The position numbers and the translations under genes were made by a program. DNA of 64,000 nucleotides. Source: Dimorphilus gyrociliatus. Lineage: Eukaryota > Animalia > Annelida. Location: positions 850,156 to 914,155 of the forward strand of contig CAJFCJ010000013.1 of the NCBI GenBank assembly GCA_904063045.1, read 5' to 3'. Position 1 is the first letter of the stretch, and each line of letters starts with the position of its first letter. Below, piece by piece: positions 1-64,000 of the stretch. The notes below the pieces were generated by a model, which was not told where the DNA came from, ran no database searches, and worked only from the letters and a program-made list of their open reading frames with translations.

Positions 1-129
1 CTTACTCTATATAAAATGGACAAATAAACTTAAAGCATTGTACTATAAACGCCAGACGCCGCCTCCCTACCTCCCATCAGACGATTATGAAATTATCATT
101 AAAATCTTGAATGAGTTATATTATCAAAG

Positions 130-1300
130 ATTCCAAATGGTCTTGACAATCAGGTAGTTAGACTTCTGAGGGTGGCCTGTTAAAGTAAAGGAAAAATATA
201 GCTAGTTCCTTAGTCGACGTTTATTAGTAAATCATCAACGAATGTTGATTGAATGACGGTTGTATGAGATAGAGGACTATAAGGGAGGATATGGGAACTT
301 GCGAAAAATTCAAATTTAAAAATGCTGGCTATTAATTCTATTTATAAAACTCATCAATGTTAGTACACTCTCAGGGCTCTAGAGACCAAAACAGATATAA
401 TGACACTTCTCTCTCTATCTGCGTTCTAATTAAAACATATTTGATAGGAGATTGGAAATGAGAATCAATTAGAAGAGTCTATCTCAAAAGAGAAACTCCT
501 AATTTTTCACTTCTCTCGATTATTATCTGAAGATTATATTATCTAAAAATGTGCTAATGCAAAATTCTCTCCCTTCCCTAGGTTGTTTAACCCAAAAAAC
601 ATAAACATTATTATCTTTAAAAGAAAAGGATAATGTCTTTGTTATATATGATATTCAGTCAATCCTAAATCATGTAAAATTCTTTGATATTGAGTCTTAT
701 CGACCAGGTATAGCGGAAGAAAATTATAGAGTCGTCTTCTCGTCTAGAAACAGGGTTTCTAACCGCTTTGATCGGAGATTTTAAAATTCGCTACGACTTC
801 TTGTGACCTCATAACGGGCTGCCGAGTTCATTTGTGGTTTTTATAAAGGGTTCATAAACTCATTGGCCCAATCACATGATTTAGGGTGCAAGCAATATAT
901 AAAAGCCAATTTAATTCTCTAGGGAATACTGGGCTACCAAGTAGAAGTCATCCAGAAACATCATTGATACTTGTTAGAATCAAAAAATTTTACATAGTAC
1001 ATCTATTAATATGCTACTGCATTTGGTAGGTTTTGACTATTTCAACGTTATGGCGTACAGTTTACTTGCGCAAAGTCCCATTTGCCAGATAGGGCATAAA
1101 TGTTGCTATTATCGGAGGAAGTTATTAATATGGCAGTGCTCTTTAGGAGCGCGAAGACGTTTTTTCTCGAAGATGCTCAGTTAATGTATATTCTTTTTTT
1201 TAAAAATTCTATATTTTTAAGCCAACAAGGAAGAATCAGATCCTAATTTAGATTACTGCCTGTATACTCCTTCAAGTAATTAAATCTTTAAATTTTACTG
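130..1300 (-). mobile_element. Highly degenerate reverse transcriptase/RNase H fossil, possibly DIRS-like
   Basis: Minus-strand translation of 965-800 reads MMFLDDFYLVAQYSLEN*IGFYILLAP*IM*LG...ELG, matching RT (Y/F)LDD...LG...LG spacing. Weaker RNase H-like remnants follow in order (IDSSN ~475, IELIA ~335, LSR ~145). Many stops and frameshifts. Confidence 0.4.
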
Positions 1301-1705
1301 TACACTCCACTGGAGATGCGCGTTTTTTTATTAAATAAGTTGAAAATAATTTTCTAATTTTCCTATTTTGTAAAGCTTGTGTAAAATTACGCTTGCAGGG
1401 GCTAAATTTAAAGCCAATAGCTCTTCAGAATAGCTTAGACTTTGGCCTATTGGAATAGTAACTTTGATCATTCTAATAGCATTACTATTTAGACTTATTA
1501 AGAAAATTAAATATTAAATTAGAACGATTTTATATACGATTGTTGCAAATCAAAACAAAGATAAGCATCAAATTCTTATCAGATCTGATAAAGTAACTTC
1601 GTTTAATCCTTTTCCTCAGTTTAAAATACTAAAGTCTAAATGACAATTAGAAAAAAAAAATAAAACAACATACAATATATGAAATATAAACATAAAATTC
1701 TTTGA

Positions 1706-2896
1706 CTAATCAAAATAGCCGCCAGATCCAATAGCTACAGATTCCTCTGATCCAATTGGCATATAGTCGAGAATCCACATTAAGTCGGTAAGAACAACTA
1801 TAAGAAATTGGAAAAAAATTTGCTAAGAATACAACTTTAACGTATTTGAAAAGGATAACAAACGTAATTCTTTCGGCTTTAATGTTGTATAAATTGGTGA
1901 ACAAGTTGAATTACATGGTTCGCGTGGTGTTAATCGAAATTTATTTTCACCCTTTAGTTGCGCAATCCAAACCATAGGCAAATTTATATCGGCTGGCTTA
2001 AACTTGGCGGTTGTGTAGCGGGAGGAGATTAGAAGCCAATTTGTTTCGCCCCCTTCGACCATGGATGGCATAAAGTATGGTCTTTGATAGAATGTTCGTA
2101 GTTTTTTTGCTGCTTGCTTATCGCAATTTTCCCTTTAAATAGAGAATGAGATTATTAATAATCTGTTTAATTGAAAAGCATTAATTATACATACCAATGA
2201 GCGTACCAATTTGTTATATGATTATTTGATGCCAATTCCAGGAGTTTTGGGAGATTACCCCTTTTCATCCGAACATTACTAGCATACATGCAAGGTGGAG
2301 CAGATTTTAATTCTTCTTCTTTTTCAAAAATTTGCCTTAAAAAGTTAATATTATAAAGAGATACTGCTGGCCAAGTGTTATCAACAGCATCGGTCACAAT
2401 AAGTGGTCTATCTTGCTTTAAGAAATTTTCAGCTACCAAAGCTGAACTAATATTGGACAATCTGGGAATTAGCTTGATATTTTCGCATAATTCGCAATCT
2501 TCATTCGTTAAGGTTCTAATTTCATGAAAAGGATTTGGAATAAGGCATTCATCCATGTAAAATGACGACCATCCGTTATACTGTACTGTCTGTAAAAGGG
2601 CATTTGAAGTTAATCAGCCAATTTAACGCTCGAATACTTACATAGATGAATATTGTCTTCGCTGCCCAATAATAGGATCGTTTGATGAATTCAATATGAC
2701 TTAGGGCGTAAATAATAAAGAATAATATGAGCAGAATTGAACAATATCTTTTCCAAGCTCTCCAGCTCCATTTTCTTTGTAGTTTCAGCAACGATCCAGC
2801 CTGTTTCTGGATATCTTGATCGGTTAATCCTTTCTCCCGGCTTTTCTTTAATAGTTCTTCTATTTTATTGCTTATTTCACGACGCTTCTCATCCAT
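1706..2896 (-). CDS. C6orf89/BRAP-like type II membrane protein with cupin/JmjC-like C-terminal half, 4 exons
   Basis: Approximate exons 2896-2642, 2589-2190, 2124-1863, 1790-1706, joined by GT-AG introns. One TM segment, then PLIVTDA..W, WY.HWENC..AAKKLRTFYQRPYFMP, WIAQLKGENKFRLTP..PC, as recalled for C6orf89 homologues. Confidence 0.75.
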
Positions 2897-4289
2897 CCGT
2901 CTTCACTCCTAGCCGTCGTCTGCTATTAGAGGTTTAACTTCCAAACAGAACTTCAGATGGCGCAACCAGTCATCAATGAGTTAATTTCCTTAAATTAACC
3001 ATAATTACGAACAATTGTCGTTTTGTTCTACCTCAATCGATAGAATAGTCATAAAGTTTGATGTTTAATGTCATATTGATTATTTATATTTTCATAGCTG
3101 ATACTCCTCTGTAAACATAATAATTTTCATAATAAAAAAAAAACAATCCACTTCGTCTGGTGCACGTAGGAAAGGAATTGAAGTAGAACATTTCGTATTC
3201 CACCTGGAGTCATCTCTTATCATATATTAACAGCCAAACACCAATTATTCATAAATTTCTCTCTGCTCTATTCTATTTTTCGCTGTTCAAATGTTTATTA
3301 GTCTGTAATTTTGAAATAGGAAGTCGACTCTCTTCCTTTAAAGCAAAAACTAGAACAATATCTATCTTAGAGCGATTTATTTCACTATTTCAATGAAAAT
3401 TCTTTCTTAAATTACCAGTAGGCCTACGTTTGTCAAGGGAATCTAACTAAAGGAAAGAATGGGAGTTCCTAAAGAAAAAACAAAAAATACTAAAGTAAAT
3501 TCTTTTTTATCTCCCCCTACCTTCTGCTGCGCTGTTTCTATGGAAAAGGTGGAAGAGTGCTTAGTAATAGGATAAGGTTTGAACTACATTTAACCTCCAA
3601 CTAAGTACTGTTGATTTATTTAAAATACGCTAGGCTGTTTTTCTTCAAATTGTATCCTTGTGCCCTAATTTCTACAAGCTAAATTAGAGGAATCGAATTC
3701 TAATTAAATCAGTAGACATCTCTATAAATAGTATAAAATTTGTCCTTATATTCTTTTCAATATTTAATTTTATTGTGTTGGCCTGTTTTCGCTTGACAAA
3801 CAAGCTTTTTTTATTAAAATGTATATTATGGTAGTGGTAATAAAAACAAGGCGAAGAAAGAATATACTAATTCTTTAAGTATAACGGCAAAAAATAATGG
3901 ATATAGTAATAAAATTACGTATAGCCTAATAGCATTTGTCATAGTAGTTGGAGTGTTTAAACTTACCCTAGGGGTCAAGAGGTTAACGGGTTTACTAAAT
4001 TTATTTCTTACTTTTGTGCAATTGTTCTCATTTACAAAAGGAATATATAAATATCCGCTTATGTCGTATATGGGATATATCAGTAATTCGTTGTTAGGCT
4101 ATAACTCCTACTTAAACATTGCTTGTCTGGTTTTAAGTTTCGGACAATGATGAATGAAGGATTTTGAGACGTGTTTATGTTTTTTTAGTACTATAATTAT
4201 TTACATTCTTTAGAACTAGTAATTTCGCACTGTAGGTGGTGGTTATTACTTATCACTTAGGTTTACATTTTCCAGCTGTTTTAATGTCA

Positions 4290-4680
4290 TACAGAACTTT
4301 ATACGAAATAAGGCGTATTCCTAGAACCATTATATTAATTTAGTCTAAAGAGGACGAGAGAAAATTATTCGTAATAAGGCCTGCTTCAGCTCTTTACATT
4401 TTTATAAGAGAAGGTCATCCAAAAGATAAATTACCTAAGATGATTAATAATCGCAGGTGTGTGAATATTTCAACAGTAAATCAACTGCAATGGGCGCCAC
4501 GAGTGGGATAAAAATATCGTCTAGGGAGACACTAAGGGACGAATAATTAATTATCTTAATTAAAATAAGAAAAATTCTATAGTTATATTTATATTCAGCG
4601 TTTAACTGCCTGAATAAAATCCTCCTTTACTCTCCAATGCTGTAATGTTCTAGACGTCTAAAGAAAGAAAACGTCAATAA
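4290..4680 (-). mobile_element. Possible second degenerate RT fragment, non-LTR-like
   Basis: Minus strand 4435-4300 reads VIYLLDDLLL*KCKELKQALL...TKLI, then VLGI after a frameshift. An SLDV motif lies upstream at ~4660. Stops throughout, so this may be chance. Confidence 0.25.
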
Positions 4681-4956
4681 TTCAGTCCTTCACCCTAGTG
4701 ACGCTCTCATGGCGGCCAAATATAGTATAAAAAAGTAATTGCTCTTTTTTTAATTTATGCCTAGTTGTAACCGACCAGATCTAATAAAGATTTTTTTAGC
4801 TGGATAAAAACGAATAATGTTTTATCATTATCATTATCCAATAAATAACAACTCAATTGATGAACAAATCATATACAGTATAAGCTAAGTTTTCAAAGAG
4901 TTTATTATAAAGGAAATATACTGAGTATATAACATAAGTATACTGTTAAGGTTTAT

Positions 4957-4964
<8 letters not shown>

Positions 4965-5002
<38 letters not shown>
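4965..5002. repeat. (AT)n microsatellite
   Basis: Pure AT dinucleotide run. Similar runs at ~38983-39018, 44642-44670 and 61553-61585; (CT)n runs at ~27372-27392 and 29150-29172. Confidence 0.95.
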
Positions 5003-5013
<11 letters not shown>

Positions 5014-8000
5014 GATGTTTAATATTTAAGTAAATTTTAAGCATGTTATATATAAATTATAAAACAGGCGTACTAACTCCGCGATTATCAAACCAATACG
5101 TAATTAACTAAGCACACGTTTTTTTCAAGCATAAGCGAATTACGTACGTTGCAAGAATAAGTACAAGCATGGCACAACACACGTTTTCGACATCGAAAAG
5201 AATGGGGAACCAAGGTTTTGGCTTTAGTTAACAACATTCAGCGTCTTCTTAACGTTATAGTGATGCTCTACTAATACAACTTTCCTTCTATCATACAAGT
5301 GACTTTTCTTACATAATATCATGTAACATTTTTTTCGTTTACATTTTATATTCATAAATAGATAAAAATAAATAGAGAATAAATATATACGTATACATGT
5401 GTGGGCTATACACACGGATATACATATGTATTTAGAAAAGCGTTGAGGATAAAATATAGGATATAGGAGACGAAGTATATCGATTGTGTACAGCTGTAAA
5501 CTTTAGTAAATTATCTATGAGTAAGCTTTTGAAGATGTTCTTTTTCTTATTTTTAAATAATGGTTGCTATTGAGTTTTTACAGCTGGTTTTTGCCATATA
5601 ACAATGAACGTAAAAATAGAAACTTAAAAGGAGTATTAACTATAATCTCATAACTTCTACGAACACTTAAATATAAAAAAGGACAGTAAAACAAAAATAC
5701 AAAGAGAACGTGGAAAGAAGCAGAAAAATATAATTTGATTATTAAAAGTGTAGGAATGTGAGTTCGCTATTGATTCTTTGGAAAGAAACCCTGTAGAAAA
5801 AAAAAGATATATACCAATTATATATTTATTTGAAAATAGATATTTTTTGACTGGTATAAAAAGCTGCAGCAATGGAATGCCATTAATCAGGCATCTGTCG
5901 CTTAAAAACATATGTTTAAAACGAGGTTAGCTACTGCATCACGTGCATTTTCTATAAATAAACAAATCGTAGCAATATTCAACTCAGATGTTGAAGAAAC
6001 TATAGAAAAACATATAAAGAAATACGAACTTAATCATTTCCAGAACTCTTTCCTTTTCTAACAGTATCATAAAATTCTTATCTCGTGAGGAGCGACAAAA
6101 TAGTCACCATTAAAAGTATATGAGCTGCAATTGATGCGCTTCCGCTGTTAACGTTTCCTGAAAATTTTAAAAAGTTTATAAAGAACAATCGAATTGAGAA
6201 TCATCGGACAATACAAATATAAAGAAGGTAATCATAATAGAAAAGGTTTTCTCAAATTATTTCTCAAAAAGTTAATAACCAAAATCAATAAGAAAAGTAC
6301 TATTGAGCCATTTACAATTCACATAAAAAAGCGGCTTCGGCATTTTGTAAATCATTTTATGGAAATTGACAAGAATTATATTGACAAAAAAAATAAGAAA
6401 ATATAATCATGCAAAATTATGCTCATCACTGTAGTTATAAGCTTTGTATCCATCACGTTTTTTTGCCGTTGCAAGAATCGTATTAATTACGACATCGCAA
6501 GAGCCAGATACCTTAAAAACAATCGGCTAGAGACACTCATTTTATAAAGTATACTTTCTGTGCTGCAATAATGTTTACTTGACATATTCCTGTATATATA
6601 TATATACTGTATATATATATACAGTATATGTATATTATATTAATATCAACGTAATAGAAAATATTACATTTCAAACTCTGTAAGATATAACTCGAAACTA
6701 CTATTGAATATAACTTTATATTTGAAAGGGTGTTTGATAAGAGCTCATACATCTTGTTGTTCTAATTGATTTCACGGCAATTATCAACGTATTAAATATT
6801 ACTCGCCTTGTTTTTCCTCTTTATCTATCTTTATCTAAAAAAAAACAGTATTTGACAGGTTTTTTTCCTATTATTAACTATATATCATTTCTATTCATAG
6901 TTTGTAACATATTTTATCGACTTGGATAATAAATCAGACACTTGAATTTATCTTATATTGAGTAAAAAATGTTTCTCTCTTTTATGTTATGATCACCTAT
7001 TATTAGATACAGAATTAATATTCTCTAAATGCAATTATTTAGAATAATTGGTAGTAGTCTGCTTACTTGATGCATATTTTGTATAATTTGTAAATTACTA
7101 CGAATATCCCAATCGATATTCCCTCGTAAAAATCACTTATTTTATTATTCGTTTTTTTTATGTGCATAACATGTTTTTTTTTGCTGCAGGGAATTAATCA
7201 TATGTATATTGTATATCACAAAACTGCTCCTTCTCTATTTGATCCTTTGGGTAATTAAGCTTTAACCATAAATGAAAATAAATAAGCTATTTTTACTCTG
7301 CCACAAAAATATCTAAAACAACAAATTTACAAGTGTAAGAAATAATATTTAATTATGTTAACTAGTGCACGGCATATGATATTTTTATTAAATTAAGTCT
7401 ATATTTCATCAAATATTAAATAAACTCGAGAAAGATTTATAAACGATATAAAAAAAGTAATATATTTCTTTTCGATTTTTGTCTTTCCTGATATATAAAT
7501 TAGTCTCTGATTCTATATATTTTAAACTTTAATTGAAAAATTTTAGTCATTAAAGTAAAATTATTTGTAGATCACACGCTAAGATCAATCTGTCATTGTA
7601 ATTTAGAAGAATGAAATAGTAAAATAAATAGGACATTGTGTAGAAAGGGAATCGCTTTAAATCTACAGTTGGTATTTTTCTGGTACCTCCTTTATCAGAA
7701 AATTTATTCGAATTACACCATTGAAATGTATAAATATAGGTCAGGTCAGGATATATATATATATAATAATAATAATAGGACTATATCTTCTGACCATAGA
7801 TATATAAATACGCTAGAGAAAAAAGTGAAATATTTTCTCTCAGTATTTTATTTAGAACATCTGGCGAGACATCGCAATCATTCAAGTTTAATATATTAAT
7901 AAATATTACAACAAATCATCTAGTTGTGCACTTGACAAAAATTTACTTTATACATCTAAAAGCATTGAAATGTTACGTTGTCTTTGTGAAACAGAAAATC

Positions 8001-8108
8001 AGATTGTTATCTATAATATTATTAGACTTTTATCCTAGATTTTACAGTTTAATTGACTAGATTTCTTCCTGTCTTAGCAAGTTGTTATATTAAGTTTGTC
8101 TCCTTGTC

Positions 8109-9890
8109 TCAGAGGAGGAAGAAAAAGCTAATTAATAAAGCCGTAAGACCGCAAAACATACGACTATGAAGCGTCAGATCGTTTGCCTTACCACTATGGT
8201 TGTAGTTGCCCTTATCGGTCGATTTTTCTGTTGTATCTTCTGCAAAAATTTGTATTGGCACTAAAATGTAAGCCCGGTTGCTATCGACTCATTCACTCGA
8301 TGATATATTGGTGAAAATGACCTCGTCATTACTCCACACAATGATTTTAATGTTAATTTTACTTAATTTTTCGCAAAGTAGAAGCATCACAATAAAGTAA
8401 AATAAATTACTGATGCATGCATTCAAAATGGTTAGTAAAGTAGGTAAAGTAATATTTGAAATGAAAAACAGAAGCCTAGTAGAAAAAAAAATACCTATAC
8501 CGACATAAATGTATGATATAAAAAGTATAAACATGAGAGACTTACCTGCCCATGAAATAGAAATTTCTTTTTCATTCGAACCATGCTCATTTTCTGCCTT
8601 CAATTTTAAATCCAAGCTTTCCAAAAAGCTTACATCAAATTCATTTGTAGATAAGACCAGTTCAAGCTTGTATTCATCATCGATCTTAGATGATTCAACG
8701 GTTATTGTGGTATTGTCTACAATCACCGTTTTATTTAAGGGATGCAATTCGAATTCTTCATTAACAGACCATTTCCAATCTTCCGTAAGAGGATTCATGT
8801 AAATACTACAAGAAATATTAAACGGTCCAGATGAGGATTTCTTGATGTGAGTATAATCTTGACATTCAAATTCCGGCTTGCTAACAATTTTCAACGTGCG
8901 ATGAATGATATCAGATTCGCTTTCAAACTTCTTGGCTGCTGCCTTCAGTCTAATACTTCCCTGGTTATCCGTCAACTTAAAATCACTAAATTTTGCCGTG
9001 TATGTGTAATAACAAATGGTATGTTGATAAATCACATCTATTTTACTCTTATCGCATTCGACATCAGGACCATCCCATTTCACAGGGCTCTCTTTTTCAT
9101 GTTCTCCACCATCAAATGTTATGATTGGTTTTTCTTCTGTTTTCAAAGATACTTTGTATTGAAGCCTTTTAGTTTTATCCGATTTTAATACAATAATTGG
9201 GTCTTCACTCTCCTTCTCCAGTTCTTTTTCCACAGTTTCGTTTATGTTTTGAGTAATTTCTTTTAATTCAGTCGATTCTATCGGTAAGTATGGTATTACT
9301 AGTTTAGTCTTTATATAGGTGTTTGGAGATATTCCGCCCGTTGACGGTCTACAAGCAAATTCACCCATATCATTGGGTCCTATGTCAGTCATTGTAAAAC
9401 GAAGATATCTTCCATAACCTTTCTCTGCGTATGATTTGTAATTCACAGGATAAAAGTATCTGTTCTTCGTAAATTCTGTTGGTGGAGATTCGGCGGAGTT
9501 GAGATGACCTCCGAGAAACTTATACTCAGAATCTCCGTTATCCTTTTCGAATTTTTTGAATAAACTAATTTTCATTTGCTTTTTTGGCTCATCAACGCTG
9601 CATACCAGCGTAATATTGCCACCCTTCTTCAACTGTTGCAATTCTTCTTTACTCTTACTGGCGTACAACCCCACACTAGGATAAACTGGAAAAGTTCCAA
9701 AAAAAAAAAAAAATCAATATGGAAGATGGCGCGCAATATTTTGTTACTTACATTTGCCAACTGGACTGTTGACTGTATAATCGATTCTCCCTATTAGATG
9801 TAATTTGAAATCCTCATCTTCACGCGTGTCTGATGACTGAACAGATATAACAAATAAGCATATCCATAGTAAAGTGATAAGAGCCCTCAT
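8109..9890 (-). CDS. Secreted Ig-superfamily cell-surface protein (about 3 Ig-like domains), probably GPI-anchored, ~476 aa
   Basis: Exons 9890-9752 (signal peptide MRALITLLWICLFVISVQS), 9685-8546 (Ig motifs ITLVC...DMGEFAC; FNISC...LKAENEHGS) and 8260-8109 (NHSGKANDLTLHSRMFCGLTALLISFFFLL*, GPI-like tail). Both introns are phase 1 and the total length is divisible by 3. Confidence 0.75.
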
Positions 9891-10722
9891 TATCGTTTAG
9901 TTGTAGCGTCACTTTCAAATTCTAACCGTTATTTAACAATTCCTTGACTCTTTATTGAAGAGAATTGAGCTTCAAATTTTCATTCACCAATAGTTATATC
10001 CAAAGTATTATGAAAACGTAAATGCACTGAAATCGGCAAGAATATGAATTACCCAACGTTTATTCTTCTATTTGCTATTATGTTAAATATATTTGTAAAA
10101 GCGCCATCTGCAAACTATCGATTCCCGCCGGGGTACTACTAAAAATGGGAACGCATGCACGTTCTTTGAAAAGAATCTTCCCCCAGCAGTTCGCGGAAAT
10201 TACAAAACGAATCCTCTGAATTAAAGAAATTTTTGCTAAATTCGCTAATATTTTTAAAATAAGAGTATCAATTTTTGTATAAGCATATCTAATAGATGTT
10301 TTTTTTTTAAATGGCATTTCCCTTCTCGGAAAATTTGACTCATATTTTATAATAATCAGAATTAAAATAGAGCCCACTACCAATTTAACACAATCTTCGC
10401 CTTTTTTCTACATCTATGCTGTAACAGTTAATTAAGAAAACAGGATTTTCCAGAAAATAAAGAAATTTTTTAGAAATTTCCTTGCTTTTCAAATCTTACG
10501 AAATCGCTAAGAATTTATCATTAAAGTAAAAATTTAAAGACAACTATCTAAAACGTAATACTTCTAGATAAATTATAAATAAAGAATATCTGTTTTAGCC
10601 TTCGAATAAGCTCAATGCATACCGTGGGATAAATTCGTTGAAGGAGATGAACTCACTCTTTCCCAGACTTAGACTGATCATTCTCTTTGGATTAAGGTGA
10701 CATAGAGGTCGCTCTATTAGGC

Positions 10723-12487
10723 ATGGCCTGTAAATTATCCGCTTTTCTGCAAAATTTATACACAACTTGCGGTAAGAATTTATACATATTAAAATATTAT
10801 TATAAATTGTTGTATTTTTTTAAGAAAAAATTATATTGCTATTTGTACACTATTAAATTTTCTTAATTGTTCAATCTTTTGAGCGATAATAAAACTATTT
10901 TTCTCATTAGGGAGAAGCTCTACCGCTCTTTCTTGCACAGTAAGTCTAATCAATTAAAAATATATTGCTTATATTAAATTGATCGTCCAACGCTACTAGA
11001 TCACACGCCAGCCCTTTCGTCATTTGTCATATACCGCTGTAAACTATGCTGCACCACCGAAAGCGCCGGGTGGCAAAAAATCGTATCAGCGTGATAAACC
11101 TCACTTGAACGTGGGAACAATTGGACATGTTGATCATGGAAAAACAACTTTAACAGCAGCTATTACCAAAGTTCTCTCAGAGGACAAGAAAGCTAGCTTT
11201 TTAAAATATGAGGACATTGATAAAGCTCCCGAGGAGAAAGCTCGAGGAATTACTATTAATGCTGCAATAGTCGAATATGAAACAGAGAATAGACACTACG
11301 GACACGTAGATTGTCCTGGTCATGCTGACTATATTAAAAATATGATAACCGGTAATTTTTTAATACTACCTGAAAGATATTACTTAAACGAGATAAATAT
11401 CATTTCTTGTTCATAATTGTGACAGGTACGGCTCAGATGGATGGTGCTATTCTGGTCGTTGCCGCTACTGATGGTACTATGCCTCAGACAAGAGAACATT
11501 TAATCTTAGCGAAGCAAATTGGAATCACCAACATTGTTGTCTTTATTAATAAAGCAGATGTTGCGGATGATGAAGAAATGTTAGAATTAGTAGAAATGGA
11601 AATCCGAGAATTATTGACAGAATTTGGTTTTGATGGAGACAATACCCCAATTATTCCCGGGTCTGCTTTATGCGCTCTTGAAGGAAATCGACCAGAAATT
11701 GGCAGTGAAGCTATCAAAAAACTATTAAATGCCGTTGACACTTATATTCCCCAACCCAGTCGATCGCTCGATGAACCATTTGTTCTACCTGTAGAACAAG
11801 TTTTTTCAATCTCTGGTAGAGGAACAGTAGTTACGGGTAAACTTGAGCAAGGCATAATTAGAAAAGGAGATGAAGCTGTAATTATGGGCCATGGAAAAAC
11901 AATAAAAACAACAGTAACTGGTATTGAAATGTTTCGTAAGCTATTGGACAAAGCTGAAGCAGGGGATCAAGTTGGAGCCCTGCTTCGTGGTCTTAAAAGA
12001 GACGACATCAGGCGTGGTCAAGTACTTGCGAAACCAGGCGCAGTTGAAATGTATAACCATTTCAGCGCTCAAGTTTATTTACTTGGAAAAGATGAAGGAG
12101 GTCGAGGAAAGCCTTTCCTCAACCATTATCAGGCTCAGCTATTCTGTAAAACCTGGGATGCACCAGCTATTTTTATGCTGCCAGAAGAAAAAGACATTCT
12201 TATGCCTGGAGAGGATGCGCTTGTTAACTTTATCATGAGAAAAAGTATGGTTTTGAATAAAGGTGAGTTTTATAATGTTTTATTAAAATTTCATAGAAAT
12301 TCAAAGAAGCATATTTAATAATTGAACCTTAAAAAAAGGTATGCGATTTACCATGAGAGATGGTCAGCACACTCTTGGATATGGCGTAGTTGCCGGTTTA
12401 AATGAGGATTACAACATTGAAGGTTACGACCTAGAGAGGAAAAAAGAAAAGAAAGAGAAAAAGAAAGCCGAAGCAGCAGATATGTAA
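10723..12487 (+). CDS. TUFM: Mitochondrial elongation factor Tu
   Basis: Exons 10723-10771, 10911-10939, 11000-11351, 11426-12262, 12339-12487. Motifs [50 protein letters not shown]; N-terminal transit-peptide-like leader. Confidence 0.97.
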
Positions 12488-13074
12488 TATAAACTCAAAC
12501 TGGTTTAATGAAATGTTATTTGTACCTAGAGAGAAAAATAGACATTTTTAAATTACGTGTGCTTGTAACACAGATATCAAATCAATAGTTTAAAACTTTT
12601 ATCTCGCTGACAAATCTCTTCCAAACATTAGATAATTCTCTGTTCTTCAAACGGCTTCTTATTAAAAGATTCAAATGAATAAAATCTAAGATAACAATTT
12701 TTATCTAGCGGCAAATCCATCGGTAAACAGTTATTAGTTAGAATTATTGAATAAATTGGTATTTGTCTTAATTAGTATTGAATCAAGGTAATTAAAAGAA
12801 TCACTCTTATTACTATTCTAGCCAATTATTACGCAATTATTAATATTGCTTGTAGTGTCAAATTGAAATGATAGTATTTCAAATTTCAAATTTACCTCCA
12901 AACAAAACTGGTAAAAAAAGGTGGAGTAAAACTCAATAGCAACATCCGGTGACTAATTGACCACCAAAATATTAGCATTAGTTGCCGTTAAGGGTTTGGA
13001 AATCCACTAGATAATCAGATAAAATATAAATTAATTAATAGGTTTATAAAACTTCAGTGTAAGGCGTACAAATA

Positions 13075-14792
13075 ATGTCTGATGAGACTGAAATAGAAAA
13101 CAAAATGTACGAGAGTATGGGCCCACCGACTCCTTTTCTTCCTTTTGGAGAGAATAATGAAGACGTTGGAGAGGATAATAAAGTCAATGTGACGGTAGAA
13201 TATTGCCCTTTGTGTTTAGGAACGAAAAGAGCGTTATATTGCATGGAATGTATAAAAAAAGGCAATTTCACGCACTCTAAGAAAAAACCTTCGAATAAAA
13301 GAACAGAGACGTAATAAAATATGATATTTCTTTAACTGAAATTAGATTGAACATTCAGATTGAATCAAAATTTTTGTAGATATCAGGAAAAGGCGAAAAA
13401 ATTACAAAAACAACTATATAATCGAGATAAACTAAAAAAACGGTATATTTTATAATTTTAAATATAAACATTTTTTTCTATAAATTAATATTCTTATTTT
13501 TCTTAGAATAGCAGAAAAATTAGCACAGAATGAAAGTAGAAAAAAAAAGGTTAATAACTCTATTTGTGTATAAAAACTATATATTTTAACATTTATTCAT
13601 TAATTTTTTTTCATCATGAATATAATTAGCAATTGGCAATAATCGAAACTAAACGACATTTGAATGTTCTCCAAAATGGTTTAGAAATTGCTACTAATAA
13701 ATGCGACGAACGTTAGTTTTTCAAAATATAATGTTAATGATAAAATAAGAATTTAAGAAAATATTTTCAGTTGAAAAAGCGATAAAAATCTATCGAGAGA
13801 AGGCTAATATTACTGATAGGATATTGGCCAAACACAAAGTGAAGTATAAGGAAATGGTAAACAATTTGAAAGCTCATAAAGAATCACATGACAAAACCTT
13901 GAAGTTAAAAGAGATATGGGAAAAGGTTGCTTTGGAAAGAAGAGAGCGTGTTCAGGAACTTGTCGAATATATTTTCCCTATTACTGAAGAGAAAGTGGCT
14001 GATATAAGCGATGAAGAAGACGAGGAAGATCCCATTACGGCAGAATTACGAGACGCTAGACATGCCACTCTTATTCATGGAAAGTGGATTCATGATAGTG
14101 CTTCTGAGAATATTTATCGAGTTGTAGATGCCCCAATGCCAGGCATTTGTCAATCAGATATAGCATCTCTTTTGGCTAATATTTCTGTAGAAAAGACACC
14201 AATTCTAAAGCCCAAAAATTCTCAATCATACGGAGTTGCCGCTGCATTTACTTATCTCGGGCAATTAATTGCCTCTCTATCAGCCATCTTGGACGTACCT
14301 CTTCCAGAAGGTTTTGCAAATCAAAGTCTCAGTATGGCCGTGGCGCTTTTATCGTCATCCGAACCATCTTCCAATCTCTTTATAATGGCTGCCATATGCG
14401 TAAATCGATGTGCACTTTTATTAGCTTCATCTCAACTTGTTCCGTCCGATTCCATTAGAGCTCGACATGCTGTTCATAATGTCATAGCTACTCTAAAAAG
14501 TCCAGATCTCGGAAGAATCGGTCATTTCGAAATTACAGAGAGACTTGTCTGCAGTGTCGACGGTCAATTAATATTTGACAACATTGATATGCCTAATTGG
14601 TTGATATCGGAGACAATTGACAGCGAGGAAGATGATGCAGATGAAAATTGGGAACAAGTTCCTATTTCTCTACCAGACGACGGTCAATTAGTATTAACAA
14701 GAAATCCATCCGAATCAGGAGCATTTGCAGTCATGTCTTCGGCTGTAGCATCGCTATTTACAAACGTTTCAACTCAAACTCAAACGAAATGA
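13075..14792 (+). CDS. ATG14: Beclin-1-associated autophagy regulator (ATG14/Barkor)
   Basis: N-terminal CPLC...CMEC Cys repeat followed by GNF; several short coiled-coil exons; terminal exon with AAFTYLGQL..LS.ILDVPLP and an acidic DENWEQV tail. Confidence 0.85.
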
Positions 14793-15300
14793 ACAATAAA
14801 AACAAATAAAACTGTATTTCAATTACAACAATATTAAAATGAGCCTTATAATTTTTTTGGTTCTTTTTTTTTGATACGTTAAATTTGCAATCGCCTCTCC
14901 TATCTGTTTGTTTTTATAAATACTAATTAAATGTATAAAAAAAGTAAATAAAATGAAAGAATATATATATATAAGGTTTACAACACTTAATTTTTTTCTA
15001 TTTAATAATTTCAATTCCTACAAGACGTAACGAATTTTTTTTATCACATTCAACATCTGCTTAAAAATTGGGATAAACCCTGAAAAGAAGCAGAGTACTA
15101 TTCCATGAAAGTTTTTATGGAAATAATAGAATCAAGCGAGCGGGAAACTTTTTGCATGATTATTTTGTATGGTGGAAAGAAATGAAAAATTAATCTGTGT
15201 TTCGTATTTTTCCAGAGTGAGCCATGAAATAAAAAATAATCTGAGAAATGGAGAACGCTTTTATAACTTGAATGATTGAATCATACAGTTTTAAAATTTC

Positions 15301-16277
15301 CTAGAGGCGACAAAGGCAGAAAAGTGTTGGTATAAAGATGCCTACAGCCGCAAGAATAGGTAGCATCATTGAGCCTGTGTCCTCACTAGCGTATGGATCT
15401 TGAACCTTGGGTCCCGATGGATTTCTCCTCTTGGCTAATTTAGGTTCTTCAACCTCCTCCTCTTCCTCGTCTTCCTCTCTCGTTTGCTTTTCTCTCCCAG
15501 GAAGTGGTGGTAATACTGGAATATCTGTTAAACGGATATTAATACAAAGCTCTATTGAATTTTCATACAGTTGAGACTTACCTTCCATCAATCCTCGCAT
15601 AATGATTATCGCGTTAATTTTGGGGTTATCTCTCTCCGACTATTGATTTTAAATATCTAAATGAAATTTATGAATTAGCAATTAATTTAAATTATCAAAC
15701 CTTGGCGAATTCTACAGCAAGCGAGCCACCATAAGCTGAGGATTCATCTCTAACTTTCAGTTTATTTTTACTAATTTCAAATGGGATGTATTCATCGTGA
15801 GCAATGCCTCGTCCTACTTTGGCAAATATATCCAGACCTTCCACTACTGTATGATCGTTGTTCAGAATAACATCGAAGACCTGATAGTGCATAGTTTAAA
15901 CTTTAAATATCATATTATTTTAGAGATAAAGAATGATAATCTACCTTCTGATTAGGAGCAGTAAACCATACTTCGGAAAATTTCAATATCAAGACATAGT
16001 GTCCGTCGGCGTTTATGGGAATCTCATATCGAAATGAGTCTGTATGATATCTCTCAGTTTGATATATGATCTGATCCTGTTGTGGTATCCTATGTATTAC
16101 TAAGTTACGTCCATAGTCGGAGGCAGTTCCCAAATTGAGAGGATCGCGTTGGTATTTAATCCCATGGCTATCTACATGGGATTCACCACCACAATTTACT
16201 GCATAAATCACTTCTCCAAGGCAGTTATATGCTGGTATACATAATAAAAACATAAAACCAATTAACTTATTCTTCAT
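15301..16277 (-). CDS. MLEC: Malectin
   Basis: Exons 16277-15945, 15880-15701, 15639-15582, 15524-15301. Signal peptide, [36 protein letters not shown], acidic stretch, C-terminal TM ending CLCRL. Confidence 0.95.
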
Positions 16278-16358
16278 TGCGATACTGATTATCTGTATTG
16301 CAAGGTATGCTGACAGGAATCGCTTAGCCTTCTAATAACCGGCATGTAATCGTAACAA

Positions 16359-16397
16359 CCGGAAGCTTAGGATTTTCCCCAAGTTGATGACACGTCA
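16359..16397. promoter_or_regulatory. ETS-type CCGGAAG and TGACGTGTCA (CRE/UPRE-like) motifs in the MLEC/CCDC92 divergent promoter
   Basis: CCGGAAG at 16359-16365 and TGACACGTCA at 16388-16397, 80-120 bp upstream of the MLEC ATG. Motif match only. Confidence 0.35.
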
Positions 16398-16828
16398 TCA
16401 AGCAATAATTTCAACAGTATTAAAGAGTATCTTTTTTTTCAAGTACAATCAATGTAATTTTTTTGTCCAAACGAAGATTTACGAAGAGTACGAAACAAAC
16501 TACAATCACGACATACTACAATTTTTATTCTAGAGATTTTTTTTGTCTTATTGTTATTCTGTTAGATTTATATAACTAATCATATATCACAGAAATCATT
16601 CTCTGAATAAGCATTTATGATTTTAATAGACCACTTGTAACTTTTTTGTGTCTAAATTAGTTGCATTTTAAAATTTAATTTATAAAAAATCTCAACTATT
16701 ATATTATTCCGGCTGGTGCTTTTTTTTCGTAATGGAATTTCATTTAAAAATGGTTGTTTTTACACTTGTTATGTTGAATTTTGAATTTAAAGCCTGTAAT
16801 TTCACAGGATAACAGAAAATATGGAAGC

Positions 16829-17597
16829 ATGTCCTCAGTTGATTGGAATTCTCAACAAAGGGTGTTGTTTCTTCAGACACAGCATGCTGAAACTTTAAAA
16901 GAGCTCCACAGCGAAATAACGAAATTACAAAAGAGGTGTTCAGGTAATATACAACAATAGCTACATGTTTCGTTTGTAAATCTCTAAAACTTTAACAGAA
17001 TTAACATTCGAGTTGGCAATGAAATCAACAAGTACATCCCAAGAAGGTATAAAATATACACTTTCTTCATTAATCTGAAGATACTAATCAATCATTCAAA
17101 CAGATTCTCTATCAGTAGAAGTATCACAACTCAAGAAAACTTTAGCCGATCGGAATACCTATATTAATCGTCTCGAGACAGAAATCAAACAAGATCGCCT
17201 CAACTGGAAGAATTTAGAGAATGAATTTCGTGATACAATTCGAAAATATAAATTAGAATTGGAAAATCGAGAAAAAACTGCCCAAGAATTGAGATTACTC
17301 CTTCAAAAAAAGTCTGATGAACTAGTTTCTATGACGATGAAAAAAGAACCACGAAGTCCAATAATGCCATCTCCCCCTGTAACAGGAAATCGAAGAAGAT
17401 TAAGTATTGATTCTAGGAGCGAAAGGGAATGGATGAAAAGTAGTTATGTTCCTGACCCTAAACCTTTCCTGCAGCGAAAAGAGAAATTAGCAAACGTAAG
17501 ATGCCTTCCAAAATCTGCTCAAACAGTTTTACCGCCTATAGCAAAAAGAAATGAAACAAAACCGTCCACAAGCCCATCCAATTCAGCCAGAAAATGA
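16829..17597 (+). CDS. Coiled-coil protein, CCDC92/CCDC74 family, ~218 aa
   Basis: Exons 16829-16943, 16999-17046, 17104-17597 splice in frame. LFLQTQHAETLKELHSEITKLQKRCSELTFEL matches the CCDC92-type N-terminal motif; LPPI near the C-terminus. Confidence 0.75.
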
Positions 17598-17682
17598 CAA
17601 ATTTTTTTTCTCAACAAAGTTTATTTTTAACAAAATATCATTCTTTACTTAAATTCAAGTAAAGTTAATAAACGTTAAATTT

Positions 17683-19403
17683 TTATAAAATTTTTCCAAC
17701 TTCTTCGAAATACGAACCAAACAATTTTGTACCTTCAATATAGTTAAATCTGCCGATTTTTTCATTTTGCGAGTGAGCACCATCGTCCGATTGCCCAATC
17801 GGTAGAAGCATAACGTTCTTTCCAGTAACGTCTTGTAGAGTGAGAGTTACAGGTATGCTTCCTCCTTCACGAGTTAAATCTGGTTCAACACCATAAACCC
17901 TTTGCACGGCATGGCGACCTTGATATAAATATGATTGCAATATAGAAAGGTTTAATTTATATTGAATTTTACAAAGCCTACCTGCTTGGAAGTGCTTATG
18001 CCTAAAATCTGAAACCCATGGTTTCCCTGAACCGGTCATAGTAATTTTCAATTTATTAGGACTCTTTCTTTGAGCAAAAACATTTTCAATATGAGCTTTT
18101 ACAAGCTTTTCAACTTCGTCAGGTTCCATATTGGGAACGATTCTAATGGAAAATTTGCCGGTAACTTTTCTCGGTATGACTGTCTTTGAACCAGGAGCAT
18201 CAAAAGCACCTTCTATGCCATGCAAAGACAACGCGGGATAGCGCCATCTGTACATAAGAACTTCGGCCTTTTTACTTTGCACTAATCTGCCATGTTTAAT
18301 ATCTTCTCGGTAATCTTCCATGTCAAAATCAATGTTTTCATACAATTTTCGTTCTTCGTCGGTCAATGGTGCAACACTATCATATATTCCAGGGATAAGT
18401 ATTTTCGCTTTAGTATCAACCAAAGTGTTCATGATAGCAGTCAAATCAGTCAATGCTTCGTGTACGGAGCCTCCGAAACTTCCAGAGTGTAAATCTTTTG
18501 AAGAACATTCGACCTGTTTAAAAAAAAATAATGGTGTCAACGTCTTGTAATCTTATCTTTACCTAAATAAGAAACATACTTCAACAAAGAAATAACAAAT
18601 TCCACGGAGACCGTAGGTAAGGCATGGTTTCTTCTTACCAAGCCAATAATTGTCAGAAATGCATACATAGTCAACGTCCTGAATAAATTTTGACTCAGCA
18701 CGAGCATATAAAAGTCTATCGAGACCCTCCGAATTGGACTCTTCCATTCCTTCATAAACGAAACGAAGATTGACTGGCAGCTCTCGACCAATAGCCTGAT
18801 AAGCTTCAATGCAATGCAAGCAGCATAAGACAGGTCCTTTATCATCAGTCGAACCTCTTCCGTATAATTTACCATTTACTTCGGTCAATTCGAACGGTTC
18901 GGTATCCCATCCATCACTCTTTTTCGCCGGTTGAACATCTAAATGTCCGTAAATAAGAATTGTTTTTTTCTTGGGGTCGTCACCGTATTTCCCCAAAATA
19001 ACTGGTGGTAGTGGAATTGTTTCCCCTTCAAGTTTTTGCATACCAATATCAGCTATCTCAACTTCAATTCCGAGAGACCTCATTTTCTCAGCGGTATGGT
19101 TAACCATACGAACGACTTCGTCTCTCTTCTCCGCATGAGCACTAACGCTCTGAATAGCAACCGCTTCACGTAAATTCTCGACGAACTTGTCGGCATTCTT
19201 ATCAATATACCTTGAAAATAAAAATAAAATTGTTTCAATTATTGTTTACTGTAACAGTGTCTGTTCGCTTTTTGAGATAATGACTCAAAATTATTTTTTA
19301 CAGTTGATACAAATTCACTGTAATTAGTCTTTAATAGTAATATTATTCTATTATCTTGTAGAGGTAAAACTTACGAGAATAGTTTAGGGATGAAGTCAGT
19401 CAT
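17683..19403 (-). CDS. CNDP2: Cytosolic non-specific dipeptidase (M20 family)
   Basis: Start [10 protein letters not shown]|YIDKN...VAIQSVSA. Motifs [52 protein letters not shown]. Introns near 19212-19374, 18513-18579 and 17919-17981. Confidence 0.95.
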
Positions 19404-19684
19404 GTTGTATTCAGTTGTCAAGTTGAGACTTCAACAGGTTAAAGATTTTGACACTTGTTCAACGAGTGCTGAACTAGAAAGAATATGTAACTTAGATAAT
19501 TTGTATAAAACCAGATTTTTTCGCATATTAGACTGGTTCCGTTTACCTTATAAAAACCGGAAGTTGTGGCAGAAGAAACTGAAGTCATCCAAGAGATGGG
19601 GAGGATTGCAAAAAAGCTGATTTTCTCCTATCCTTCTCCGTCCGTTGGCACAAAATATGGACGGTCGGAGGAGAAAAATCGAAA
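19404..19684. promoter_or_regulatory. Bidirectional promoter between CNDP2 and SH2B
   Basis: The divergent start codons are only ~280 bp apart, with an ETS motif CCGGAAGT at 19557-19564. Confidence 0.55.
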
Positions 19685-21581
19685 ATGAATGGAGGTACAG
19701 TGAAAAAGGAAAATGATAATTTGCTAGACGAGGGTTTAATTGATTTTTGTGACGAAAAAGCTGCGTTAGCGGCCTCTGACTTCGCTCGAAACATCTCGCA
19801 GTACTTTTCTCAGCACCCTCTGCAATCTTCGATCTGCACAGCAAGCCAATGTGTCGAAACATTTGTTCAGCAATTTTCCAATCATTTCTACGCTGAAGTT
19901 GATCGACACGGCTTACACAACAGGAAAGATTTCATAGCTGGTAGCCCACCTCTACGTCCGCTTCCACCCCACCGATCTGTTTCGGAAAATTTTGAGCCTA
20001 TTCCGTTGAATGAGGACTCTGATTCCAGTATTCTCGTACCAGTTCTACAGAGATCAAATTCAACTGAAGCTCTACAGGATTATGAGACGAGTGACACTTC
20101 TCCGATTTTGTCACATACGGCTCCCCACTCGCCGAAGCCTCACAAATCTTTCTTGCGTCATTTCTCTTTAAGAGGTCTTCGAACTCATGTCCGCCCTCTG
20201 CGTCAGCTATTTAAACTCAATACAGTAGCGCATGAATCCTGTTCAGCTGACGATAGCGAAGATGCTTATGCCGTTCCTGCCGGAAATGGACTACACAAAG
20301 AGGGGGTTGTCCATCAATTAATTGGCGAGGATAAAAATGGCAAATCAAAGTGGGTTAAATGTCGGATGCTCCTTGTTCGAACCCATGGTGGCTATATGCT
20401 CGAATTTTATACACCACCGAAATCATCAAGGCCTAAGAGTGGTATATTCTGTCTACTTATTACGGAAGCTAGAGAAACTACCGCCCTCGAGCTACCTGAC
20501 AGAGAAAACACATTCGTTCTAAAGGTTATTTTACATTTTCTTTCTCAATTTTTCCAGACTAGTATTAAAATAAAAAGTAGTACGGGTGATTTATGTTATT
20601 ATTATATATTTATATAATTATAATTCCCTCAAATAATCAACTTGGAAAATTTATCACTAGGCGGCTAATAACTTGGAATACGTGCTGGAGGCGAGTGACA
20701 GCAACGATATGAAAGCCTGGTTAGATTCAATTAGGAAATGCGTTCGCAGTTTAAATCCACCGTAAGTGTTGCCCATCTAAGTTCTTTCTTTTAAAAGTTA
20801 TACTGTAAAAGAACGTTTTAGGCGAGTCAATTCACCACCTGAAGCTAGTCAACACAACAGTTTATTTGCATCATCTAATTCATCGTCTGAAGCTGCCATT
20901 TCCAGGCGTCGTTCGTCTTGTGGAAGCGATTGCGCGATGCCTCCAGCCCTACCACCGAGGCCTTGTTCTGCTTCACCTTCTGCTCAAGAGCAAGGCGCTG
21001 AATCCTTTTCACCTCCTCGCCATAATTTCTTAACGGCATCCGAACAAGGAACTGTCTGTATGCTGAGACTTTATCCATGGTTCCATGGAACGTTAACTAG
21101 GTCAAGAGCGGCTTATCTGGTTCTAACCAACGCCACAAGAGGTCATGGGCAGTTCTTAGTGAGGCAAAGTGAAACGAGAAGAGGAGAATATGTATTAACG
21201 TTTAATTTTGAAGGTCGAGCTAAGCATTTAAGAATGACTGTAAATGGAGAGGGAGAATGTCGCGTTCAGCATCTCTGGTTCCAGAGTATATTTGATATGC
21301 TGGAGTTTTTTAGATCTCACCCAATACCATTAGAAAGCGGTGGAAATTCTGATGTAAAATTAAATGAGTTTATAATATCAGCCAGTGCTATTGTGCGTCC
21401 TCAATCGTCTTTTAATGCATCACCATCAAGATTAACTAATTTAGATGCTCATCGTCCGCCTGCTAGAGAACAACTAATACCAACTCTAACTCATGGAGGA
21501 TCGGTTAGAGTTCGTACAGCATCCATGGAGAATTTAATGTTTGTACCTCGTGCTGTCGACAACCCCTATTCGTTCGTATAG
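19685..21581 (+). CDS. SH2B: SH2B adaptor protein (Lnk-like): dimerisation domain, PH, SH2
   Basis: Exons 19685-20524, 20661-20761, 20822-21581. FC..A...A.DFA N-terminus; PH domain ([20 protein letters not shown]); SH2 ([31 protein letters not shown]); terminal DNPYSFV. Confidence 0.93.
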
Positions 21582-22885
21582 GCGGGTTTTATTTTTCAGT
21601 CAACAAAAAATTCTTCTTACGCTTGTGCCAAACTGCAATCTCATTTATTCGTGAGAACGAAAATATAATATAGATAAAAAATATACATTTTGTTCAAACA
21701 ATATATATATATATATATATATATTGTTGGAATAAATAGACATGCGCATTTATTTTTTATCTGTATAACCTACAAATTTATTTATTTATAATCTACTGTA
21801 CATTTTATATGTACCGCAAAATTCACTGATGAAATAATATTGACCTGATGATAGGATATATTGAAAGTTTTCTTTAATATATATGTATATATATATATAA
21901 ATATACTCATCTGCACGAATGTTTATCAATCAATAATAGCATGTTTATAAAATGTATATGCATTTTGTTTTACATTTTCGCGAATGATTTATAGTGTTTT
22001 TTTTATGTTTTACTGATTATCTATGTATTATCTATATTTCTAACTTAAAAATCAACAATGTTTCTTATATATACTCACACACACACATACATACATACAC
22101 ACGCATATATAATAGCACATTCATACCTTCACGAAAAACAAAAAGAACAGTAATGGATTATCATAAGCAAAAACTTGTATTTAAATACTCGCTAAAGTTG
22201 CGTTTTTTCTCTCTTTTTTTTTGAATTGTACCTCCTTTTTTTAAAGTGAATTTTCCTTAGTTAAATTATGTATATTTCAAATATTTGTAATTTCTTTTTA
22301 CAATTTGACCGATGCTCATTTTGCCCGCGAGTGACTTTTGTATATTTTTTTAGTGATAATGCTTTGTTGTAAGAGAAACGAGTAATTTTACTGCAGCTTT
22401 CGTCAACAGAATATATATATATGTATATGTATATATATAATTATATGTATATACTCAATATGGAAAGTATATACATGCAAAATTTGATTGTATGTATATA
22501 TTTATGTCTGAATGAATATGATTGCGAATATTTATATTAAGAAATTAATTTTGAATTGTCATATTTGCTTGGTTGTTACTGTTTTTGTTGTAAAATGTCA
22601 TTGACCATGAAATAAACTCGCTGTTTTAGCTATAATTAAACTCTTTATTCTTCCTTTTTTTGGAATTTATCAAGCTTTCCTGTTTATCAATTAGATTGAA
22701 ACTTTTTTGGTATTAATTTATACGAAAAGAACCATATATTTGCTTATCGCTTATCTATTCTATAGTTCAATCACTAGCCTAACTCATTATAACAACGGGC
22801 GATAGTTTATTGTTGAGCTAACTATGTAATGAGGAAAGTACATTAGTTAAATACAATTAATAACCTCATCATTTTCCGGTATAGG

Positions 22886-25166
22886 TCGTCATGGGAAAGA
22901 AAGAAATTCGCTTTATCTGGAATGTCCATTATATTAGCCTTGGCTGCTTGTATAATTGGATTAACATTTGGATTGCGAATTGGACCTAAAAAAGATGGTG
23001 GATCTCCTGTTGATCCTACTGGGCCTCCCTCGGCTTATGGCGAGTATAAATCGGCAATTGTTGCCAGTGATACAAAAGCTTGCTCAACGGTCGGAAAGTA
23101 AGAATAAAGAAGAAAAGACAAGCTTATTAATTAAACAACTTTTACTATCTTGCCCTTAACCTTTAGAAATATCTTGTCAAAGGGAGGTTCGGCGACTGAT
23201 TCGGCTATAGCAACAATGTTTTGTGTTGGAGTTGTACAACCACACAGTTCGGGTATTGGTGGAGGTCACTTTATAACAATATTTGATAGGTCTATTATCA
23301 ACCTCTCTGTGTAACATATGACTATAGACATTGATTTAAACGAATTGTAGACGAAAGAACAGCCTGCCAGACTCTGCTCCTGTCCTTCAATCCATTCTTT
23401 CAAGAGAACGAGCTCCCGGTGATTCTGACAGGGACATGTTTGTTAACAAAACTGAATTGGCAAAAAAAGGTATTCCTTATAAGTATCTTTACAAGATTTA
23501 AAAACGTTGTGTGATCTTTCAATTAACATTAGGCGGGTTAGCTATTGCGGTTCCCGGAGAGGTAAAAGGGTTTTATACCGCCTGGGAGGAATTTGGTAAA
23601 TTACCTTGGAAAGATTTGGTTCAGCCCACCATCGATATGTTGAATGAGGGCGTGGTCGTCGAGTCAAACTTAGCCAGGGTATTAAGGAATAATGAGTTGA
23701 GAATCCGTTTAAATCCAGGTTTAAGGTTTGCTAATATAATCTTTAAAAAGTATTTTCAACTTTATCATTATTAACTATGTACAGTGAATTATTTATCAAG
23801 CAAAACGATGAGATTATGAAATTCGGTGATAGATATAAAAATGATAAGTTAAAGACTACACTAGAAAAGATAAGTGTAAATCCGTATGATTTCTATAATG
23901 GAACTCTTGCGGCAGAAATAGTTGCAGATATACAGGATGCAGGTAAAGAGTAATAGAAATGATGATACGTCCAGTAGACATAACATACGTATTTCTTTAT
24001 CCTCTTTTCTTTTCCAGCGGGTATTGTAAAGCTTTCAGATTTAAGTTCCTACACTTCGAAGAAGAAACAACCAATACACTTAAGACTGCCAGAGTCTCGT
24101 TTAAATATCCATGGTCCTAATCCACCTTCCAGCGGCGTTATATATCAATATATCCTAAATATTTTGGATGGGTATAAATTTAAAAAAGAGGATTTGGAAA
24201 GTGAAACTTCAAAAGCCAACGTTTATCATAAAATAGTGGAAGCTTTTAAATTTGCTTACGCAAAACGATCTAATCTTGGAGATGAAGACTTTGTCGACGT
24301 ACAACAACTAATTCGTAACCTAACATCATCGGATTACGCAGCGTATATTAGATCTCGTATAACTGATGACAGAACTCATCCTATTTCTTATTATGAACCA
24401 GATTTTGACATTGTTAATGATTCTGGTACGGCTCATGTATCGATTATTTATAGAGACACTGCAGTAGGGTTGACTTCTACTATCAATTTATTGTAAGAGA
24501 TAATAGATAAGTATGATGAAAGAAGAGAGGAAAGCATTGAATTTTTTTTTTATCCTTTAAAAGCTTCGGGTCTGACGTTGTTGGAGATAGAACCGGTATT
24601 ATTTTTAACGATGAAATGGATGATTTCTCAACTCCAGGAACAACAAATAGTTTCGGAGTTCCAGCTTCGCCAAATAATTATATTGTCCCTGGTAAAATGC
24701 CAATGTCATCTATGTGCCCTGCCATAATTCTTAATGACGATAGAGAAGTTGTTTATGTAACTGGAGCTTCTGGCGGCACTCGTATAACAACCGCCGTTGC
24801 CTGGGTACGATTAGTTTCACTTTTTCTAAAACTGCTCTTGTACTAATAACATTCTTTTTCCCCTTATCATTTTATCTCCCTCTCTATAAGACTACTCTGC
24901 ATTCATTATGGTTCGAGAAGCGTATTGATCATTCCCTAGACGCACCTAGACTACATCACCAACTCGTCCCAAACGAAGTTGTACTAGAGAGAGATGTTTC
25001 AAGCGAAATTCAAAGAAGTCTAGAAGAGAAAGGGCATATTGCTAGGTTGCTTCAAGGAAGACAGGGCGTTGTTCAAGGAGCTCATAAGATTTGTAAAGAT
25101 ATCGACAAAAATTGTATAACTGGTGCCTCTGACGGAAGAAAAGGCGGTGTTCCAGACGGCTTTTAA
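22886..25166 (+). CDS. GGT: Gamma-glutamyl transpeptidase (glutathione hydrolase); 5' end uncertain
   Basis: N-terminal TM anchor, GGSATDSAIA, SSGIGGG, RERAP, AIAVPGEVKG, PPSSG, catalytic DSG-T-AHVSI, LNDEMDDFS, PMSSMCP, GASGGTRI, DAPRLHHQL, SDGRKGG; about 10 short introns. Confidence 0.92.
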
Positions 25167-25268
25167 ACGTGAATCATGCCTAAATACATGTACTGTATAA
25201 ATAGTAAAAAGATATAAGATGTATAATAATTTCTATTCTATTATTATTGTTATTATTATTACTATGCT

Positions 25269-26810
25269 TTAAAGCCTAACTGAATAACCAAACAATTTAT
25301 AATCCAATTCATATAAAGAACTAATTGTATCTATAAGAGGTTTACCAATTTGGTTGATTTCTTTATTGAGTTTCTCCGTCCTCCGTCGTCGGACAATGGC
25401 TATGGCTTTCGATTCGTCTTTCGGGAGTTTACCTAAGGCCATCGAGAGAAGAATTTCATCGACATTACGCCAATTCATTTTCTGCGTTCTCTTAGGTTTT
25501 AAAGTATTTCCTTCAACAATACCTTGATTTATAAAGTAGCGCCATCTGTTTTTGATGAATAAATCTAATGATTCGCAATCTTCGGGAACTAATCTCTTTC
25601 GTATTGGCTCTTCAAGATATAATGATTTCTCTATTGAAGAGTTAACTTTAGGAGCAAACATTTTTGGTCCAGTTAATCCTACATTATGTAATACATTATC
25701 CAAGTCTTCTTGATTTTCTATTTTCCCAATGACGTCATATTGTACGTTACAAGGATCGCAAATGAGAGATATCGGCCACCAAATTCCATTAGGACGCAGC
25801 GACGTCGTCACGTGGTTTATTACAAAACGAAGAAATTCCTCAAAAGTAATATCATTGCCGCATACAGTTTCGTTTTTATACTTTGGTCTTTTAGTAGCTA
25901 TCGATATACCGTACGATTTAAAGAACCATGGATTAGGATTGACTAATTTCGAATTATAAGCAGACCAAAGTCTAGATAGAGGTTCCCTTCCGAAAAGTAT
26001 TTTCTTATGAGTGTAAAATTTTTGATCTCTTTCTTGCTGCTGAAATCTAAATAGATGAACTGGTCTAGGAAAAATGTCATTCTCAATTGCGGTCTTATTA
26101 GGTTCATGAGCCTTATTCCATAATTTATTAAAAGTGTAACTAGCTATTCTAGGAACTGAGCAATGAATAATCTTAACTCGGTCGTAGACATTCATCTTTC
26201 TATTATAAAGCTGAGATTTTGGTCGCCGTTTGGCGCAATGACTCCTCAACTGTTTTGGTTTAAGAACGCCCTTCCCGTAATGATAATTGGTGACTTCAAC
26301 TTTTGAAAAATTTAAAAGCGATGGCAACGAGTGAACCCTCTGAATTATAGGTTTGAATTTGTGGGTAATTGGTTTTTCAACTGTTTCGATAGCTGGTCGA
26401 TCCTTTAAATTATATGATTTTAGTAAATGATCATGCAACATTTTCTTACTCCCGATATCAGCAACTGATTCGCGATTATCAAATTCTCCAATATCGAATT
26501 CCAAAGCTTCTTCATAATCATATTCACTTCTGGAAAGCTATAATTTTCAGTTAAGAATAGAAAACCATCAGAATAAAATATTGGCTTTTTTCATCTCAAA
26601 TATCAAGAAATTCTTTTAAAAGTGAGAGATAAGCTAATCTATTGAAAATTCATTTCAGTTTTTATCACTTACCATAAAGTCTCCTAACCAATCTAAAGGA
26701 ATACCGCATAGGACGAAATTTATAGAAAATAACGACACAAGAAGAATAATAATACCCCTCAAACCCCTTCCCTTGCGAAGCCAAAATCTTCTTAATTTTA
26801 AATTTAACAT
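25269..26810 (-). CDS. Golgi carbohydrate sulfotransferase (Sulfotransfer_2; CHST8-14/HNK1-ST-like)
   Basis: Exon 1 (26810 to ~26674) encodes a type II TM (GIIILLVSLFSINFVLC) and splices to the 25269-26504 ORF. 5'-PSB-like CSVPRIAS, 3'-PB REPLSRLWSAY, TFEEF, WWP...CDPCNVQYDVIGKIE, LYELDYKLFGY. Confidence 0.85.
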
Positions 26811-27818
26811 TACTTTCGGGCAGTTAGCGAGAGAGAAACGGTAATAACGTATACATTACTCAAAATTAGGCTTAATTTTTATCATTATATATGACATTCG
26901 CTCATTTTTTATCCCAACCTTAAGATGTATTTATTGACCAGTGGCGACGTCTAACTGTAATACGGAATGGGAATAGGCTTAGTTCACTAAGTACGAAGAT
27001 CATTGAAACATTAGCTTCAAACAAACAATCTAAAAACGATTTATTATTCTGATGTATAAAAATGAAATCAACGCATTAACTTAGTTACACAGCTGTATTG
27101 TTTATATTTAAATAAACAAATTTATATACTTATACATAGAGTACTATGCACATATATGTATAATTACAGCAATATCAACATAAAATACAGGTTATGTAAT
27201 AACCTAGTTGTATATTAATTTCCGTTATTGGTCTCGTAATCAACAAAGTAGAACATACTGTGCGGAAAATATTCCAGGTGCTCTTTATAAAACTTTTACC
27301 CGATGTGTTGTATATCATTTATTTATAACTTAGACAGCCACCCCCAATCCCTACCTACCTACATCCTCACCTCTCTCTCTCTCTCTCTCTCTACTCTTAT
27401 TCCTTAATAGAAAAGAAAAGAAGAAAAACAAAGTGTTGTTTGTATTAGAAGATACGAATTGATTTGAATAAAAACACATAAAGCTACAAATTTAAAAAGA
27501 ATCGTTTCTTCATCGTCTCTTTTCACTTTTTAGTTTATTTGTTTGTTTTTTTTATTCGCTCCTCCATTTTATCCTTTCAAGACAGATAAATCTCCGAATT
27601 ATTATTTCAAATTCATGAATATACACACACACACACGCACGCAAGTAAAGAATAAAAAAAAAAATACAACCAAGAGACGCTCGAAACGTTGTAGACGGGG
27701 CGACTAGATATTAAAAAAAAAAAATGAAAGATGACGAGTATAAATATAAAAAAAGAACAATTAAAATGATCTTTCCGTTAGGCATATTGTAAAATCGACA
27801 GCACCATTTAGCATCTTC

Positions 27819-28604
27819 TCATTCAATTTGATTAACTTCCGCTACAACGTTGATTGTACTGGAGGCAACAGGTGCTTCATATCCAGCACCTATCATTGGA
27901 TCATACTTTATTCCATGGCTTTGCAGGAGCATTGTAAGTTTATCGATGTAATTGTCCTGCATTTCGCTGTATTTGCGGTATTTGCTTAGTTCCTCTTCCA
28001 CTACGCATTTAGCTGCCCTTTCGCGAGCAACACGGCGTTCGGCGTTGATTTTTACAGACATTATTACACCGTTCAGTATTCTTGATACTCGCCACAATCT
28101 TAGTACAATGATTAAACCTATTCCAGCCTGTACACCTTCACTATTAGCAAAGATTATATCTAATGTAAAGCATATAACTACGACGAAAGCATCGAACAGT
28201 TCCATCTTCATTTTGAATAAGTCTAATCTTAGGGCATATAACTTGAAAAGGACTTCGATAACGAATAAACTGAGAATCGATAGAGATATGTAATGGAATA
28301 TTTTTGGCAGTGTATCATCCGCAGCATTTTTATCTTGTGTCTGAACTTCTAGGAATCTGAGATCGAGTAATAATTCAGCAATAACTACCAAACAATCGAG
28401 TATAACGAGACTTATAACAACTATTTGGAACTGGGTGCTCAAAACGATTCGTGTTGTCTTATGACGGCAACTTCTCGGTGCTCTCTCATATTCTGAACTG
28501 GTAGAAAAACTAGAAGAGTCATCCTTCTCTATCACTCTCTCGCAATCATCCGTCAGTTTACGGAAACCCTCCATCCGCATCTGATTAGTTAAATTACAAT
28601 TCAA
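27819..28604 (-). CDS. HVCN1: Voltage-gated proton channel Hv1, intronless CDS
   Basis: Four TM helices; S1 LVILDCLVVIAEL with the selectivity Asp; S4 LRLWRVSRILNG (RxWRxxRxxN signature); C-terminal coiled coil. Confidence 0.95.
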   Translation of the reverse strand: MNCNLTNQMRMEGFRKLTDDCERVIEKDDSSSFSTSSEYERAPRSCRHKTTRIVLSTQFQIVVISLVILDCLVVIAELLLDLRFLEVQTQDKNAADDTLPKIFHYISLSILSLFVIEVLFKLYALRLDLFKMKMELFDAFVVVICFTLDIIFANSEGVQAGIGLIIVLRLWRVSRILNGVIMSVKINAERRVARERAAKCVVEEELSKYRKYSEMQDNYIDKLTMLLQSHGIKYDPMIGAGYEAPVASSTINVVAEVNQIE

Positions 28605-31600
28605 TTAGACGCATATCGTATATTGTAAAATACTAAATACCTGAACCATTATATTTCTCTCGAAATGAAACTTGTCCGTTCGCACAGAGTTTTGCAATCG
28701 ATCTCTCCTCTTCCAACCTTAAAATCCTTTTGCGCATGCGCGAGTAATCGATTCCGAAACTTATCGCGACTAAGGATCGATTTTTCCCTACACAAACGCC
28801 ATCTAGCGATCGCCCACGTTCCACTATAAGATATACTATTACCTATAGAAAAAAATATCACGTCTTATTTAATTCTATCTATCCACAAGGCCAATCACCT
28901 ATGCGCTAATTTTAATTATAGTAGTAGATAAAGATTAACTTAAAGAGAAAACTTTCCCTTTCTTTGCCCCACAAATAAATTAAAGAGACGAATTTCTACA
29001 AAAAACAACAATTTAGAAAGTTTACATAACAATCGAACTTTCTATTTTTGTATTGTTTAAAATATTTTCGAAAGTTAGAACAAAAGAAAATAGATTGCGA
29101 TAAAACAGAAAAGAAAGAAACATTCTGTAGTATTTGCTCTTTCTTTCTTTCTCTCTCTCTCTCTCTCTCTCTCATTCCTTTCTTTTCTATATATTTATTT
29201 AGTTTATCTGTAATAGAGGCGATATATTAAACTTTATACCTTAAATATATTTATATAGACAGAAAAAAGCTTGTTGAAAATTAAAATTTAACTTTATTTT
29301 TAAAGGTTGAAATTGTATTTAGCACAACTTTTTGCATGATAAATTGATAGCATTCTGTCATAATACAATTTGCGCTTACTCTCTCTAACCAGAGCTATCT
29401 AAATCTCTCCTTCCCCCTCTCTCTCTCTCTGTCTTTTCTTATCTTTCTCCATCTGTGTCTACTTCGCTATCTGACTCAAAAATTATATCAAATATCAGAA
29501 TAAGATTCTCTATTCTGTCTATAGGATGAATTGAAATGGTACTAATGAACTAAAATGATATTTACTATATCTTTACCAATTGTGTTAAATTGCTATTTAG
29601 ATGAAAGTATAACATAAAGAGTAATATATATATATACATTATTCAGAGGAATGTACAGTATGCCGTGTAAATTTATATGAAATGAGATAGATGTATTTTT
29701 TCATTATATAAGAAAAAGTTTGTCATAAACAACTTCAAAAATATAACATTTATCCGATAGGTGAACATTAACTATAAAAACATCATTTTCTCTTATGCAG
29801 TATTAACACGAAATATAACAATTATTGAACCTTTTAAAAGCTGCTACATAGGAAACAATATTATTTCTTAAATTATTAATACTATATGTACATTCATATA
29901 TTCTATTGAAATCTCTCTCTTTCACTCTCCTCTTTCAAAATTATTTATCAAAATTTAAATGCAACAATTTGTTACTTTTAACATGTTTTTTTTATTAAAA
30001 AAAAAGTCAATTATAATTTTATTAGATTAAACAGTTTTTTCTTAATATGCTTTTTAATTATTGTAATTTTTTTCTTAAAAAAAAAAACTCAATTTATTAC
30101 GCAGAAAAAAATAGAGTGAGAGATCAAGAGAGAGAGAGAAAGAAACAAACCATGAAGAAGTATGCTGAGATTATCTTTGATGATTATTCTTTTTATTACT
30201 TATTTTAGTGTGGAAAATGCAAATTACATATAAAAATATATTAGAAAATTGTATATTGACTATTAAAAAGAAGTACTGGAAATTGTTAGCTTGGAAAGAG
30301 AGAAAGAAGAAAGAATGTTAATGATATATTCTTAATCTTTTCGTCCTCTTAAATCGAGTGGTTGCAACAATCGTTAGTAATTTGAATGATACGATGATAA
30401 TATCCCTCTAATTCTGTGACAATTTTACCCTCTTACTTCGTTTCACCATCTCTACAGTATTAACATTGCTTAATATTCATTTTAAATTGCTGTTTTATGC
30501 CTTATTTTCTATTAATGCATACAATAATTATATAAATTTTGCCTATAAAATTGATTAATTTTTCCTCTACTCTTCATGAAAAGAATCTATAATTTTAGGC
30601 ACAAATTTTAAGAGAGAAATAGTCAACCTCTTCATAGAAGACTCATTCTGTTTATCTTGCTCTCAGTTGAACCAGGCCTACGAATATCAATATTATCAAG
30701 ATTTTGTTTTCATTAACAAATATATATATAGAGAGAGAATTTAGTATATTTTATTATATAGAGAAAGAGATAAGAAGATAGATAGAAGACGGGAATGTGA
30801 GATGTAGTAAAATATACGTAATAGTAATGAATATATATACAGTATTAAACAACTTGTAATGGAATAAGAACACTTTAATACTCTTGTATAGTAGTGATAT
30901 TGCAATTTTATCTTTTATCTATAAAACTTGAATAGCTCTTATTTTCAATTGAATAAATATCCGAGAGATTTAAATTGATTAGTCTTGCAATTCTAATGAT
31001 ATTCTTGTTCCGTTTTTTCCTTCCGTTTCCTTTTCCTGAATATTTTTATTAATTTACTCCTTTCCTAGAAAAATCTAGTAGCTTTTTAACGAGCTAACTT
31101 GTATTTTTTTCTTCAAAAATCCTATTTTCTTTAAAAGAGGAAAAGTATATTGAAATAGGGATAAATGGGATTTATTCATCTATTATAAGCAATCTATGAT
31201 ATGTCAAGTCGTTGGTTATTGAATATTCTGTATAGAGTTTTCTAACCAATGCTTTAAGCAGTATTATCTATTAGAACGCATATATATATATATATACAAT
31301 AATAGTAATAAAAAAACTAATTTTAGCATCACTAATTGATTTTAAAAGAGCAATATCAAATGAAGATTTATCTGTCAACAGGATAAGGTGTTTCCTATAT
31401 ATGCATATATAAAGGAAGTACAAGTTATTTTTTATTTATTTATCTCTTTTCATTTACCAAACAATTGTAACTAAAATTAACAATATGTTATTGTCTTTAA
31501 AACGCTACAGGTTGTTAAAATATACAGTGTTAGGCATAAATTAATCGGCTTTTGTCGGTTAATTAAAATATTTAGAGGATTTTTACAGAAAAAAATAAGT

Positions 31601-31908
31601 ACCAGATAAAACACAGTGAGGGCGAGTACATTGGTAGTTATTTAATTTATTTAATACTCTTCTTATCTATTATATAAAAGTGTAAATCTTCTGATGTTAT
31701 CCTATTCTTTTTATGGCCATAACATTTTCAAGTACGGAATAAAAGCATACGTTGAATTGAAAATTAGTATTATTTTGAATTTCCCGCGAAAAAAATTATT
31801 CTTATTATCTCCAGTTTCCGGAAGTTCTATGGTTTCCTAAATTCTGAAAAAGGAAATGGAGTGAAACAATCAAGTTTTTCTTTAAAATGCTCCGTTGAGC
31901 CGTAGAAA

Positions 31909-34900
31909 ATGCATAGATTCATCGATTATTTTGTCGTAATAGGATACGATTATAATTCTGACGGTTTGTTACCTTGATCCTTATAATGCTCAATATCATA
32001 TCTACTTCTAATAGACTATTTTCGCTTGTGTCATATATTTCGTTTCCAAGTCTTTTTTTATTTTAGATGCATTTTCACCCTCGTGATTAACTAAAAGTTA
32101 AATTAAAGAAAAATTTGACTTTCTATTCTTACATAAAGTGATATTAAGACGAATTAAGTCATTGATTTACGTTTAGACACTAATTAACAATTTATCATTA
32201 TATCTATTCACTGGAAAAAATGATATCTTTCGGACTAAGCTTCTAGTAAAACTTATCTGGAAATAGTAATCTTTATATGTAGGTAAACTTTCAAAGAATA
32301 ATCTTTTTCAATTTTAGAAGCTATGTATGTAAAAGAATTTCTTGTCTTGTTAAATCTTGACTTCCGTCAAAAAATCGAATATGCATGGAATTGATTGTGT
32401 GCTTATTTGTTTTAATGATATTCTTGCCAGATATCATTTATTAAATTAAATTGTCTTTAATTAATAAAGGCGGCAAGGGAAAGATACTTCAAAAATTCCC
32501 TAAAGAGGATTGGAAAGATTATGCATTGCCACAAGCTCTTGATCAATTTTGCCAGCCTGGAGGATGGTCGATCAGTTCAACAAGGCATCAGCCGTCATTT
32601 TGTCATGCTGTTTTGACAGATTCCGAGAGAAGTATGCTATATTTAATGAATAATAAGTGTTAAAAACGTATATCTATATACATTTGGGTTTTATATGCTT
32701 CCCTAGATATACACTACTGTGCGTCGTTAACTTTTTTCGAAGATTTGCCCGAAACACAACAGCGGCAAAATGATGATTCACTTCAGTCAACAGAGGAGAA
32801 CAATAGTTGCAAACAGACGCTTTATGTTCCGAAATCTTTGATGATTGTTTCTTCACACAACTATATTAAAAATTTTAAAGATTGTCTTCGATTATTTTAT
32901 ATGGCTTTTACGGAACCAGATTTTTCCAATCGTTGGACATTGGAACTTATGGTAGCTAATTTAGTAGGAAAAATTATGGTCCCTAAACCCGGTGGTTTAC
33001 TCGTTCAATATCAATTAACATCAGATGATAGACAATTTTTACCAGCACCTTACTCTGGTATAATGTGTACAACAACGGAGTGTTACTCGCTTTTTAGACA
33101 GTTAGGTTGGTAACTTGGATTCAAATTTATTGTTATACACCTTAAATTTATATATATATATATATATAAATTACTTCAGGAATATATAATGTGCTTACTC
33201 TATTCTCTGCCGTACTGACTGATGAAAAGATATTATTTCATTCTACAAGTTATAATCGATTAACTGAAGCTGGCCAAGCACTTATTTCTTTGTTATATCC
33301 GTTAAAGCATAGGTATTAATCAAAAAAAATTAAATAGCTGTTTTTATTATTACTATTATTTCTTTCCTTAAAAATAATTAAAAAAAAAAAGAATGTAAAT
33401 AACAAACGAAATTTTTCTATTTCAGTTTCGTTTACGCGCCAATTCTACCGTTAATTATGATCGAAGTGCTTTCGAGTCCTACGCCGTTCGTTTGTGGTAT
33501 TCACTCTGATTTCTTGCCTGATTACAGCGAATTGCCTAACGTTATTGTCGTACATCTCGACTATGGAACGCTATTTATACCAGAAAATATTCATGTGAAT
33601 TCAATACCAAGTAGAATGCTCAATCGCGTTCGACAGTCTCTTCAATTAGTTTGTATTTTTAATTATGAATAATATATCATTTAAATGTAATTATTATTAT
33701 TACGATTATTATAGATTTTAACTCCTGAATTATTCTCTGCTGATAATGCATTTATATTTAACGAAACACCGACCAAGCTATCAGAAAGGGATGCATGTTT
33801 ACAAGTAAAGATAACAACTGCTTTCTTTTTCTTAGATTACCAAATTTTTCGTTTCATTTTCTTTAGGATAAGATGATAAGAGCTGTGTTCATTCGATTTT
33901 TTGCTGAACTATTTCTTGGTTATAGATCTTGTCTGTTAACATCACGCATATATCCGAAAACGTTTATTCATTTTGATAAGGTACTTTTGTTCAAATGATA
34001 AAAAAGATGAAGTGCACACAATACGTTGAACAACCCTTTCATTCTCTTTTTGTTGTTTTTTCTTTCTTTGTTATAGGCCAAATTTTTAGGACAAAGTGAT
34101 ATGATGGATGAAAAATTTACATTACAAATTTTGGAGTGCATGTCGTTCAGCATTTTTATTGAGGAGAGGGGTTTGCCTTTCAGGGAGTTGGATATCTTTG
34201 ATGAGGTTTATGCAAATATTGCAAGGCAATTAATAAAAGAAGCATCAAATCTTGAAGTCATGATGCAACATATCACTGATTTAGCTGCTTTAATACCTTT
34301 TAAGGTTTTATAATATTTATTCAACTAACGCAAATAAATTAAATAATAAACTAAATATTAATTAATAGGAAATAGAACACGAAAAATTTAAAAACCCGCC
34401 AAAAATGCCAAAATTAAAAGAGGAAGCGCTTGATAGAATTCATCAACCACATTTTCCTGAATTAGATGAAAATAAAATATATGAAGTAATAAATAATCAA
34501 GAACTACCACCGAAAAGGTATGTCAAGTAGGCTCTTATCTTAATGTAAATAATTGAATAACTATTTAAAAGAATGAGGAAAATATATTATTTACTGTACA
34601 TACAGTGTATATAACTGTATATTGTATAAATATATACAGTATATATATATATATTATTTTCTGAAGTTATATACACGTTCCATATCTTTATGCTATATGG
34701 AAAATTAGTCGACTGATTGTGTGTAAACTAGAAGTAGAAGAATTTATATATTTTCTCCTCTTTAATTATTATTTTCTCTTTTAGCTTTCTTTTCTCAGTA
34801 CATAATAAGATATATTTGTTGACAAACAGGAATTCGGAAATGGAACAGAAACCTCGATTAAGAGTTGTTCCGATGGGATATAGCTATACGGATTTAAAAA

Positions 34901-37900
34901 AGAGTTTAGGTTACGTTTCTCATGTTGAAAAAGGCTTGGAAGTTTTAAGATCCTGTATTACTTTCGCCTTTGAAAATAAAGTATCTGATGCTCTAAAAGT
35001 ATTAAATGCTGTTAAAGCCATGCTGAAAGATCACGAAGCCCGAGTTTGCCTAGTTAATGTATTATCTTCCTATGTAACTGCTACAACAATTGAACTTCAA
35101 GCTCAACAATTTCGTATTGTTGTCGAATTGTTAGAGTCAGCTTTAAGTAACGATTCTATAACTGACGAATTCGGTATTGCCCATAGCATTCTACCCATAT
35201 CAAATAATATATGTAAGGTGAGCGTCTGCTAATTTATAATTTTGATTTGTATATGTTATTTATCTGTTTCTTTAAAATACATTTTTTTTCCCAACACATT
35301 TTAGACGTTAAGTGATGGTGCAAAAGTTTTCGCTTATTATTATCTTCAAAAATATGCTGTTTGGTCAAATATAAAATTTTGGATAAATTCATATTTTAGA
35401 GATGTTGACAAAGATATTTATAGAGTTTATGCCTCCGACTCGGATAGCGATATGAGTGTGGATACGATAAAGACGAAAAAATATTTATACAACGACTCCT
35501 ACGGTCCTTCTAATGATATTCATTGTTTGAGCGTTACAGCCGAAGAGTTACGAAACATGGCTAATGGATCGAATATTTCTGATGAGGAAATGAATACAAA
35601 TATTAAAAAGGAGAACCAAGCTAATTTTTCTCAAATTACTTTATATATGAATTTTATATGTAATATGAGAATAGATGCCCGAAGCACTGATACATGTAAA
35701 GTACGGAAAGGAGGAAGAGAGGAAATCGAATCGAGTATTCTTACAGGAAGTTTTGCCGAAGAACACGACGACTATGATACTGATACAAATACAAATGAGA
35801 ACGATAAATTAGTAGACGTTCATTATATAGAAAGGTTTCTTGAGAAGTTTATCGATCATATTGTACACAATTGTATGTTGGAACAATCGAAAGCTAAAGA
35901 GATGAAAGAACTAATAGAAGATACTGTTAAAGAAAGGGTTAGCGCTATTCAAGCGACGCCGCATATTTTCGACGACATAGAAAAGCCGGTAAAAGTCAAC
36001 GAGCCCTACATCCTACCCGGAGAAGTTATGTATAGAACTAGTCTAAGAGCTTATCTATTACCAGATGGTAGACTAGAAGGGTCTGATGTTTTAGTAAATA
36101 GACAACGTTCAAAGGCTACTCATTCACCCGTAGCGTCAGACTTTAATCAAGAAGAAAGTGGATTTGTATATCTTCCAGCAGACGGTGCGGTATTCCTAAC
36201 GAACTACCGTGTAATATTTACTGGCTTCCCATTAAATCCCTACGCCAGAGAAATGGCTGTATATCGTTCTTTTCCTATTAGTTCTCTCGTGAAAGAAAAA
36301 CGTTTAACTAATGTTCTAGTTAACGATAATATTACAATGGCGGAAGGATGGCAATTAAGATCATTTACCTTCGAAGTAAATATCTTTAAATATCATACAT
36401 ATAACTATAAATAGTTTTATATAATTTATATATTAGATATTTATTTTTAACGAATATTATTATTCCTGTAAAGCCATCTATACTATTTTTTATATTTTAG
36501 CTGATACGTTTAGCCTTTCATAATGACGTTCTTACCGAGAAGATAAAATCAATGAGAGAACAATTATTGAGAACGAGATATCCTCAAAACGTTCATTGTA
36601 CTTTTGCTTATAATGGTGCCGTACAATTACCAATAGTACCTTCAATGCATAAACATAAGGAAAAGAATAGTACATTAAAGTAAACTTTTTTTTTTTAATT
36701 CAGTTAAATGATTTTTATACGTTTCTATTTTACGTTTTCAGTTTAAAGTCAATGTGGAAGAAGACATTAGGTAATTTCTCATCTCACTCAAATAAGAAGA
36801 CTATTACCTTATCGTCAACTTCTTCTCCAACGTTTACCGCAAGAGGTAGTGGTTTCGACACTGAAGAAAGCTCCACTTTTAACGCCGATGAAAAAATGTA
36901 TGAGCAACTTATATGGAAGGATACCAGGAGCGTAGATAAGCTCTGTGAAAGATATCATGTGATTGATTGGGAAGAACAAAATTTATACAGCCTAAAAATT
37001 GATGATAAAGAAAAAAGTAATGAATTTAGAGCAACCTGGATTAATTCGGAATATAAATTATGTAAAAGCTATCCATCCGTTTTTCTTGTGCCATGCGCAT
37101 ACACTGACGATGGTCTACAAAAGTTATCTAAATGCTACAGACATAATCGGTAAGGGTTCAATATGGCTTTGCCAAATGATTATTTGATAAGAAATACATC
37201 AATTTTATGTTTCTTTTTTCAAGTGTACCAGTTGTTACATGGAGACATCAGTCGAATAAATCTGTATTGCTGCGCAGTAGTGCCTTCCACGGTCGAGGAT
37301 TTCTGAGCATGTTTAAATATAATCATCCAACTGGTTTGTCAAATGGAAATTTATTTATTTATTCATTATATACTATTTGATATATTTAATGGTATACTTT
37401 CTCATAATTTAGGTTCATCGTCCGAATCAACGACCTTCGAACAAGAGCAGGAGCGTTTCCTATCAATTATCATTGATTTAACACCACCGATTGGTAATTC
37501 TAAACATTGTGATTCCATAAGTGGCTTGGATGCTTACATGCGTGATATAACCTCTTCTTATACAACTACTGCTGGTGATTTGTCTAGCAGCGGTTATCAT
37601 GGTGCTACTAAAGCCCTGTTCGGCAAAGCCAGTAGAGTTAAATGTAAGCTTATTTTAATCTTTCGCTAAACTAACCAATTTTTCTATAATTGTTATATCG
37701 ATTGAATTTGTAATTCTGCTTCCTTCTATTTTTTTTAACACTTTCGAAGTGATTTAGACCTTATAATTTTTCCATATTTATTTACATTTTTTTTTTTGTA
37801 TTATTGTATTGTATTGAATCGTTTCTGTGTGCAGCCGTTCTCAAAGGTCTTCCTAGTAAGCAACGGTTTTCGAAAATACCGTCGCCGTTTGGATCATTGT

Positions 37901-38978
37901 CAAGTAAGAAATATTTAATTTAAAAACAAAGCAAAAAAAAAACCAAATCACAATAATTCTTTTTTTTTAAATACGTCACTAAGCTTGCTTTTTGACGCAG
38001 CATCTTTTATTTATTATTTAAAAAAAAAAGCGAACAAATAAGTTCATCAACAAAAACAAAAAAAACAGTAAAGAAAGAAAATAAAAGTTAAAGAGATGAG
38101 ATTTTTTTCTTTTAAAAAACACTTTTTCTTCTTTATACTATCTATTTTTTTTCTTTTCTCTCTCTTTCTCTTTTATATTTTTTCTCTATCATATTCATTA
38201 TATCTATTATGATTATTATATTCTTTTTATGTTATACTTTTTTTATTCATTTTTTTAAAGAGTTATTTCTTTTTTATGCTTTGTCTATAGGCTTAAACAA
38301 TACCGGAAGTTTAAGTGACATTTTTTACTTCCATGACGGTAATTATCTGATTCTCCCTCAAACAATAGAAAACAAACAGTTAGTTAAAAAACATGATAGA
38401 ATAAAGGCGTAGCCTAGTCAGTAACTTAATAAGAGAAACATATCAGTTAAAGAGAAACAGCAATTACAAATCTTTATTTTTTTAATCGCTCCTTTCAATC
38501 TTGCATATTTCATCTTTTCTCTATCAGTAGTTTGATTTTAAAAGATTTACTTATGACGATAGAAGAAATAAGGATAAACCAGTTAAATTAGGCATTGTTT
38601 TGATAGTTCCTAGTTAATAATGGCAAGTAACTCAATAATTTTTAATACGTTCTCGCCAATAGATCTCTTAGCAATTTGAATTGGTTTTTATCTAGGGTTA
38701 TATAAATCAGTGGTGATATAATACCTTCGCAAGAAAAGGTTGCTGTTTGTTTAACTGTAAAATGAAAAGAATTTGTAGAGATTATTGCTTGATCAGTTTT
38801 AAGATAGAGATAGTGTTTTAATATCACCCAATTTGTTGACACACAGTATCGTCATAGACTGAGATTACGATATAATTGATTAAAAATAATTAATCGTATA
38901 AAAAATAATAATACTGGAACGATTCATAACACTGAAACAGGGTTATCCTTATTCCTTCTATTATACGTATGTATATAT

Positions 38979-39019
<41 letters not shown>

Positions 39020-41899
39020 TTTCACTTCAGCCTTAATTTAAAAAGTAGTCTCTCAACAATTATATTAAACATTTTATATTATATTTATGCCTTATTTTCT
39101 CTTACCTTTATGCATTAAAAAAAGTTCAATATGAATGTTCTTAAGGCTTTTTAAAATTTATGATAGTTCGCTTTCATCTAGATTAATTTGACATAAAATT
39201 TGCTTTAAGCCAATGAATGCGTCTCTTTTGAAGAATTTTTAATATTTTCCACTTTTTAAACAAAAACAAAACAAAATTTATGAAAAAAAGAATATATTAT
39301 TAACGAATTACGTTCTAATAATATAATAGAAACTAGAGATACTTTGAAAAGACGTACTAAGGCGGATGATGTTCGCCAAACGAGGAGCAACTCCTTTACA
39401 AACGACGATAAACCAATTTTTAGGACCAAAATGATGGACAAATGTAGTACCCTATCCTCAGGGGGTGAGACCTTTTGTTTTGTCCCATTGTATAAATGAC
39501 TTTTTTTGTTTTAAATTTTCAATCAGTTTTATTATTTTTTTTTGAATAGGTCTTTTTTTTTCATGAATGCTTTTTTTTAACATCGTTCTTTTTATGTATA
39601 TTCACACCTCTTTGTTTCTAATCGCTCATCAAGCAATATATAAATTTATATATAAAACCATATATACTATATACTTTTCCTTTTAAGATAATTTGCTAGT
39701 AAAGGATTATCAACTAAAATTTTATATTGTTTAATTGATCTACAGCAGTTGGAAGCAGACCGACAACGATGAGTGAAACTTCTGAGAATCGGAATGGTTC
39801 TACTCTCTCAGAAGATGGCAACGAAGACGTTAGATTATACGTTTTCTGTGATAGAAATCAAACGAAAGGATTAAAGATGGATTTATATAGCGAGAGATTA
39901 AGAAAATGTGCTTTCATTTCAGTGGATTATAATACTGTTAGAAACGTTAGATTTAGCATGAAGCAATTGATGAAGGCGTGCGCTCCTAGTTCATTACCCA
40001 AGACTATACACGATACTTATCAGAGTGATAAAAGATTTTTAACAAACATTGAAAACTCTCAGTGGTTGGCTCAAGTATCGAAAGTCCTAAAAGTAAGCGG
40101 AGCTATCGTGGATCTAATCGATCTACGAGGGGCGTCCGTTATGACTGCTCTAGAAGATGGTAGAGACGCTACAGCGCAGATATCAGCTTTAGCTCAATTA
40201 TGCTTAGATAGTCGTTATAGAACAATAAATGGATTTAAATTACTTATAGAAAAAGAATGGCTAGGTTTTGGTCACGAATTTTCAAAGAGGATGAAACAAT
40301 TCGACTATTGGAAGGATTCGGAATTAGTGCCATTCTTTTTGCAATGGTTAGATAGCGTTCATCAAGTTCTTCAACAATGTCCATGTGCATTTGAATTTAA
40401 TGACTATTATCTAAAATTTCTAGCCTACCACGTTAGTTCAAATAGGTTCAGAACGTTTATGTTAAACAACGAATACGAGCGTTTAATTAATGGATTCTTT
40501 TGTAATTTCAACGATAAGAGTCTTTTTAAAGGAAATGGCAATAATAGTTCTACTTATTCTCCGACTCATGATTCTCCTGGTTCTTCTAGCGAAGAGACGA
40601 TACCTTCTGTTTGGGACTATATTGATGCTCATCAAAATATGGGACCCTATTTTATGAATTTCAACTACGTAAAGGAGAGCGATCAAGCCGTATTACGACC
40701 ATGCTCAGATATCAGCTCATTGGAAATATGGGATTATTATATAGATATTAATTTTCATCACGAATCGCTATTCGATTTAGAAATTGTCAAAAATCAATTG
40801 AAAATTACGGAAAATATCCATCAAACAAAACATAAAAGGGTCGTAAATGCTTCCTACGATAATTCAAACTTTACGCTTCCCGCCCAATTTACCTCTTCAT
40901 TAAATGATGTTGAAAGATATGATAAATACCTTTTAGACGATGGATCTAAATTAAATAATTCACCAGGCGTTTGGCAACAGGAATGGAATAGTTTAAAAAT
41001 AGATGATATTCAAAAGTTGAAGCTTACGCAGCAATTTAGACTGAACGAAGAAGAAGCTTTGACTATTCATAAACGAATGACTTTAAATGTAATTAAAGGC
41101 TCTAAAACAACAAAAGACGGAAGTTTTCATGAATTTGAAAGTTGCCCATCTGCAAGACATAATACTTGCGCATCTTGTAATGGAACACTTACCAATAATT
41201 CAACGTTTAAAAGTCAAAAACCTCTACAATGCATCCATTGCGGTATTTATTGTCACGAAAAATGCTCAAACAGTTTTGAGAATGTTTTCTGTCCAAAACA
41301 TCCGAACAATTACGTTTCCGAAAAAGAATCATCAGATACAGATAAACAAAACGGATCAGATTCCCAGACATCCGACAGTTTAAGTACTCTAAAAGCCGAG
41401 AAAACTCTGACTGTTCCGTTTAGATCGTCTAATAAATCGAATGTTACTCACGAGGGTTATCTCTTTAAGAAGAATCATAATTCCATCTTAAGAGGATGGA
41501 AAGCTAGATGGTTTATACTCGATTCTAATAAACACGAGGTTAGTTTGTGTAACATTGATTTGATTTAGTTTTATGCCAATTGATCTATTTACAAAAATAT
41601 ACAGCTTAGATACTACGATAGTAAGGAAGATAATAAGGAAAAGGGGAAGATAGAACTTGTTGATGTAAATTACGTTGATATGTTGAAAGCTAAACTAAAT
41701 TCTCAAACTATAGAAGACGATTATAAAACTTTTGAGGTTCATTTAAATATTTAACGAAATCACTGTAAAGAGTTATCTATTTTATTTTTTTTTGTTATTA
41801 TAGATAAGAACTCATAAAAGAACATACTACTTGAGTGCTCTTGAACCTACTGCTGCTAAGGAATGGGTCGACCATATTAACAATTACATTCAAGGTTGA
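31909..41899 (+). CDS. SBF2: SET-binding factor / myotubularin-related pseudophosphatase (MTMR5/13): DENN, GRAM, myotubularin, C1, PH
   Basis: Start [14 protein letters not shown]. uDENN ([18 protein letters not shown]), DENN/dDENN ([26 protein letters not shown]), GRAM ([16 protein letters not shown]), inactive phosphatase loop LEDGRDAT, C1 and C-terminal PH domains. More than 20 exons. The SBF1/SBF2 assignment is nominal, as this is probably a single invertebrate orthologue. Confidence 0.92.
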
Positions 41900-42680
41900 A
41901 ACTTATCTAGTCCCCGCTCTCTATCTCTCAACAATAGAAACAAAACAAAACAAACAATTTGTTCTGCAGACAATTTGATTTAAGTTATTTAATAAAAGAA
42001 AACAAACAAACAAAATATGAAAAGATGGCAAACAAACAACTTAACAAAAAACGATGGCGATTAACGAACTTAACTTTTAATTAAAATTTGACTCTTTTTT
42101 TGTGTTCATTGTATACTAGTCATAATTTTTGTATGCATAATTATAACTATATAAATTGTAACATATTCTTTGCAATAATAGGTGAAAGGTTAAATAAAAG
42201 GCAATAATATGCATATATGTCAAAAAAAAATGCATATATATGAACCCGAAGTTTTTGCCTTTTGTCTCTTTTTTTTAATTTATATTTTAATGTTATTCTT
42301 CAATATTTTGCCCAGTATTAGTATTGTATTTTTTTTTAAAGGTTGTCTGTTCGTTCGTCAAGATTCAATAATATGCAAAACAAACAAAAAAAACTTATTT
42401 TCCTCCTCCCCCTCCCCCTTCACCCCAATTCTGTTCGCTTGTAAGAGAAAATGATTAACAAAATAGTCTCGTAATTATTTTAACGAGTCATTCGTAAATT
42501 TATACTTATGTATGGAATTACTACAAATACCATAGATAGTTTTATTCCGTACCTTTTTCTTTTGAGATGTGCTTTTTTTTCTCAAGTTTCTCAGAAATAC
42601 ATTAAAAAGTTTATTCTACGCCAGTAGGCTAGCTCCGTAGACTATTTTTAGTTCGACCAGAGCGCATTTGCAGTAGAGCT

Positions 42681-43216
42681 ATGGCCGGAGTAACAGCAAT
42701 GACCGTTCAATTAAATAGAATGGATAGAGTCTCTCCTTGGGGATTTAGATTACAAGGAGGGCGAGATTTTCGAATGGCTTTATCTGTAAAGAAGGTATAT
42801 AAGCTTGTATCCTTTACGTTTTAATATACTAATTCCCTTTTTAAAGTCCTTTCCCAAAAAATCCCTACTTTATATTTGTAAGGGAGTAAGAATCATTACA
42901 GGTTGAACCTAGATCTCCCGCCGACGGCCAGTTACATAGCGGTGACGCTATATTAGCTATTGACGGATATGATGCTTCTCAAATGACTCACGCCCAAGCT
43001 CAGCAAATGATACGCAATTCCGGGAATACTTTGCAGCTTACAGTTAATAAGTATGCGAGAAATTTCATAGTTTTTTATTAGATAAAAATTGTATTAATAA
43101 CAAATATCTATTTATTAATCAAAAGGGGACTCTTTCAAAGTCTGAAACCAACTGGTCCTATCAAATTCTCTCCTGCAGCCGCCTATGGATATAGTCACGG
43201 ACACAGTACTTTCTAA
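42681..43216 (+). CDS. PDZ-only protein of the ALP/Enigma/Zasp (PDLIM) type, ~117 aa; not in the ORF track
   Basis: Exons 42681-42794, 42902-43050, 43126-43216 splice in frame: PWGFRLQGGRDF, SPADGQLHSGDAILAIDG, MTHAQAQQMIRNSGNTLQLTV, tail LKPTGPIKFSP. Confidence 0.85.
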
Positions 43217-43441
43217 TCAAAACATTGTTTTGGCTAGGAAGGTATTTTGGTTCTCCTTGCGTGAAAGGAACTTGTGGTTCTTTTTTTATTGAAAAGCGAA
43301 AATTGTTAAAAATAGTTTAGACGAAATTTGCAGAAGCTTCTTTAAGTGTCGAAAAAAATCATTCTTGTAAATTAAGATGGATTTAAAAAAATAATAATAA
43401 TAAGAATTAAACTATTTCCGGAAGAGCAATTAAAAATTTTT

Positions 43442-44555
43442 CTATTGGAAAAATTGTGTTTGATGATCATAGGTTTCACTCTTTCTATCTTCAACGTCTT
43501 GGTCACTATCATCCGTATCATCGCTATCTCTTGTCAACGGTGTTGAATTTGTTGAATTACGTTCAAGACTATTACTAGACTGATTTCTTTTTGAGAAACA
43601 ATTGAAGCATACTCTTAAAGGCTTCTTCCTGTCTTGAGAAACAATTAACTCTTTATATTTAGAACAAGTCCCGCAAAATATCTTTCCACATTTTCTACAA
43701 TGATGTCTTCTATTGAAAGTTGTAAAATTTACTTGGCATCCAAAACACTCCGTAGTTTTATTGTCGGGAACCCATACAGGACTTTCTTCCAGCGAATCAT
43801 CGTCATGATGGTTTGGCTCTTTACTTAATAAATCTTTCACACACTGAGAAATATGGCTCATCCATTCACTTTTCTCAGTAGCCGTTGCTGCAAAGACTGT
43901 AAAAGATTTCTGTGCAGATTTTATTTGCCAAGCATTTTGCAGTTCGAAACTGTCTGCAATTGGGACTACTTTCACAGTCCTTAAGGGAATAATCTTTTTC
44001 TGGTTATACTAGAGGAAAAAAGAACATTTTATTAAAAAAAATATCCCACGATTATCAAGTTATATCGCCTTACTCTTTTCTTTTGTTGTATTATATTTGC
44101 ATAAACAAGGATATCATTGAATAAGAAGAATTGTCTCGCTTTTGGTTTCTTCCGACACACCTTCGTCAATACGCCCTCTCCAATTAAAATTCTATTTTCC
44201 TTGTATAACTTCTATGTTAAGTCATTTAAGTCGATTAAGTTGATATTAGAGAGAGTGATCTGATCCAAAATTTATACTTACTTCTCCAGACTGGAAAGCC
44301 GCGTCAACGAGCTCAATTCGACTTTTATTAGCTTGAGCGTCAACTAATAGTGATTAAAAAATGTAATAAATCAGCTTTTAAACGGTTTTTATGGTTAAAA
44401 TAAATTTCAATAGCTGAATTACTCATTGTAAAATGTTAGTACTAAAATGATTGATATGGTAAATTCAGCATCTAATTGTTAAACATATGATTTTAAGTAT
44501 GATCAGCATCTTTTTCGACAATAGACAGTTGAATGAGCCTACCTCGAATATCCAT
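43442..44555 (-). CDS. PLEKHF2: PH and FYVE domain protein (Phafin2)
   Basis: NKSRIELV..F, RILIGEGVLTKVCRKKPKARQFFLFNDILVY, SFTVFAATATEKSEWM, WVPD...RRHHCRKCG, acidic tail. The first micro-exon (MDIR, 44555-44543) is less certain. Confidence 0.92.
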
Positions 44556-44639
44556 GGGTTATCAGAATAAGGTTTTTTGATGTTTTAGGGTTGGAAATTT
44601 GAAATCAACGCAATAATTTTAGACCTGACGGAACTTCAC

Positions 44640-44673
<34 letters not shown>

Positions 44674-45110
44674 TAATTATACAGTCACCAGTTTAGCAAT
44701 TTTGTTAAAGTGGTTTCTATTCGAATTGGAAATTAGTAGTCAATTTTGGGAGTACCCTCGTAACCATATAGTATTTGCTGAACAATTTACCGCCTTTAAG
44801 AGCTAATTTTAGAAAATATGTTTGCAAGTATACAAAAAAAAACTGCTTCTATATTGATAAATGAAAGTCTAGGTTTAATTGTTACACATTAAATTTTGTA
44901 TAGAACTTTTTAGAGGCGAGTCTTTATATTGTTCTACAAAGAACATTCTAAAAAGTTTCACTAAAAATAATCCCTCTTTCTTGTTTTTTGATAAATCTTG
45001 AATTTGAGCTAAAAGGGAAAATATTTGAATTTTTTATAATTCATCATTTCATTTTGAATATTTAAAAAACAAACTTTCAAATGACAAAAATAATACTATA
45101 AGGGAAAACG

Positions 45111-45710
45111 ATGGCAAAGGTTGAAAACACTAATGAACAATCAGAAGAAATCTTTGACGAAATATTACCTCTCGATTCGTCATTAAGTTGGTTACGATAT
45201 AGATTAAATAATGACTTTACGATAAAATTACGAAATTGGTTTGATAAACAATTTTTATTAATAATTCCCTTTCACATTGAAGTGACTAATTTCAGTTTGG
45301 TGATACCGAAACTTGCAAGTATTCCCGAGAATGAAGAACTAAACATCGTAGAGGCAAAAAAAAAGGAGACTGAGCTACTAAATCAGTTTGATAACAATCA
45401 TATTGTAATTATTTCTATGTCTACAATAATTTACATCACTTGATAGAGAAATTTTTTTTAGCTTAATGAAAGAAATGAAAAACAACTGTGTTTCGTTCCA
45501 ATTAGATGCAAAAAGAAATTAATGACAGCTAAACCGAAACTTAGAGTGGTAAATAAGCCTAAACATTTACTAAAATATTCATATATAAAAGCAAAAACAT
45601 TACATGTTTTTGAAGTTTTGACTTGAAATTGTAGAGTGAAAACAATTTCAATTCAATTTTAAAAAATTCTTTTCATCCGTTAAATTCATAAAACAGGACC
45701 ACTCTTAAAG
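45111..45710 (+). CDS. Putative small multi-exon protein of unknown function
   Basis: ATG at 45111 with plausible GT-AG introns (~45239-45294, ~45406-45460, ~45549-45696) that keep an E/K-rich frame open. No recognisable family. Confidence 0.35.
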
Positions 45711-46230
45711 TCTTCAAAAACAGATTATTTATCTTTCATTATGTTATGAAAGCTAGAAGCTTGAGCAGTTCACTTTAAATTTCGTCATATGAAAACTTCT
45801 TCTCATGTTATGAATACTTGAAAACACCTTTAAATATCTCTCAACAGAAGAGATTTTAGAGTCTTAATAGAATAGCTGTAATAATAAATGTAAAATTTAT
45901 GTATATATACATATATATATTTAGTTATATAAAACTGCACATTCAAACTTTTAACCTCCTGGGAAATACCAAAAAAATGACGTCACCTAAAAAAAAGCGG
46001 CCACACTAATGGAATTCCCAAAGAACTCTTAAAGAAAACAAACATGGCGGATTTTGTCGATAGTCTCAATCAATTGTAGGATATCTACCGTTATGTTTTT
46101 ATACCTGTAAACTCTCAGTCAAATTTTGCATCGATCATACAATGTCTGTCTATATGTAAGTCTGCGCAATATAAAATTCTGGTATTTTTACTAAAATTAA
46201 CTTTTATGAAGAAGTTAGAAGAGTTTTGAT

Positions 46231-49200
46231 ATGAGAGATACTGAAAATTTATGGGATGGAGAGTCAAGAATGTATGGTATTGAAAATCCTGCATTTAATA
46301 CGTCGTTACGCCTTGCTAAATCAGAAGTAAATTAATCTTTTTTCAAAGTACATTTATACACTTTTAAAAACTGTAATTAATTATTTCAGAGTACCAATAG
46401 CACTGCTAGTTTAGCCTCTTCATCAAGTGAGCAGGAACAATTAGTTTTCAAGTACGTACAGCGGAGTGAGGATTCTGTGAAAAAAGGAGATTGGCAAAAT
46501 GCCGTTCGTCATTATTCTAGAGCAATATCTCTCGATCCGCGGAATCATATTTTATATAGTAACCGTTCAGCAGCATATCTACATTTAGGTAACGGGAAAG
46601 CTGCTTTAGAAGACGCTTTAACTGCTCGTAACCTTCAACCTTGTTGGGCTAAAGCCCATGCTAGAGAAGCAGCTGCTTTAGAAAAATTAGGAAGAACTTT
46701 AGATGCTGTTGCAGCTCATGCAGATGCCGTTTCCTTGGATCCATCTTCAAATAACCTTCTGGATTCTTTAATTTGCTATATTCAAAACTGCGAGTTGGTG
46801 AAAAAGTTTATTGATTTAGATTTTCGTCAATTAGACGAAATCGGATTATCTCAAAGCGCCAGTGTTGTATTGGCTTTGATTGGTCAACGATTGGTATCAT
46901 GCAAACAATACCCATATGCTATAAGGATCCTAGAGGCTGCTTTACGTGTCAAGACTTCGTCTCTCAGGTTACGATCGTCAATATTTTCAACTTTGGCTAG
47001 AGCTCATTACAGTGTCGGAGAGTTGGAAAAGGCTATTGTTTGTATGCAGCAAGATTGCGCTGCATCCGCTGCATTGCATCATATTGATGGTCAATTTAGG
47101 GCCTATTCAAACTTAGGGGTGGCATTTTACAAAAAGGGACAATATTCAGACGCCATAGATGCTTACAAAAACGTTCTTTCGCTGGCAACTCGTGTGAAAC
47201 AACATCGAATGGCTTTGCACGCTTTATCCAATTTGGGATATTTGTATACGGCCAAAATGGAATTTGCTGATGCGATAGCGGCTCATAGACAAGCCATATT
47301 AGTTGCTAGAACAATTAAAGATAGGCACCAAGAGGCGAAGGAAATGGGGAATGTCGGAACCGTTTTCCTTGTAATTGGTGATTGCAGGGCCGCTTTGGCT
47401 TGCCATTCGCATCACCTTTTGGCTGCAAGAAACTTAAAAGATAAATTTGAAGAAGCACGAGCATATTCTAATATGGGAGCCGCTCGTCACCGTCAAAAAC
47501 GCTATGAAGATGCACTTTCACTTTATACTGATGCACTAAATATTGCTCAAGACCTAGAAAATATACCACTCCAATTAAAAGCGTATGACGGCCTGGGTTT
47601 GGCCGCCCGTTGTTCGGCACAATTAGCAGCAGCCCAAAAATATCACGAGAAACAACTGGATTTAGCCCTTAACAGCCGACAAAAATCAGCTGAGGCAAGA
47701 GCCTGTTCGAACTTAGGCATTCTGTTCTCTTTACTAAATGAGCATGAGGCTGCTCTTAAATTGCACTCATCTCATGCTAGAATAGCGCTAAAGTTGGGAG
47801 ATAAAGGGTCTGAATGTCAAGCTATGTTCAACATGGCAAATTGCCTCTATAATCTAGGTCAACTTGAAAAGGCTACGAGTCTGTACGAAAAAGTTTTAAC
47901 AACATCTCGCAAACTTCACGATAAACATATTGAAAGCAATTGCCATTGTCACATTGCCCAAAGCTACGAAAGTTTACGAATGTATCAACGAGCCGCCGAA
48001 CACTTTGAACTGTCAATTAAACTGTGTTGTGAATTGAAAGATTGCGTTGGTGAAGCCAAATCGGCTAATCTTCTTGCCCGATTACATTCCTCAACCGGTC
48101 ATCTAACTGCCTGCCCTCCACTCTATGAACGCTGTGTTGCCCTCTGGCAACAGGCCAATGAACCCATAGCTGAGGCGAATGCCTGGAAAACATTGGCCGA
48201 ATGCCATACAGCAATGTGTGATTTTGAAAAGGCCTCGGAATATTTAGGTAAAGCTTTGTCTCTTGCTAGAGCTTCCAGTGACATATCAACAGTTTGTGGT
48301 GTGTATTGTTCATTATCGGCTTTAAAACGGAATGAAGGTAAACTGGATGAGAGTCTGGAATATGCTGAAAAAGCTTTCGAGATCGCAAAATCCAGTGTCA
48401 ATCTTCGTTGTTTGTATATTGTTCAAAAGGCTTTGGGTGAGAGTTTCTCCGCTAGAGAGGACTATGATTCAGCAGTGAGAATTTTTCATCAGCTTGTTAA
48501 CACAACTAAATCTGTTGGTGATAAAAAATTAGAGTGCGAAGCTTTGTCTCTTTTGGGTGCTAACTATAAAAACATGATACAAATTGATAAATCATTGAAT
48601 ATTCATAAGGAAGAATTGAGATTAGCTCAGGAATTGAATGATTTAAAATTTATATGTACAGCCAATTCCAGATTAGGAGATGTCCTTTTAACATTAGATG
48701 AATTTCCTAAAGCTTTGACTTATTTTGAAGAGCAGGCTGAAAAAGCAAGAATTATAGGCGATTTCCATTCGGAAGCTACAGCCTACGGAAATATGGCCAT
48801 CTGCAGAATGAATATGGGTCAAATAACCGAAACAATTAACCTTTTGGAAGATCAGATAAATACCTTAGACAAATTACCGTGTGCTCATATGATACCGACC
48901 ATTTTATTGGAGAATGCTCAGGCGTATTTGAAATTAGGCGATTGCTACGAGAATTTGGATGATTTCGACGAAGCCATTAAATCTTATGAAAAAAATCTAG
49001 CTTTGGCTATAAATGCAAAGTCTGCTCTTCACCAAAGTAATGCCTATAGAAAGCTTGGAAACGCTCATAGAGCAGTTGGAAACTTACACCAAGCTTTAGT
49101 GTGCTTTGAGAAACGTTTGGTGTTAGCTCACGAGTATGACGATGTGCGAACAAAAGGGACGGCTTGTGGTGAATTGGGCTGCCTTCATTCACTTCTCGGT

Positions 49201-52200
49201 AATTTAGATCAAGCAGTTTCATATTTGGAACAACAGCTAAGAATCGCTAAAAGTGAAAACGATTTAAATTTAGAAGCTGATGCAGCTTGCGGTTTAGGTG
49301 GTGTTTTCCAGCAAATGGGAGTTTACGAAAAGGCGTTGGAGTATCATGAACTTGACTTATCTCTGGCTAAAATTATCGAGAATTCGGCTGCTCAATGCCG
49401 CGCATTTGGTAATCTAGGATTAGCCAACGAATCTCTTGGTCAGCTAGAAAAGGCTTTTGAGCATCAGCAAAAGCATTTGAACTGTGCTAGTGCAATGAAT
49501 GATGGTGTTGCTCAAACTCTCGCCTTATCCAGTCTTGGTAGAATTCAATACGCTTTAGGAAAACACGATTCTGCTATTGATTATTTAAGAAAAGGTTTAG
49601 ATATTGCTCAGGAATTGGGAAGGACAGCTGATCAGGCCAAAATTCATCATCGTCTCGGCCTTGCTCTGTTCGCCAGAGGTACTCTTACCGATGCCCTACA
49701 CCACTTAAGTACTGCTACCGAATTACTAGACGATATCAGAAGAGATTCCCAATTAGCAAATGAATATCGATTATCATTGTTCGATTTACAAACAGCGGCA
49801 CTTCATGCTCAATTACGAGTTCTGGTTGCTCTAAATAGAATTGACGATGCTCTCGTATTGGCTGAGCAAGCTAGGACCAGAGCTCTTATTGAATTAATGT
49901 TAGAGAGGCAAGGAAATATTTCGGACATGGTTCCAATTATCGATGTAGATATAGTTAGAAATGCCGTTGTCGAACACGGAAGGCATATTGTTTATATGGC
50001 ATTAGCTGCGGGATTCTTACACGTGTGGCTGCTTTCACCAAAGAACGGCAGCGTATTGAATTTTTTTCAAATTGACTTAAATGAATTAGAAAGTACCGAC
50101 AATGACGAAAGTCAAAGTATGAGGAGTGCAGGAGCCGCCTCTCTTTTGGATCAATATATTAGCCAAGCAAGGAATTCGCTTGGGGTCGATTCTCATATAC
50201 CGCTATTTTCCTCAGCAAGATCATCTATGAGATTAGGAGGAAGAGATATCGGTAGCGATGATGATGACGATGACGATAAGCCATCAGACTTTCTCCGATT
50301 ATTGCGACGCAGTCATATATCTAACAAGAGCGTATACAGTCGTATATCAACAAGCTCCAAAAGATCATTTACCAGTCTTTTGTCCATCAATTCCAATAAT
50401 TCTTGCCCCTTCGTTTCTCTCTATAATTTATTCTTTTCAAAACTTGACGATTCTCTGAAAAAGGCCGAAGAAGAATGTCATTTAACACTCGTTTTACAGG
50501 CCGATTTATACTTAGTTCCATGGCCCCTGTTGAGACCTGGTCCAGAATCTCCATATTTATTTGAAAGATTTTCTCTTTTGATCGCACCGTCATTACGGGC
50601 TCTTACAAGAAATACTGGTTTAGCTCCATCTTGCGGCGGTTTAGTGATAGGTCCACCTTCACCCGTACCACCTCCGTGGTATATGATGACAAGAGAAGCT
50701 GATGATGAAGCTAGAATGGTATCAGATATAATGGGATGGAGATGTATGTCTGCGGGCAATGCGACAAAACAGGCAGTAATAAAAGCTATAACTGGAGCCG
50801 AAGTTTTACATTTTGTTGTCCATGTCTCTTGGCGTTTATCGGCCATTATTTTGGCTGTTGACTCTCGCATGCAGCTAAACGAGGATTCCATTTTACCATC
50901 TTCAATTTTAACAGCCAGCGATTTATTAGATATTAAATTGAGGGCTAAATTAGTAGTTCTATCAACAGCTTACTCGCAAGATAGAGGTTCCACAATAAGT
51001 GCCGATGGACTCTTGGCTGTTACTAGAGCGTTTTTGGCGGCAGGAGCTAGTACAGTTTTGGTGTCTCTATGGCCGGTACCTGGTATTGCTAGTAGGGGAA
51101 TGATGAAAGCACTATACGGTGAATTAATTCAAGGAATTCCAATAACTCAGGCTCTTTCTCAATCGCAAAAAATACTAAAACATTCCCCTGGTACAAGTCA
51201 CGCTTCGAATTGGGCGGGATGGATTATTGTTGGCGTAGACAACCCCACACTATCGTCACATACGGCTTTACTTGCCGATGCACTTGCATGTATGCTTAAA
51301 TCTGCTGTTTCAACTAACACTCCAAAAAGGGAGGCAATGAGAGTAGTTCTTCATTTGGTGGAAAAATCTTTACAAAGAATGAATCATGGTGAAAAACGCG
51401 CAATGTATACGCCAGTAAGTACACTTCAACAAAGAATTGGTCAAGAAGGAGGTGGATGGAAAGAACTTTTATCTTCTGTTGGATTCAGACTTGAAATGCA
51501 ACAGCAAGCTGTTTATTTTTTTCCGTCAGTTGATCCCGGACAGCGATTGGCTAGATGTTCAGCTGCTCTTCAGGCCTTATTGGCTCTCCCGGCTCTCACT
51601 TTAGTCGCTTTGTCAAAGCTACTCGATAATCCAGTGGCCGCTCGGGAATTGCACCAGCTGCTTCGAAGTATTGATCGTCCCTCTTCGTCAACCCTCTCGT
51701 TAAAATTGCACGTCCATATATGGAGAGCAGAGGGATGTCATGAATTACTTGCTTCTTTAGGGTTTGATCTAATTGATGTGAAAGGAGAAGAAGTGTCTGT
51801 TAGAGCAAGTAGACAAGCCACCAGAAGGATGCTTCAATTAACAGTTCATGCATTAGCTGCTCTTTTTGACACTGCTCCAAGCCATCTATCATTAGACTCT
51901 TCAAGTAGCATAGATTCCCCTCCTTCATCTCCCTCCTCTCCTTTATCAGCTTTACGACGTCCAAAAGTATCGAATATACCCGATTCAACAGATAGTGAAC
52001 AAGAAGAAATGCACTCAAAAGTTAATTCAGGCAGGCTGCCATCATTTGTTACCTCATCCCCGAATCATAAGCCAAATAGCGGTCCGTTTATGCCATTAAA
52101 TACCAGCGGGACGTCCGGATTCCAGCCGATTAACGCACACATAAAAACAGATGAAGAAGACGAATCGAATCTCTTTTCCTATCCTAAATATTTAGACTTT

Positions 52201-52305
52201 CACTCGAAACTTCGACCATCAGTTGACAATTATACAGACACAAATTTCAACGTCGAAAGTGAACTGAAAAATAACGAATCTTACGATGGAGCAACTTTTT
52301 GCTGA
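46231..52305 (+). CDS. TTC28: Tetratricopeptide repeat protein 28 (TPR array plus degenerate CHAT domain), ~2003 aa
   Basis: Exons 46231-46326 and 46390-52305. Long RAYSNLG-type TPR array; CHAT region (LYLVPWPLL, ERFSL.IAPSL, EVLHF, AFLAAGA..VLVSLWPV, WAGW); C-terminal LHLVEKSLQR and GGWKELL..VGFRLE. Confidence 0.95.
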
Positions 52306-52543
52306 AAAAAGAGATTACGCGCCAAATTTTTTTATTCAATTGTTTGTAAAAGAAACTCTTTGATATTTTGTAAAACAAAATGAGATTATACTTTTTTTAT
52401 TTTGCTATACTCTGCATTTTTTTAAAACAAGACATATCCAATTATGGAATATTTTTGTGATACATTTTCCCATTCCAAAATATACATTTTGCAAAATGTT
52501 CCTTTTCTTGTAAATACGAAAATAAGTAGTAAAAAAAAATCAA

Positions 52544-52999
52544 ATGGATCTCAACAAAGACGATCAACCGGGTGTTTCAAAAGAATCTAGCCCGAATTCC
52601 GAACCGAATAGCTCTTTAAATGGTAAATCGGAAACTAAGAAGATCGTTGCATCTAAAAAGACTGATAAATTACCCCCGCTACTCAAATCCAGATTAAAAA
52701 ATACGGTGGAGGAGGTTGCTAACCTATTATCGCCCATTAACATTGTCGACGATAATCGAATAACAATCAGGAATTTATCACATCGTGTGAATCAAGATCA
52801 TTTAAACGAAATTTTTGGAAAGTATGGGCCAATCGCAAATATTGACTTAAAGGAAGAATTTGCTGTGATAGAATACGAGACATTTGAAAATTCTCAAGAA
52901 GCAATAAAAAAGATGGATCAGGGATTTATCGACAGTAAACAGATTCTAGTTGAACCGTATTCCAGCGAAAAACAAGAAGAAATTGTTTTAAATCTATAG
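52544..52999 (+). CDS. Single-RRM protein, RNPS1-like RRM without RS domain, intronless
   Basis: ITIRNLSHRVNQDHLNEIFGKYG, FAVIEYE, AIKKMDQGFIDSKQILVE resemble the RNPS1 RRM pattern; real ATG in A-rich context. Confidence 0.7.
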   Translation: MDLNKDDQPGVSKESSPNSEPNSSLNGKSETKKIVASKKTDKLPPLLKSRLKNTVEEVANLLSPINIVDDNRITIRNLSHRVNQDHLNEIFGKYGPIANIDLKEEFAVIEYETFENSQEAIKKMDQGFIDSKQILVEPYSSEKQEEIVLNL

Positions 53000-53177
53000 A
53001 ACGTTGCGATACTCATAATTCGACTTTAAACTAGTGAACATGTATTAAAAGTTTCTTGGCATAGTTAAAAATGTACAATTGTCAAAAAGACTAGTTTAAT
53101 AGCAAGTTGTTGTGTTTTAAAATAATATTAATCTAAAAATAGTGGATTTGCTAAAAAAATAAACTCTTGCAAGCTAG

Positions 53178-56100
53178 CTACTGTCCGATAAGAAAGGCTT
53201 CTTTTTTGACTGGGTAAAGCGCAGTTTCTGTTTTCACGAACCAACATTTTACGTTTCCTCGATAAGTCAAAAGGGCTTCAAAGGGTCTATTATTCATAAC
53301 AACGACACCTACCCTTTGGCCACTTTGTACAGGTTCGTGAACATTTTGATAATTTCTTTTTACGTGTCCTAGAATTCCTCCTACGTGTTTGGTTAACCTT
53401 CGGTCAGGGATTCCGACATCTAAATGCTTTACTCCAAAGGCATGACTGCCTAGTTTAATTTCAACTTCTAAATCATCAGGATATTCGCCAGTTTGTATTG
53501 TTATTGCTTTTGTAGCTTGATCATATACCATTAGGATATCGCCAATTGTCAAGGCTCCTTCTTCTCCGTTAAATAACATAGACGTCTGTCTTACTCCATT
53601 AGTATCAACAACCACAGAGTTGCTAGGACTTTTCACGATCACTTTATGGAAGTAAAAGTCATCTAATAAAGTAGCCGAAACAGACCATCCTGCAGCAGTA
53701 TCATTCAGTAAAATGTAACTGTCTCCAGATTGTCCAAATAGATCAAAGCAAAGGGGCTTCAATGCAGTTGTATCTGGCCAAACAATAATATGAGGATCAT
53801 CTGTAATTTCTGATGATGTACACTTGCAGGGCATGCAGGTCATGTCATTAGTTGGATTATAATCGTTATACGATATTACATTTTCCGAGCCATCAAATTC
53901 AGATACAGCTTTAACGGAAACACATATCATCAAGTCTTTCCTTTTACAATCTTCTTGAGTCAGAGTCACCGTATAACGGGTTATAGAAACCCCTCTTGTT
54001 GTGCCGGCAAATAAGGTGGCTCCTTCCAGAGTTGCTTCATCAGCTTTTGGTTTACTGTTTGATTCAAGTGGGAAAACATATAATCGGTAGAAGAAGTTCT
54101 TCGAAGGAGGATTTTTTGGATATCCGATATCCTGATCACCAATATTCGCAATATCGGCAACAACCTCGACAATACTACCATCAGGTACAATTTCATAAGT
54201 TGTTTTTCCAGTCTCCTTTACTCTTAAATTGCTTATCATTACGTCCACTTTAGAAGTTTCGCATTCTATATCCATACACGCTAAATCATTAGCAGTATTT
54301 GGATCAATATAAGCAATAAAAGTTTCCGAATTTTTCAATACTCTAGCGGCTTTAGTGCAAACGCATATTTTATCACCACAATACGACTTGGAAAATTTAA
54401 TTGTTCGCTTAAGGCTAGCAGTTCTAGTTTGACCAACGTTCAAGGTAATATCGGATTCACTAGATGATACTTTGGGCCAAGCATTTCCAATACTTCCATC
54501 CAATCCTAACAATCCAACATGAAAAGCGAAATTGTCGGAAAGAGGCGATTGCGGATACGGTATGTTATCTCTTCCAAGATTCTTCAAATTTACTATTAAA
54601 TTCAAAGTAACGGAATCACCATTATTTGCATTGATGAAATATTTTGTTTCTTTAGAGTGCATTCTCAATGCAGATGTTTCAACATCAGCATAAACATCCT
54701 TAGAATCATCATATTTACATTCGATATCAATACAAGCCAAATCATTTTTCGTATTCGGATCAATATAAGAGACAAATGTCTCTGAATTTTGTAGTTGTCT
54801 CGCCGGTTTGGTACATAAACAAATTGTGTCTCCGCAAAACGACTTAGAGAATTTTACTTTTCGCAATAATGCAACTGTCCTCGTTTGATCCACGTCCAAC
54901 TGCATATCAGAGTCTGGTGAATCAACTCTGGGCCATGAATTTCCAATAGTACCGTCAAAGCCCAAAATTCCAAGACGAAAGACAAAATTTTCAGTTAGAG
55001 GAGATGTAGGGAAATCAATATCGTCTGGACCCAAATTTCTTAAGTTTGCTCTTAAGTTAAAGTTAATAAATTGTCCATTTTCAGGATTAACAATTTCAAA
55101 GCGTTGATTTCCAGATTCCATTCTCAAATTCGAAGTTTCTACATCCGACTGAACGTCAATAATTGGATCAAGCTCACAGGAAATATCCATACATGCCAAA
55201 TCATTCTCTGTGTTCGGATCAACGTACGCAGCTCGATTTTTACCATCAATAAACAGTTTGGTCGATTTAGTACAAAGGCAGATTTTATCACCGCAAAATG
55301 ATTTCGAAAATTTTACTTTTCTAGTCATCGTCACAGTTCTTGATTCACCGCGATCCAAGCTTATATCAGTATCGGATGAAGAAACTTTTGGCCACGAGTT
55401 ACCAACTGTTCCATCGAGTCCAAAAATTCCAACTCTAAATACAAAGTTGTCAGAGAATGGCGAAGTTGGAGAGTCAATGTCATCAGGTCCCAAATTTCTG
55501 AGTCTGGCTCTTAATTCGATAGTAATTGTATCTCCATTTTCGGCAGACATTCCATAAACAATTTCATTATTCATTGTTCTCAATTGCGATGTTTCAACAT
55601 CAGCATTTGTCAAAGGATTTGGTTGTGGACAAACGATATTCATGCAAGCCAGATCGTTGGCAGTATTCGGATCGATATAAGCGATATGAGTTTTACTGTT
55701 TTTCAAGATTCGGGCAGCTTTGTTGCAGAAACAAATTTTATCGCCGCATAGGCTCTTTGAAAATTTGATCTTTCGCGACATTCTTATAACTCTGCGTTGT
55801 CCGTCATTCAATGATATATCTGTATCAGAAGAAGACACCTTTGGCCAACTATTACCAATTGAGCCATCGGCGCCAAGAATTCCGACTCTGAAAACAAAGT
55901 TATCATTCAATGGAGACTGTGGAGAGTTGATGTCGTCTGGTCCAAGATTATCAAGTTCAGATCTAAATTCAAGAGTGAGCGTTTCGCCGTTGTTGGCTGT
56001 AATCTCGTAGTCATTTCGATTGCTACCAGTTCGTAAGTAATTTACTCTAACATCAGCCATTGGGGTTGAGTCACTATCGCATTCGATTAACATACAAGCC

Positions 56101-59080
56101 AAATCGTTTCCTGTGTTTGGATCTACGTAGGCAACTTCATTCTTTCCATTAGAGAAGACTTTCTTAGGTTTGACGCACAAACAAATTCTATCTCCGCACA
56201 TTGATTTAGAGAATTTTATTTTCCTTGTCATGTATACGGTTCGCGATTGGCCGTGATTGAGACTGATGTCGGTATCAGCAGAACTGGCCTTGGGCCAAGT
56301 GTTTCCAATTTGTCCGTCGAAACCCAAAATTCCAACAAGGAAAACAAAGTTTTCCGAAAAAGGACTTTGAGGAGAGTCAATATCACTGTCTCCAAGATTT
56401 CGTAATCTTGCCTTAAGGTTAAGAGTAACGCTATCACCGTTATCAGCATCAATTTTGTAGACATTGTCATCATTTTTAGTTCGAAGATTAGAAACTTCAA
56501 CGTCGGAAACCCCAACAAGATTTTCACCATCACAAACAAGCTTCATACAGGCCAAGTTATTTGCAGTATTGGGATCTATATAAGCTACATAACTTTTTGA
56601 ATTTTTAAACATTCTCGTTGCTTTTACGCAAAGACATATTTGATCGCCGCAAAGTGATTTAGAAAATTTAATTTTTCTAGTCATCTTGACTTCTCTCATT
56701 TGTTGATTATTAAGCGTTATGTCTTTCTCAGACGAAGACGCTTCAGGCCAAACATTGGCTGATGTTCCATCAAGACCAAGTAGACCAACACGAAAAGAAA
56801 AATTTTCAGTCAACGGAGATTTGGGATATCCAATATCTTTATCGCCGAGATTCTTAAGTCTGGCTTTCAATTCAAGTGTAACTGTTTCACCATTATTGGC
56901 GTTAACTTGATATTCAAAATCACTACTGAAAGTTCTCAGGTCGACAGCTTCAACATCTGACAAACCATTATCGCAGACAATATTCATACAAACTGCATCG
57001 TTGCTCGTATTTGGATCGTTATATGCAATGTAGGTTTTACCATTTCTAAATACTCTTGAACTCTTGACACAGAGACAGATTTTGTCGCCACATAACGATT
57101 TCGAGAATTTAATTTTTCTTGACATGTAGAAAGTTTTGTGTTGACCTTCGTTCAGACTGGCTTTGGTGTTTGACGACACTTTGGGCCAGTTGCCTGCCGA
57201 TGATCCGTCTAAACCTACTATACCAACTTGCAAGACGAAATTATCGGTCAGAGGAGACTGTGGTGAACCAATATCGCCTTGCCCCAAATTTTTCAATCTT
57301 GCTTTCAAATCAAGTGAAACTATTTCGCCATTATTGGCATTTATCACATATTCATTATCATCGTTGAATCTCTGCAAGTTAGATGCCATTACATCAGTAA
57401 GCCCGTCGGTTTTCGAGCACTTAATTTTCATGCAGGCCAAATTGTTACTGGTGTCTGGATCCGTATATGCAATATAAGTCATTCCATTAACAAATTTTCT
57501 CATGGCTTTAACGCACAAACAGATTGTATCACCACATAACGACTTGGAGAAAGTAATATCACGTTTGAAGGAAACTGTCTTGGATTGGCCATTGTTTAGA
57601 GATATATCGGTATCTGAAGAGAGTGCTTCAGGCCAAACATTTCCAATAGTACCATCAAGGCCAAGTATTCCAACGCGAAATACAAAATTTTCCGATAATG
57701 GATTTGTCGGAGAAGATACATCACCATCTCCCAGATTTGTGAGTGTTGCTTTCCAGTTAAGGGTAACTTTATCACCATTATCGGCGCTTATTTCGTATTC
57801 ATTTTCATTATCTACAGTTCTTAAGTTTGAAGCTTTAACATCTGAATCAGTTTGAATATTATCAGCTTCGCATACGATATCCATACAATCCAAATCATTG
57901 TTTGTATTGAGATCAGTATAAGCCAAATGTGTTTTTCCACTCGAAAAGTGACGTTCAGCTTTGACGCAAGCACAAACTTTTGAGTTACATAACGATTTCT
58001 TAAATGTAATATGACGATAAAGAGAAATAGTCTTTGTTTGTTTGTTATATAAGGTTGTACTACTATCACCGGAAGATGCCTTGGGCCATGTATTTCCGAT
58101 TGATCCATCTAATTTCAAAAGTCCAAGTCTAATATCGAAATTATGGTTTAGTGGAGCTTTTGGAGAATCAATATTTTCTGTTCCATGATTTTTAAGGTTG
58201 ACTTTAAATTCCAATTTAATATTTTGACCTTCATCAGCATTTATATTATATTTAACACCATCAGTCTTTGTCCTCAGATTTGACACTTGTACATCAGATA
58301 CACCTGAGGGTGATAAAATACTAGTTAAGAGATATTTCTTATAATAATAAGATAAGTTTTACCTGTAGCAGGAGCAGAATTGCAAGTTACTTTAATACAA
58401 GCTAAATCATTCTCCGTGTTTTGATCCTTGTAAGCGATATAAGTTTTATCTTTAAAAACTCTTGTAGCTTTCACGCATAGACAGAGAAAATCATCGCAAA
58501 GAGATTTTTTGTACATGACTCGTCTTTTAAGCTCAATAGTCTTAGATTCTCCATTTTTTAGTGTTATATCGCTGTCGGACGACGCCGCTTCCGGCCATGT
58601 ATTACCAACTGAACCGTCCACCTTTAGAAACTGTTAATGGTAACATACAGATTAATAATATTAAATATAAACTTTTAACCAATAGATAACTTACTCCGGC
58701 AAGAAGTTCAAAATTATCAGTAAGCGGCAAAGATGGTGTCAATATATCGTCATTTCCTAAATTCTTTAAATCTGCCTTAAGTTCAAATGTCAGGTATTCA
58801 CCTTCGTTCGCATTTACGTTGTAAGTATTCTTTTCATCAGACGTTCTCAAGTTCGAAACCTTCACGTCTGCTATTGTATCTTTTAAGGGGAAAAAATAAA
58901 AAGATACATTATTAATAAACAATTCGAATAAAGTCAAAAAAAAGAGAAAGAGAGAGAATAGAATGGAAATATTCATGCAGAATAAGAACGTATTAGAAAC
59001 AAAAAGTATATATATTTACCAGCTAACAATCCCGATAAGAAGCTTAAAATTAAAGCCAAAAACAGCCCTCGCAGTGCCAT
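53178..59080 (-). CDS. Secreted 1879-aa protein: signal peptide, 11 tandem ~150-aa Cys-containing repeats, DPH site and ITIH-C-like terminal domain
   Basis: Exons 59080-59020 (MALRGLFLALILSFLSGLLA), 58879-58695, 58630-58363, 58303-53178 sum to 5640 nt in frame. Repeat consensus sDVexsNLRT..y.i.A.NG..v...A.L.NLG..DI..P..P...NF.F.vG..g.DG..gn.WP.....L..G....R.i.FsKs.CgdxiCxC........Y.DPnt.NdlaCm.i.C. Confidence 0.9.
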
Positions 59081-59598
59081 TTTTTTGCTTGATTTAAAAC
59101 TTTATTTGAAGAAAATTCTTCTCTTAATTTAACATTTACTTGAAATATCGAGCATTTAGTAAATAACTAACAAAATCCTGGGTATTTATACAAAGTTGAG
59201 TGTTCTTAACAGTTTGTCGAGTTTGATAGTTTTTATGTTGAAGTTGTACTAGCTTAATTAAATACTTTAGGTCTTTCAAAATGGCTTCTAAAAGTTAAGT
59301 TATAAGTAATATCATTTGTTTCAAATTGATAGTGTACGCGTTCAAGTGAGTAGTGTCACTGAAAGTTACTCAAATTTTTTAGCATCTAAACAGCTCGAAC
59401 AATCATCGGCTTAGAAATAGAACGAAAATTTTCTAAAAATAGTTTGATTAGAAAAAAAGTAACGCATTTGAAATTATCTAGACGCCTACGTAATCGTAAA
59501 TATGAATAAGACGAACACCAGACAGTTTGAACTGTAAAATACTCTAGTTTGACGCATTAATTAATTATACGTTCTTATGAGTGTCGCATCGCCTTTGC

Positions 59599-59655
59599 TA
59601 TATAAACAGCGAACGCTCATTCGAGAGACGCTACGGCCTAAGTATCTTCTACGAG
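59599..59655 (+). promoter_or_regulatory. TATA box and non-coding first exon of the calcitonin-type gene
   Basis: TATATAAA at 59599-59606, Inr-like TCATTC at 59617-59622, donor GAG|GTAAGT at 59655, and acceptor TTTCAG at 59841 just before the ATG at 59855. TATA-Inr spacing is shorter than usual. Confidence 0.45.
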
Positions 59656-59854
59656 GTAAGTTTTCCGTGCTATATTTATCCTTTTCAGTAGAGAAAGATA
59701 GGTGTTAGAAAGGAAAAAACCAAAGTGCCAAAAAGAAATTGGCAAATTTTACTCTGGAGATTCTACATTTTATCTAATTATTCAATAAATGAATTTAATT
59801 GAGCTCTTCTCTTTCTCCAAGATTTATTTCCATTCTTTCAGAAACGCTCGCCAA

Positions 59855-60830
59855 ATGAAAAGTATCCTGTTTATCTTCGCCGCTCTCCTAATAGGCGTTC
59901 TCTTCGCGGATAAAACGAAGGAAGAGGCGCTAGGGTAAGACAATTTTATTCCCTAAAATCTACATAAATATATAGATATACATCAAAGATTTTATATATA
60001 TATATATATTGTGTATAATGTATACGTGAGAATTAGTAGAGAATGACTGATGAAGGTATTAATGACGTCAGTTTTGCCCCTTATCTTTCTTTATACAACT
60101 CGAGCGGCAACTTGCGATAGATGTTGTAAGGCTTCATTACATGTTCATTTTCTACTGTTTTTTTTTTCTTCCTTATCGACAACCTTAAAAACTGTCGGTA
60201 AAAGCATCAGAGTTTACGGAGTAATTAAGTTCATTGAACGATCTTTTCATTTGTTTATTCCGTATTCTTTTTTTATCCTATCAATGTGTATCTATCCCCT
60301 ATTCAGTTTTCCGGTTTCAATTAGTTTATAATTATGTAAATCTTAGATACAATTCGCATTGTATAAATATATTTTGTCAAATAAATAGTGCACTTAAACA
60401 AATGGACGAAAGTCGAAGAGGAATCGGAGCACTCCGTATGGTTATGGACGAAATCGAAACGGATATATCAAGACAAAAGTACGTGTTTTTCCAATATATA
60501 TATATATATATGTATATATTTATATACATAGGATAATAGTTTAATCTTCTTCTCTTTCTCTCTTCTCTTAATGATAAATTCTTATTCAAACATTAATATA
60601 TTTGTATAAAAATGTATAATTTAAATGCATAAATTAAAGGAAGGTGGGGAAATTAGATAATAAATATACAATAGAAGTGTAAATCATTTAGGAGAAATCC
60701 GTGTCACATCGGCTTGGGCAATACTTACCAATGCGCATTAGCTACCTTGGAAAATGAACCAGGCGTCAATGTAAACGGTCCAAATTCGCCAGGCAAAAGA
60801 AGGTTTTTAAACAATAGCCAAAACCCCTAG
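59855..60830 (+). CDS. Calcitonin-type neuropeptide precursor, isoform A (102 aa); mature NPCHIGLGNTYQCALATLENEPGVNVNGPNSP-amide
   Basis: Exons 59855-59934 (signal MKSILFIFAALLIGVLFA), 60389-60478, 60692-60830. The splice creates a K|R dibasic site; peptide has an N-terminal Cys pair and ends P-G-KRR; 309 nt in frame. Confidence 0.8.
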
Positions 60831-61558
60831 ACAAAAATTTTCATCCTTCCTTCCAACTCAAAATGATACAAATATTTTTTTTTAATATATACATATAAAA
60901 GGAGGAACAGAAATGAAGTTTATATTATTTAAATAAGCTATCTTCATTTCCTTTCCTCTCAACATATTCTTAATGATTTATTATACATATAGAGAGATTC
61001 GATGATCATGTCCCTTTCCCTTACAAAAATATAAATTCTTTCCTTATCCAATATTGTAAAAATATTCCATTGACATTTTCCCTTACTTATTCTATTCTAC
61101 TCTATCTATCTATCTATTTCTCTTTCTCTCTTTTTCTTCTTCTTCCCCTTCTTCTTCTTCTTCTTCTTCCCAGTAATTAATTTTATAAGTATACAAGATT
61201 TATGTTTATATTCGGAGATTGAAAAAATGAAAAAAATATTGATTATGGGACAGGAAAAGGATAATAAAAAAAAATTATTAATGTATATATATATATATAA
61301 AAATATATATACATAGTGTATAGATTGTATAGAATTTTTATCTAGTTAGTTAGATATTGTCTCTTATCCATAAGGAAAATAATTGCTTGTTTTACTCATC
61401 TTTTCTTATTGGGCAGCGAAAAAATTTCTACCGTTAAGAGAAAGCAAAAAGCATTAGGCCTTATCCGGAAATTATTATCAGAGATGGATAACGATTTAAT
61501 AAGCGAACAGTAAGTTATTACTTGTTTATGTTTAAACAGAGTTGATTGATATATACTA

Positions 61559-61593
<35 letters not shown>

Positions 61594-62165
61594 TGTGTAT
61601 TTATACAAAGTAGATCTCTTATATATATATATATATATATATACTACTACTACAATAGTAATATACAGTATATTGTATAGTAATCAACTTATCGGAAAAA
61701 GTTAATAAAAATCAAATAGGTTTTATTGGCAGATCTTTATACAAAAAAAGAGTTTTTTTCTAAATAGAAAACGTACGTGTGTAGTAAATTTGGGAGGACA
61801 TTGTTCAACGGAGCATGCAGCCGCTGTTGCCCAACAATGGCATTATTTAAATAGTGCGATGAGCCCTGGTAGGAAACGAAGAGATACAAGAATGTTCAAG
61901 AAACTTGTTGACGGCTCAGTAAGTATTTTCTCATATTTTAAACTCTCCCCTATCCTCCCTCCTAGCTCCCTTTCCCCATTCTTCACACCCCTTCACCATT
62001 CATCAAACTTTCCCTGTAAATAAGCAACTTTATATTGGCCATTTACTTTTTTTTTATAACATTTTATCCCTCCCCTCCCCCCTCACCTATTTAAATTATT
62101 TGCATTTATTGTACCTTGTTGTTTTACACCTGCTTTCTTTTCAGCTCATACGAGAGGTTGATTGA
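59855..62165 (+). CDS. Calcitonin-type neuropeptide precursor, isoform B (114 or 144 aa); mature TCVVNLGGHCSTEHAAAVAQQWHYLNSAMSP-amide
   Basis: Exons 59855-59934, optionally 60389-60478, then 61417-61509, 61768-61918, 62145-62165. KR-peptide-G-RKRR, 31 aa with N-terminal disulfide loop and C-terminal Pro-amide; all splice phases compatible. Confidence 0.85.
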
Positions 62166-63557
62166 AAGGAAAACAAAAGACATCTTCAAATATTTATAAA
62201 TCTTTTCCTGTCAAAAAGAAAAAAAAGAATAAAATTTGTATTGTAGATGGCGATAGGACTTGTCTTTAGTGTTTTATTAAGAGAGAAAAGCCTTTAGGTA
62301 TTCTAGACGGGTATAAAATTGAAAAAAAGAACTTGAATCGTTTTTCAAGGGCCATCCATCAAAAAAAGAGTCTGTAGTTCCAAACGAACATCTTGAATGA
62401 ATGAATAGACTCTAGTCTATTTAGTGACCGGTGTCACAAAGGACACGTGAGAAAGGTCAAGTTAGTTAAATAACGAAAATCTGAAGAATCGTCTATATTA
62501 GCGGGAGGAAATAGAATGGGAAAGGAGAGAAATTTCAGTTCAATTATTGAAGTTCAATAGAAATTATATAATAAGTAATTAGGGAGATAGTGGCTATTCA
62601 CTAAAAATTTACTACTTTAATAAGGTATGAGACCCCCTAGATAGAGAGAATTACGTAATAGAAGAATGATCTACTTCGTAGTATATCTCTCAGCTGGCGT
62701 GCATTTGAACAGAATTCAGAAAGAAATAGCATATGAATAAAAGCAAAGCCCATTATAAACAACATTTGCCAGGGTCTTTACCGACTTCCTGCTAATACAA
62801 TCCAGTAAGAAAGCTTCTAGCAGAATACAATCGAAACCTTTTTTATGAACGTTCCAAAATTGGGTGTACAAATTGTAGACCAAATATTCTTTATGAATAC
62901 CTTATAAAGTTCCTCTAGTCTCTTTTTTATATATTAATAGATATATTGTATATAGAGGGGAAGGGTTGGAGAATGAGATGACGGATTGAAAAAAATATTT
63001 GGTATAGGGGATAGTTTGGAAAAATCAATGTAATCTGGCGCAAAAAATAATTCAAATGTCCAATAGCCGCGATTCTTACTATAATACGAAATCGATTCCG
63101 AAACGTTAATCAAAGCGCACGAAAACGGTCAATTAATAGGGATTAGGCCGTAGAAGAAAAAAAAAGGGCTTTTCGAAATCAATACGCCATACTCCAAAGG
63201 GTTCCTTTCTTTCCTTCTCTCCCGCCTTCGAATAGCACAGTTTTGAACATAGGACGACGAAAGAAAGTCAGCTAGCCCGTAAAATTCGTAAATAATACAA
63301 CGATAGCCCATAAGCGCAGGTGCTGTATATTTTGGAGTGGTTAATGTGTACGCTCTTGAACACTTCAAAAGATTCCGACTGAACCGATAGACGGCGTTGT
63401 TAAAAATAAATTTCGTCGGTCCGCTATTCTTGTTTTCATATATCGACCAGATTGAACGCGGCCGTCGCACAGACAAGTGGCGAAATTGTACGCTGACCGT
63501 TCAGGTGTCCTATTCACCTGGTCTTATAGGCGTTCTCTATTGAAAGGATTACGAAAG

Positions 63558-64000
63558 ATGGAGGATGATAGTAGTAGATTATGCGTTCGGATAGGAAACG
63601 CAGATAAATGGATAACTGGCTTAACGAAGAGAACGACATGTGATGACGTTATATACGCTCTGTTGAAACATACGAAGAAGGACGGCGATGATTTATGGTC
63701 CTATTCAATGTTTGAAAGGTGGAGGGGAGTTGAGAGACAATTGAGTGGTAGAACAAAAGTTTTAAAGGTATGGAGAGCTTGGGGCGATCAGAGGCATTCA
63801 GTGAAATTATACGTTAGAAAGAGGAGTTCATATAGTAGTTCAAAACGTCATAAACGACGGCAACCACTTCAAGTTCATAGAGTTGTTGGCCGCATAATAG
63901 AACAAGAGAAGCAAATACAAGATCAAATGGAGCGTTTGGAACGTCTCGACAATCAAATAGATAAATACGAGACGAGATCTCATCTGAAAAGAATGCAAGA
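63558..64000 (+). CDS. N-terminal RASSF protein (RASSF9/10-like), truncated by the window end
   Basis: KWITGLTKRTTCDDVIYALL, YSMFERWRGVERQLSGRTKVLKVWRAWGD..SVKL is an RA domain of the RASSF7-10 type. The frame is open to position 64000. Confidence 0.85.
   Translation, partial: MEDDSSRLCVRIGNADKWITGLTKRTTCDDVIYALLKHTKKDGDDLWSYSMFERWRGVERQLSGRTKVLKVWRAWGDQRHSVKLYVRKRSSYSSSKRHKRRQPLQVHRVVGRIIEQEKQIQDQMERLERLDNQIDKYETRSHLKRMQ

What the first reader, a model, noticed from the sequence alone, without database searches (positions are those of the whole stretch)
53178..59080. Undescribed architecture: secreted protein with 11 tandem ~150-aa repeats capped by an ITIH-like domain
Seen in sequence: a signal peptide, 11 well-conserved repeats (the last divergent), no TM segment, and a ~215-aa C-terminal domain. 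Inference: the beta-strand pattern, the L.NLG motif and the terminal D.n..N(N/D) motif resemble CARDB/DUF11-like Ig folds, giving a long rod. In ITIH proteins this C-terminal domain follows VIT-vWA domains, so here it appears attached to a different cargo. Candidate structural protein of cuticle, mucus, adhesive or egg cocoon.
Basis: partly seen in the sequence, partly recalled or inferred. Interest (0 to 1): 0.88.

Follow-up and report, generated by a model that had tools for sequence, protein, structure and literature searches.

The report
Secreted Ig-repeat rod with ITIH-type cap
A transcribed gene of the tiny marine worm Dimorphilus gyrociliatus encodes a 1879-residue secreted protein made of eleven Ig-like repeats, and it ends in a domain shaped like the self-cleaving tail of vertebrate inter-alpha-inhibitor heavy chains, so the rod may be cut and perhaps covalently anchored to matrix sugars.

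Summary
On the minus strand, four GT-AG exons (59080-59020, 58879-58695, 58630-58363, 58303-53178) encode a 1879-aa protein. It has a signal peptide, 11 tandem repeats of about 150 aa (the last divergent), no membrane segment, and a 206-aa C-terminal domain that begins at Asp-Pro-His.

The gene is DgyrCDS9483 of the annelid Dimorphilus gyrociliatus, an unnamed database entry. Contigs from two sequencing runs skip exactly the three introns, so it is transcribed.

No Pfam model matches either module. A confident AlphaFold model of the C-terminal domain matches the ITIH1-6 C-terminal regions as the top 25 Swiss-Prot hits (TM up to 0.73). Among solved structures it matches only vWD and RGM domains (Z 8-12, then 3.4). 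The Pro of DPH aligns with the first residue of the post-cleavage RGMB fragment and a FCGBP D10 chain. The repeat is an Ig-like sandwich; CARDB is the best match, but only marginally.

The domain defines a family that Pfam misses: 73 clusters, and all 15 named members (13 among those 73) are from D. gyrociliatus, with varied cargo. Other first-stage notes on this genome mention DPH-linked proteins elsewhere, but not this gene.

Self-cleavage at Asp1674-Pro1675, and possible ester anchoring, are inferred and not shown. I rate this a new variant of a known kind, of moderate interest.

The parts
53094..59139 (-). Approximate transcript span: 59-nt 5' UTR, CDS with 3 introns, 84-nt 3' UTR
   Evidence: The intron-free contig L001 (5783 nt) carries the CDS at 60-5699. 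Laid on the window, it starts at 53120 at record position 27.
59020..59080 (-). Exon 1: start codon and signal peptide (aa 1-20 plus the first base of codon 21)
   Evidence: Sequence and GT donor. Hydropathy maximum 2.1. The N-terminus is conserved in orthologues P0002 and P0003.
58880..59019 (-). Intron 1 (140 nt, GT..AG)
   Evidence: Skipped by contigs of runs X1 and X2.
58695..58879 (-). Exon 2: first part of repeat 1
   Evidence: Repeat HMM positions 1-59.
58631..58694 (-). Intron 2 (64 nt), inside repeat 1
   Evidence: Skipped by contigs of X1 and X2. The same position is split in orthologue L002 and paralogue L003.
58363..58630 (-). Exon 3: remainder of repeat 1
   Evidence: Repeat HMM positions 59-148.
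58304..58362 (-). Intron 3 (59 nt)
   Evidence: Skipped by contigs of X1 and X2.
53178..58303 (-). Exon 4: repeats 2-11, C-terminal domain and stop codon (53178-53180)
57849..58295 (-). Repeat 2
   Evidence: Repeat HMM, E 3e-64.
57405..57842 (-). Repeat 3
   Evidence: Repeat HMM, E 1e-68.
56967..57395 (-). Repeat 4
   Evidence: Repeat HMM, E 1e-63.
56511..56957 (-). Repeat 5
   Evidence: Repeat HMM, E 1e-69.
56064..56504 (-). Repeat 6, the unit that was modelled
   Evidence: Repeat HMM, E 5e-71. AlphaFold model with pLDDT 91.7: an all-beta sandwich.
55614..56054 (-). Repeat 7
   Evidence: Repeat HMM, E 3e-69.
55158..55601 (-). Repeat 8
   Evidence: Repeat HMM, E 5e-68.
54696..55145 (-). Repeat 9
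   Evidence: Repeat HMM, E 9e-66.
54249..54686 (-). Repeat 10
   Evidence: Repeat HMM, E 2e-69.
53802..54245 (-). Repeat 11, divergent (about 32% identity to the others; altered Cys pattern)
   Evidence: Repeat HMM, E 3e-42. Identities; alignment.
53790..53798 (-). Asp1674-Pro1675-His1676, the predicted self-cleavage site
   Evidence: In the 56-sequence family alignment, D is kept in 54, P in 55 and H in 55. Model residue 16 (Pro) aligns with the first listed residue of the RGMB fragment (169) and of FCGBP D10 chain B (4081).
53181..53798 (-). C-terminal ITI_HC_C-like (vWD-superfold) domain, about 206 aa
   Evidence: AlphaFold model with pLDDT 88.6 and pTM 0.83. Fold matches. It is the most conserved part of the protein: 82-92% identity against 59-84% for the repeats.

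Best explanation
SHOWN. This is a real, spliced and transcribed gene of Dimorphilus gyrociliatus (DgyrCDS9483). It encodes a secreted, acidic protein of about 205 kDa. The protein has a signal peptide and eleven tandem ~150-residue all-beta Ig-like domains whose nearest solved fold is CARDB. The eleven units are one-to-one orthologous in three related species. The protein ends in a ~206-residue domain of the vWD / RGM / ITIH-C superfold, closest to the C-terminal domain of vertebrate inter-alpha-inhibitor heavy chains. That domain starts at a nearly invariant Asp-Pro-His motif.

INFERRED. The mechanism follows ITIH1-3 and the GDPH-containing vWD domains. In the secretory pathway the folded C-terminal domain promotes self-cleavage of the Asp1674-Pro1675 bond. 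This leaves a reactive Asp anhydride on the new C-terminus of the 182-kDa repeat rod. The 22.7-kDa cap then behaves as a removable propeptide: its two conserved cysteines both lie after the cut, and the family has no conserved upstream cysteine. The anhydride is resolved either by water (simple maturation) or by a sugar hydroxyl. In the second case the rod would be ester-linked to a glycosaminoglycan or another glycan of an extracellular matrix such as mucus, cuticle, adhesive or egg capsule. The rod would serve as the structural or binding element.
For: Gene model, splicing and transcription.

Identity.

No membrane segment, pI and mass.

Repeats. Repeat model pLDDT 91.7. CARDB is the top solved match at Z 8.1; a DUF11-named protein is the top AFDB cluster at TM 0.63.

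C-terminal model: pLDDT 88.6.
- ITIH1-6 C-terminal regions are ranks 1-25 in Swiss-Prot, with the alignment starting at query residues 14-15 in most of them.
- The Atlas shape search puts ITIH H3 first, and language-model features put ITI_HC_C first.
- In the PDB, only vWD domains (MUC5AC, MUC5B, VWF, FCGBP, MUC2), the RGMB fragment and two other entries (a katydid green pigment protein and Cypridina luciferase) score Z 8.2-11.9. Scores then drop to 3.4.
- The model's Pro16 aligns with residue 169 of RGMB and with residue 4081, the first listed residue of FCGBP D10 chain B.

DPH conservation: 54-55 of 56 sequences in a family with about 25% pairwise identity.

The cap is the best conserved region of the protein.

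Chemistry: GDPH self-cleavage gives an Asp anhydride. In ITIH3 this is esterified to GalNAc C6 of chondroitin sulfate (PMC8267560, read). Chondroitin sulfate is reported in lophotrochozoans (abstract of PMC5050403).
Against: No experiment or mass-spectrometry data show cleavage.

The residue before Asp is Asp or Asn in this orthologue group, not the Gly of GDPH. Gly is found in 36 of 56 family members.

Pfam PF06668 does not match the protein.

Bikunin, the vertebrate acceptor, is not known outside vertebrates (my knowledge).

In FCGBP the anhydride is simply hydrolysed and no cross-link forms (PMC8267560), so cleavage does not imply anchoring.

Three cysteines lie within 12 residues upstream of the site. 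They could tether the fragments, and I had no model coordinates to check this.

The tissue of expression is unknown.
Confidence: 0.55

Rival explanations
1. Cleavage without transfer. The Asp-Pro bond is cut, but the anhydride is hydrolysed by water. The two fragments either stay together (non-covalently or through a disulfide), as in FCGBP, MUC2 and RGM, or simply separate. The cut would serve folding or maturation, not anchoring.
For: FCGBP shows exactly this outcome (PMC8267560). The fold matches the RGMB fragment and a FCGBP D10 chain in register from model residue 16. Three cysteines lie just upstream of the site.
Against: The closest fold is the ITIH cap, which is released and which mediates transfer. 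The family has no conserved upstream cysteine, and its two invariant cysteines both lie downstream of the cut.
Confidence: 0.25
2. No cleavage. The C-terminal domain is a stable vWD-like binding or multimerisation module, and DPH is conserved for structural or calcium-binding reasons.
For: Many vWD domains are not cleaved. The Gly of GDPH is replaced in this orthologue group. Near-invariant acidic residues (D33, D60, D61) could form a metal site.
Against: D, P and H are each kept in 54-55 of 56 sequences across a family that is otherwise about 25% identical. The motif is in structural register with the first listed residues of the RGMB fragment and FCGBP D10 chain B.
Confidence: 0.15
3. The rod is not a matrix building block. 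It is instead a soluble recognition or defence molecule (for example for microbe binding or agglutination) built from Ig-like domains, and the cap acts only as a secretion or folding aid.
For: Ig-like and CARDB-like domains often bind ligands (fold matches). The domain family is expanded with varied cargo, all named members coming from D. gyrociliatus, a pattern common among defence genes.
Against: The eleven units are strictly one-to-one orthologous and fixed in number across species, with no sign of diversifying turnover. Word depth in run X2 is high, which would be more typical of a structural product, though depth is a poor measure of expression.
Confidence: 0.1

Closest known systems
C-terminal domain of inter-alpha-trypsin inhibitor heavy chains ITIH1-6 (Pfam PF06668, ITI_HC_C)
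   Same: Same fold (TM 0.55-0.73 by query; ranks 1-25 in Swiss-Prot models). Same position at the extreme C-terminus of a secreted protein. In most hits the structural alignment starts at the DPH motif. A conserved Cys-Trp lies near the end. Language-model features also rank this family first.
   Different: Sequence identity is only 14-19%, and the Pfam model does not match. The cargo is eleven Ig-like repeats instead of VIT plus vWA. Asp or Asn, not Gly, precedes DPH. No bikunin-type acceptor is known in annelids (my knowledge). Cleavage and transfer are untested.
GDPH-cleaving vWD domains (MUC2, MUC5AC, FCGBP) and the RGM C-terminal fragment
   Same: Same superfold (Z 8.2-11.9, 121-150 aligned residues), with a cliff to Z 3.4 below them. 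The Pro of DPH aligns with RGMB residue 169 and with residue 4081, the first listed residue of FCGBP D10 chain B.
   Different: Lower TM than to ITIH (0.36-0.43). No C8, TIL or other mucin D-assembly parts. No conserved disulfide that would bridge the cut. No Pfam VWD or RGM_C hit.
CARDB (PF07705) / DUF11 Ig-like domains, e.g. the CARDB domain of Pyrococcus furiosus PF1109 (3idu, 2kl6)
   Same: Best solved structural match (Z 8.1, 104 of 110 residues, rmsd 3.3). The top AFDB cluster is a 'DUF11 domain-containing protein' (TM 0.63, 22% identity). Atlas features give CARDB clusters. Both occur as tandem arrays in extracellular proteins.
   Different: None of 43 repeats hits Pfam CARDB at E<=1. 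The Z score stands only 0.4 above unrelated Ig-like folds. The unit is about 45 residues longer and carries five cysteines. CARDB is mainly prokaryotic.
Paralogous 'cargo-DPH-cap' proteins of D. gyrociliatus (DgyrCDS8601, 9726, 9723, 8708, 3694, 3693, 3691, 4491, 9214, 14801, 14668, 14734, 1982) and unnamed metagenome or transcriptome relatives
   Same: Same C-terminal domain with the same conserved motifs. The domain ends a median of 2 residues from the C-terminus. Two relatives, P0007 and P0008, also carry the repeat.
   Different: Most are 200-600 aa with short, unrelated cargo that Pfam does not recognise. Some hold two copies of the domain. Only this orthologue group carries an eleven-unit rod.

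Membership tests
ITI_HC_C (Pfam PF06668) | Match to the Pfam profile at or above its gathering score | tested here: not met
   No hit at E<=1 for the whole exon-4 protein or for the last 240 aa. One of 48 family members hits, at E 5e-4.
ITI_HC_C (Pfam PF06668) | Fold of the ITIH C-terminal region | tested here: met
   Ranks 1-25 in Swiss-Prot AlphaFold models are ITIH1-6 residues ~620-940 (1077-1313 in ITIH6), TM by query 0.55-0.73 and probability 1.0. The Atlas shape search gives TM 0.71-0.77.
ITI_HC_C (Pfam PF06668) | Asp-Pro-His at the N-terminal edge of the domain, at the processing site | tested here: met
   DPH lies at aa 1674-1676. Most structural alignments to ITIH begin at query residues 14-15. 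The motif is kept in 54-55 of 56 family members. That these ITIH residues are the processing site rests on my knowledge of UniProt annotation, not on a tool.
ITI_HC_C (Pfam PF06668) | Actual cleavage and ester transfer of the new C-terminal Asp to a glycosaminoglycan | not testable with these tools
   Needs protein chemistry.
ITIH heavy-chain family (VIT-vWA-ITI_HC_C) | N-terminal VIT domain and vWA domain | tested here: not met
   No VIT or VWA Pfam hit. The region is filled by 11 Ig-like repeats.
vWD domain (PF00094) / RGM_C (PF06534) superfold | Beta-sandwich fold shared by GDPH-cleaving domains | tested here: met
   Of the 33 PDB entries with Z>=8, 31 are vWD or RGMB; the next entry scores 3.4.
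vWD domain (PF00094) / RGM_C (PF06534) superfold | Sequence-profile match | tested here: not met
   No Pfam hit. The family profile finds nothing significant in PDB sequences.
CARDB (PF07705) / DUF11 (PF01345) | Sequence-profile match | tested here: not met
   0 of 43 repeats hit at E<=1. The repeat profile finds no PDB sequence at E<0.1.
CARDB (PF07705) / DUF11 (PF01345) | Fold closest to CARDB and clearly separated from other Ig-like folds | tested here: inconclusive
   CARDB of PF1109 is the top hit at Z 8.1, but archaellum FlaG and others follow at 7.7. Foldseek TM is 0.47 by query and 0.57-0.61 by target.

The most novel reading that the evidence does not exclude
Dimorphilus and its relatives use the ITIH-type Asp-Pro self-cleavage and ester-transfer chemistry as a general, modular covalent anchor. 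A family-wide C-terminal cap, found on at least 16 D. gyrociliatus proteins with unrelated cargo, would load each cargo onto matrix glycans. This eleven-domain rod would be the largest cargo. That would place protein-glycosaminoglycan-protein type cross-linking outside vertebrates and independent of bikunin, VIT and vWA.
Probability: 0.2. Interest if true: 0.8.

Novelty: new variant of a known kind. Interest (0 to 1): 0.5.

Why it matters
The only well-understood use of the ITIH cap is in vertebrates. There it attaches VIT-vWA heavy chains by an ester bond to chondroitin sulfate and then to hyaluronan.

This annelid gene shows the same cap on a completely different cargo, a rod of eleven Ig-like domains. 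The cap also sits on many other small secreted proteins of the same genome, none of which Pfam recognises.

If the cap cleaves and transfers here too, it would be an ancient, portable module for covalently fixing proteins to extracellular glycans. The worm family would then offer small, simple substrates for working out how the cap catalyses that reaction.

If it only cleaves, the finding still adds an unannotated branch to the GDPH self-processing superfamily, together with a new Ig-like repeat family.

Tried and rejected
- Pfam on the whole protein, the cap, the exon-3 segment, all 43 repeats and ten paralogues gave nothing significant.
- Sequence and profile searches of PDB chains with the cap and the repeat returned only chance hits: HIV protease, DegS, 14-3-3 and J chain, all at E>0.1. 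The faint precomputed 'Ig_J_chain' label on the orthologues is of this kind.
- Tandem Repeats Finder sees no DNA-level array.
- I tried to reach ITIH sequences with a family profile headed by a long paralogue (A6). This failed because the tool draws its seed words from the first 500 residues; it found only a neighbouring paralogue.
- A first version of that alignment, headed by P0009, was discarded. P0009 holds two copies of the domain and the alignment split between them.
- The domain-only profile search returned four D. gyrociliatus proteins only. The family's range outside the named genome therefore rests on unnamed contigs.
- No profile-profile test against PF06668 was possible, because no ITIH sequence could be fetched.
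- No paper mentions DgyrCDS9483, its UniProt entry or its GenBank entry. No relevant use of PF06668 outside vertebrate ITIH was found.
- The genome paper's differential-expression table lists 'DgyrG9483'. I could not show that this identifier is the same gene, so I did not use it.
- Mucin reading rejected: there is no Pro/Ser/Thr-rich stretch and only 3 N-glycosylation sequons.
- Membrane protein rejected: there is no second hydrophobic segment.


Full report
**Observation**

The window is AT-rich, about 32% G+C. It holds a 1702-aa open frame on the minus strand at 53178-58286. Reading upstream gives three short exons with canonical GT..AG borders.

The four exons are 59080-59020, 58879-58695, 58630-58363 and 58303-53178. 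Together they form a 5640-nt CDS of 1879 aa.

A word-index search of 5.8 billion proteins found an 1879-aa protein with 11 substitutions relative to the model. It was called on an intron-free 5783-nt contig of a coral metatranscriptome.

An exact look-up names a member of its 90%-identity cluster DgyrCDS9483 (CAD5120929.1, UniProt A0A7I8VYJ0) of the annelid Dimorphilus gyrociliatus.

I laid the contigs of two runs on the locus. Both skip exactly 58304-58362, 58631-58694 and 58880-59019. Word depth is 260 in the metatranscriptome and in the thousands to tens of thousands in the second run, whose library type is not on record. The gene is therefore transcribed and spliced as modelled. Depth suggests abundance, but the tool itself calls depth a poor measure of expression.

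**Anatomy**

- The N-terminus is the only strongly hydrophobic stretch. The Kyte-Doolittle score is 2.1 there and at most 1.06 elsewhere.
- The mature protein is about 205 kDa with pI 5.2 and 57 Cys. It has only 3 N-glycosylation sequons and no mucin-like region.
- A repeat HMM finds eleven units from 58868 to 53802.
- Repeats 1-10 are 40-65% identical to each other. Repeat 11 is about 32% identical to the others.
- Each repeat has five cysteines.
- No tandem array is visible at the DNA level.

Orthologues at 82%, 69% and 68% identity exist. One lies on a genomic contig with the same neighbours, an RRM gene and a TTC28-like TPR-CHAT gene. That contig has the same eleven units and the same intron inside repeat 1.

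Every repeat that could be compared is most similar to the same-numbered repeat in each relative (repeat 1 of P0004 was missing from the alignment). The eleven-unit array is therefore old and fixed in number, and is not being homogenised.

**The repeat**

An AlphaFold model built on 43 repeats is confident (pLDDT 91.7) and all-beta.

| Search | Result |
|---|---|
| Foldseek, PDB | CARDB domain of P. furiosus PF1109 among the best hits, TM 0.47 by query and 0.57-0.61 by target |
| VIA-align, PDB | CARDB first at Z 8.1, but unrelated Ig-like domains follow at 7.7 |
| AFDB clusters | Best hit is a 'DUF11 domain-containing protein', TM 0.63 |
| ESM Atlas features | CARDB clusters, scores 0.84-0.91 |
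| Pfam, 43 repeats | No CARDB or DUF11 hit at E<=1 |

I conclude that the repeat is an Ig-like sandwich with CARDB as the nearest known shape. Membership of the CARDB family is not shown.

**The cap**

An exhaustive HMMER search of 1.84 billion representative proteins with the last 220 aa found 73 clusters at E<=0.001. Most are proteins of 200-600 aa with the match at their very end.

All 15 members that carry a name are from D. gyrociliatus: 13 of the 20 clusters I looked up, plus two found by the profile search. Including this gene, that is at least 16 family members in this genome. The unnamed members come from run assemblies, one of them a coral-microbiome sample.

The trimmed 56-sequence alignment has about 25% pairwise identity. 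Even so, it keeps D in 54, P in 55 and H in 55 sequences, plus two cysteines and a handful of acidic and glycine positions.

Pfam recognises almost none of these proteins. One of 48 hits ITI_HC_C, at E 5e-4.

The AlphaFold model of the cap is confident, with pLDDT 88.6 and pTM 0.83.

- Against Swiss-Prot AlphaFold models, ranks 1-25 are the C-terminal regions of ITIH1-6 (TM by query 0.55-0.73, E down to 3e-10). Most alignments start at query residues 14-15, which are the DDPH. vWD domains follow at TM about 0.4.
- The Atlas shape search gives ITIH H3 at TM 0.71-0.77.
- Language-model features rank ITI_HC_C clusters first, then Root_cap, VWD and RGM_C.
- The ITIH cap itself did not appear among the solved structures searched. 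Foldseek finds only vWD domains there.
- VIA-align gives Z 8.2-11.9 for vWD domains of MUC5AC, MUC5B, VWF, FCGBP and MUC2, for the RGMB fragment, and for two other entries (a katydid pigment protein and Cypridina luciferase). Scores then drop to 3.4.
- In those alignments model residue 16, the Pro of DPH, pairs with RGMB residue 169 and with residue 4081, the first listed residue of FCGBP D10 chain B. That residue 169 begins the post-cleavage RGMB fragment rests on my knowledge of RGMB processing.

The motif is thus in structural register with sites where Asp-Pro self-cleavage has been observed.

**Mechanism**

GDPH sites in vWD-type domains are cut autocatalytically between Asp and Pro. The cut leaves an Asp anhydride that reacts with water, hydroxyls or amines. 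In ITIH3 the Asp becomes esterified to GalNAc C6 of chondroitin sulfate. In FCGBP it is merely hydrolysed, and the fragments stay disulfide-linked (PMC8267560).

By analogy, I propose cleavage at Asp1674-Pro1675. This would release a 22.7-kDa cap and leave a 182-kDa rod with a reactive C-terminus, which may be ester-linked to a matrix glycan.

In favour of this reading:
- The DPH motif is almost invariant across the family.
- The cap is the most conserved part of the protein, at 82-92% identity against 59-84% for the repeats.
- The closest fold is ITIH.
- The family has no conserved cysteine upstream of the cut.

Against it:
- There is no protein data.
- Asp or Asn, not Gly, precedes DPH in this orthologue group.
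- Three cysteines lie close upstream and could tether the fragments.
- There is no known annelid acceptor.

Chondroitin sulfate does occur in lophotrochozoans (abstract of PMC5050403).

I put cleavage at roughly 0.8 when summed over the two cleaving readings, and covalent anchoring at roughly 0.2-0.3.

**Relatives with the same architecture**

Two more distant cap relatives also carry the repeat.
- P0007 (44% identity in the cap) has at least two units.
- P0008 (40% identity in the cap) comes from the same sample as orthologue P0004. It has one unit, split by an intron at the same profile position as repeat 1 here.

The pairing of repeat and cap is therefore older than the eleven-unit gene.

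**Known or new**

The gene is already in public databases as an unnamed predicted protein. No paper in the searched library mentions it. I found no description of an ITIH-type cap on non-VIT/vWA cargo, but the library is incomplete.

Other first-stage notes on this genome describe the DPH site of this gene (s1-081062) and DPH-bounded constant and variable halves elsewhere in the genome (s1-081089, s1-083687). They agree with the family picture but are unverified.

I class the finding as a new variant of a known kind. The self-processing cap is a known type. The cargo is new, the Ig-like repeat family is new, and the cap has expanded within D. gyrociliatus, the only named source. Interest is moderate. 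The structural reading is solid, the chemistry is inferred, and the biological role is open.

Noticed in passing
window 46477-52305 (+): A single-exon 1942-aa open frame encodes a TTC28-like protein with many TPR units and a CHAT domain. The same gene lies beside the orthologue on contig L002, so synteny is conserved.
   Followed up: partly
window 52544-52999 (+): A 151-aa open frame with an RRM_1 domain (E 1e-12) sits between the TTC28-like gene and the 3' end of the repeat gene. It is also syntenic in L002.
   Followed up: partly
P0009 (DgyrCDS8601) aa 345-570 and 891-1119; P0079 (DgyrCDS3691); P0025 (DgyrCDS4491); P0021 (DgyrCDS8708): Some D. gyrociliatus paralogues hold two copies of the cap domain, one internal and one terminal. 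The internal copy of P0009 and the first copy of P0025 keep GDPH, which predicts cutting into three pieces. The internal copies of P0079 and P0021 have lost the motif.
   Followed up: partly
window 53802-58868 (-), each repeat: Every repeat carries an odd number of cysteines (five). Either one thiol per unit is free, or disulfides form between units or between molecules. Repeat 11 has a shifted pattern. I had no model coordinates to assign the pairs.
   Followed up: no
whole protein (window 53178-59080): There are only 3 N-x-S/T sequons in 1879 residues, although Asn is 8.4% and Ser plus Thr is 16% of the protein. This looks like depletion of N-glycosylation sites.
   Followed up: no
L003 9783-10912 (+): A relative's genome carries a small paralogue with one repeat plus the cap. 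Its intron is at the same position within the repeat as intron 2 of the window gene. Open frames of 74-270 aa upstream (3904-8813) match neither the repeat nor the cap profile.
   Followed up: partly
window 53120-59115, run X2: Many short contigs of run X2 end in Illumina adapter sequence, and their summed word depth is very uneven (3,000-70,000). This looks like a technical feature of that library, not biology.
   Followed up: no
Supplementary file 3 of PMC7854359: A gene labelled DgyrG9483 is listed as differentially expressed between developmental stages (log2 fold change +1.85). Whether this identifier corresponds to DgyrCDS9483 is not established.
   Followed up: no

What the first reader, a model, noticed from the sequence alone, without database searches (positions are those of the whole stretch)
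53690..53805. D-P-H site predicts autocatalytic cleavage and covalent attachment of the repeat rod
DDPHIIVWPDTTALKPLCFDLFGQSGDSYILLNDTAAGWSV aligns by eye with the ITIH heavy-chain junction (DPHFII...CF.....G..L.L..D...G..V); DPH is at 53798-53790. It is established that ITIH chains are cleaved at this Asp-Pro bond and the new C-terminal Asp is esterified to chondroitin sulfate and then hyaluronan; GDPH sites in mucins and FCGBP also self-cleave. Inference: the 11-repeat fragment could be covalently tethered to glycans or proteins, an invertebrate ITIH-like cross-linking system.
Basis: partly seen in the sequence, partly recalled or inferred. Interest (0 to 1): 0.8.

Follow-up and report, generated by a model that had tools for sequence, protein, structure and literature searches.

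The report
Self-cleaving ITIH-type cap on a worm rod protein
A highly expressed secreted protein of the tiny marine worm Dimorphilus gyrociliatus ends in a diverged copy of the domain that makes vertebrate inter-alpha-inhibitor heavy chains cut themselves at Asp-Pro. The same cap sits on about 100 other worm proteins, so self-cleavage is likely, but covalent tethering remains unproven.

Summary
DDPHIIVW is encoded on the minus strand, with DPH at 53798-53790. It lies in a transcribed, spliced gene for an 1879-aa secreted protein: signal peptide, 11 repeats of about 150 aa, then a 205-aa C-terminal domain.

The by-eye ITIH match is real homology.
- A profile of worm paralogues hits proteins that pass Pfam ITI_HC_C, at E about 1e-14 library-wide.
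- hhalign against the worm's own VWA+ITI_HC_C gene gives 96.8% probability.
- The AlphaFold model (pLDDT 87) matches ITIH2 models at TM 0.81 and solved VWD domains at Z up to 12.
- Alignments to the self-cleaved FCGBP and RGMB chains begin at the model's Pro of DPH.

DPH is kept in 65 of 71 paralogous copies and in all 4 orthologues. By composition, 0.05 DPH per protein is expected.

Self-cleavage at Asp1674|Pro1675 is therefore likely (about 0.65), despite Asp or Asn replacing the usual Gly. Covalent esterification of the rod is only an inference (about 0.25). Chondroitin-synthesis genes exist, but no Link domain was found, so the hyaluronan step has no support.

First-stage notes on other pieces of this genome flagged similar GDPH-ITIH caps. 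This is a new variant of a known kind.

The parts
59020..59080 (-). Exon 1: start codon and signal peptide (MALRGLFLALILSFLSGLLA...)
   Evidence: A spliced RNA contig joins 59020 to 58879. Translation. The same N-terminus is found in the 1879-aa collection protein P0002.
58695..58879 (-). Exon 2: first half of repeat 1
   Evidence: Joints at 58879/59020 and 58630/58695 appear in two runs. The intron has GT..AG ends on the minus strand.
58363..58630 (-). Exon 3: second half of repeat 1
   Evidence: The joint skips 59 nt. With the +2 shift the intron is 58304-58362, with GT..AG ends.
53178..58303 (-). Exon 4: repeats 2-11, the C-terminal domain and the stop codon (53178-53180)
   Evidence: An open frame of 1702+ codons. 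One RNA contig covers it without gaps.
53796..58286 (-). Ten repeats of about 150 aa with 5 Cys each, the last one diverged. They are CARDB-like by language-model features only. This is the 'rod' that would end in Asp1674 after cleavage.
   Evidence: Repeat parsing and Cys counts. Atlas feature hits to CARDB clusters score 0.83-0.90, a lead only. Pfam finds nothing.
53790..53798 (-). Asp-Pro-His motif. The predicted scissile bond lies between the Asp codon (53798-53796) and the Pro codon (53795-53793).
   Evidence: Conserved in orthologues and in 65/71 paralogues. Aligns with DPH of bona fide ITI_HC_C proteins.
53181..53795 (-). C-terminal fragment Pro1675-Gln1879 (205 aa, 22.7 kDa): a diverged ITIH-C-terminal / VWD-fold beta-sandwich
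   Evidence: AF2 model with pLDDT 87.2. TM 0.81 to an ITIH2 model. Z 12.0 to VWD domains. hhalign probability 96.8% to the worm's ITI_HC_C. Library-wide profile hits to ITI_HC_C proteins.
53748..53750 (-). Cys33 of the domain alignment (the LCFD motif), invariant
   Evidence: Invariant in 28/28 paralogues and in three bona fide ITI_HC_C proteins. Codon checked.
53244..53246 (-). Cys201 of the domain alignment (the CW motif), invariant. It is the presumed disulfide partner of Cys33.
   Evidence: The pairing is inferred, because model coordinates could not be inspected.

Best explanation
The gene encodes an 1879-aa secreted protein: a signal peptide, eleven cysteine-bearing repeats of about 150 aa, and a 205-aa C-terminal domain. 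That domain is a diverged member of the ITIH heavy-chain C-terminal (ITI_HC_C) family, itself a VWD-type beta-sandwich.

The DPH at the domain's first residues is the family's conserved Asp-Pro self-cleavage motif. The most likely course is as follows:
1. Once the domain has folded in the secretory pathway, the side chain of Asp1674 attacks its own backbone carbonyl.
2. The Asp1674-Pro1675 bond breaks through a cyclic anhydride.
3. The 182-kDa repeat rod is left ending in Asp1674.
4. The 23-kDa domain starts at PHIIVW and is not held by a conserved bridging disulfide, so it can leave, as the ITIH propeptide does.

Shown here: the gene model and its transcription, the homology, the fold, the position and conservation of the motif, and the cysteine pattern. 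Inferred: cleavage itself and release of the domain. Open: whether the anhydride is simply hydrolysed or is captured by a glycan or protein hydroxyl or amine.

The same C-terminal cassette ends about 100 other secreted proteins of this worm, so it works as a general C-terminal processing module in this lineage.
For: Gene and expression:
- A spliced 5.8-kb RNA contig covers all four exons, and a second run shows the same joints.
- The collection holds an 1879-aa protein, P0002, at 99% identity.

Homology:
- BLASTP of the window domain against the worm's own VWA+ITI_HC_C gene (L033, Pfam 49 bits) gives E 6e-6, with DPH and both Cys aligned.
- hhalign of the paralogue profile against L033 gives probability 96.8%, E 2e-10, over 194 columns.
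- The profile search of 1.84 billion proteins hits P0151 and P0152 at E about 1e-14. Both pass Pfam ITI_HC_C, at 44.8 and 64.5 bits.
- ITI_HC_C is the only Pfam family that recurs among the paralogues, and it tops the Atlas feature hits.

Fold:
- The AF2 model has pLDDT 87 and pTM 0.83.
- The best Atlas shape match is ITIH2: TM 0.81, 206 aa, 2.4 A.
- The top 19 PDB representatives are all VWD domains, Z 12.0-8.0. The best unrelated chain scores 6.7.
- Alignments to the cleaved chains FCGBP D10 (from P4081) and RGMB (from residue 169) start at model residue 18, the Pro of DPH (D4080 cleavage in PMC10880436).

Motif:
- DPH is invariant in 4 orthologues and present in 65/71 paralogues.
- D17, P18 and H19 are among the 15 best-conserved of 229 columns.

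Release type:
- Only two Cys are conserved, both downstream of DPH, as in ITIH.
- Most paralogues have no Cys in the 15 residues upstream.
- The domain ends within 15 residues of the C-terminus in 35 of the first 40 library hits.
- PMC11670116 states that ITIH lacks the bridging Cys and is released.

Gly is not obligatory. The worm's own ITIH has SDPHF, and PMC10880436 lists GDPH for human ITIH3, ITIH5 and ITIH6 only.
Against: - No cleavage product was observed. RNA data cannot show it.
- The residue before the scissile Asp is Asp (Asn in one orthologue), not Gly. Simulations of FCGBP suggest that a cis Gly-Asp bond helps the attack (PMC10880436).
- Recombinant MUC2 D4 has GDPH yet stayed uncleaved (PMC10880436), so the motif alone does not guarantee cutting.
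- The window protein itself gets no Pfam ITI_HC_C or VWD hit, even at E<=1.
- The strand before DPH is poorly modelled: pLDDT is below 50 for residues 1-15.
- A Cys lies 8 residues upstream. The Cys33-Cys201 pairing is inferred and was not measured.
- The C-terminal domain is the best-conserved part of the protein among orthologues (82-93% identity against 66-81% for the rest). That could mean it has a lasting function rather than being discarded.
Confidence: 0.6

Rival explanations
1. After the Asp-Pro cut, the Asp1674 anhydride is captured by a hydroxyl of chondroitin or another glycan, or by a protein amine. The 11-repeat rod then becomes covalently tethered to matrix, as ITIH heavy chains are esterified to chondroitin sulfate. 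This is a subset of the best explanation, giving one outcome of the cut.
For: - The domain is homologous to the one domain for which such coupling is established. PMC8267560 cites Enghild 1991, Morelle 1994 and Kaczmarczyk 2002: the Asp is ester-linked to C6 of GalNAc.
- The cysteine pattern and the terminal position are of the ITIH type.
- The genome holds at least 7 loci of the chondroitin synthase/GalNAc-transferase family CHGN, so an acceptor glycan is plausible.
- The same idea was proposed for the sponge aggregation-factor wreath domain (PMC11670116).
- The cassette caps many different secreted cargoes, as a general anchoring device would.
Against: - Nothing here bears on the fate of the anhydride.
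- In FCGBP all GDPH sites are cut, yet the Asp was found hydrolysed and no partner was attached (PMC8267560).
- No Link/Xlink domain was found in the genome, so the transfer to hyaluronan has no support. That search rang in no control genome either, so this is weak evidence.
- No bikunin-like carrier was sought.
Confidence: 0.25
2. VWD/FCGBP-type outcome. The bond is cut, but the two fragments stay together, through the first beta-strand remaining in the sandwich or through a disulfide from the Cys 8 residues upstream. Cleavage then only stabilises the terminal domain, which acts as a lasting binding or assembly head on the rod.
For: - The fold matches VWD domains at Z 12, including the cleaved FCGBP D10.
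- Cleavage stabilises FCGBP D10 (PMC10880436).
- The C-terminal domain is the most conserved part among orthologues.
- A Cys lies 8 residues before the scissile Asp in all orthologues.
Against: - That upstream Cys is the fifth Cys of the repeat unit and occurs at the end of every repeat, whether or not the domain follows.
- The domain's only two Cys are conserved in paralogues that have no upstream Cys, and in ITIH. This leaves no free partner.
- The domain is terminal and is not followed by C8/TIL modules.
Confidence: 0.2
3. No cleavage. In this orthologue group the Gly-to-Asp/Asn change has inactivated the site, and the domain is kept as an uncut C-terminal binding or folding module.
For: - The orthologues have DDPH or NDPH, whereas the closest paralogues and 60/71 family copies have GDPH.
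- The Gly-Asp cis bond is implicated in catalysis in FCGBP, and even GDPH can stay uncut (PMC10880436).
Against: - DPH and the following IIVWPDT are invariant across orthologues down to 68% overall identity.
- The worm's canonical ITIH also lacks Gly, with SDPHF.
- PMC10880436 lists GDPH for human ITIH3, ITIH5 and ITIH6 only. From background knowledge not verified here, HC1 and HC2 are nonetheless cleaved and coupled.
- Six family copies that did lose the motif show what decay looks like: KDPY, DKYH, GDSH, GDPD, QDPF.
Confidence: 0.3

Closest known systems
[quoted passage not shown]
   Same: - A homologous domain at the extreme C-terminus.
- DPH at the domain's start.
- The same two conserved Cys (xCFDx and CW), and the conserved H..HLD and GG(I/L)LG motifs.
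- The best structural match, TM 0.81.
- No conserved Cys to bridge the cut.
   Different: - There are no VIT or VWA domains. The cargo is eleven CARDB-like repeats.
- The sequence is too diverged to reach Pfam's threshold.
- DDPH is present instead of GDPH/xDPHF.
- It belongs to an expansion of about 100 copies specific to dinophilid worms. All 16 named proteins among the 20 hits looked up are D. gyrociliatus.
- Coupling to chondroitin sulfate is not shown.
GDPH-containing VWD domains (FCGBP, MUC2 D4, MUC5AC, BMPER, SUSD2) and the RGM C-terminal domain
   Same: - The same beta-sandwich fold, Z 8-12.
- The Asp-Pro-His motif lies at the turn that opens the domain.
- Alignments to the cleaved FCGBP and RGMB chains start at the Pro.
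   Different: - There is no Pfam VWD hit.
- There are no C8/TIL/E modules.
- There is no conserved disulfide tying the first strand to the sandwich.
- The domain is always terminal, not internal.
Sponge aggregation-factor wreath domain (MAFp3/p4), PMC11670116
   Same: - An invertebrate, lineage-restricted derivative of the VWD/ITIH fold.
- It has an Asp-Pro hairpin and lacks the bridging Cys.
- Cleavage and glycan binding through the terminal Asp have been proposed for it, but not shown.
   Different: It belongs to a different phylum and architecture. No sequence comparison was made here.

Membership tests
ITI_HC_C (PF06668), ITIH C-terminal domain | Scores above Pfam's gathering threshold (27 bits) | tested here: not met
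   The window protein gets no hit, even at E<=1. Of 28 paralogues, 4 hit below threshold, best E 0.0076. P0001 scores 15 bits.
ITI_HC_C (PF06668), ITIH C-terminal domain | Statistically significant sequence or profile similarity to proteins that do pass the threshold | tested here: met
   The paralogue profile hits P0151 (VWA+ITI_HC_C) and P0152 (ITI_HC_C, 64.5 bits) at E about 1e-14 over 1.84 billion proteins. hhalign against L033 gives 96.8%, E 2e-10. BLASTP gives E 6e-6.
ITI_HC_C (PF06668), ITIH C-terminal domain | Same fold as the ITIH C-terminal beta-sandwich | tested here: met
   Atlas shape search: ITIH2 cluster TM 0.81 over 206 aa at 2.4 A, and ITIH3-like 0.70. VWD proteins score 0.56-0.61. 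Both sides are predicted models.
ITI_HC_C (PF06668), ITIH C-terminal domain | Asp-Pro-His(-Phe/Ile) at the heavy chain / propeptide junction, followed by xCFDx; CW near the end; domain at the C-terminus | tested here: met
   D17, P18, H19, C33, D35, C201 and W202 are invariant in the alignment with L033, P0151 and P0152. The domain runs to the stop codon.
ITIH heavy chain (the whole protein family) | VIT and VWA domains N-terminal to the cleavage site | tested here: not met
   Pfam finds no VIT or VWA in the 1702-aa ORF. The N-terminal part is made of CARDB-like repeats. The worm has a separate VWA+ITI_HC_C gene.
ITIH heavy chain (the whole protein family) | Cleavage at Asp-Pro and ester bond of the new C-terminal Asp to chondroitin sulfate | not testable with these tools
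   This needs protein chemistry. The only finding here is that CHGN-family genes exist in the genome.
VWD domain (PF00094) with GDPH autocleavage | Pfam VWD match | tested here: not met
   No hit.
VWD domain (PF00094) with GDPH autocleavage | VWD beta-sandwich fold with the motif at the turn after the first strand | tested here: met
   VIA-align Z 12.0-8.0 to 19 VWD or RGM entries, with the next unrelated chain at 6.7. The cleaved chains 8qci_B (from 4081) and 7ne0_D (from 169) align from model residue 18, the Pro. Foldseek gives E 5e-4, probability 1.0. The strand before DPH is itself poorly modelled.
VWD domain (PF00094) with GDPH autocleavage | Disulfide from the first strand to the body that holds the fragments together after the cut | tested here: inconclusive
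   The family has no conserved upstream Cys, and only two Cys in the domain. The window protein has a repeat-derived Cys at -8.
VWD domain (PF00094) with GDPH autocleavage | Gly before the scissile Asp (GDPH) | tested here: not met
   DDPH in the window and two orthologues, NDPH in one orthologue. GDPH in 60/71 paralogues.

The most novel reading that the evidence does not exclude
Dinophilid worms have turned the ITIH self-cleaving C-terminal domain into a general covalent-anchoring cassette. About 100 different secreted proteins (CARDB-like rods, lectin-like repeat proteins, small Ig-like proteins) would each be cut at (G/D)D|PH and ester-linked through the new C-terminal Asp to chondroitin or other glycans. 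This would build a covalently cross-linked extracellular material. ITIH-type protein-glycan coupling would then be an ancient, portable chemistry and not a peculiarity of vertebrate heavy chains.
Probability: 0.2. Interest if true: 0.75.

Novelty: new variant of a known kind. Interest (0 to 1): 0.55.

Why it matters
Protein-glycan ester coupling through a self-generated C-terminal Asp is established essentially for one vertebrate family, the ITIH heavy chains on bikunin chondroitin sulfate. The function of GDPH cleavage in VWD proteins is still unclear (PMC10880436).

This worm offers a natural experiment. The same cassette is detached from VIT/VWA, fused to about 100 unrelated secreted cargoes, and carries natural variants at the position before the scissile Asp (G, D, N, S) as well as decayed copies. 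The gene is abundantly covered in RNA-derived contigs, and the domain is small and well modelled.

This makes three questions directly testable:
- whether the domain alone is enough for cleavage;
- whether Gly is needed;
- whether coupling to glycans occurs outside vertebrates.

If only cleavage occurs, the result is a modest one: a new, lineage-expanded branch of a known self-processing domain.

Tried and rejected
- **Pfam on the ORF and on the C-terminal part** gave only sub-threshold noise (RNR-II_ins_dom, NusG_II, DUF7490). I rejected these.
- **PDB sequence searches**, single sequence and profile, gave chance hits to HIV protease, SHBG and 14-3-3. I rejected these too. No ITI_HC_C structure is reachable by sequence.
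- **Single-sequence AlphaFold** failed, with pLDDT 35. It was replaced by the run using the paralogue alignment.
- **The word search with the 237-aa tail** found only one paralogue, because of its length window.
- **Paper searches** for DPHFII and DPHF found nothing useful. The statement that human HC1 and HC2 are cleaved without a Gly therefore rests on background knowledge, plus the remark in PMC10880436 that ITIH3, ITIH5 and ITIH6 have GDPH.
- **The Xlink search** found nothing, but it also rang in no control genome, so absence is weakly supported.
Its CARDB likeness is a lead only.
- **No hand-joined spliced protein** was sent to any search tool. I used exon references and the collection's own full-length protein P0002 instead.
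- Only the best 150 of the 307 library hits were visible, so the share of true ITIHs in the tail is unknown.
Full report
**The sequence**

They lie in a 1702-codon open frame, 53178-58286.

Two public runs give the gene model. One is an RNA library with a single 5783-nt contig across the whole locus. Both show three spliced-out introns with GT..AG ends. The exons are 59080-59020, 58879-58695, 58630-58363 and 58303-53178. The coding sequence is 5637 nt, or 1879 aa.

The public collection holds an 1879-aa protein, P0002, that is 99% identical and begins with the signal peptide MALRGLFLALILSFLSGLLA joined to exon 2. None of the contig's differences from the window falls in the DPH codons. The organism is the annelid Dimorphilus gyrociliatus.

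I did not hand a self-joined spliced protein to any search tool. I used exon references and P0002 instead.

**Anatomy**

After the signal peptide come eleven repeats of about 150 aa, each with five Cys; the last repeat is diverged. Pfam does not recognise them. Language-model features point to CARDB-type Ig-like domains at scores of 0.83-0.90, which is only a lead.

The protein ends with a 205-aa domain that starts at the Pro of DPH. This is the only DPH in the protein, where composition predicts 0.054.

**Is the ITIH resemblance real?**

Pfam gives no ITI_HC_C or VWD hit for this protein, and PDB sequence searches give nothing. Several independent tests nevertheless agree.

- *A large paralogous family.* The genome holds at least 107 six-frame matches to the domain. 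I extracted 71 copies. DPH is present in 65 of them: 60 GDPH, 3 DDPH and 2 SDPH. Six show decayed motifs. In a 28-member alignment, D17, P18 and H19 are among the 15 best-conserved of 229 columns, together with two invariant Cys, C33 and C201.
- *Pfam on the paralogues.* ITI_HC_C is the only Pfam family that recurs among them, below threshold. It also tops the Atlas feature hits.
- *The worm's own ITIH-like gene.* The worm has one canonical gene with VWA plus ITI_HC_C at 49 bits and the motif SDPHF. The paralogue profile matches its C-terminal domain by hhalign at 96.8% probability and E 2e-10 over 194 columns. The window domain matches it by BLASTP at E 6e-6, with DPH and both Cys aligned.
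- *The library-wide search.* The profile search of 1.84 billion representatives found only 307 proteins at E<=0.001. Among them, P0151 (VWA + ITI_HC_C) and P0152 (ITI_HC_C, 64.5 bits) score E about 1e-14. In a joint alignment D-P-H, C33, D35, G41, H135, G157, C201 and W202 are invariant.

**Fold**

With the paralogue alignment, AlphaFold gives pLDDT 87.2 and pTM 0.83; the single-sequence run had failed.

- The nearest Atlas models are ITIH2 (TM 0.81, 206 aa, 2.4 A) and ITIH3-like (0.70). VWD proteins follow at 0.56-0.61.
- Against 48,161 solved chains, the top 19 entries are all VWD-type domains at Z 12.0-8.0: MUC2, MUC5B, VWF, FCGBP, Cypridina luciferase, vitellogenin and RGMB. The next unrelated chain scores 6.7. 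Foldseek agrees.
- The two entries whose chains begin at a self-cleaved Pro are FCGBP D10 chain B, from P4081 (D4080|P4081 in PMC10880436), and RGMB, from residue 169. Both align from model residue 18, which is the Pro of DPH. The motif therefore sits at the structurally equivalent site.
- The strand before DPH is poorly modelled, with pLDDT below 50 for residues 1-15.

**Which kind of GDPH domain is it?**

The literature distinguishes two types. In VWD and RGM domains a disulfide keeps the fragments together. ITIH lacks that Cys, so its C-terminal domain is released and the new Asp can bind glycans (PMC10880436, PMC11670116, PMC8267560).

This domain looks like the ITIH type:
- It has only the two ITIH-type Cys, both downstream of the cut.
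- Most paralogues have no Cys in the 15 residues upstream.
- The Cys 8 residues upstream in this protein is the fifth Cys of the repeat unit and occurs at the end of every repeat.
- The domain ends within 15 residues of the C-terminus in 35 of the first 40 library hits.
- Its N-terminal cargoes are diverse and carry signal peptides, for example P0012 and the lectin-like repeat protein P0084.

These points favour a released propeptide, but the Cys33-Cys201 pairing is inferred.

**Orthologues**

Three further full-length proteins, at 82, 69 and 68% identity, come from metatranscriptomes and from a related genome with the same RRM and TTC28-like neighbours. All keep DPHIIVWPDT. The preceding residue is D, N, D and D.

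The C-terminal domain is the best-conserved part of the protein: 82-93% identity against 66-81% for the rest.

**Mechanism and odds**

Homology and the position of the motif are shown. Cleavage at Asp1674|Pro1675 is inferred, at about 0.65.

- For: the motif is conserved, and the worm's own ITIH lacks the Gly.
- Against: Asp or Asn stands where Gly is usual; a proposed role of the cis Gly-Asp bond in FCGBP; and MUC2 D4, which kept GDPH uncut in a recombinant system (PMC10880436).

Covalent capture of the Asp anhydride is a further inference, at about 0.25.

- For: the ITIH kinship, and at least seven loci of the chondroitin synthase family in the genome.
- Against: FCGBP, where every site is cut but the Asp is hydrolysed (PMC8267560).

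The hyaluronan step has no support. No Link domain was found, though that search had no positive control.

**Verdict**

The chemistry is plausible but untested.

The thing itself is a new variant of a known kind: an ITIH-type self-cleavage cassette detached from VIT/VWA and expanded to about 100 copies. All 16 named proteins among the 20 hits I looked up are D. gyrociliatus. First-stage notes on other pieces of this genome flagged similar cassettes.

Noticed in passing
window 53796-58879 (-): Each of the ~150-aa repeats has exactly five Cys (SLC, IC, LC, AC, xC). That is an odd number, so one Cys per repeat is either free or bonded between repeats or molecules. In D. gyrociliatus the last repeat has CMPCKC where the orthologues have CMxLKC.
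   Followed up: partly
window 53796-58286 (-): Eight repeats carry a conserved Y(I/V)DPNT motif, and there is a ninth Asp-Pro (LDPII). These are acid-labile Asp-Pro bonds that could mimic specific cleavage in any biochemical test.
   Followed up: partly
G000 contigs C11:1194790-1217000, C6:1320024-1353098, C5:2525966-2603370, C14:376419-386411: Many of the 107 matches to the C-terminal domain lie in tandem clusters. Several copies carry in-frame stops, so they are likely pseudogenes, and many lie on short unplaced contigs.
   Followed up: no
L033 (G000:C9:526158-529628): This is the worm's single canonical ITIH-like gene, with VWA exons followed by an ITI_HC_C exon that starts AAESDPHFLL. A globin-like ORF lies just downstream.
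   Followed up: partly
P0077 (DgyrCDS14435, 833 aa): This annotated protein combines FLYWCH and MULE transposase domains with a fragment of the GDPH domain. It is probably a transposon insertion or a merged gene model.
   Followed up: no
window 46477-52305 (+) and 52544-52999 (+); L077: The neighbours are a TTC28-like TPR/CHAT protein and a small RRM protein. They keep the same order next to the orthologue in a related genome (Logan contig, L077).
   Followed up: partly
run X1 (coral metatranscriptome), JGI samples 3300027264 / 3300022595 / 3300022597: Full-length transcripts of this gene and of 69%-identical orthologues turn up in coral or aquarium-type metatranscriptomes. Dinophilid worms are therefore present in those samples.
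   Followed up: no
P0084 (DgyrCDS3694, 1145 aa): This secreted protein has about eight lectin-like Cys-rich repeats (weak LCCL hit) and ends in GQGDPHMRHY plus the same C-terminal domain. It is a second long 'rod + cap' architecture.
   Followed up: partly

What the first reader, a model, noticed from the sequence alone, without database searches (positions are those of the whole stretch)
59855..62165. One calcitonin-type gene, two different amidated peptides by alternative splicing
A single signal-peptide exon precedes two modules. Module A (60389-60478 + 60692-60830) gives KR-NPCHIGLGNTYQCALATLENEPGVNVNGPNSP-G-KRR and then a stop. Module B (61417-61509 + 61768-61918 + 62145-62165) gives KR-TCVVNLGGHCSTEHAAAVAQQWHYLNSAMSP-G-RKRR. 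Because exon A is terminal, one mRNA makes only one peptide. This parallels vertebrate CALCA (calcitonin versus CGRP) and insect calcitonin A/B splicing. Standard annotation would probably miss peptide A.
Basis: partly seen in the sequence, partly recalled or inferred. Interest (0 to 1): 0.82.

Follow-up and report, generated by a model that had tools for sequence, protein, structure and literature searches.

The report
Annelid calcitonin gene with optional peptide exon
This is the calcitonin-type neuropeptide gene of the tiny marine worm Dimorphilus gyrociliatus; both of its peptides are already listed in the genome paper's supplement, and RNA data show that the first peptide sits on an optional in-frame exon rather than a terminal one, so messages encode both peptides or only the second.

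Summary

- **Splicing.** One mRNA therefore carries peptide A and peptide B in tandem.
- **Published forms.** A published D. gyrociliatus transcript joins A1 directly to B1 and encodes B only. A2 (60692-60802, 111 nt) is thus a cassette exon.
- **A-only form.** Its only RNA support is one read-through contig at about 2% of the spliced depth.
- **Annotation.** Annotation did not miss peptide A; the gene model lacks peptide B.
- **Family.** Exon B2 finds 80 lophotrochozoan calcitonin-type precursors. Many carry two or three peptides.
- **Conservation.** The Urechis unicinctus entries 'calcitonin-1' and 'calcitonin-2' differ by exactly the homologous cassette. The Paralvinella gene has the same phase-2 exon design.

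The pattern matches sea cucumbers and brittle stars (one or two CT peptides per transcript), not CALCA or insect CT-A/B. It is a known gene with an ordinary mechanism. What is new is a modest gene-model correction and an annelid example of this splicing.

The parts
59265..59655 (+). 5' untranslated exon. The start is where the RNA contig starts; the true transcription start is unknown.
   Evidence: X2 contig record 4 covers 59265-59653, and the joint 59655->59842 has GT..AG borders.
59842..59934 (+). Exon with the start codon (59855) and the signal peptide (26 codons + 2 nt, ends in phase 2).
   Evidence: Translation. Joint 59934->60389 is seen in X1 and X2. The sequence is identical to the N-terminus of both published precursors.
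60389..60478 (+). Exon A1, the first acidic/amphipathic spacer (phase 2-2). It is present in all isoforms.
   Evidence: Translation and joints. It aligns to the first spacer of the Urechis, Owenia and other precursors. It is similar to B1 (z about 4.4, p 0.001 by shuffling).
60692..60802 (+). Exon A2, a 111-nt in-frame cassette (phase 2-2). It encodes Lys-Arg, peptide A (60696-60791), then Gly-Lys-Arg. Both splice sites are weak: the acceptor lacks a pyrimidine tract and the donor reads AAG|gttttt.
   Evidence: Joint 60478->60692 is seen in X1 and X2. Joint 60802->61417 is in an X2 contig at depth 922, and the X1 loose end at 60802 equals the start of B1 at 28 of 30 letters. The exon is skipped in the published transcript.
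60803..60830 (+). Read-through extension of A2 to the TAG stop. It is used only if the 60802 donor is not spliced, and gives the A-only product, which equals gene model DgyrP10954.
   Evidence: Translation and the gene model. One X2 contig crosses the donor unspliced (60773-61096) at depth 17, against about 900 for the spliced forms. No AATAAA/ATTAAA occurs before 61263.
61417..61509 (+). Exon B1, the second spacer (phase 2-2). It has no start codon or signal of its own.
   Evidence: Translation. It is joined from 60802 and from 60478 in the published transcript. It aligns to the second spacer of its relatives.
61768..61918 (+). Exon B2: Lys-Arg, peptide B (61775-61867), Gly-Arg-Lys-Arg-Arg and the start of the C-terminal tail.
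   Evidence: Translation. Joints 61509->61768 and 61918->62145 are. It finds 80 relatives at E<=1e-3 with the conserved motif C..NLGGHC.TE...QWHYLNS..SPG.
62145..62258 (+). Last exon: six codons, the stop at 62163-62165, the 3'UTR and AATAAA at 62228. The RNA contig ends at 62258.

Best explanation
This is the single calcitonin-type (CT) neuropeptide gene of the annelid Dimorphilus gyrociliatus. It has eight exons: a 5'UTR exon, a signal exon, then two duplicated modules (A and B), each made of a spacer exon and a peptide exon, and a short last exon. Every internal border up to B1 lies in phase 2, so the peptide-A exon (60692-60802) can be included or skipped without changing the frame.

- Included, the 181-residue precursor carries peptide A and peptide B in tandem.
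- Skipped, the 144-residue precursor carries peptide B only.
- A small fraction of RNA reads through the weak A2 donor to a stop 26 nt later. If exported and translated, this would give an A-only product.

What is shown: the exons, the joints, the frames and the homology. What is inferred from family knowledge: signal-peptide removal, cleavage at the dibasic sites, a Cys-Cys ring, conversion of the C-terminal Gly to a Pro-amide, and action on secretin-family CT/DH31-type receptors. At least 8 hormone-receptor-domain loci exist in the genome.
For: - Exons, frames and peptides.
- RNA joints including 60802->61417 come from two separate studies. X2 has a contig at depth 922. The X1 30-nt loose end matches the start of B1.
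- Contigs break exactly at 60478 and 61417, while the A2 contig overlaps both by 30 nt. That is the shape of a splice bubble.
- The published transcript Locus_9944.0_Transcript_1 equals E1+A1+B1+B2+B3 with junction residue Asn (aa|c). DgyrP10954 equals E1+A1+A2 read-through.
- A2 has weak splice sites.
- Exon B2 finds 80 relatives, with E down to 5e-22 outside the genus. Many precursors have 2-3 CT peptides.
- Urechis calcitonin-2 and calcitonin-1 are 99% identical apart from a 67-residue cassette at the homologous borders.
- In the Paralvinella locus, spacer and CT exons are all phase 2-2.
- Peptide A aligns at 41-44% identity with the upstream peptides of Urechis and Paralvinella.
- Tandem CT peptides in molluscs and Capitella are described in PMC7200681.
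Against: - The skip joint 60478->61417 was not listed among the joints of my own read laying. It rests on the published transcript and on the contig break pattern.
- All RNA evidence is assembled contigs, which cannot give isoform ratios, ends or strand.
- X2 has no library record. I take it as RNA only because its contigs are spliced.
- No peptide, amidation, disulfide or receptor evidence exists for this species.
- Neither exon, nor a profile of 33 relatives, matches Pfam PF00214 or any calcitonin, CGRP or amylin chain in the PDB. The link to vertebrate calcitonin rests on hallmarks and the literature.
Confidence: 0.85

Rival explanations
1. One reading: the peptide-A exon is a terminal exon with its own stop and poly(A) site, chosen instead of the B exons as in CALCA. 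Each mRNA would then make one peptide only.
For: - The genomic frame runs into a stop at 60828-60830.
- The published gene model DgyrP10954 has exactly this form.
- One X2 contig reads through the donor (60773-61096, depth 17). Coverage of 13-20 reaches about 61128 and then falls to 0. That could mark an intronic 3' end.
Against: - The spliced A2->B1 form has about 50 times the depth of the read-through contig in X2 and is also seen in X1.
- There is no AATAAA/ATTAAA between 60831 and 61262.
- The read-through contig ends at a CT-rich repeat, where contigs break anyway.
- The supplement lists no transcript for the A-only form.
- Relatives carry the homologous peptide inside tandem precursors.
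Confidence: 0.08
2. There are two genes: module B has its own promoter and signal exon.
For: Nothing beyond the 586-nt gap between the A stop and B1.
Against: - B1 starts in phase 2 with no ATG or signal.
- RNA joins 60802->61417, and the published transcript joins 60478->61417.
- Relatives have the same spacer and peptide order in one protein.
Confidence: 0.01
3. Inclusion of A2 is tolerated splicing noise, or peptide A is a decaying copy without function. Only peptide B would be the working hormone.
For: - Peptide A is much less conserved than B. A versus B is only weakly similar (p 0.03).
- The A ring is longer, with 9 residues between the cysteines against 7 in B.
- A2 has weak splice sites.
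- The A2 contig has lower depth than the B contig in both runs (5.9 vs 22.5; about 900 vs 1914). The tool warns against ranking by depth.
Against: - A2 keeps every processing hallmark: Lys-Arg before the peptide, two Cys, and Ser-Pro-Gly-Lys-Arg after it.
- It stays in frame.
- It aligns with the upstream peptides of Urechis and Paralvinella, sharing the motif P-C-x-(I/L)-G-x-G-N..Y.C.L.
- The same cassette is alternatively present in Urechis.
- In oyster, different CT peptides activate different receptors (Schwartz 2019, as cited in PMC12638048).
Confidence: 0.1

Closest known systems
Lophotrochozoan calcitonin-type precursors (Platynereis calcitonin, Capitella three-peptide precursor, mollusc CALCI/CALCII, Urechis unicinctus calcitonin-1/-2)
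   Same: - The layout is a signal peptide, then spacers with the motif ..R.G...L+..+..-D.D+, then one to three CT peptides. Each peptide has two N-terminal Cys and ends Ser-Pro-Gly plus basic residues.
- Peptide B is 59-78% identical to the last peptide of annelid, mollusc and brachiopod precursors.
- Urechis has the same pair of forms, with and without the upstream peptide.
   Different: - Dimorphilus has two peptide exons. Paralvinella and Capitella have three, so the first type (C.LGGG..HC...DWLKSGLSPG) is absent here.
- Peptide A is short and divergent.
- I found no paper that describes alternative splicing for these lophotrochozoan genes.
Echinoderm CT genes (sea cucumber AjCTP1/2, brittle stars)
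   Same: One gene gives transcripts that encode either two CT peptides in tandem or only the second one, through inclusion or skipping of the part that encodes the first peptide (PMC12638048, bioRxiv 10.1101/129783, PMC6002491).
   Different: - The phylum is different.
- Shared ancestry of the splicing pattern is untested.
- The echinoderm peptides have been deorphanised on CTR and PDF receptors; these have not.
Vertebrate CALCA (calcitonin vs CGRP)
   Same: One gene with shared 5' exons, two CT-family peptides on separate exons, and an alternative choice at the first peptide exon.
   Different: - In CALCA the calcitonin exon is used as a terminal exon with its own poly(A) site, and each mRNA encodes one peptide.
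- Here the first peptide exon is mostly an internal cassette and the tandem form exists.
- There is no sequence-level match to PF00214 or to PDB calcitonin-family chains.
Insect calcitonin A/B gene (Veenstra 2014, PMC4237046)
   Same: A protostome CT gene with a disulfide ring and Pro-amide peptides, and alternative mRNAs that give different peptides.
   Different: In Zootermopsis, mRNA1 lacks the B exon and mRNA2 lacks the A exons, so the choices are mutually exclusive and B is present in several copies. Here B is in both well-supported forms (A+B and B-only) and A is optional.

Membership tests
Lophotrochozoan calcitonin-type (CT) neuropeptide precursor | Significant sequence similarity to precursors named calcitonin in related animals | tested here: met
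   Exon B2 found 80 hits at E<=1e-3. These include Urechis unicinctus 'calcitonin-1' and 'calcitonin-2' (E 1e-17 and 3e-18, 73% identity), Owenia, Paralvinella, a chiton, Lingula and a bivalve.
Lophotrochozoan calcitonin-type (CT) neuropeptide precursor | N-terminal signal peptide | tested here: met
   A hydrophobic N-terminus of about 18 residues is followed by charged residues. This was read from the sequence; no signal-peptide predictor was available.
Lophotrochozoan calcitonin-type (CT) neuropeptide precursor | Peptides of about 30-35 residues with two Cys near the N-terminus and a C-terminal Pro followed by Gly and basic residues, and with a dibasic site in front | tested here: met
   Peptide A has 32 residues with Cys3/Cys13 and ..SP-G-KR. 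Peptide B has 31 residues with Cys2/Cys10 and ..SP-G-RKRR. Both are preceded by KR. The invariant columns C, L, G, C, S, P, G of 33 relatives are all kept in B.
Lophotrochozoan calcitonin-type (CT) neuropeptide precursor | The mature peptide is disulfide-bridged, amidated and activates a CTR/CLR-type receptor | not testable with these tools
   Only presence of candidate receptors could be checked. There are at least 8 loci with the secretin-family hormone-receptor domain PF02793 in the assembly.
Pfam PF00214 Calc_CGRP_IAPP (vertebrate calcitonin/CGRP/amylin) | Match to the family model | tested here: not met
   No Pfam hit at E<=10 for any exon or for any of 33 relatives. A profile of the 33 found no calcitonin-family chain in the PDB at E<=10.
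Echinoderm-type CT gene splicing (one or two CT peptides per transcript) | A transcript that encodes both peptides in tandem | tested here: met
   Joint 60802->61417 has GT..AG borders, is in frame, and is seen in X2 and X1.
Echinoderm-type CT gene splicing (one or two CT peptides per transcript) | A transcript from the same gene that lacks the first peptide only | tested here: met
   The published transcript Locus_9944.0_Transcript_1 equals the window's E1+A1+B1+B2+B3 exactly. It was not listed as a joint, but contigs break at 60478 and 61417 as expected for a bubble.
CALCA-type alternative processing (terminal peptide exon versus downstream exons) | The first peptide exon is used as a terminal exon with its own polyadenylation | tested here: inconclusive
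   A read-through contig covers 60773-61096 at about 2% of the spliced depth. There is no canonical poly(A) signal for 430 nt, and contigs cannot show RNA ends.
CALCA-type alternative processing (terminal peptide exon versus downstream exons) | Each mRNA encodes only one of the two peptides | tested here: not met
   The A2->B1 joint gives a 181-residue open frame with both peptides.
Insect calcitonin A/B gene | Mutually exclusive A and B exons | tested here: not met
   B exons are present in both well-supported forms, A+B and B-only. The insect scheme is described in PMC4237046.

The most novel reading that the evidence does not exclude
The optional 'first CT peptide' exon is an old, conserved regulatory device rather than a local quirk. 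[quoted passage not shown] With the weak donor and read-through stop, the worm gene may make a three-way choice (A+B, B only, A only) that includes a CALCA-like terminal-exon option. If so, alternative processing at the first peptide exon of CT genes could predate the protostome-deuterostome split.
Probability: 0.15. Interest if true: 0.55.

Novelty: new member of a known kind. Interest (0 to 1): 0.3.

Why it matters
- **Gene model.** The public gene model for this locus stops after peptide A and lacks the conserved peptide B. The published transcript lacks peptide A. Neither shows the tandem form seen in RNA.
- **Evolution.** It adds annelids (Dimorphilus, and by GenBank entries Urechis) to the animals in which one CT gene yields one or two CT peptides by exon choice. 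That is useful for those who reconstruct calcitonin/CGRP evolution.
- **Experiments.** It tells anyone deorphanising CT receptors in this small-genome model worm that two distinct ligands, with separately regulated dosage, must be tested.
- **Limits.** It does not change any general picture. Tandem CT precursors and CT gene splicing are both known.

Tried and rejected
- **Pfam scan.** The four exon translations gave no family at E<=10. The 33 relatives gave only chance hits.
- **PDB profile search.** A profile of 33 CT peptides found no calcitonin, CGRP or amylin chain, only chance hits.
- **BLASTP between modules.** A2 vs B2 and A1 vs B1 gave no alignment. A shuffling test then showed that A1 and B1 are similar (p 0.001) and that the peptides are only weakly similar (p 0.03).
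- **Paralogues.** Searches in the worm's own genome found each peptide exon only once.
- **X2 loose ends at 60891 and 60976.** Both lead to another contig of the genome (C11, about 921.6-922.2 kb). It shares only 18-24 nt AT-rich words with this intron, so these are unrelated transcripts laid partially. They are not alternative exons.
- **Genomic loci of relatives.** The look-up of encoding contigs had no record for the Urechis (P0005) or Owenia (P0003) proteins. Only Paralvinella could be mapped, and its last CT exon matched the model at just 70% identity.
- **Isoform pairs.** A search among the 80 relatives found only the Urechis pair.
- **Literature.** I found no paper describing CT alternative splicing in annelids or molluscs. 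The Urechis neuropeptide paper does not mention calcitonin in its main text.
- **Joined model.** In one search the exons were concatenated in memory only to count frame and stops. Only lengths and two short junction contexts were printed, and nothing was saved or sent.
- **Word-index search.** The word-index protein search was not used, because its length window cannot reach full precursors from a single exon.
Full report
**What is in the sequence**

The region 59265-62258 (+ strand) holds a small, AT-rich, intron-containing animal gene.

- The start codon is at 59855. A hydrophobic signal sequence runs to 59934 and ends in phase 2.
- Exon A1 (60389-60478) encodes a spacer.
- An exon starting at 60692 encodes Lys-Arg, a 32-residue peptide with Cys3 and Cys13 ending Ser-Pro (window 60696-60791), then Gly-Lys-Arg. 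If read on in the genome, a stop follows at 60828-60830.
- Exon B1 (61417-61509) encodes a second spacer.
- Exon B2 (61768-61918) encodes Lys-Arg, a 31-residue peptide with Cys2 and Cys10 ending Ser-Pro (61775-61867), then Gly-Arg-Lys-Arg-Arg and a tail.
- Exon B3 encodes six codons and the stop at 62163-62165.

**Which organism**

I checked this in two ways. The assembly has 77.9 Mb in 349 contigs, against the 73.8 Mb reported for that worm (PMC7854359). Two precursor sequences in Supplementary Data 2 of that paper are identical, residue for residue, to the exon translations of this window.

**What RNA shows**

Only two public runs hold the stretch. X1 is a marine metatranscriptome. X2 is a 2017 run of 'organism A' without a library record; its contigs are spliced, so I treat it as RNA. 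Laid on 58800-62900, they give these joints:

| Joint | Seen in |
|---|---|
| 59655->59842 (5'UTR exon) | X2 |
| 59934->60389 | X1 and X2 |
| 60478->60692 | X1 and X2 |
| 60802->61417 | X2 contig (depth 922); X1 loose end |
| 61509->61768 | X1 and X2 |
| 61918->62145 | X2 |

- The 60802->61417 joint has GT..AG borders. In X1, a 30-letter loose end behind 60802 equals the first 30 letters of B1 at 28 of 30 positions. X1 differs from the window by a few letters elsewhere too.
- The joint keeps the frame. The codon ag|c gives Ser, and the open frame of 181 residues contains both peptides with no internal stop.
- 'Exon A is terminal' is therefore not the main behaviour of this gene.

**The second form**

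The paper's 'Calcitonin-like 1' is a transcript, Locus_9944.0_Transcript_1. It is exactly E1+A1+B1+B2+B3, with Asn (aa|c) at the A1|B1 junction, so A2 is skipped. This gives 144 residues and peptide B only.

My read laying did not list this joint. However, in both runs the upstream contig ends exactly at 60478 and the downstream contig starts exactly at 61417. The A2 contig overlaps both by 30 letters. This is the pattern an assembly graph gives when two paths leave and rejoin. Contig depths are consistent with both forms being common:

| Run | E1-A1 | A2 | B |
|---|---|---|---|
| X1 | 20.5 | 5.9 | 22.5 |
| X2 | 760 | about 900 | 1914 |

The tool warns that such depths cannot rank parts of a gene, so I give no ratio.

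**The third form**

In that supplement, entries with both a transcript and a model list both names. This entry lists only the model, and Calcitonin-like 1 lists only the transcript.

RNA support for the read-through is one X2 contig across the unspliced donor (60773-61096). Its depth is 17, against about 900 for the spliced contigs. Coverage of 13-20 reaches about 61128 and is 0 beyond. No AATAAA/ATTAAA occurs before 61263, and the contig ends at a CT-rich repeat. I cannot tell a minor polyadenylated isoform from slow splicing at a weak donor. I put a real A-only mRNA at about 0.3.

**Why A2 behaves as a cassette**

- It is 111 nt long and phase 2 at both ends, like E1's end, A1 and B1.
- Its acceptor lacks a pyrimidine tract.
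- Its donor has T at +3 to +6, whereas the constitutive exons have gtaag or gtacg.
- The two modules are an old tandem duplication. A1 and B1 are similar beyond shuffled controls (score 34 against 13.5 +/- 4.6, p 0.001). The two peptides are only weakly similar (p 0.03).

**Family**

Pfam finds nothing in any exon. A full HMMER pass with exon B2 over 1.84 billion representatives finds 80 proteins at E<=1e-3 and 28 at <=1e-10. Those with names include:

- Urechis unicinctus 'calcitonin-1' and 'calcitonin-2';
- unnamed proteins of Owenia, Paralvinella, the chiton Liolophura, Lingula and the mussel Sinanodonta.

All share C..NLGGHC.TE.A...A.QW.YLNS..SPG followed by basic residues. The columns C, L, G, C, S, P, G are invariant in 33 sequences and are kept here. 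About a third of the hits carry two or three CT peptides. This fits the literature: two per precursor in mussels and oysters, three in Capitella (PMC7200681), and a Cys-containing calcitonin besides DH31 in Platynereis (PMC3890597). The worm also has separate DH31-like precursors.

Peptide A aligns at 41-44% identity with the upstream peptides of Urechis and Paralvinella, sharing the motif P-C-x-(I/L)-G-x-G-N..Y.C.L...SPGKR-S.

The link to vertebrate calcitonin could not be shown by sequence. There is no PF00214 hit for any of the 33 relatives. A profile of them finds no calcitonin-family chain in the PDB. That link rests on the shared hallmarks and on published receptor work in oyster (Schwartz 2019, as cited in PMC12638048).

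**Conservation of the splicing design**

- Urechis calcitonin-2 (218 residues) and calcitonin-1 (152 residues) are 99% identical except for one internal block of 67 residues that holds the upstream peptide.
- The borders of that block align with the A1|A2 and A2|B1 borders here.
- In the Paralvinella palmiformis locus, the spacer-1, CT1, CT2 and spacer-2 exons all begin and end in phase 2. Spacer 2 ends gaa ca|gtaagt, as B1 does here.
- The module-per-exon, phase-2 design is therefore shared among annelids, and optional use of an upstream peptide exon is seen in at least two of them.

**Comparison with known systems**

The behaviour is the one described for sea cucumbers and brittle stars, where transcripts encode CT2 alone or CT1 plus CT2 (PMC12638048 section 13, bioRxiv 10.1101/129783, PMC6002491).

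It differs from CALCA, which uses a terminal calcitonin exon or the CGRP exons and encodes one peptide per mRNA. It also differs from the termite/locust CT-A/B gene, which uses mutually exclusive exons (PMC4237046).

I found no paper in the library that describes this splicing for an annelid or mollusc CT gene. That is an absence in a limited library, not proof.

**Mechanism, shown and inferred**

Shown: one promoter region and signal exon, the exon joints, in-frame inclusion or skipping of A2, and homology of both peptides.

Inferred from established neuropeptide processing:
- cleavage at the Lys-Arg and Arg-Lys-Arg-Arg sites;
- removal of the basic residues;
- amidation of the Pro from the following Gly;
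- a Cys-Cys ring;
- signalling through secretin-family receptors, for which at least 8 hormone-receptor-domain loci exist.

Inclusion of A2 adds a second, divergent ligand to each precursor molecule, so splicing sets the A:B ratio between 0 and 1.

**Limits and procedure**

- All RNA evidence is contigs.
- No search used a joined model. Exons were joined only in memory for frame counting.
- Two loose ends in the intron proved to be unrelated transcripts sharing short AT-rich words.

**Verdict**

Both products are already in the genome paper's supplement. The proposed CALCA-like mechanism is replaced by an ordinary cassette exon. The new points are modest: the tandem isoform, the truncated public model, and the annelid parallel to echinoderm CT splicing.

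Noticed in passing
window 58879-59265: The upstream neighbour, the Ig-repeat/ITIH-like gene at 53178-59080, is on the minus strand (intron joint 58879->59020 reads CT..AC). Its high-depth 5' part reaches about 59210, and the calcitonin gene's first RNA contig starts at 59265. The two genes are therefore head to head, with under about 200 bp between them, which suggests a shared bidirectional promoter region.
   Followed up: no
window 59840-61915 (run X1): A marine metatranscriptome holds spliced transcripts of this gene at 95-99% identity. Differences include C>T at 60425, A>G at 61453 and a Ser-to-Ala change in the B1 spacer. This worm or a very close relative is thus detectable in an environmental RNA sample.
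   Followed up: partly
P0001 (Logan contig of 1698 nt; no locus): An unspliced open frame on a public contig carries a B2 exon 96% identical to this one (Val-to-Ala inside peptide B) and reads on into intron-like sequence. It probably comes from genomic DNA of a sister strain or species of Dimorphilus/Dinophilus.
   Followed up: no
P0002 and P0021 (no locus): Two database proteins consist of three or more repeats of a truncated CT start (..TCQLNLGGHCSTEN) followed by the same roughly 30-residue non-peptide stretch. They look like a tandemly amplified CT exon with flanking intron read as protein, in an unidentified organism.
   Followed up: no
window 60105-60314: A low-depth (5.3) X2 contig lies inside intron 1, while most other introns have no contig. 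It could be pre-mRNA or a small separate transcript.
   Followed up: no
G000: C7:1894056, C6:4645621, C19:2709816, C7:923869 and four weaker places: At least eight loci carry the secretin-family hormone-receptor domain (PF02793). They are candidate receptors for the CT, DH31, PDF and DH44 peptides of this worm.
   Followed up: no
L003 (Paralvinella palmiformis, JAODUP010000785.1) 27749-28201: The stored locus matches the annotated protein KAK2144101.1 at only about 70% identity over its last CT exon and tail, and the tool says the locus does not translate to the query. The public model there is probably a mis-joined prediction: 469 residues with a long N-terminal extension before the signal-like segment.
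   Followed up: partly
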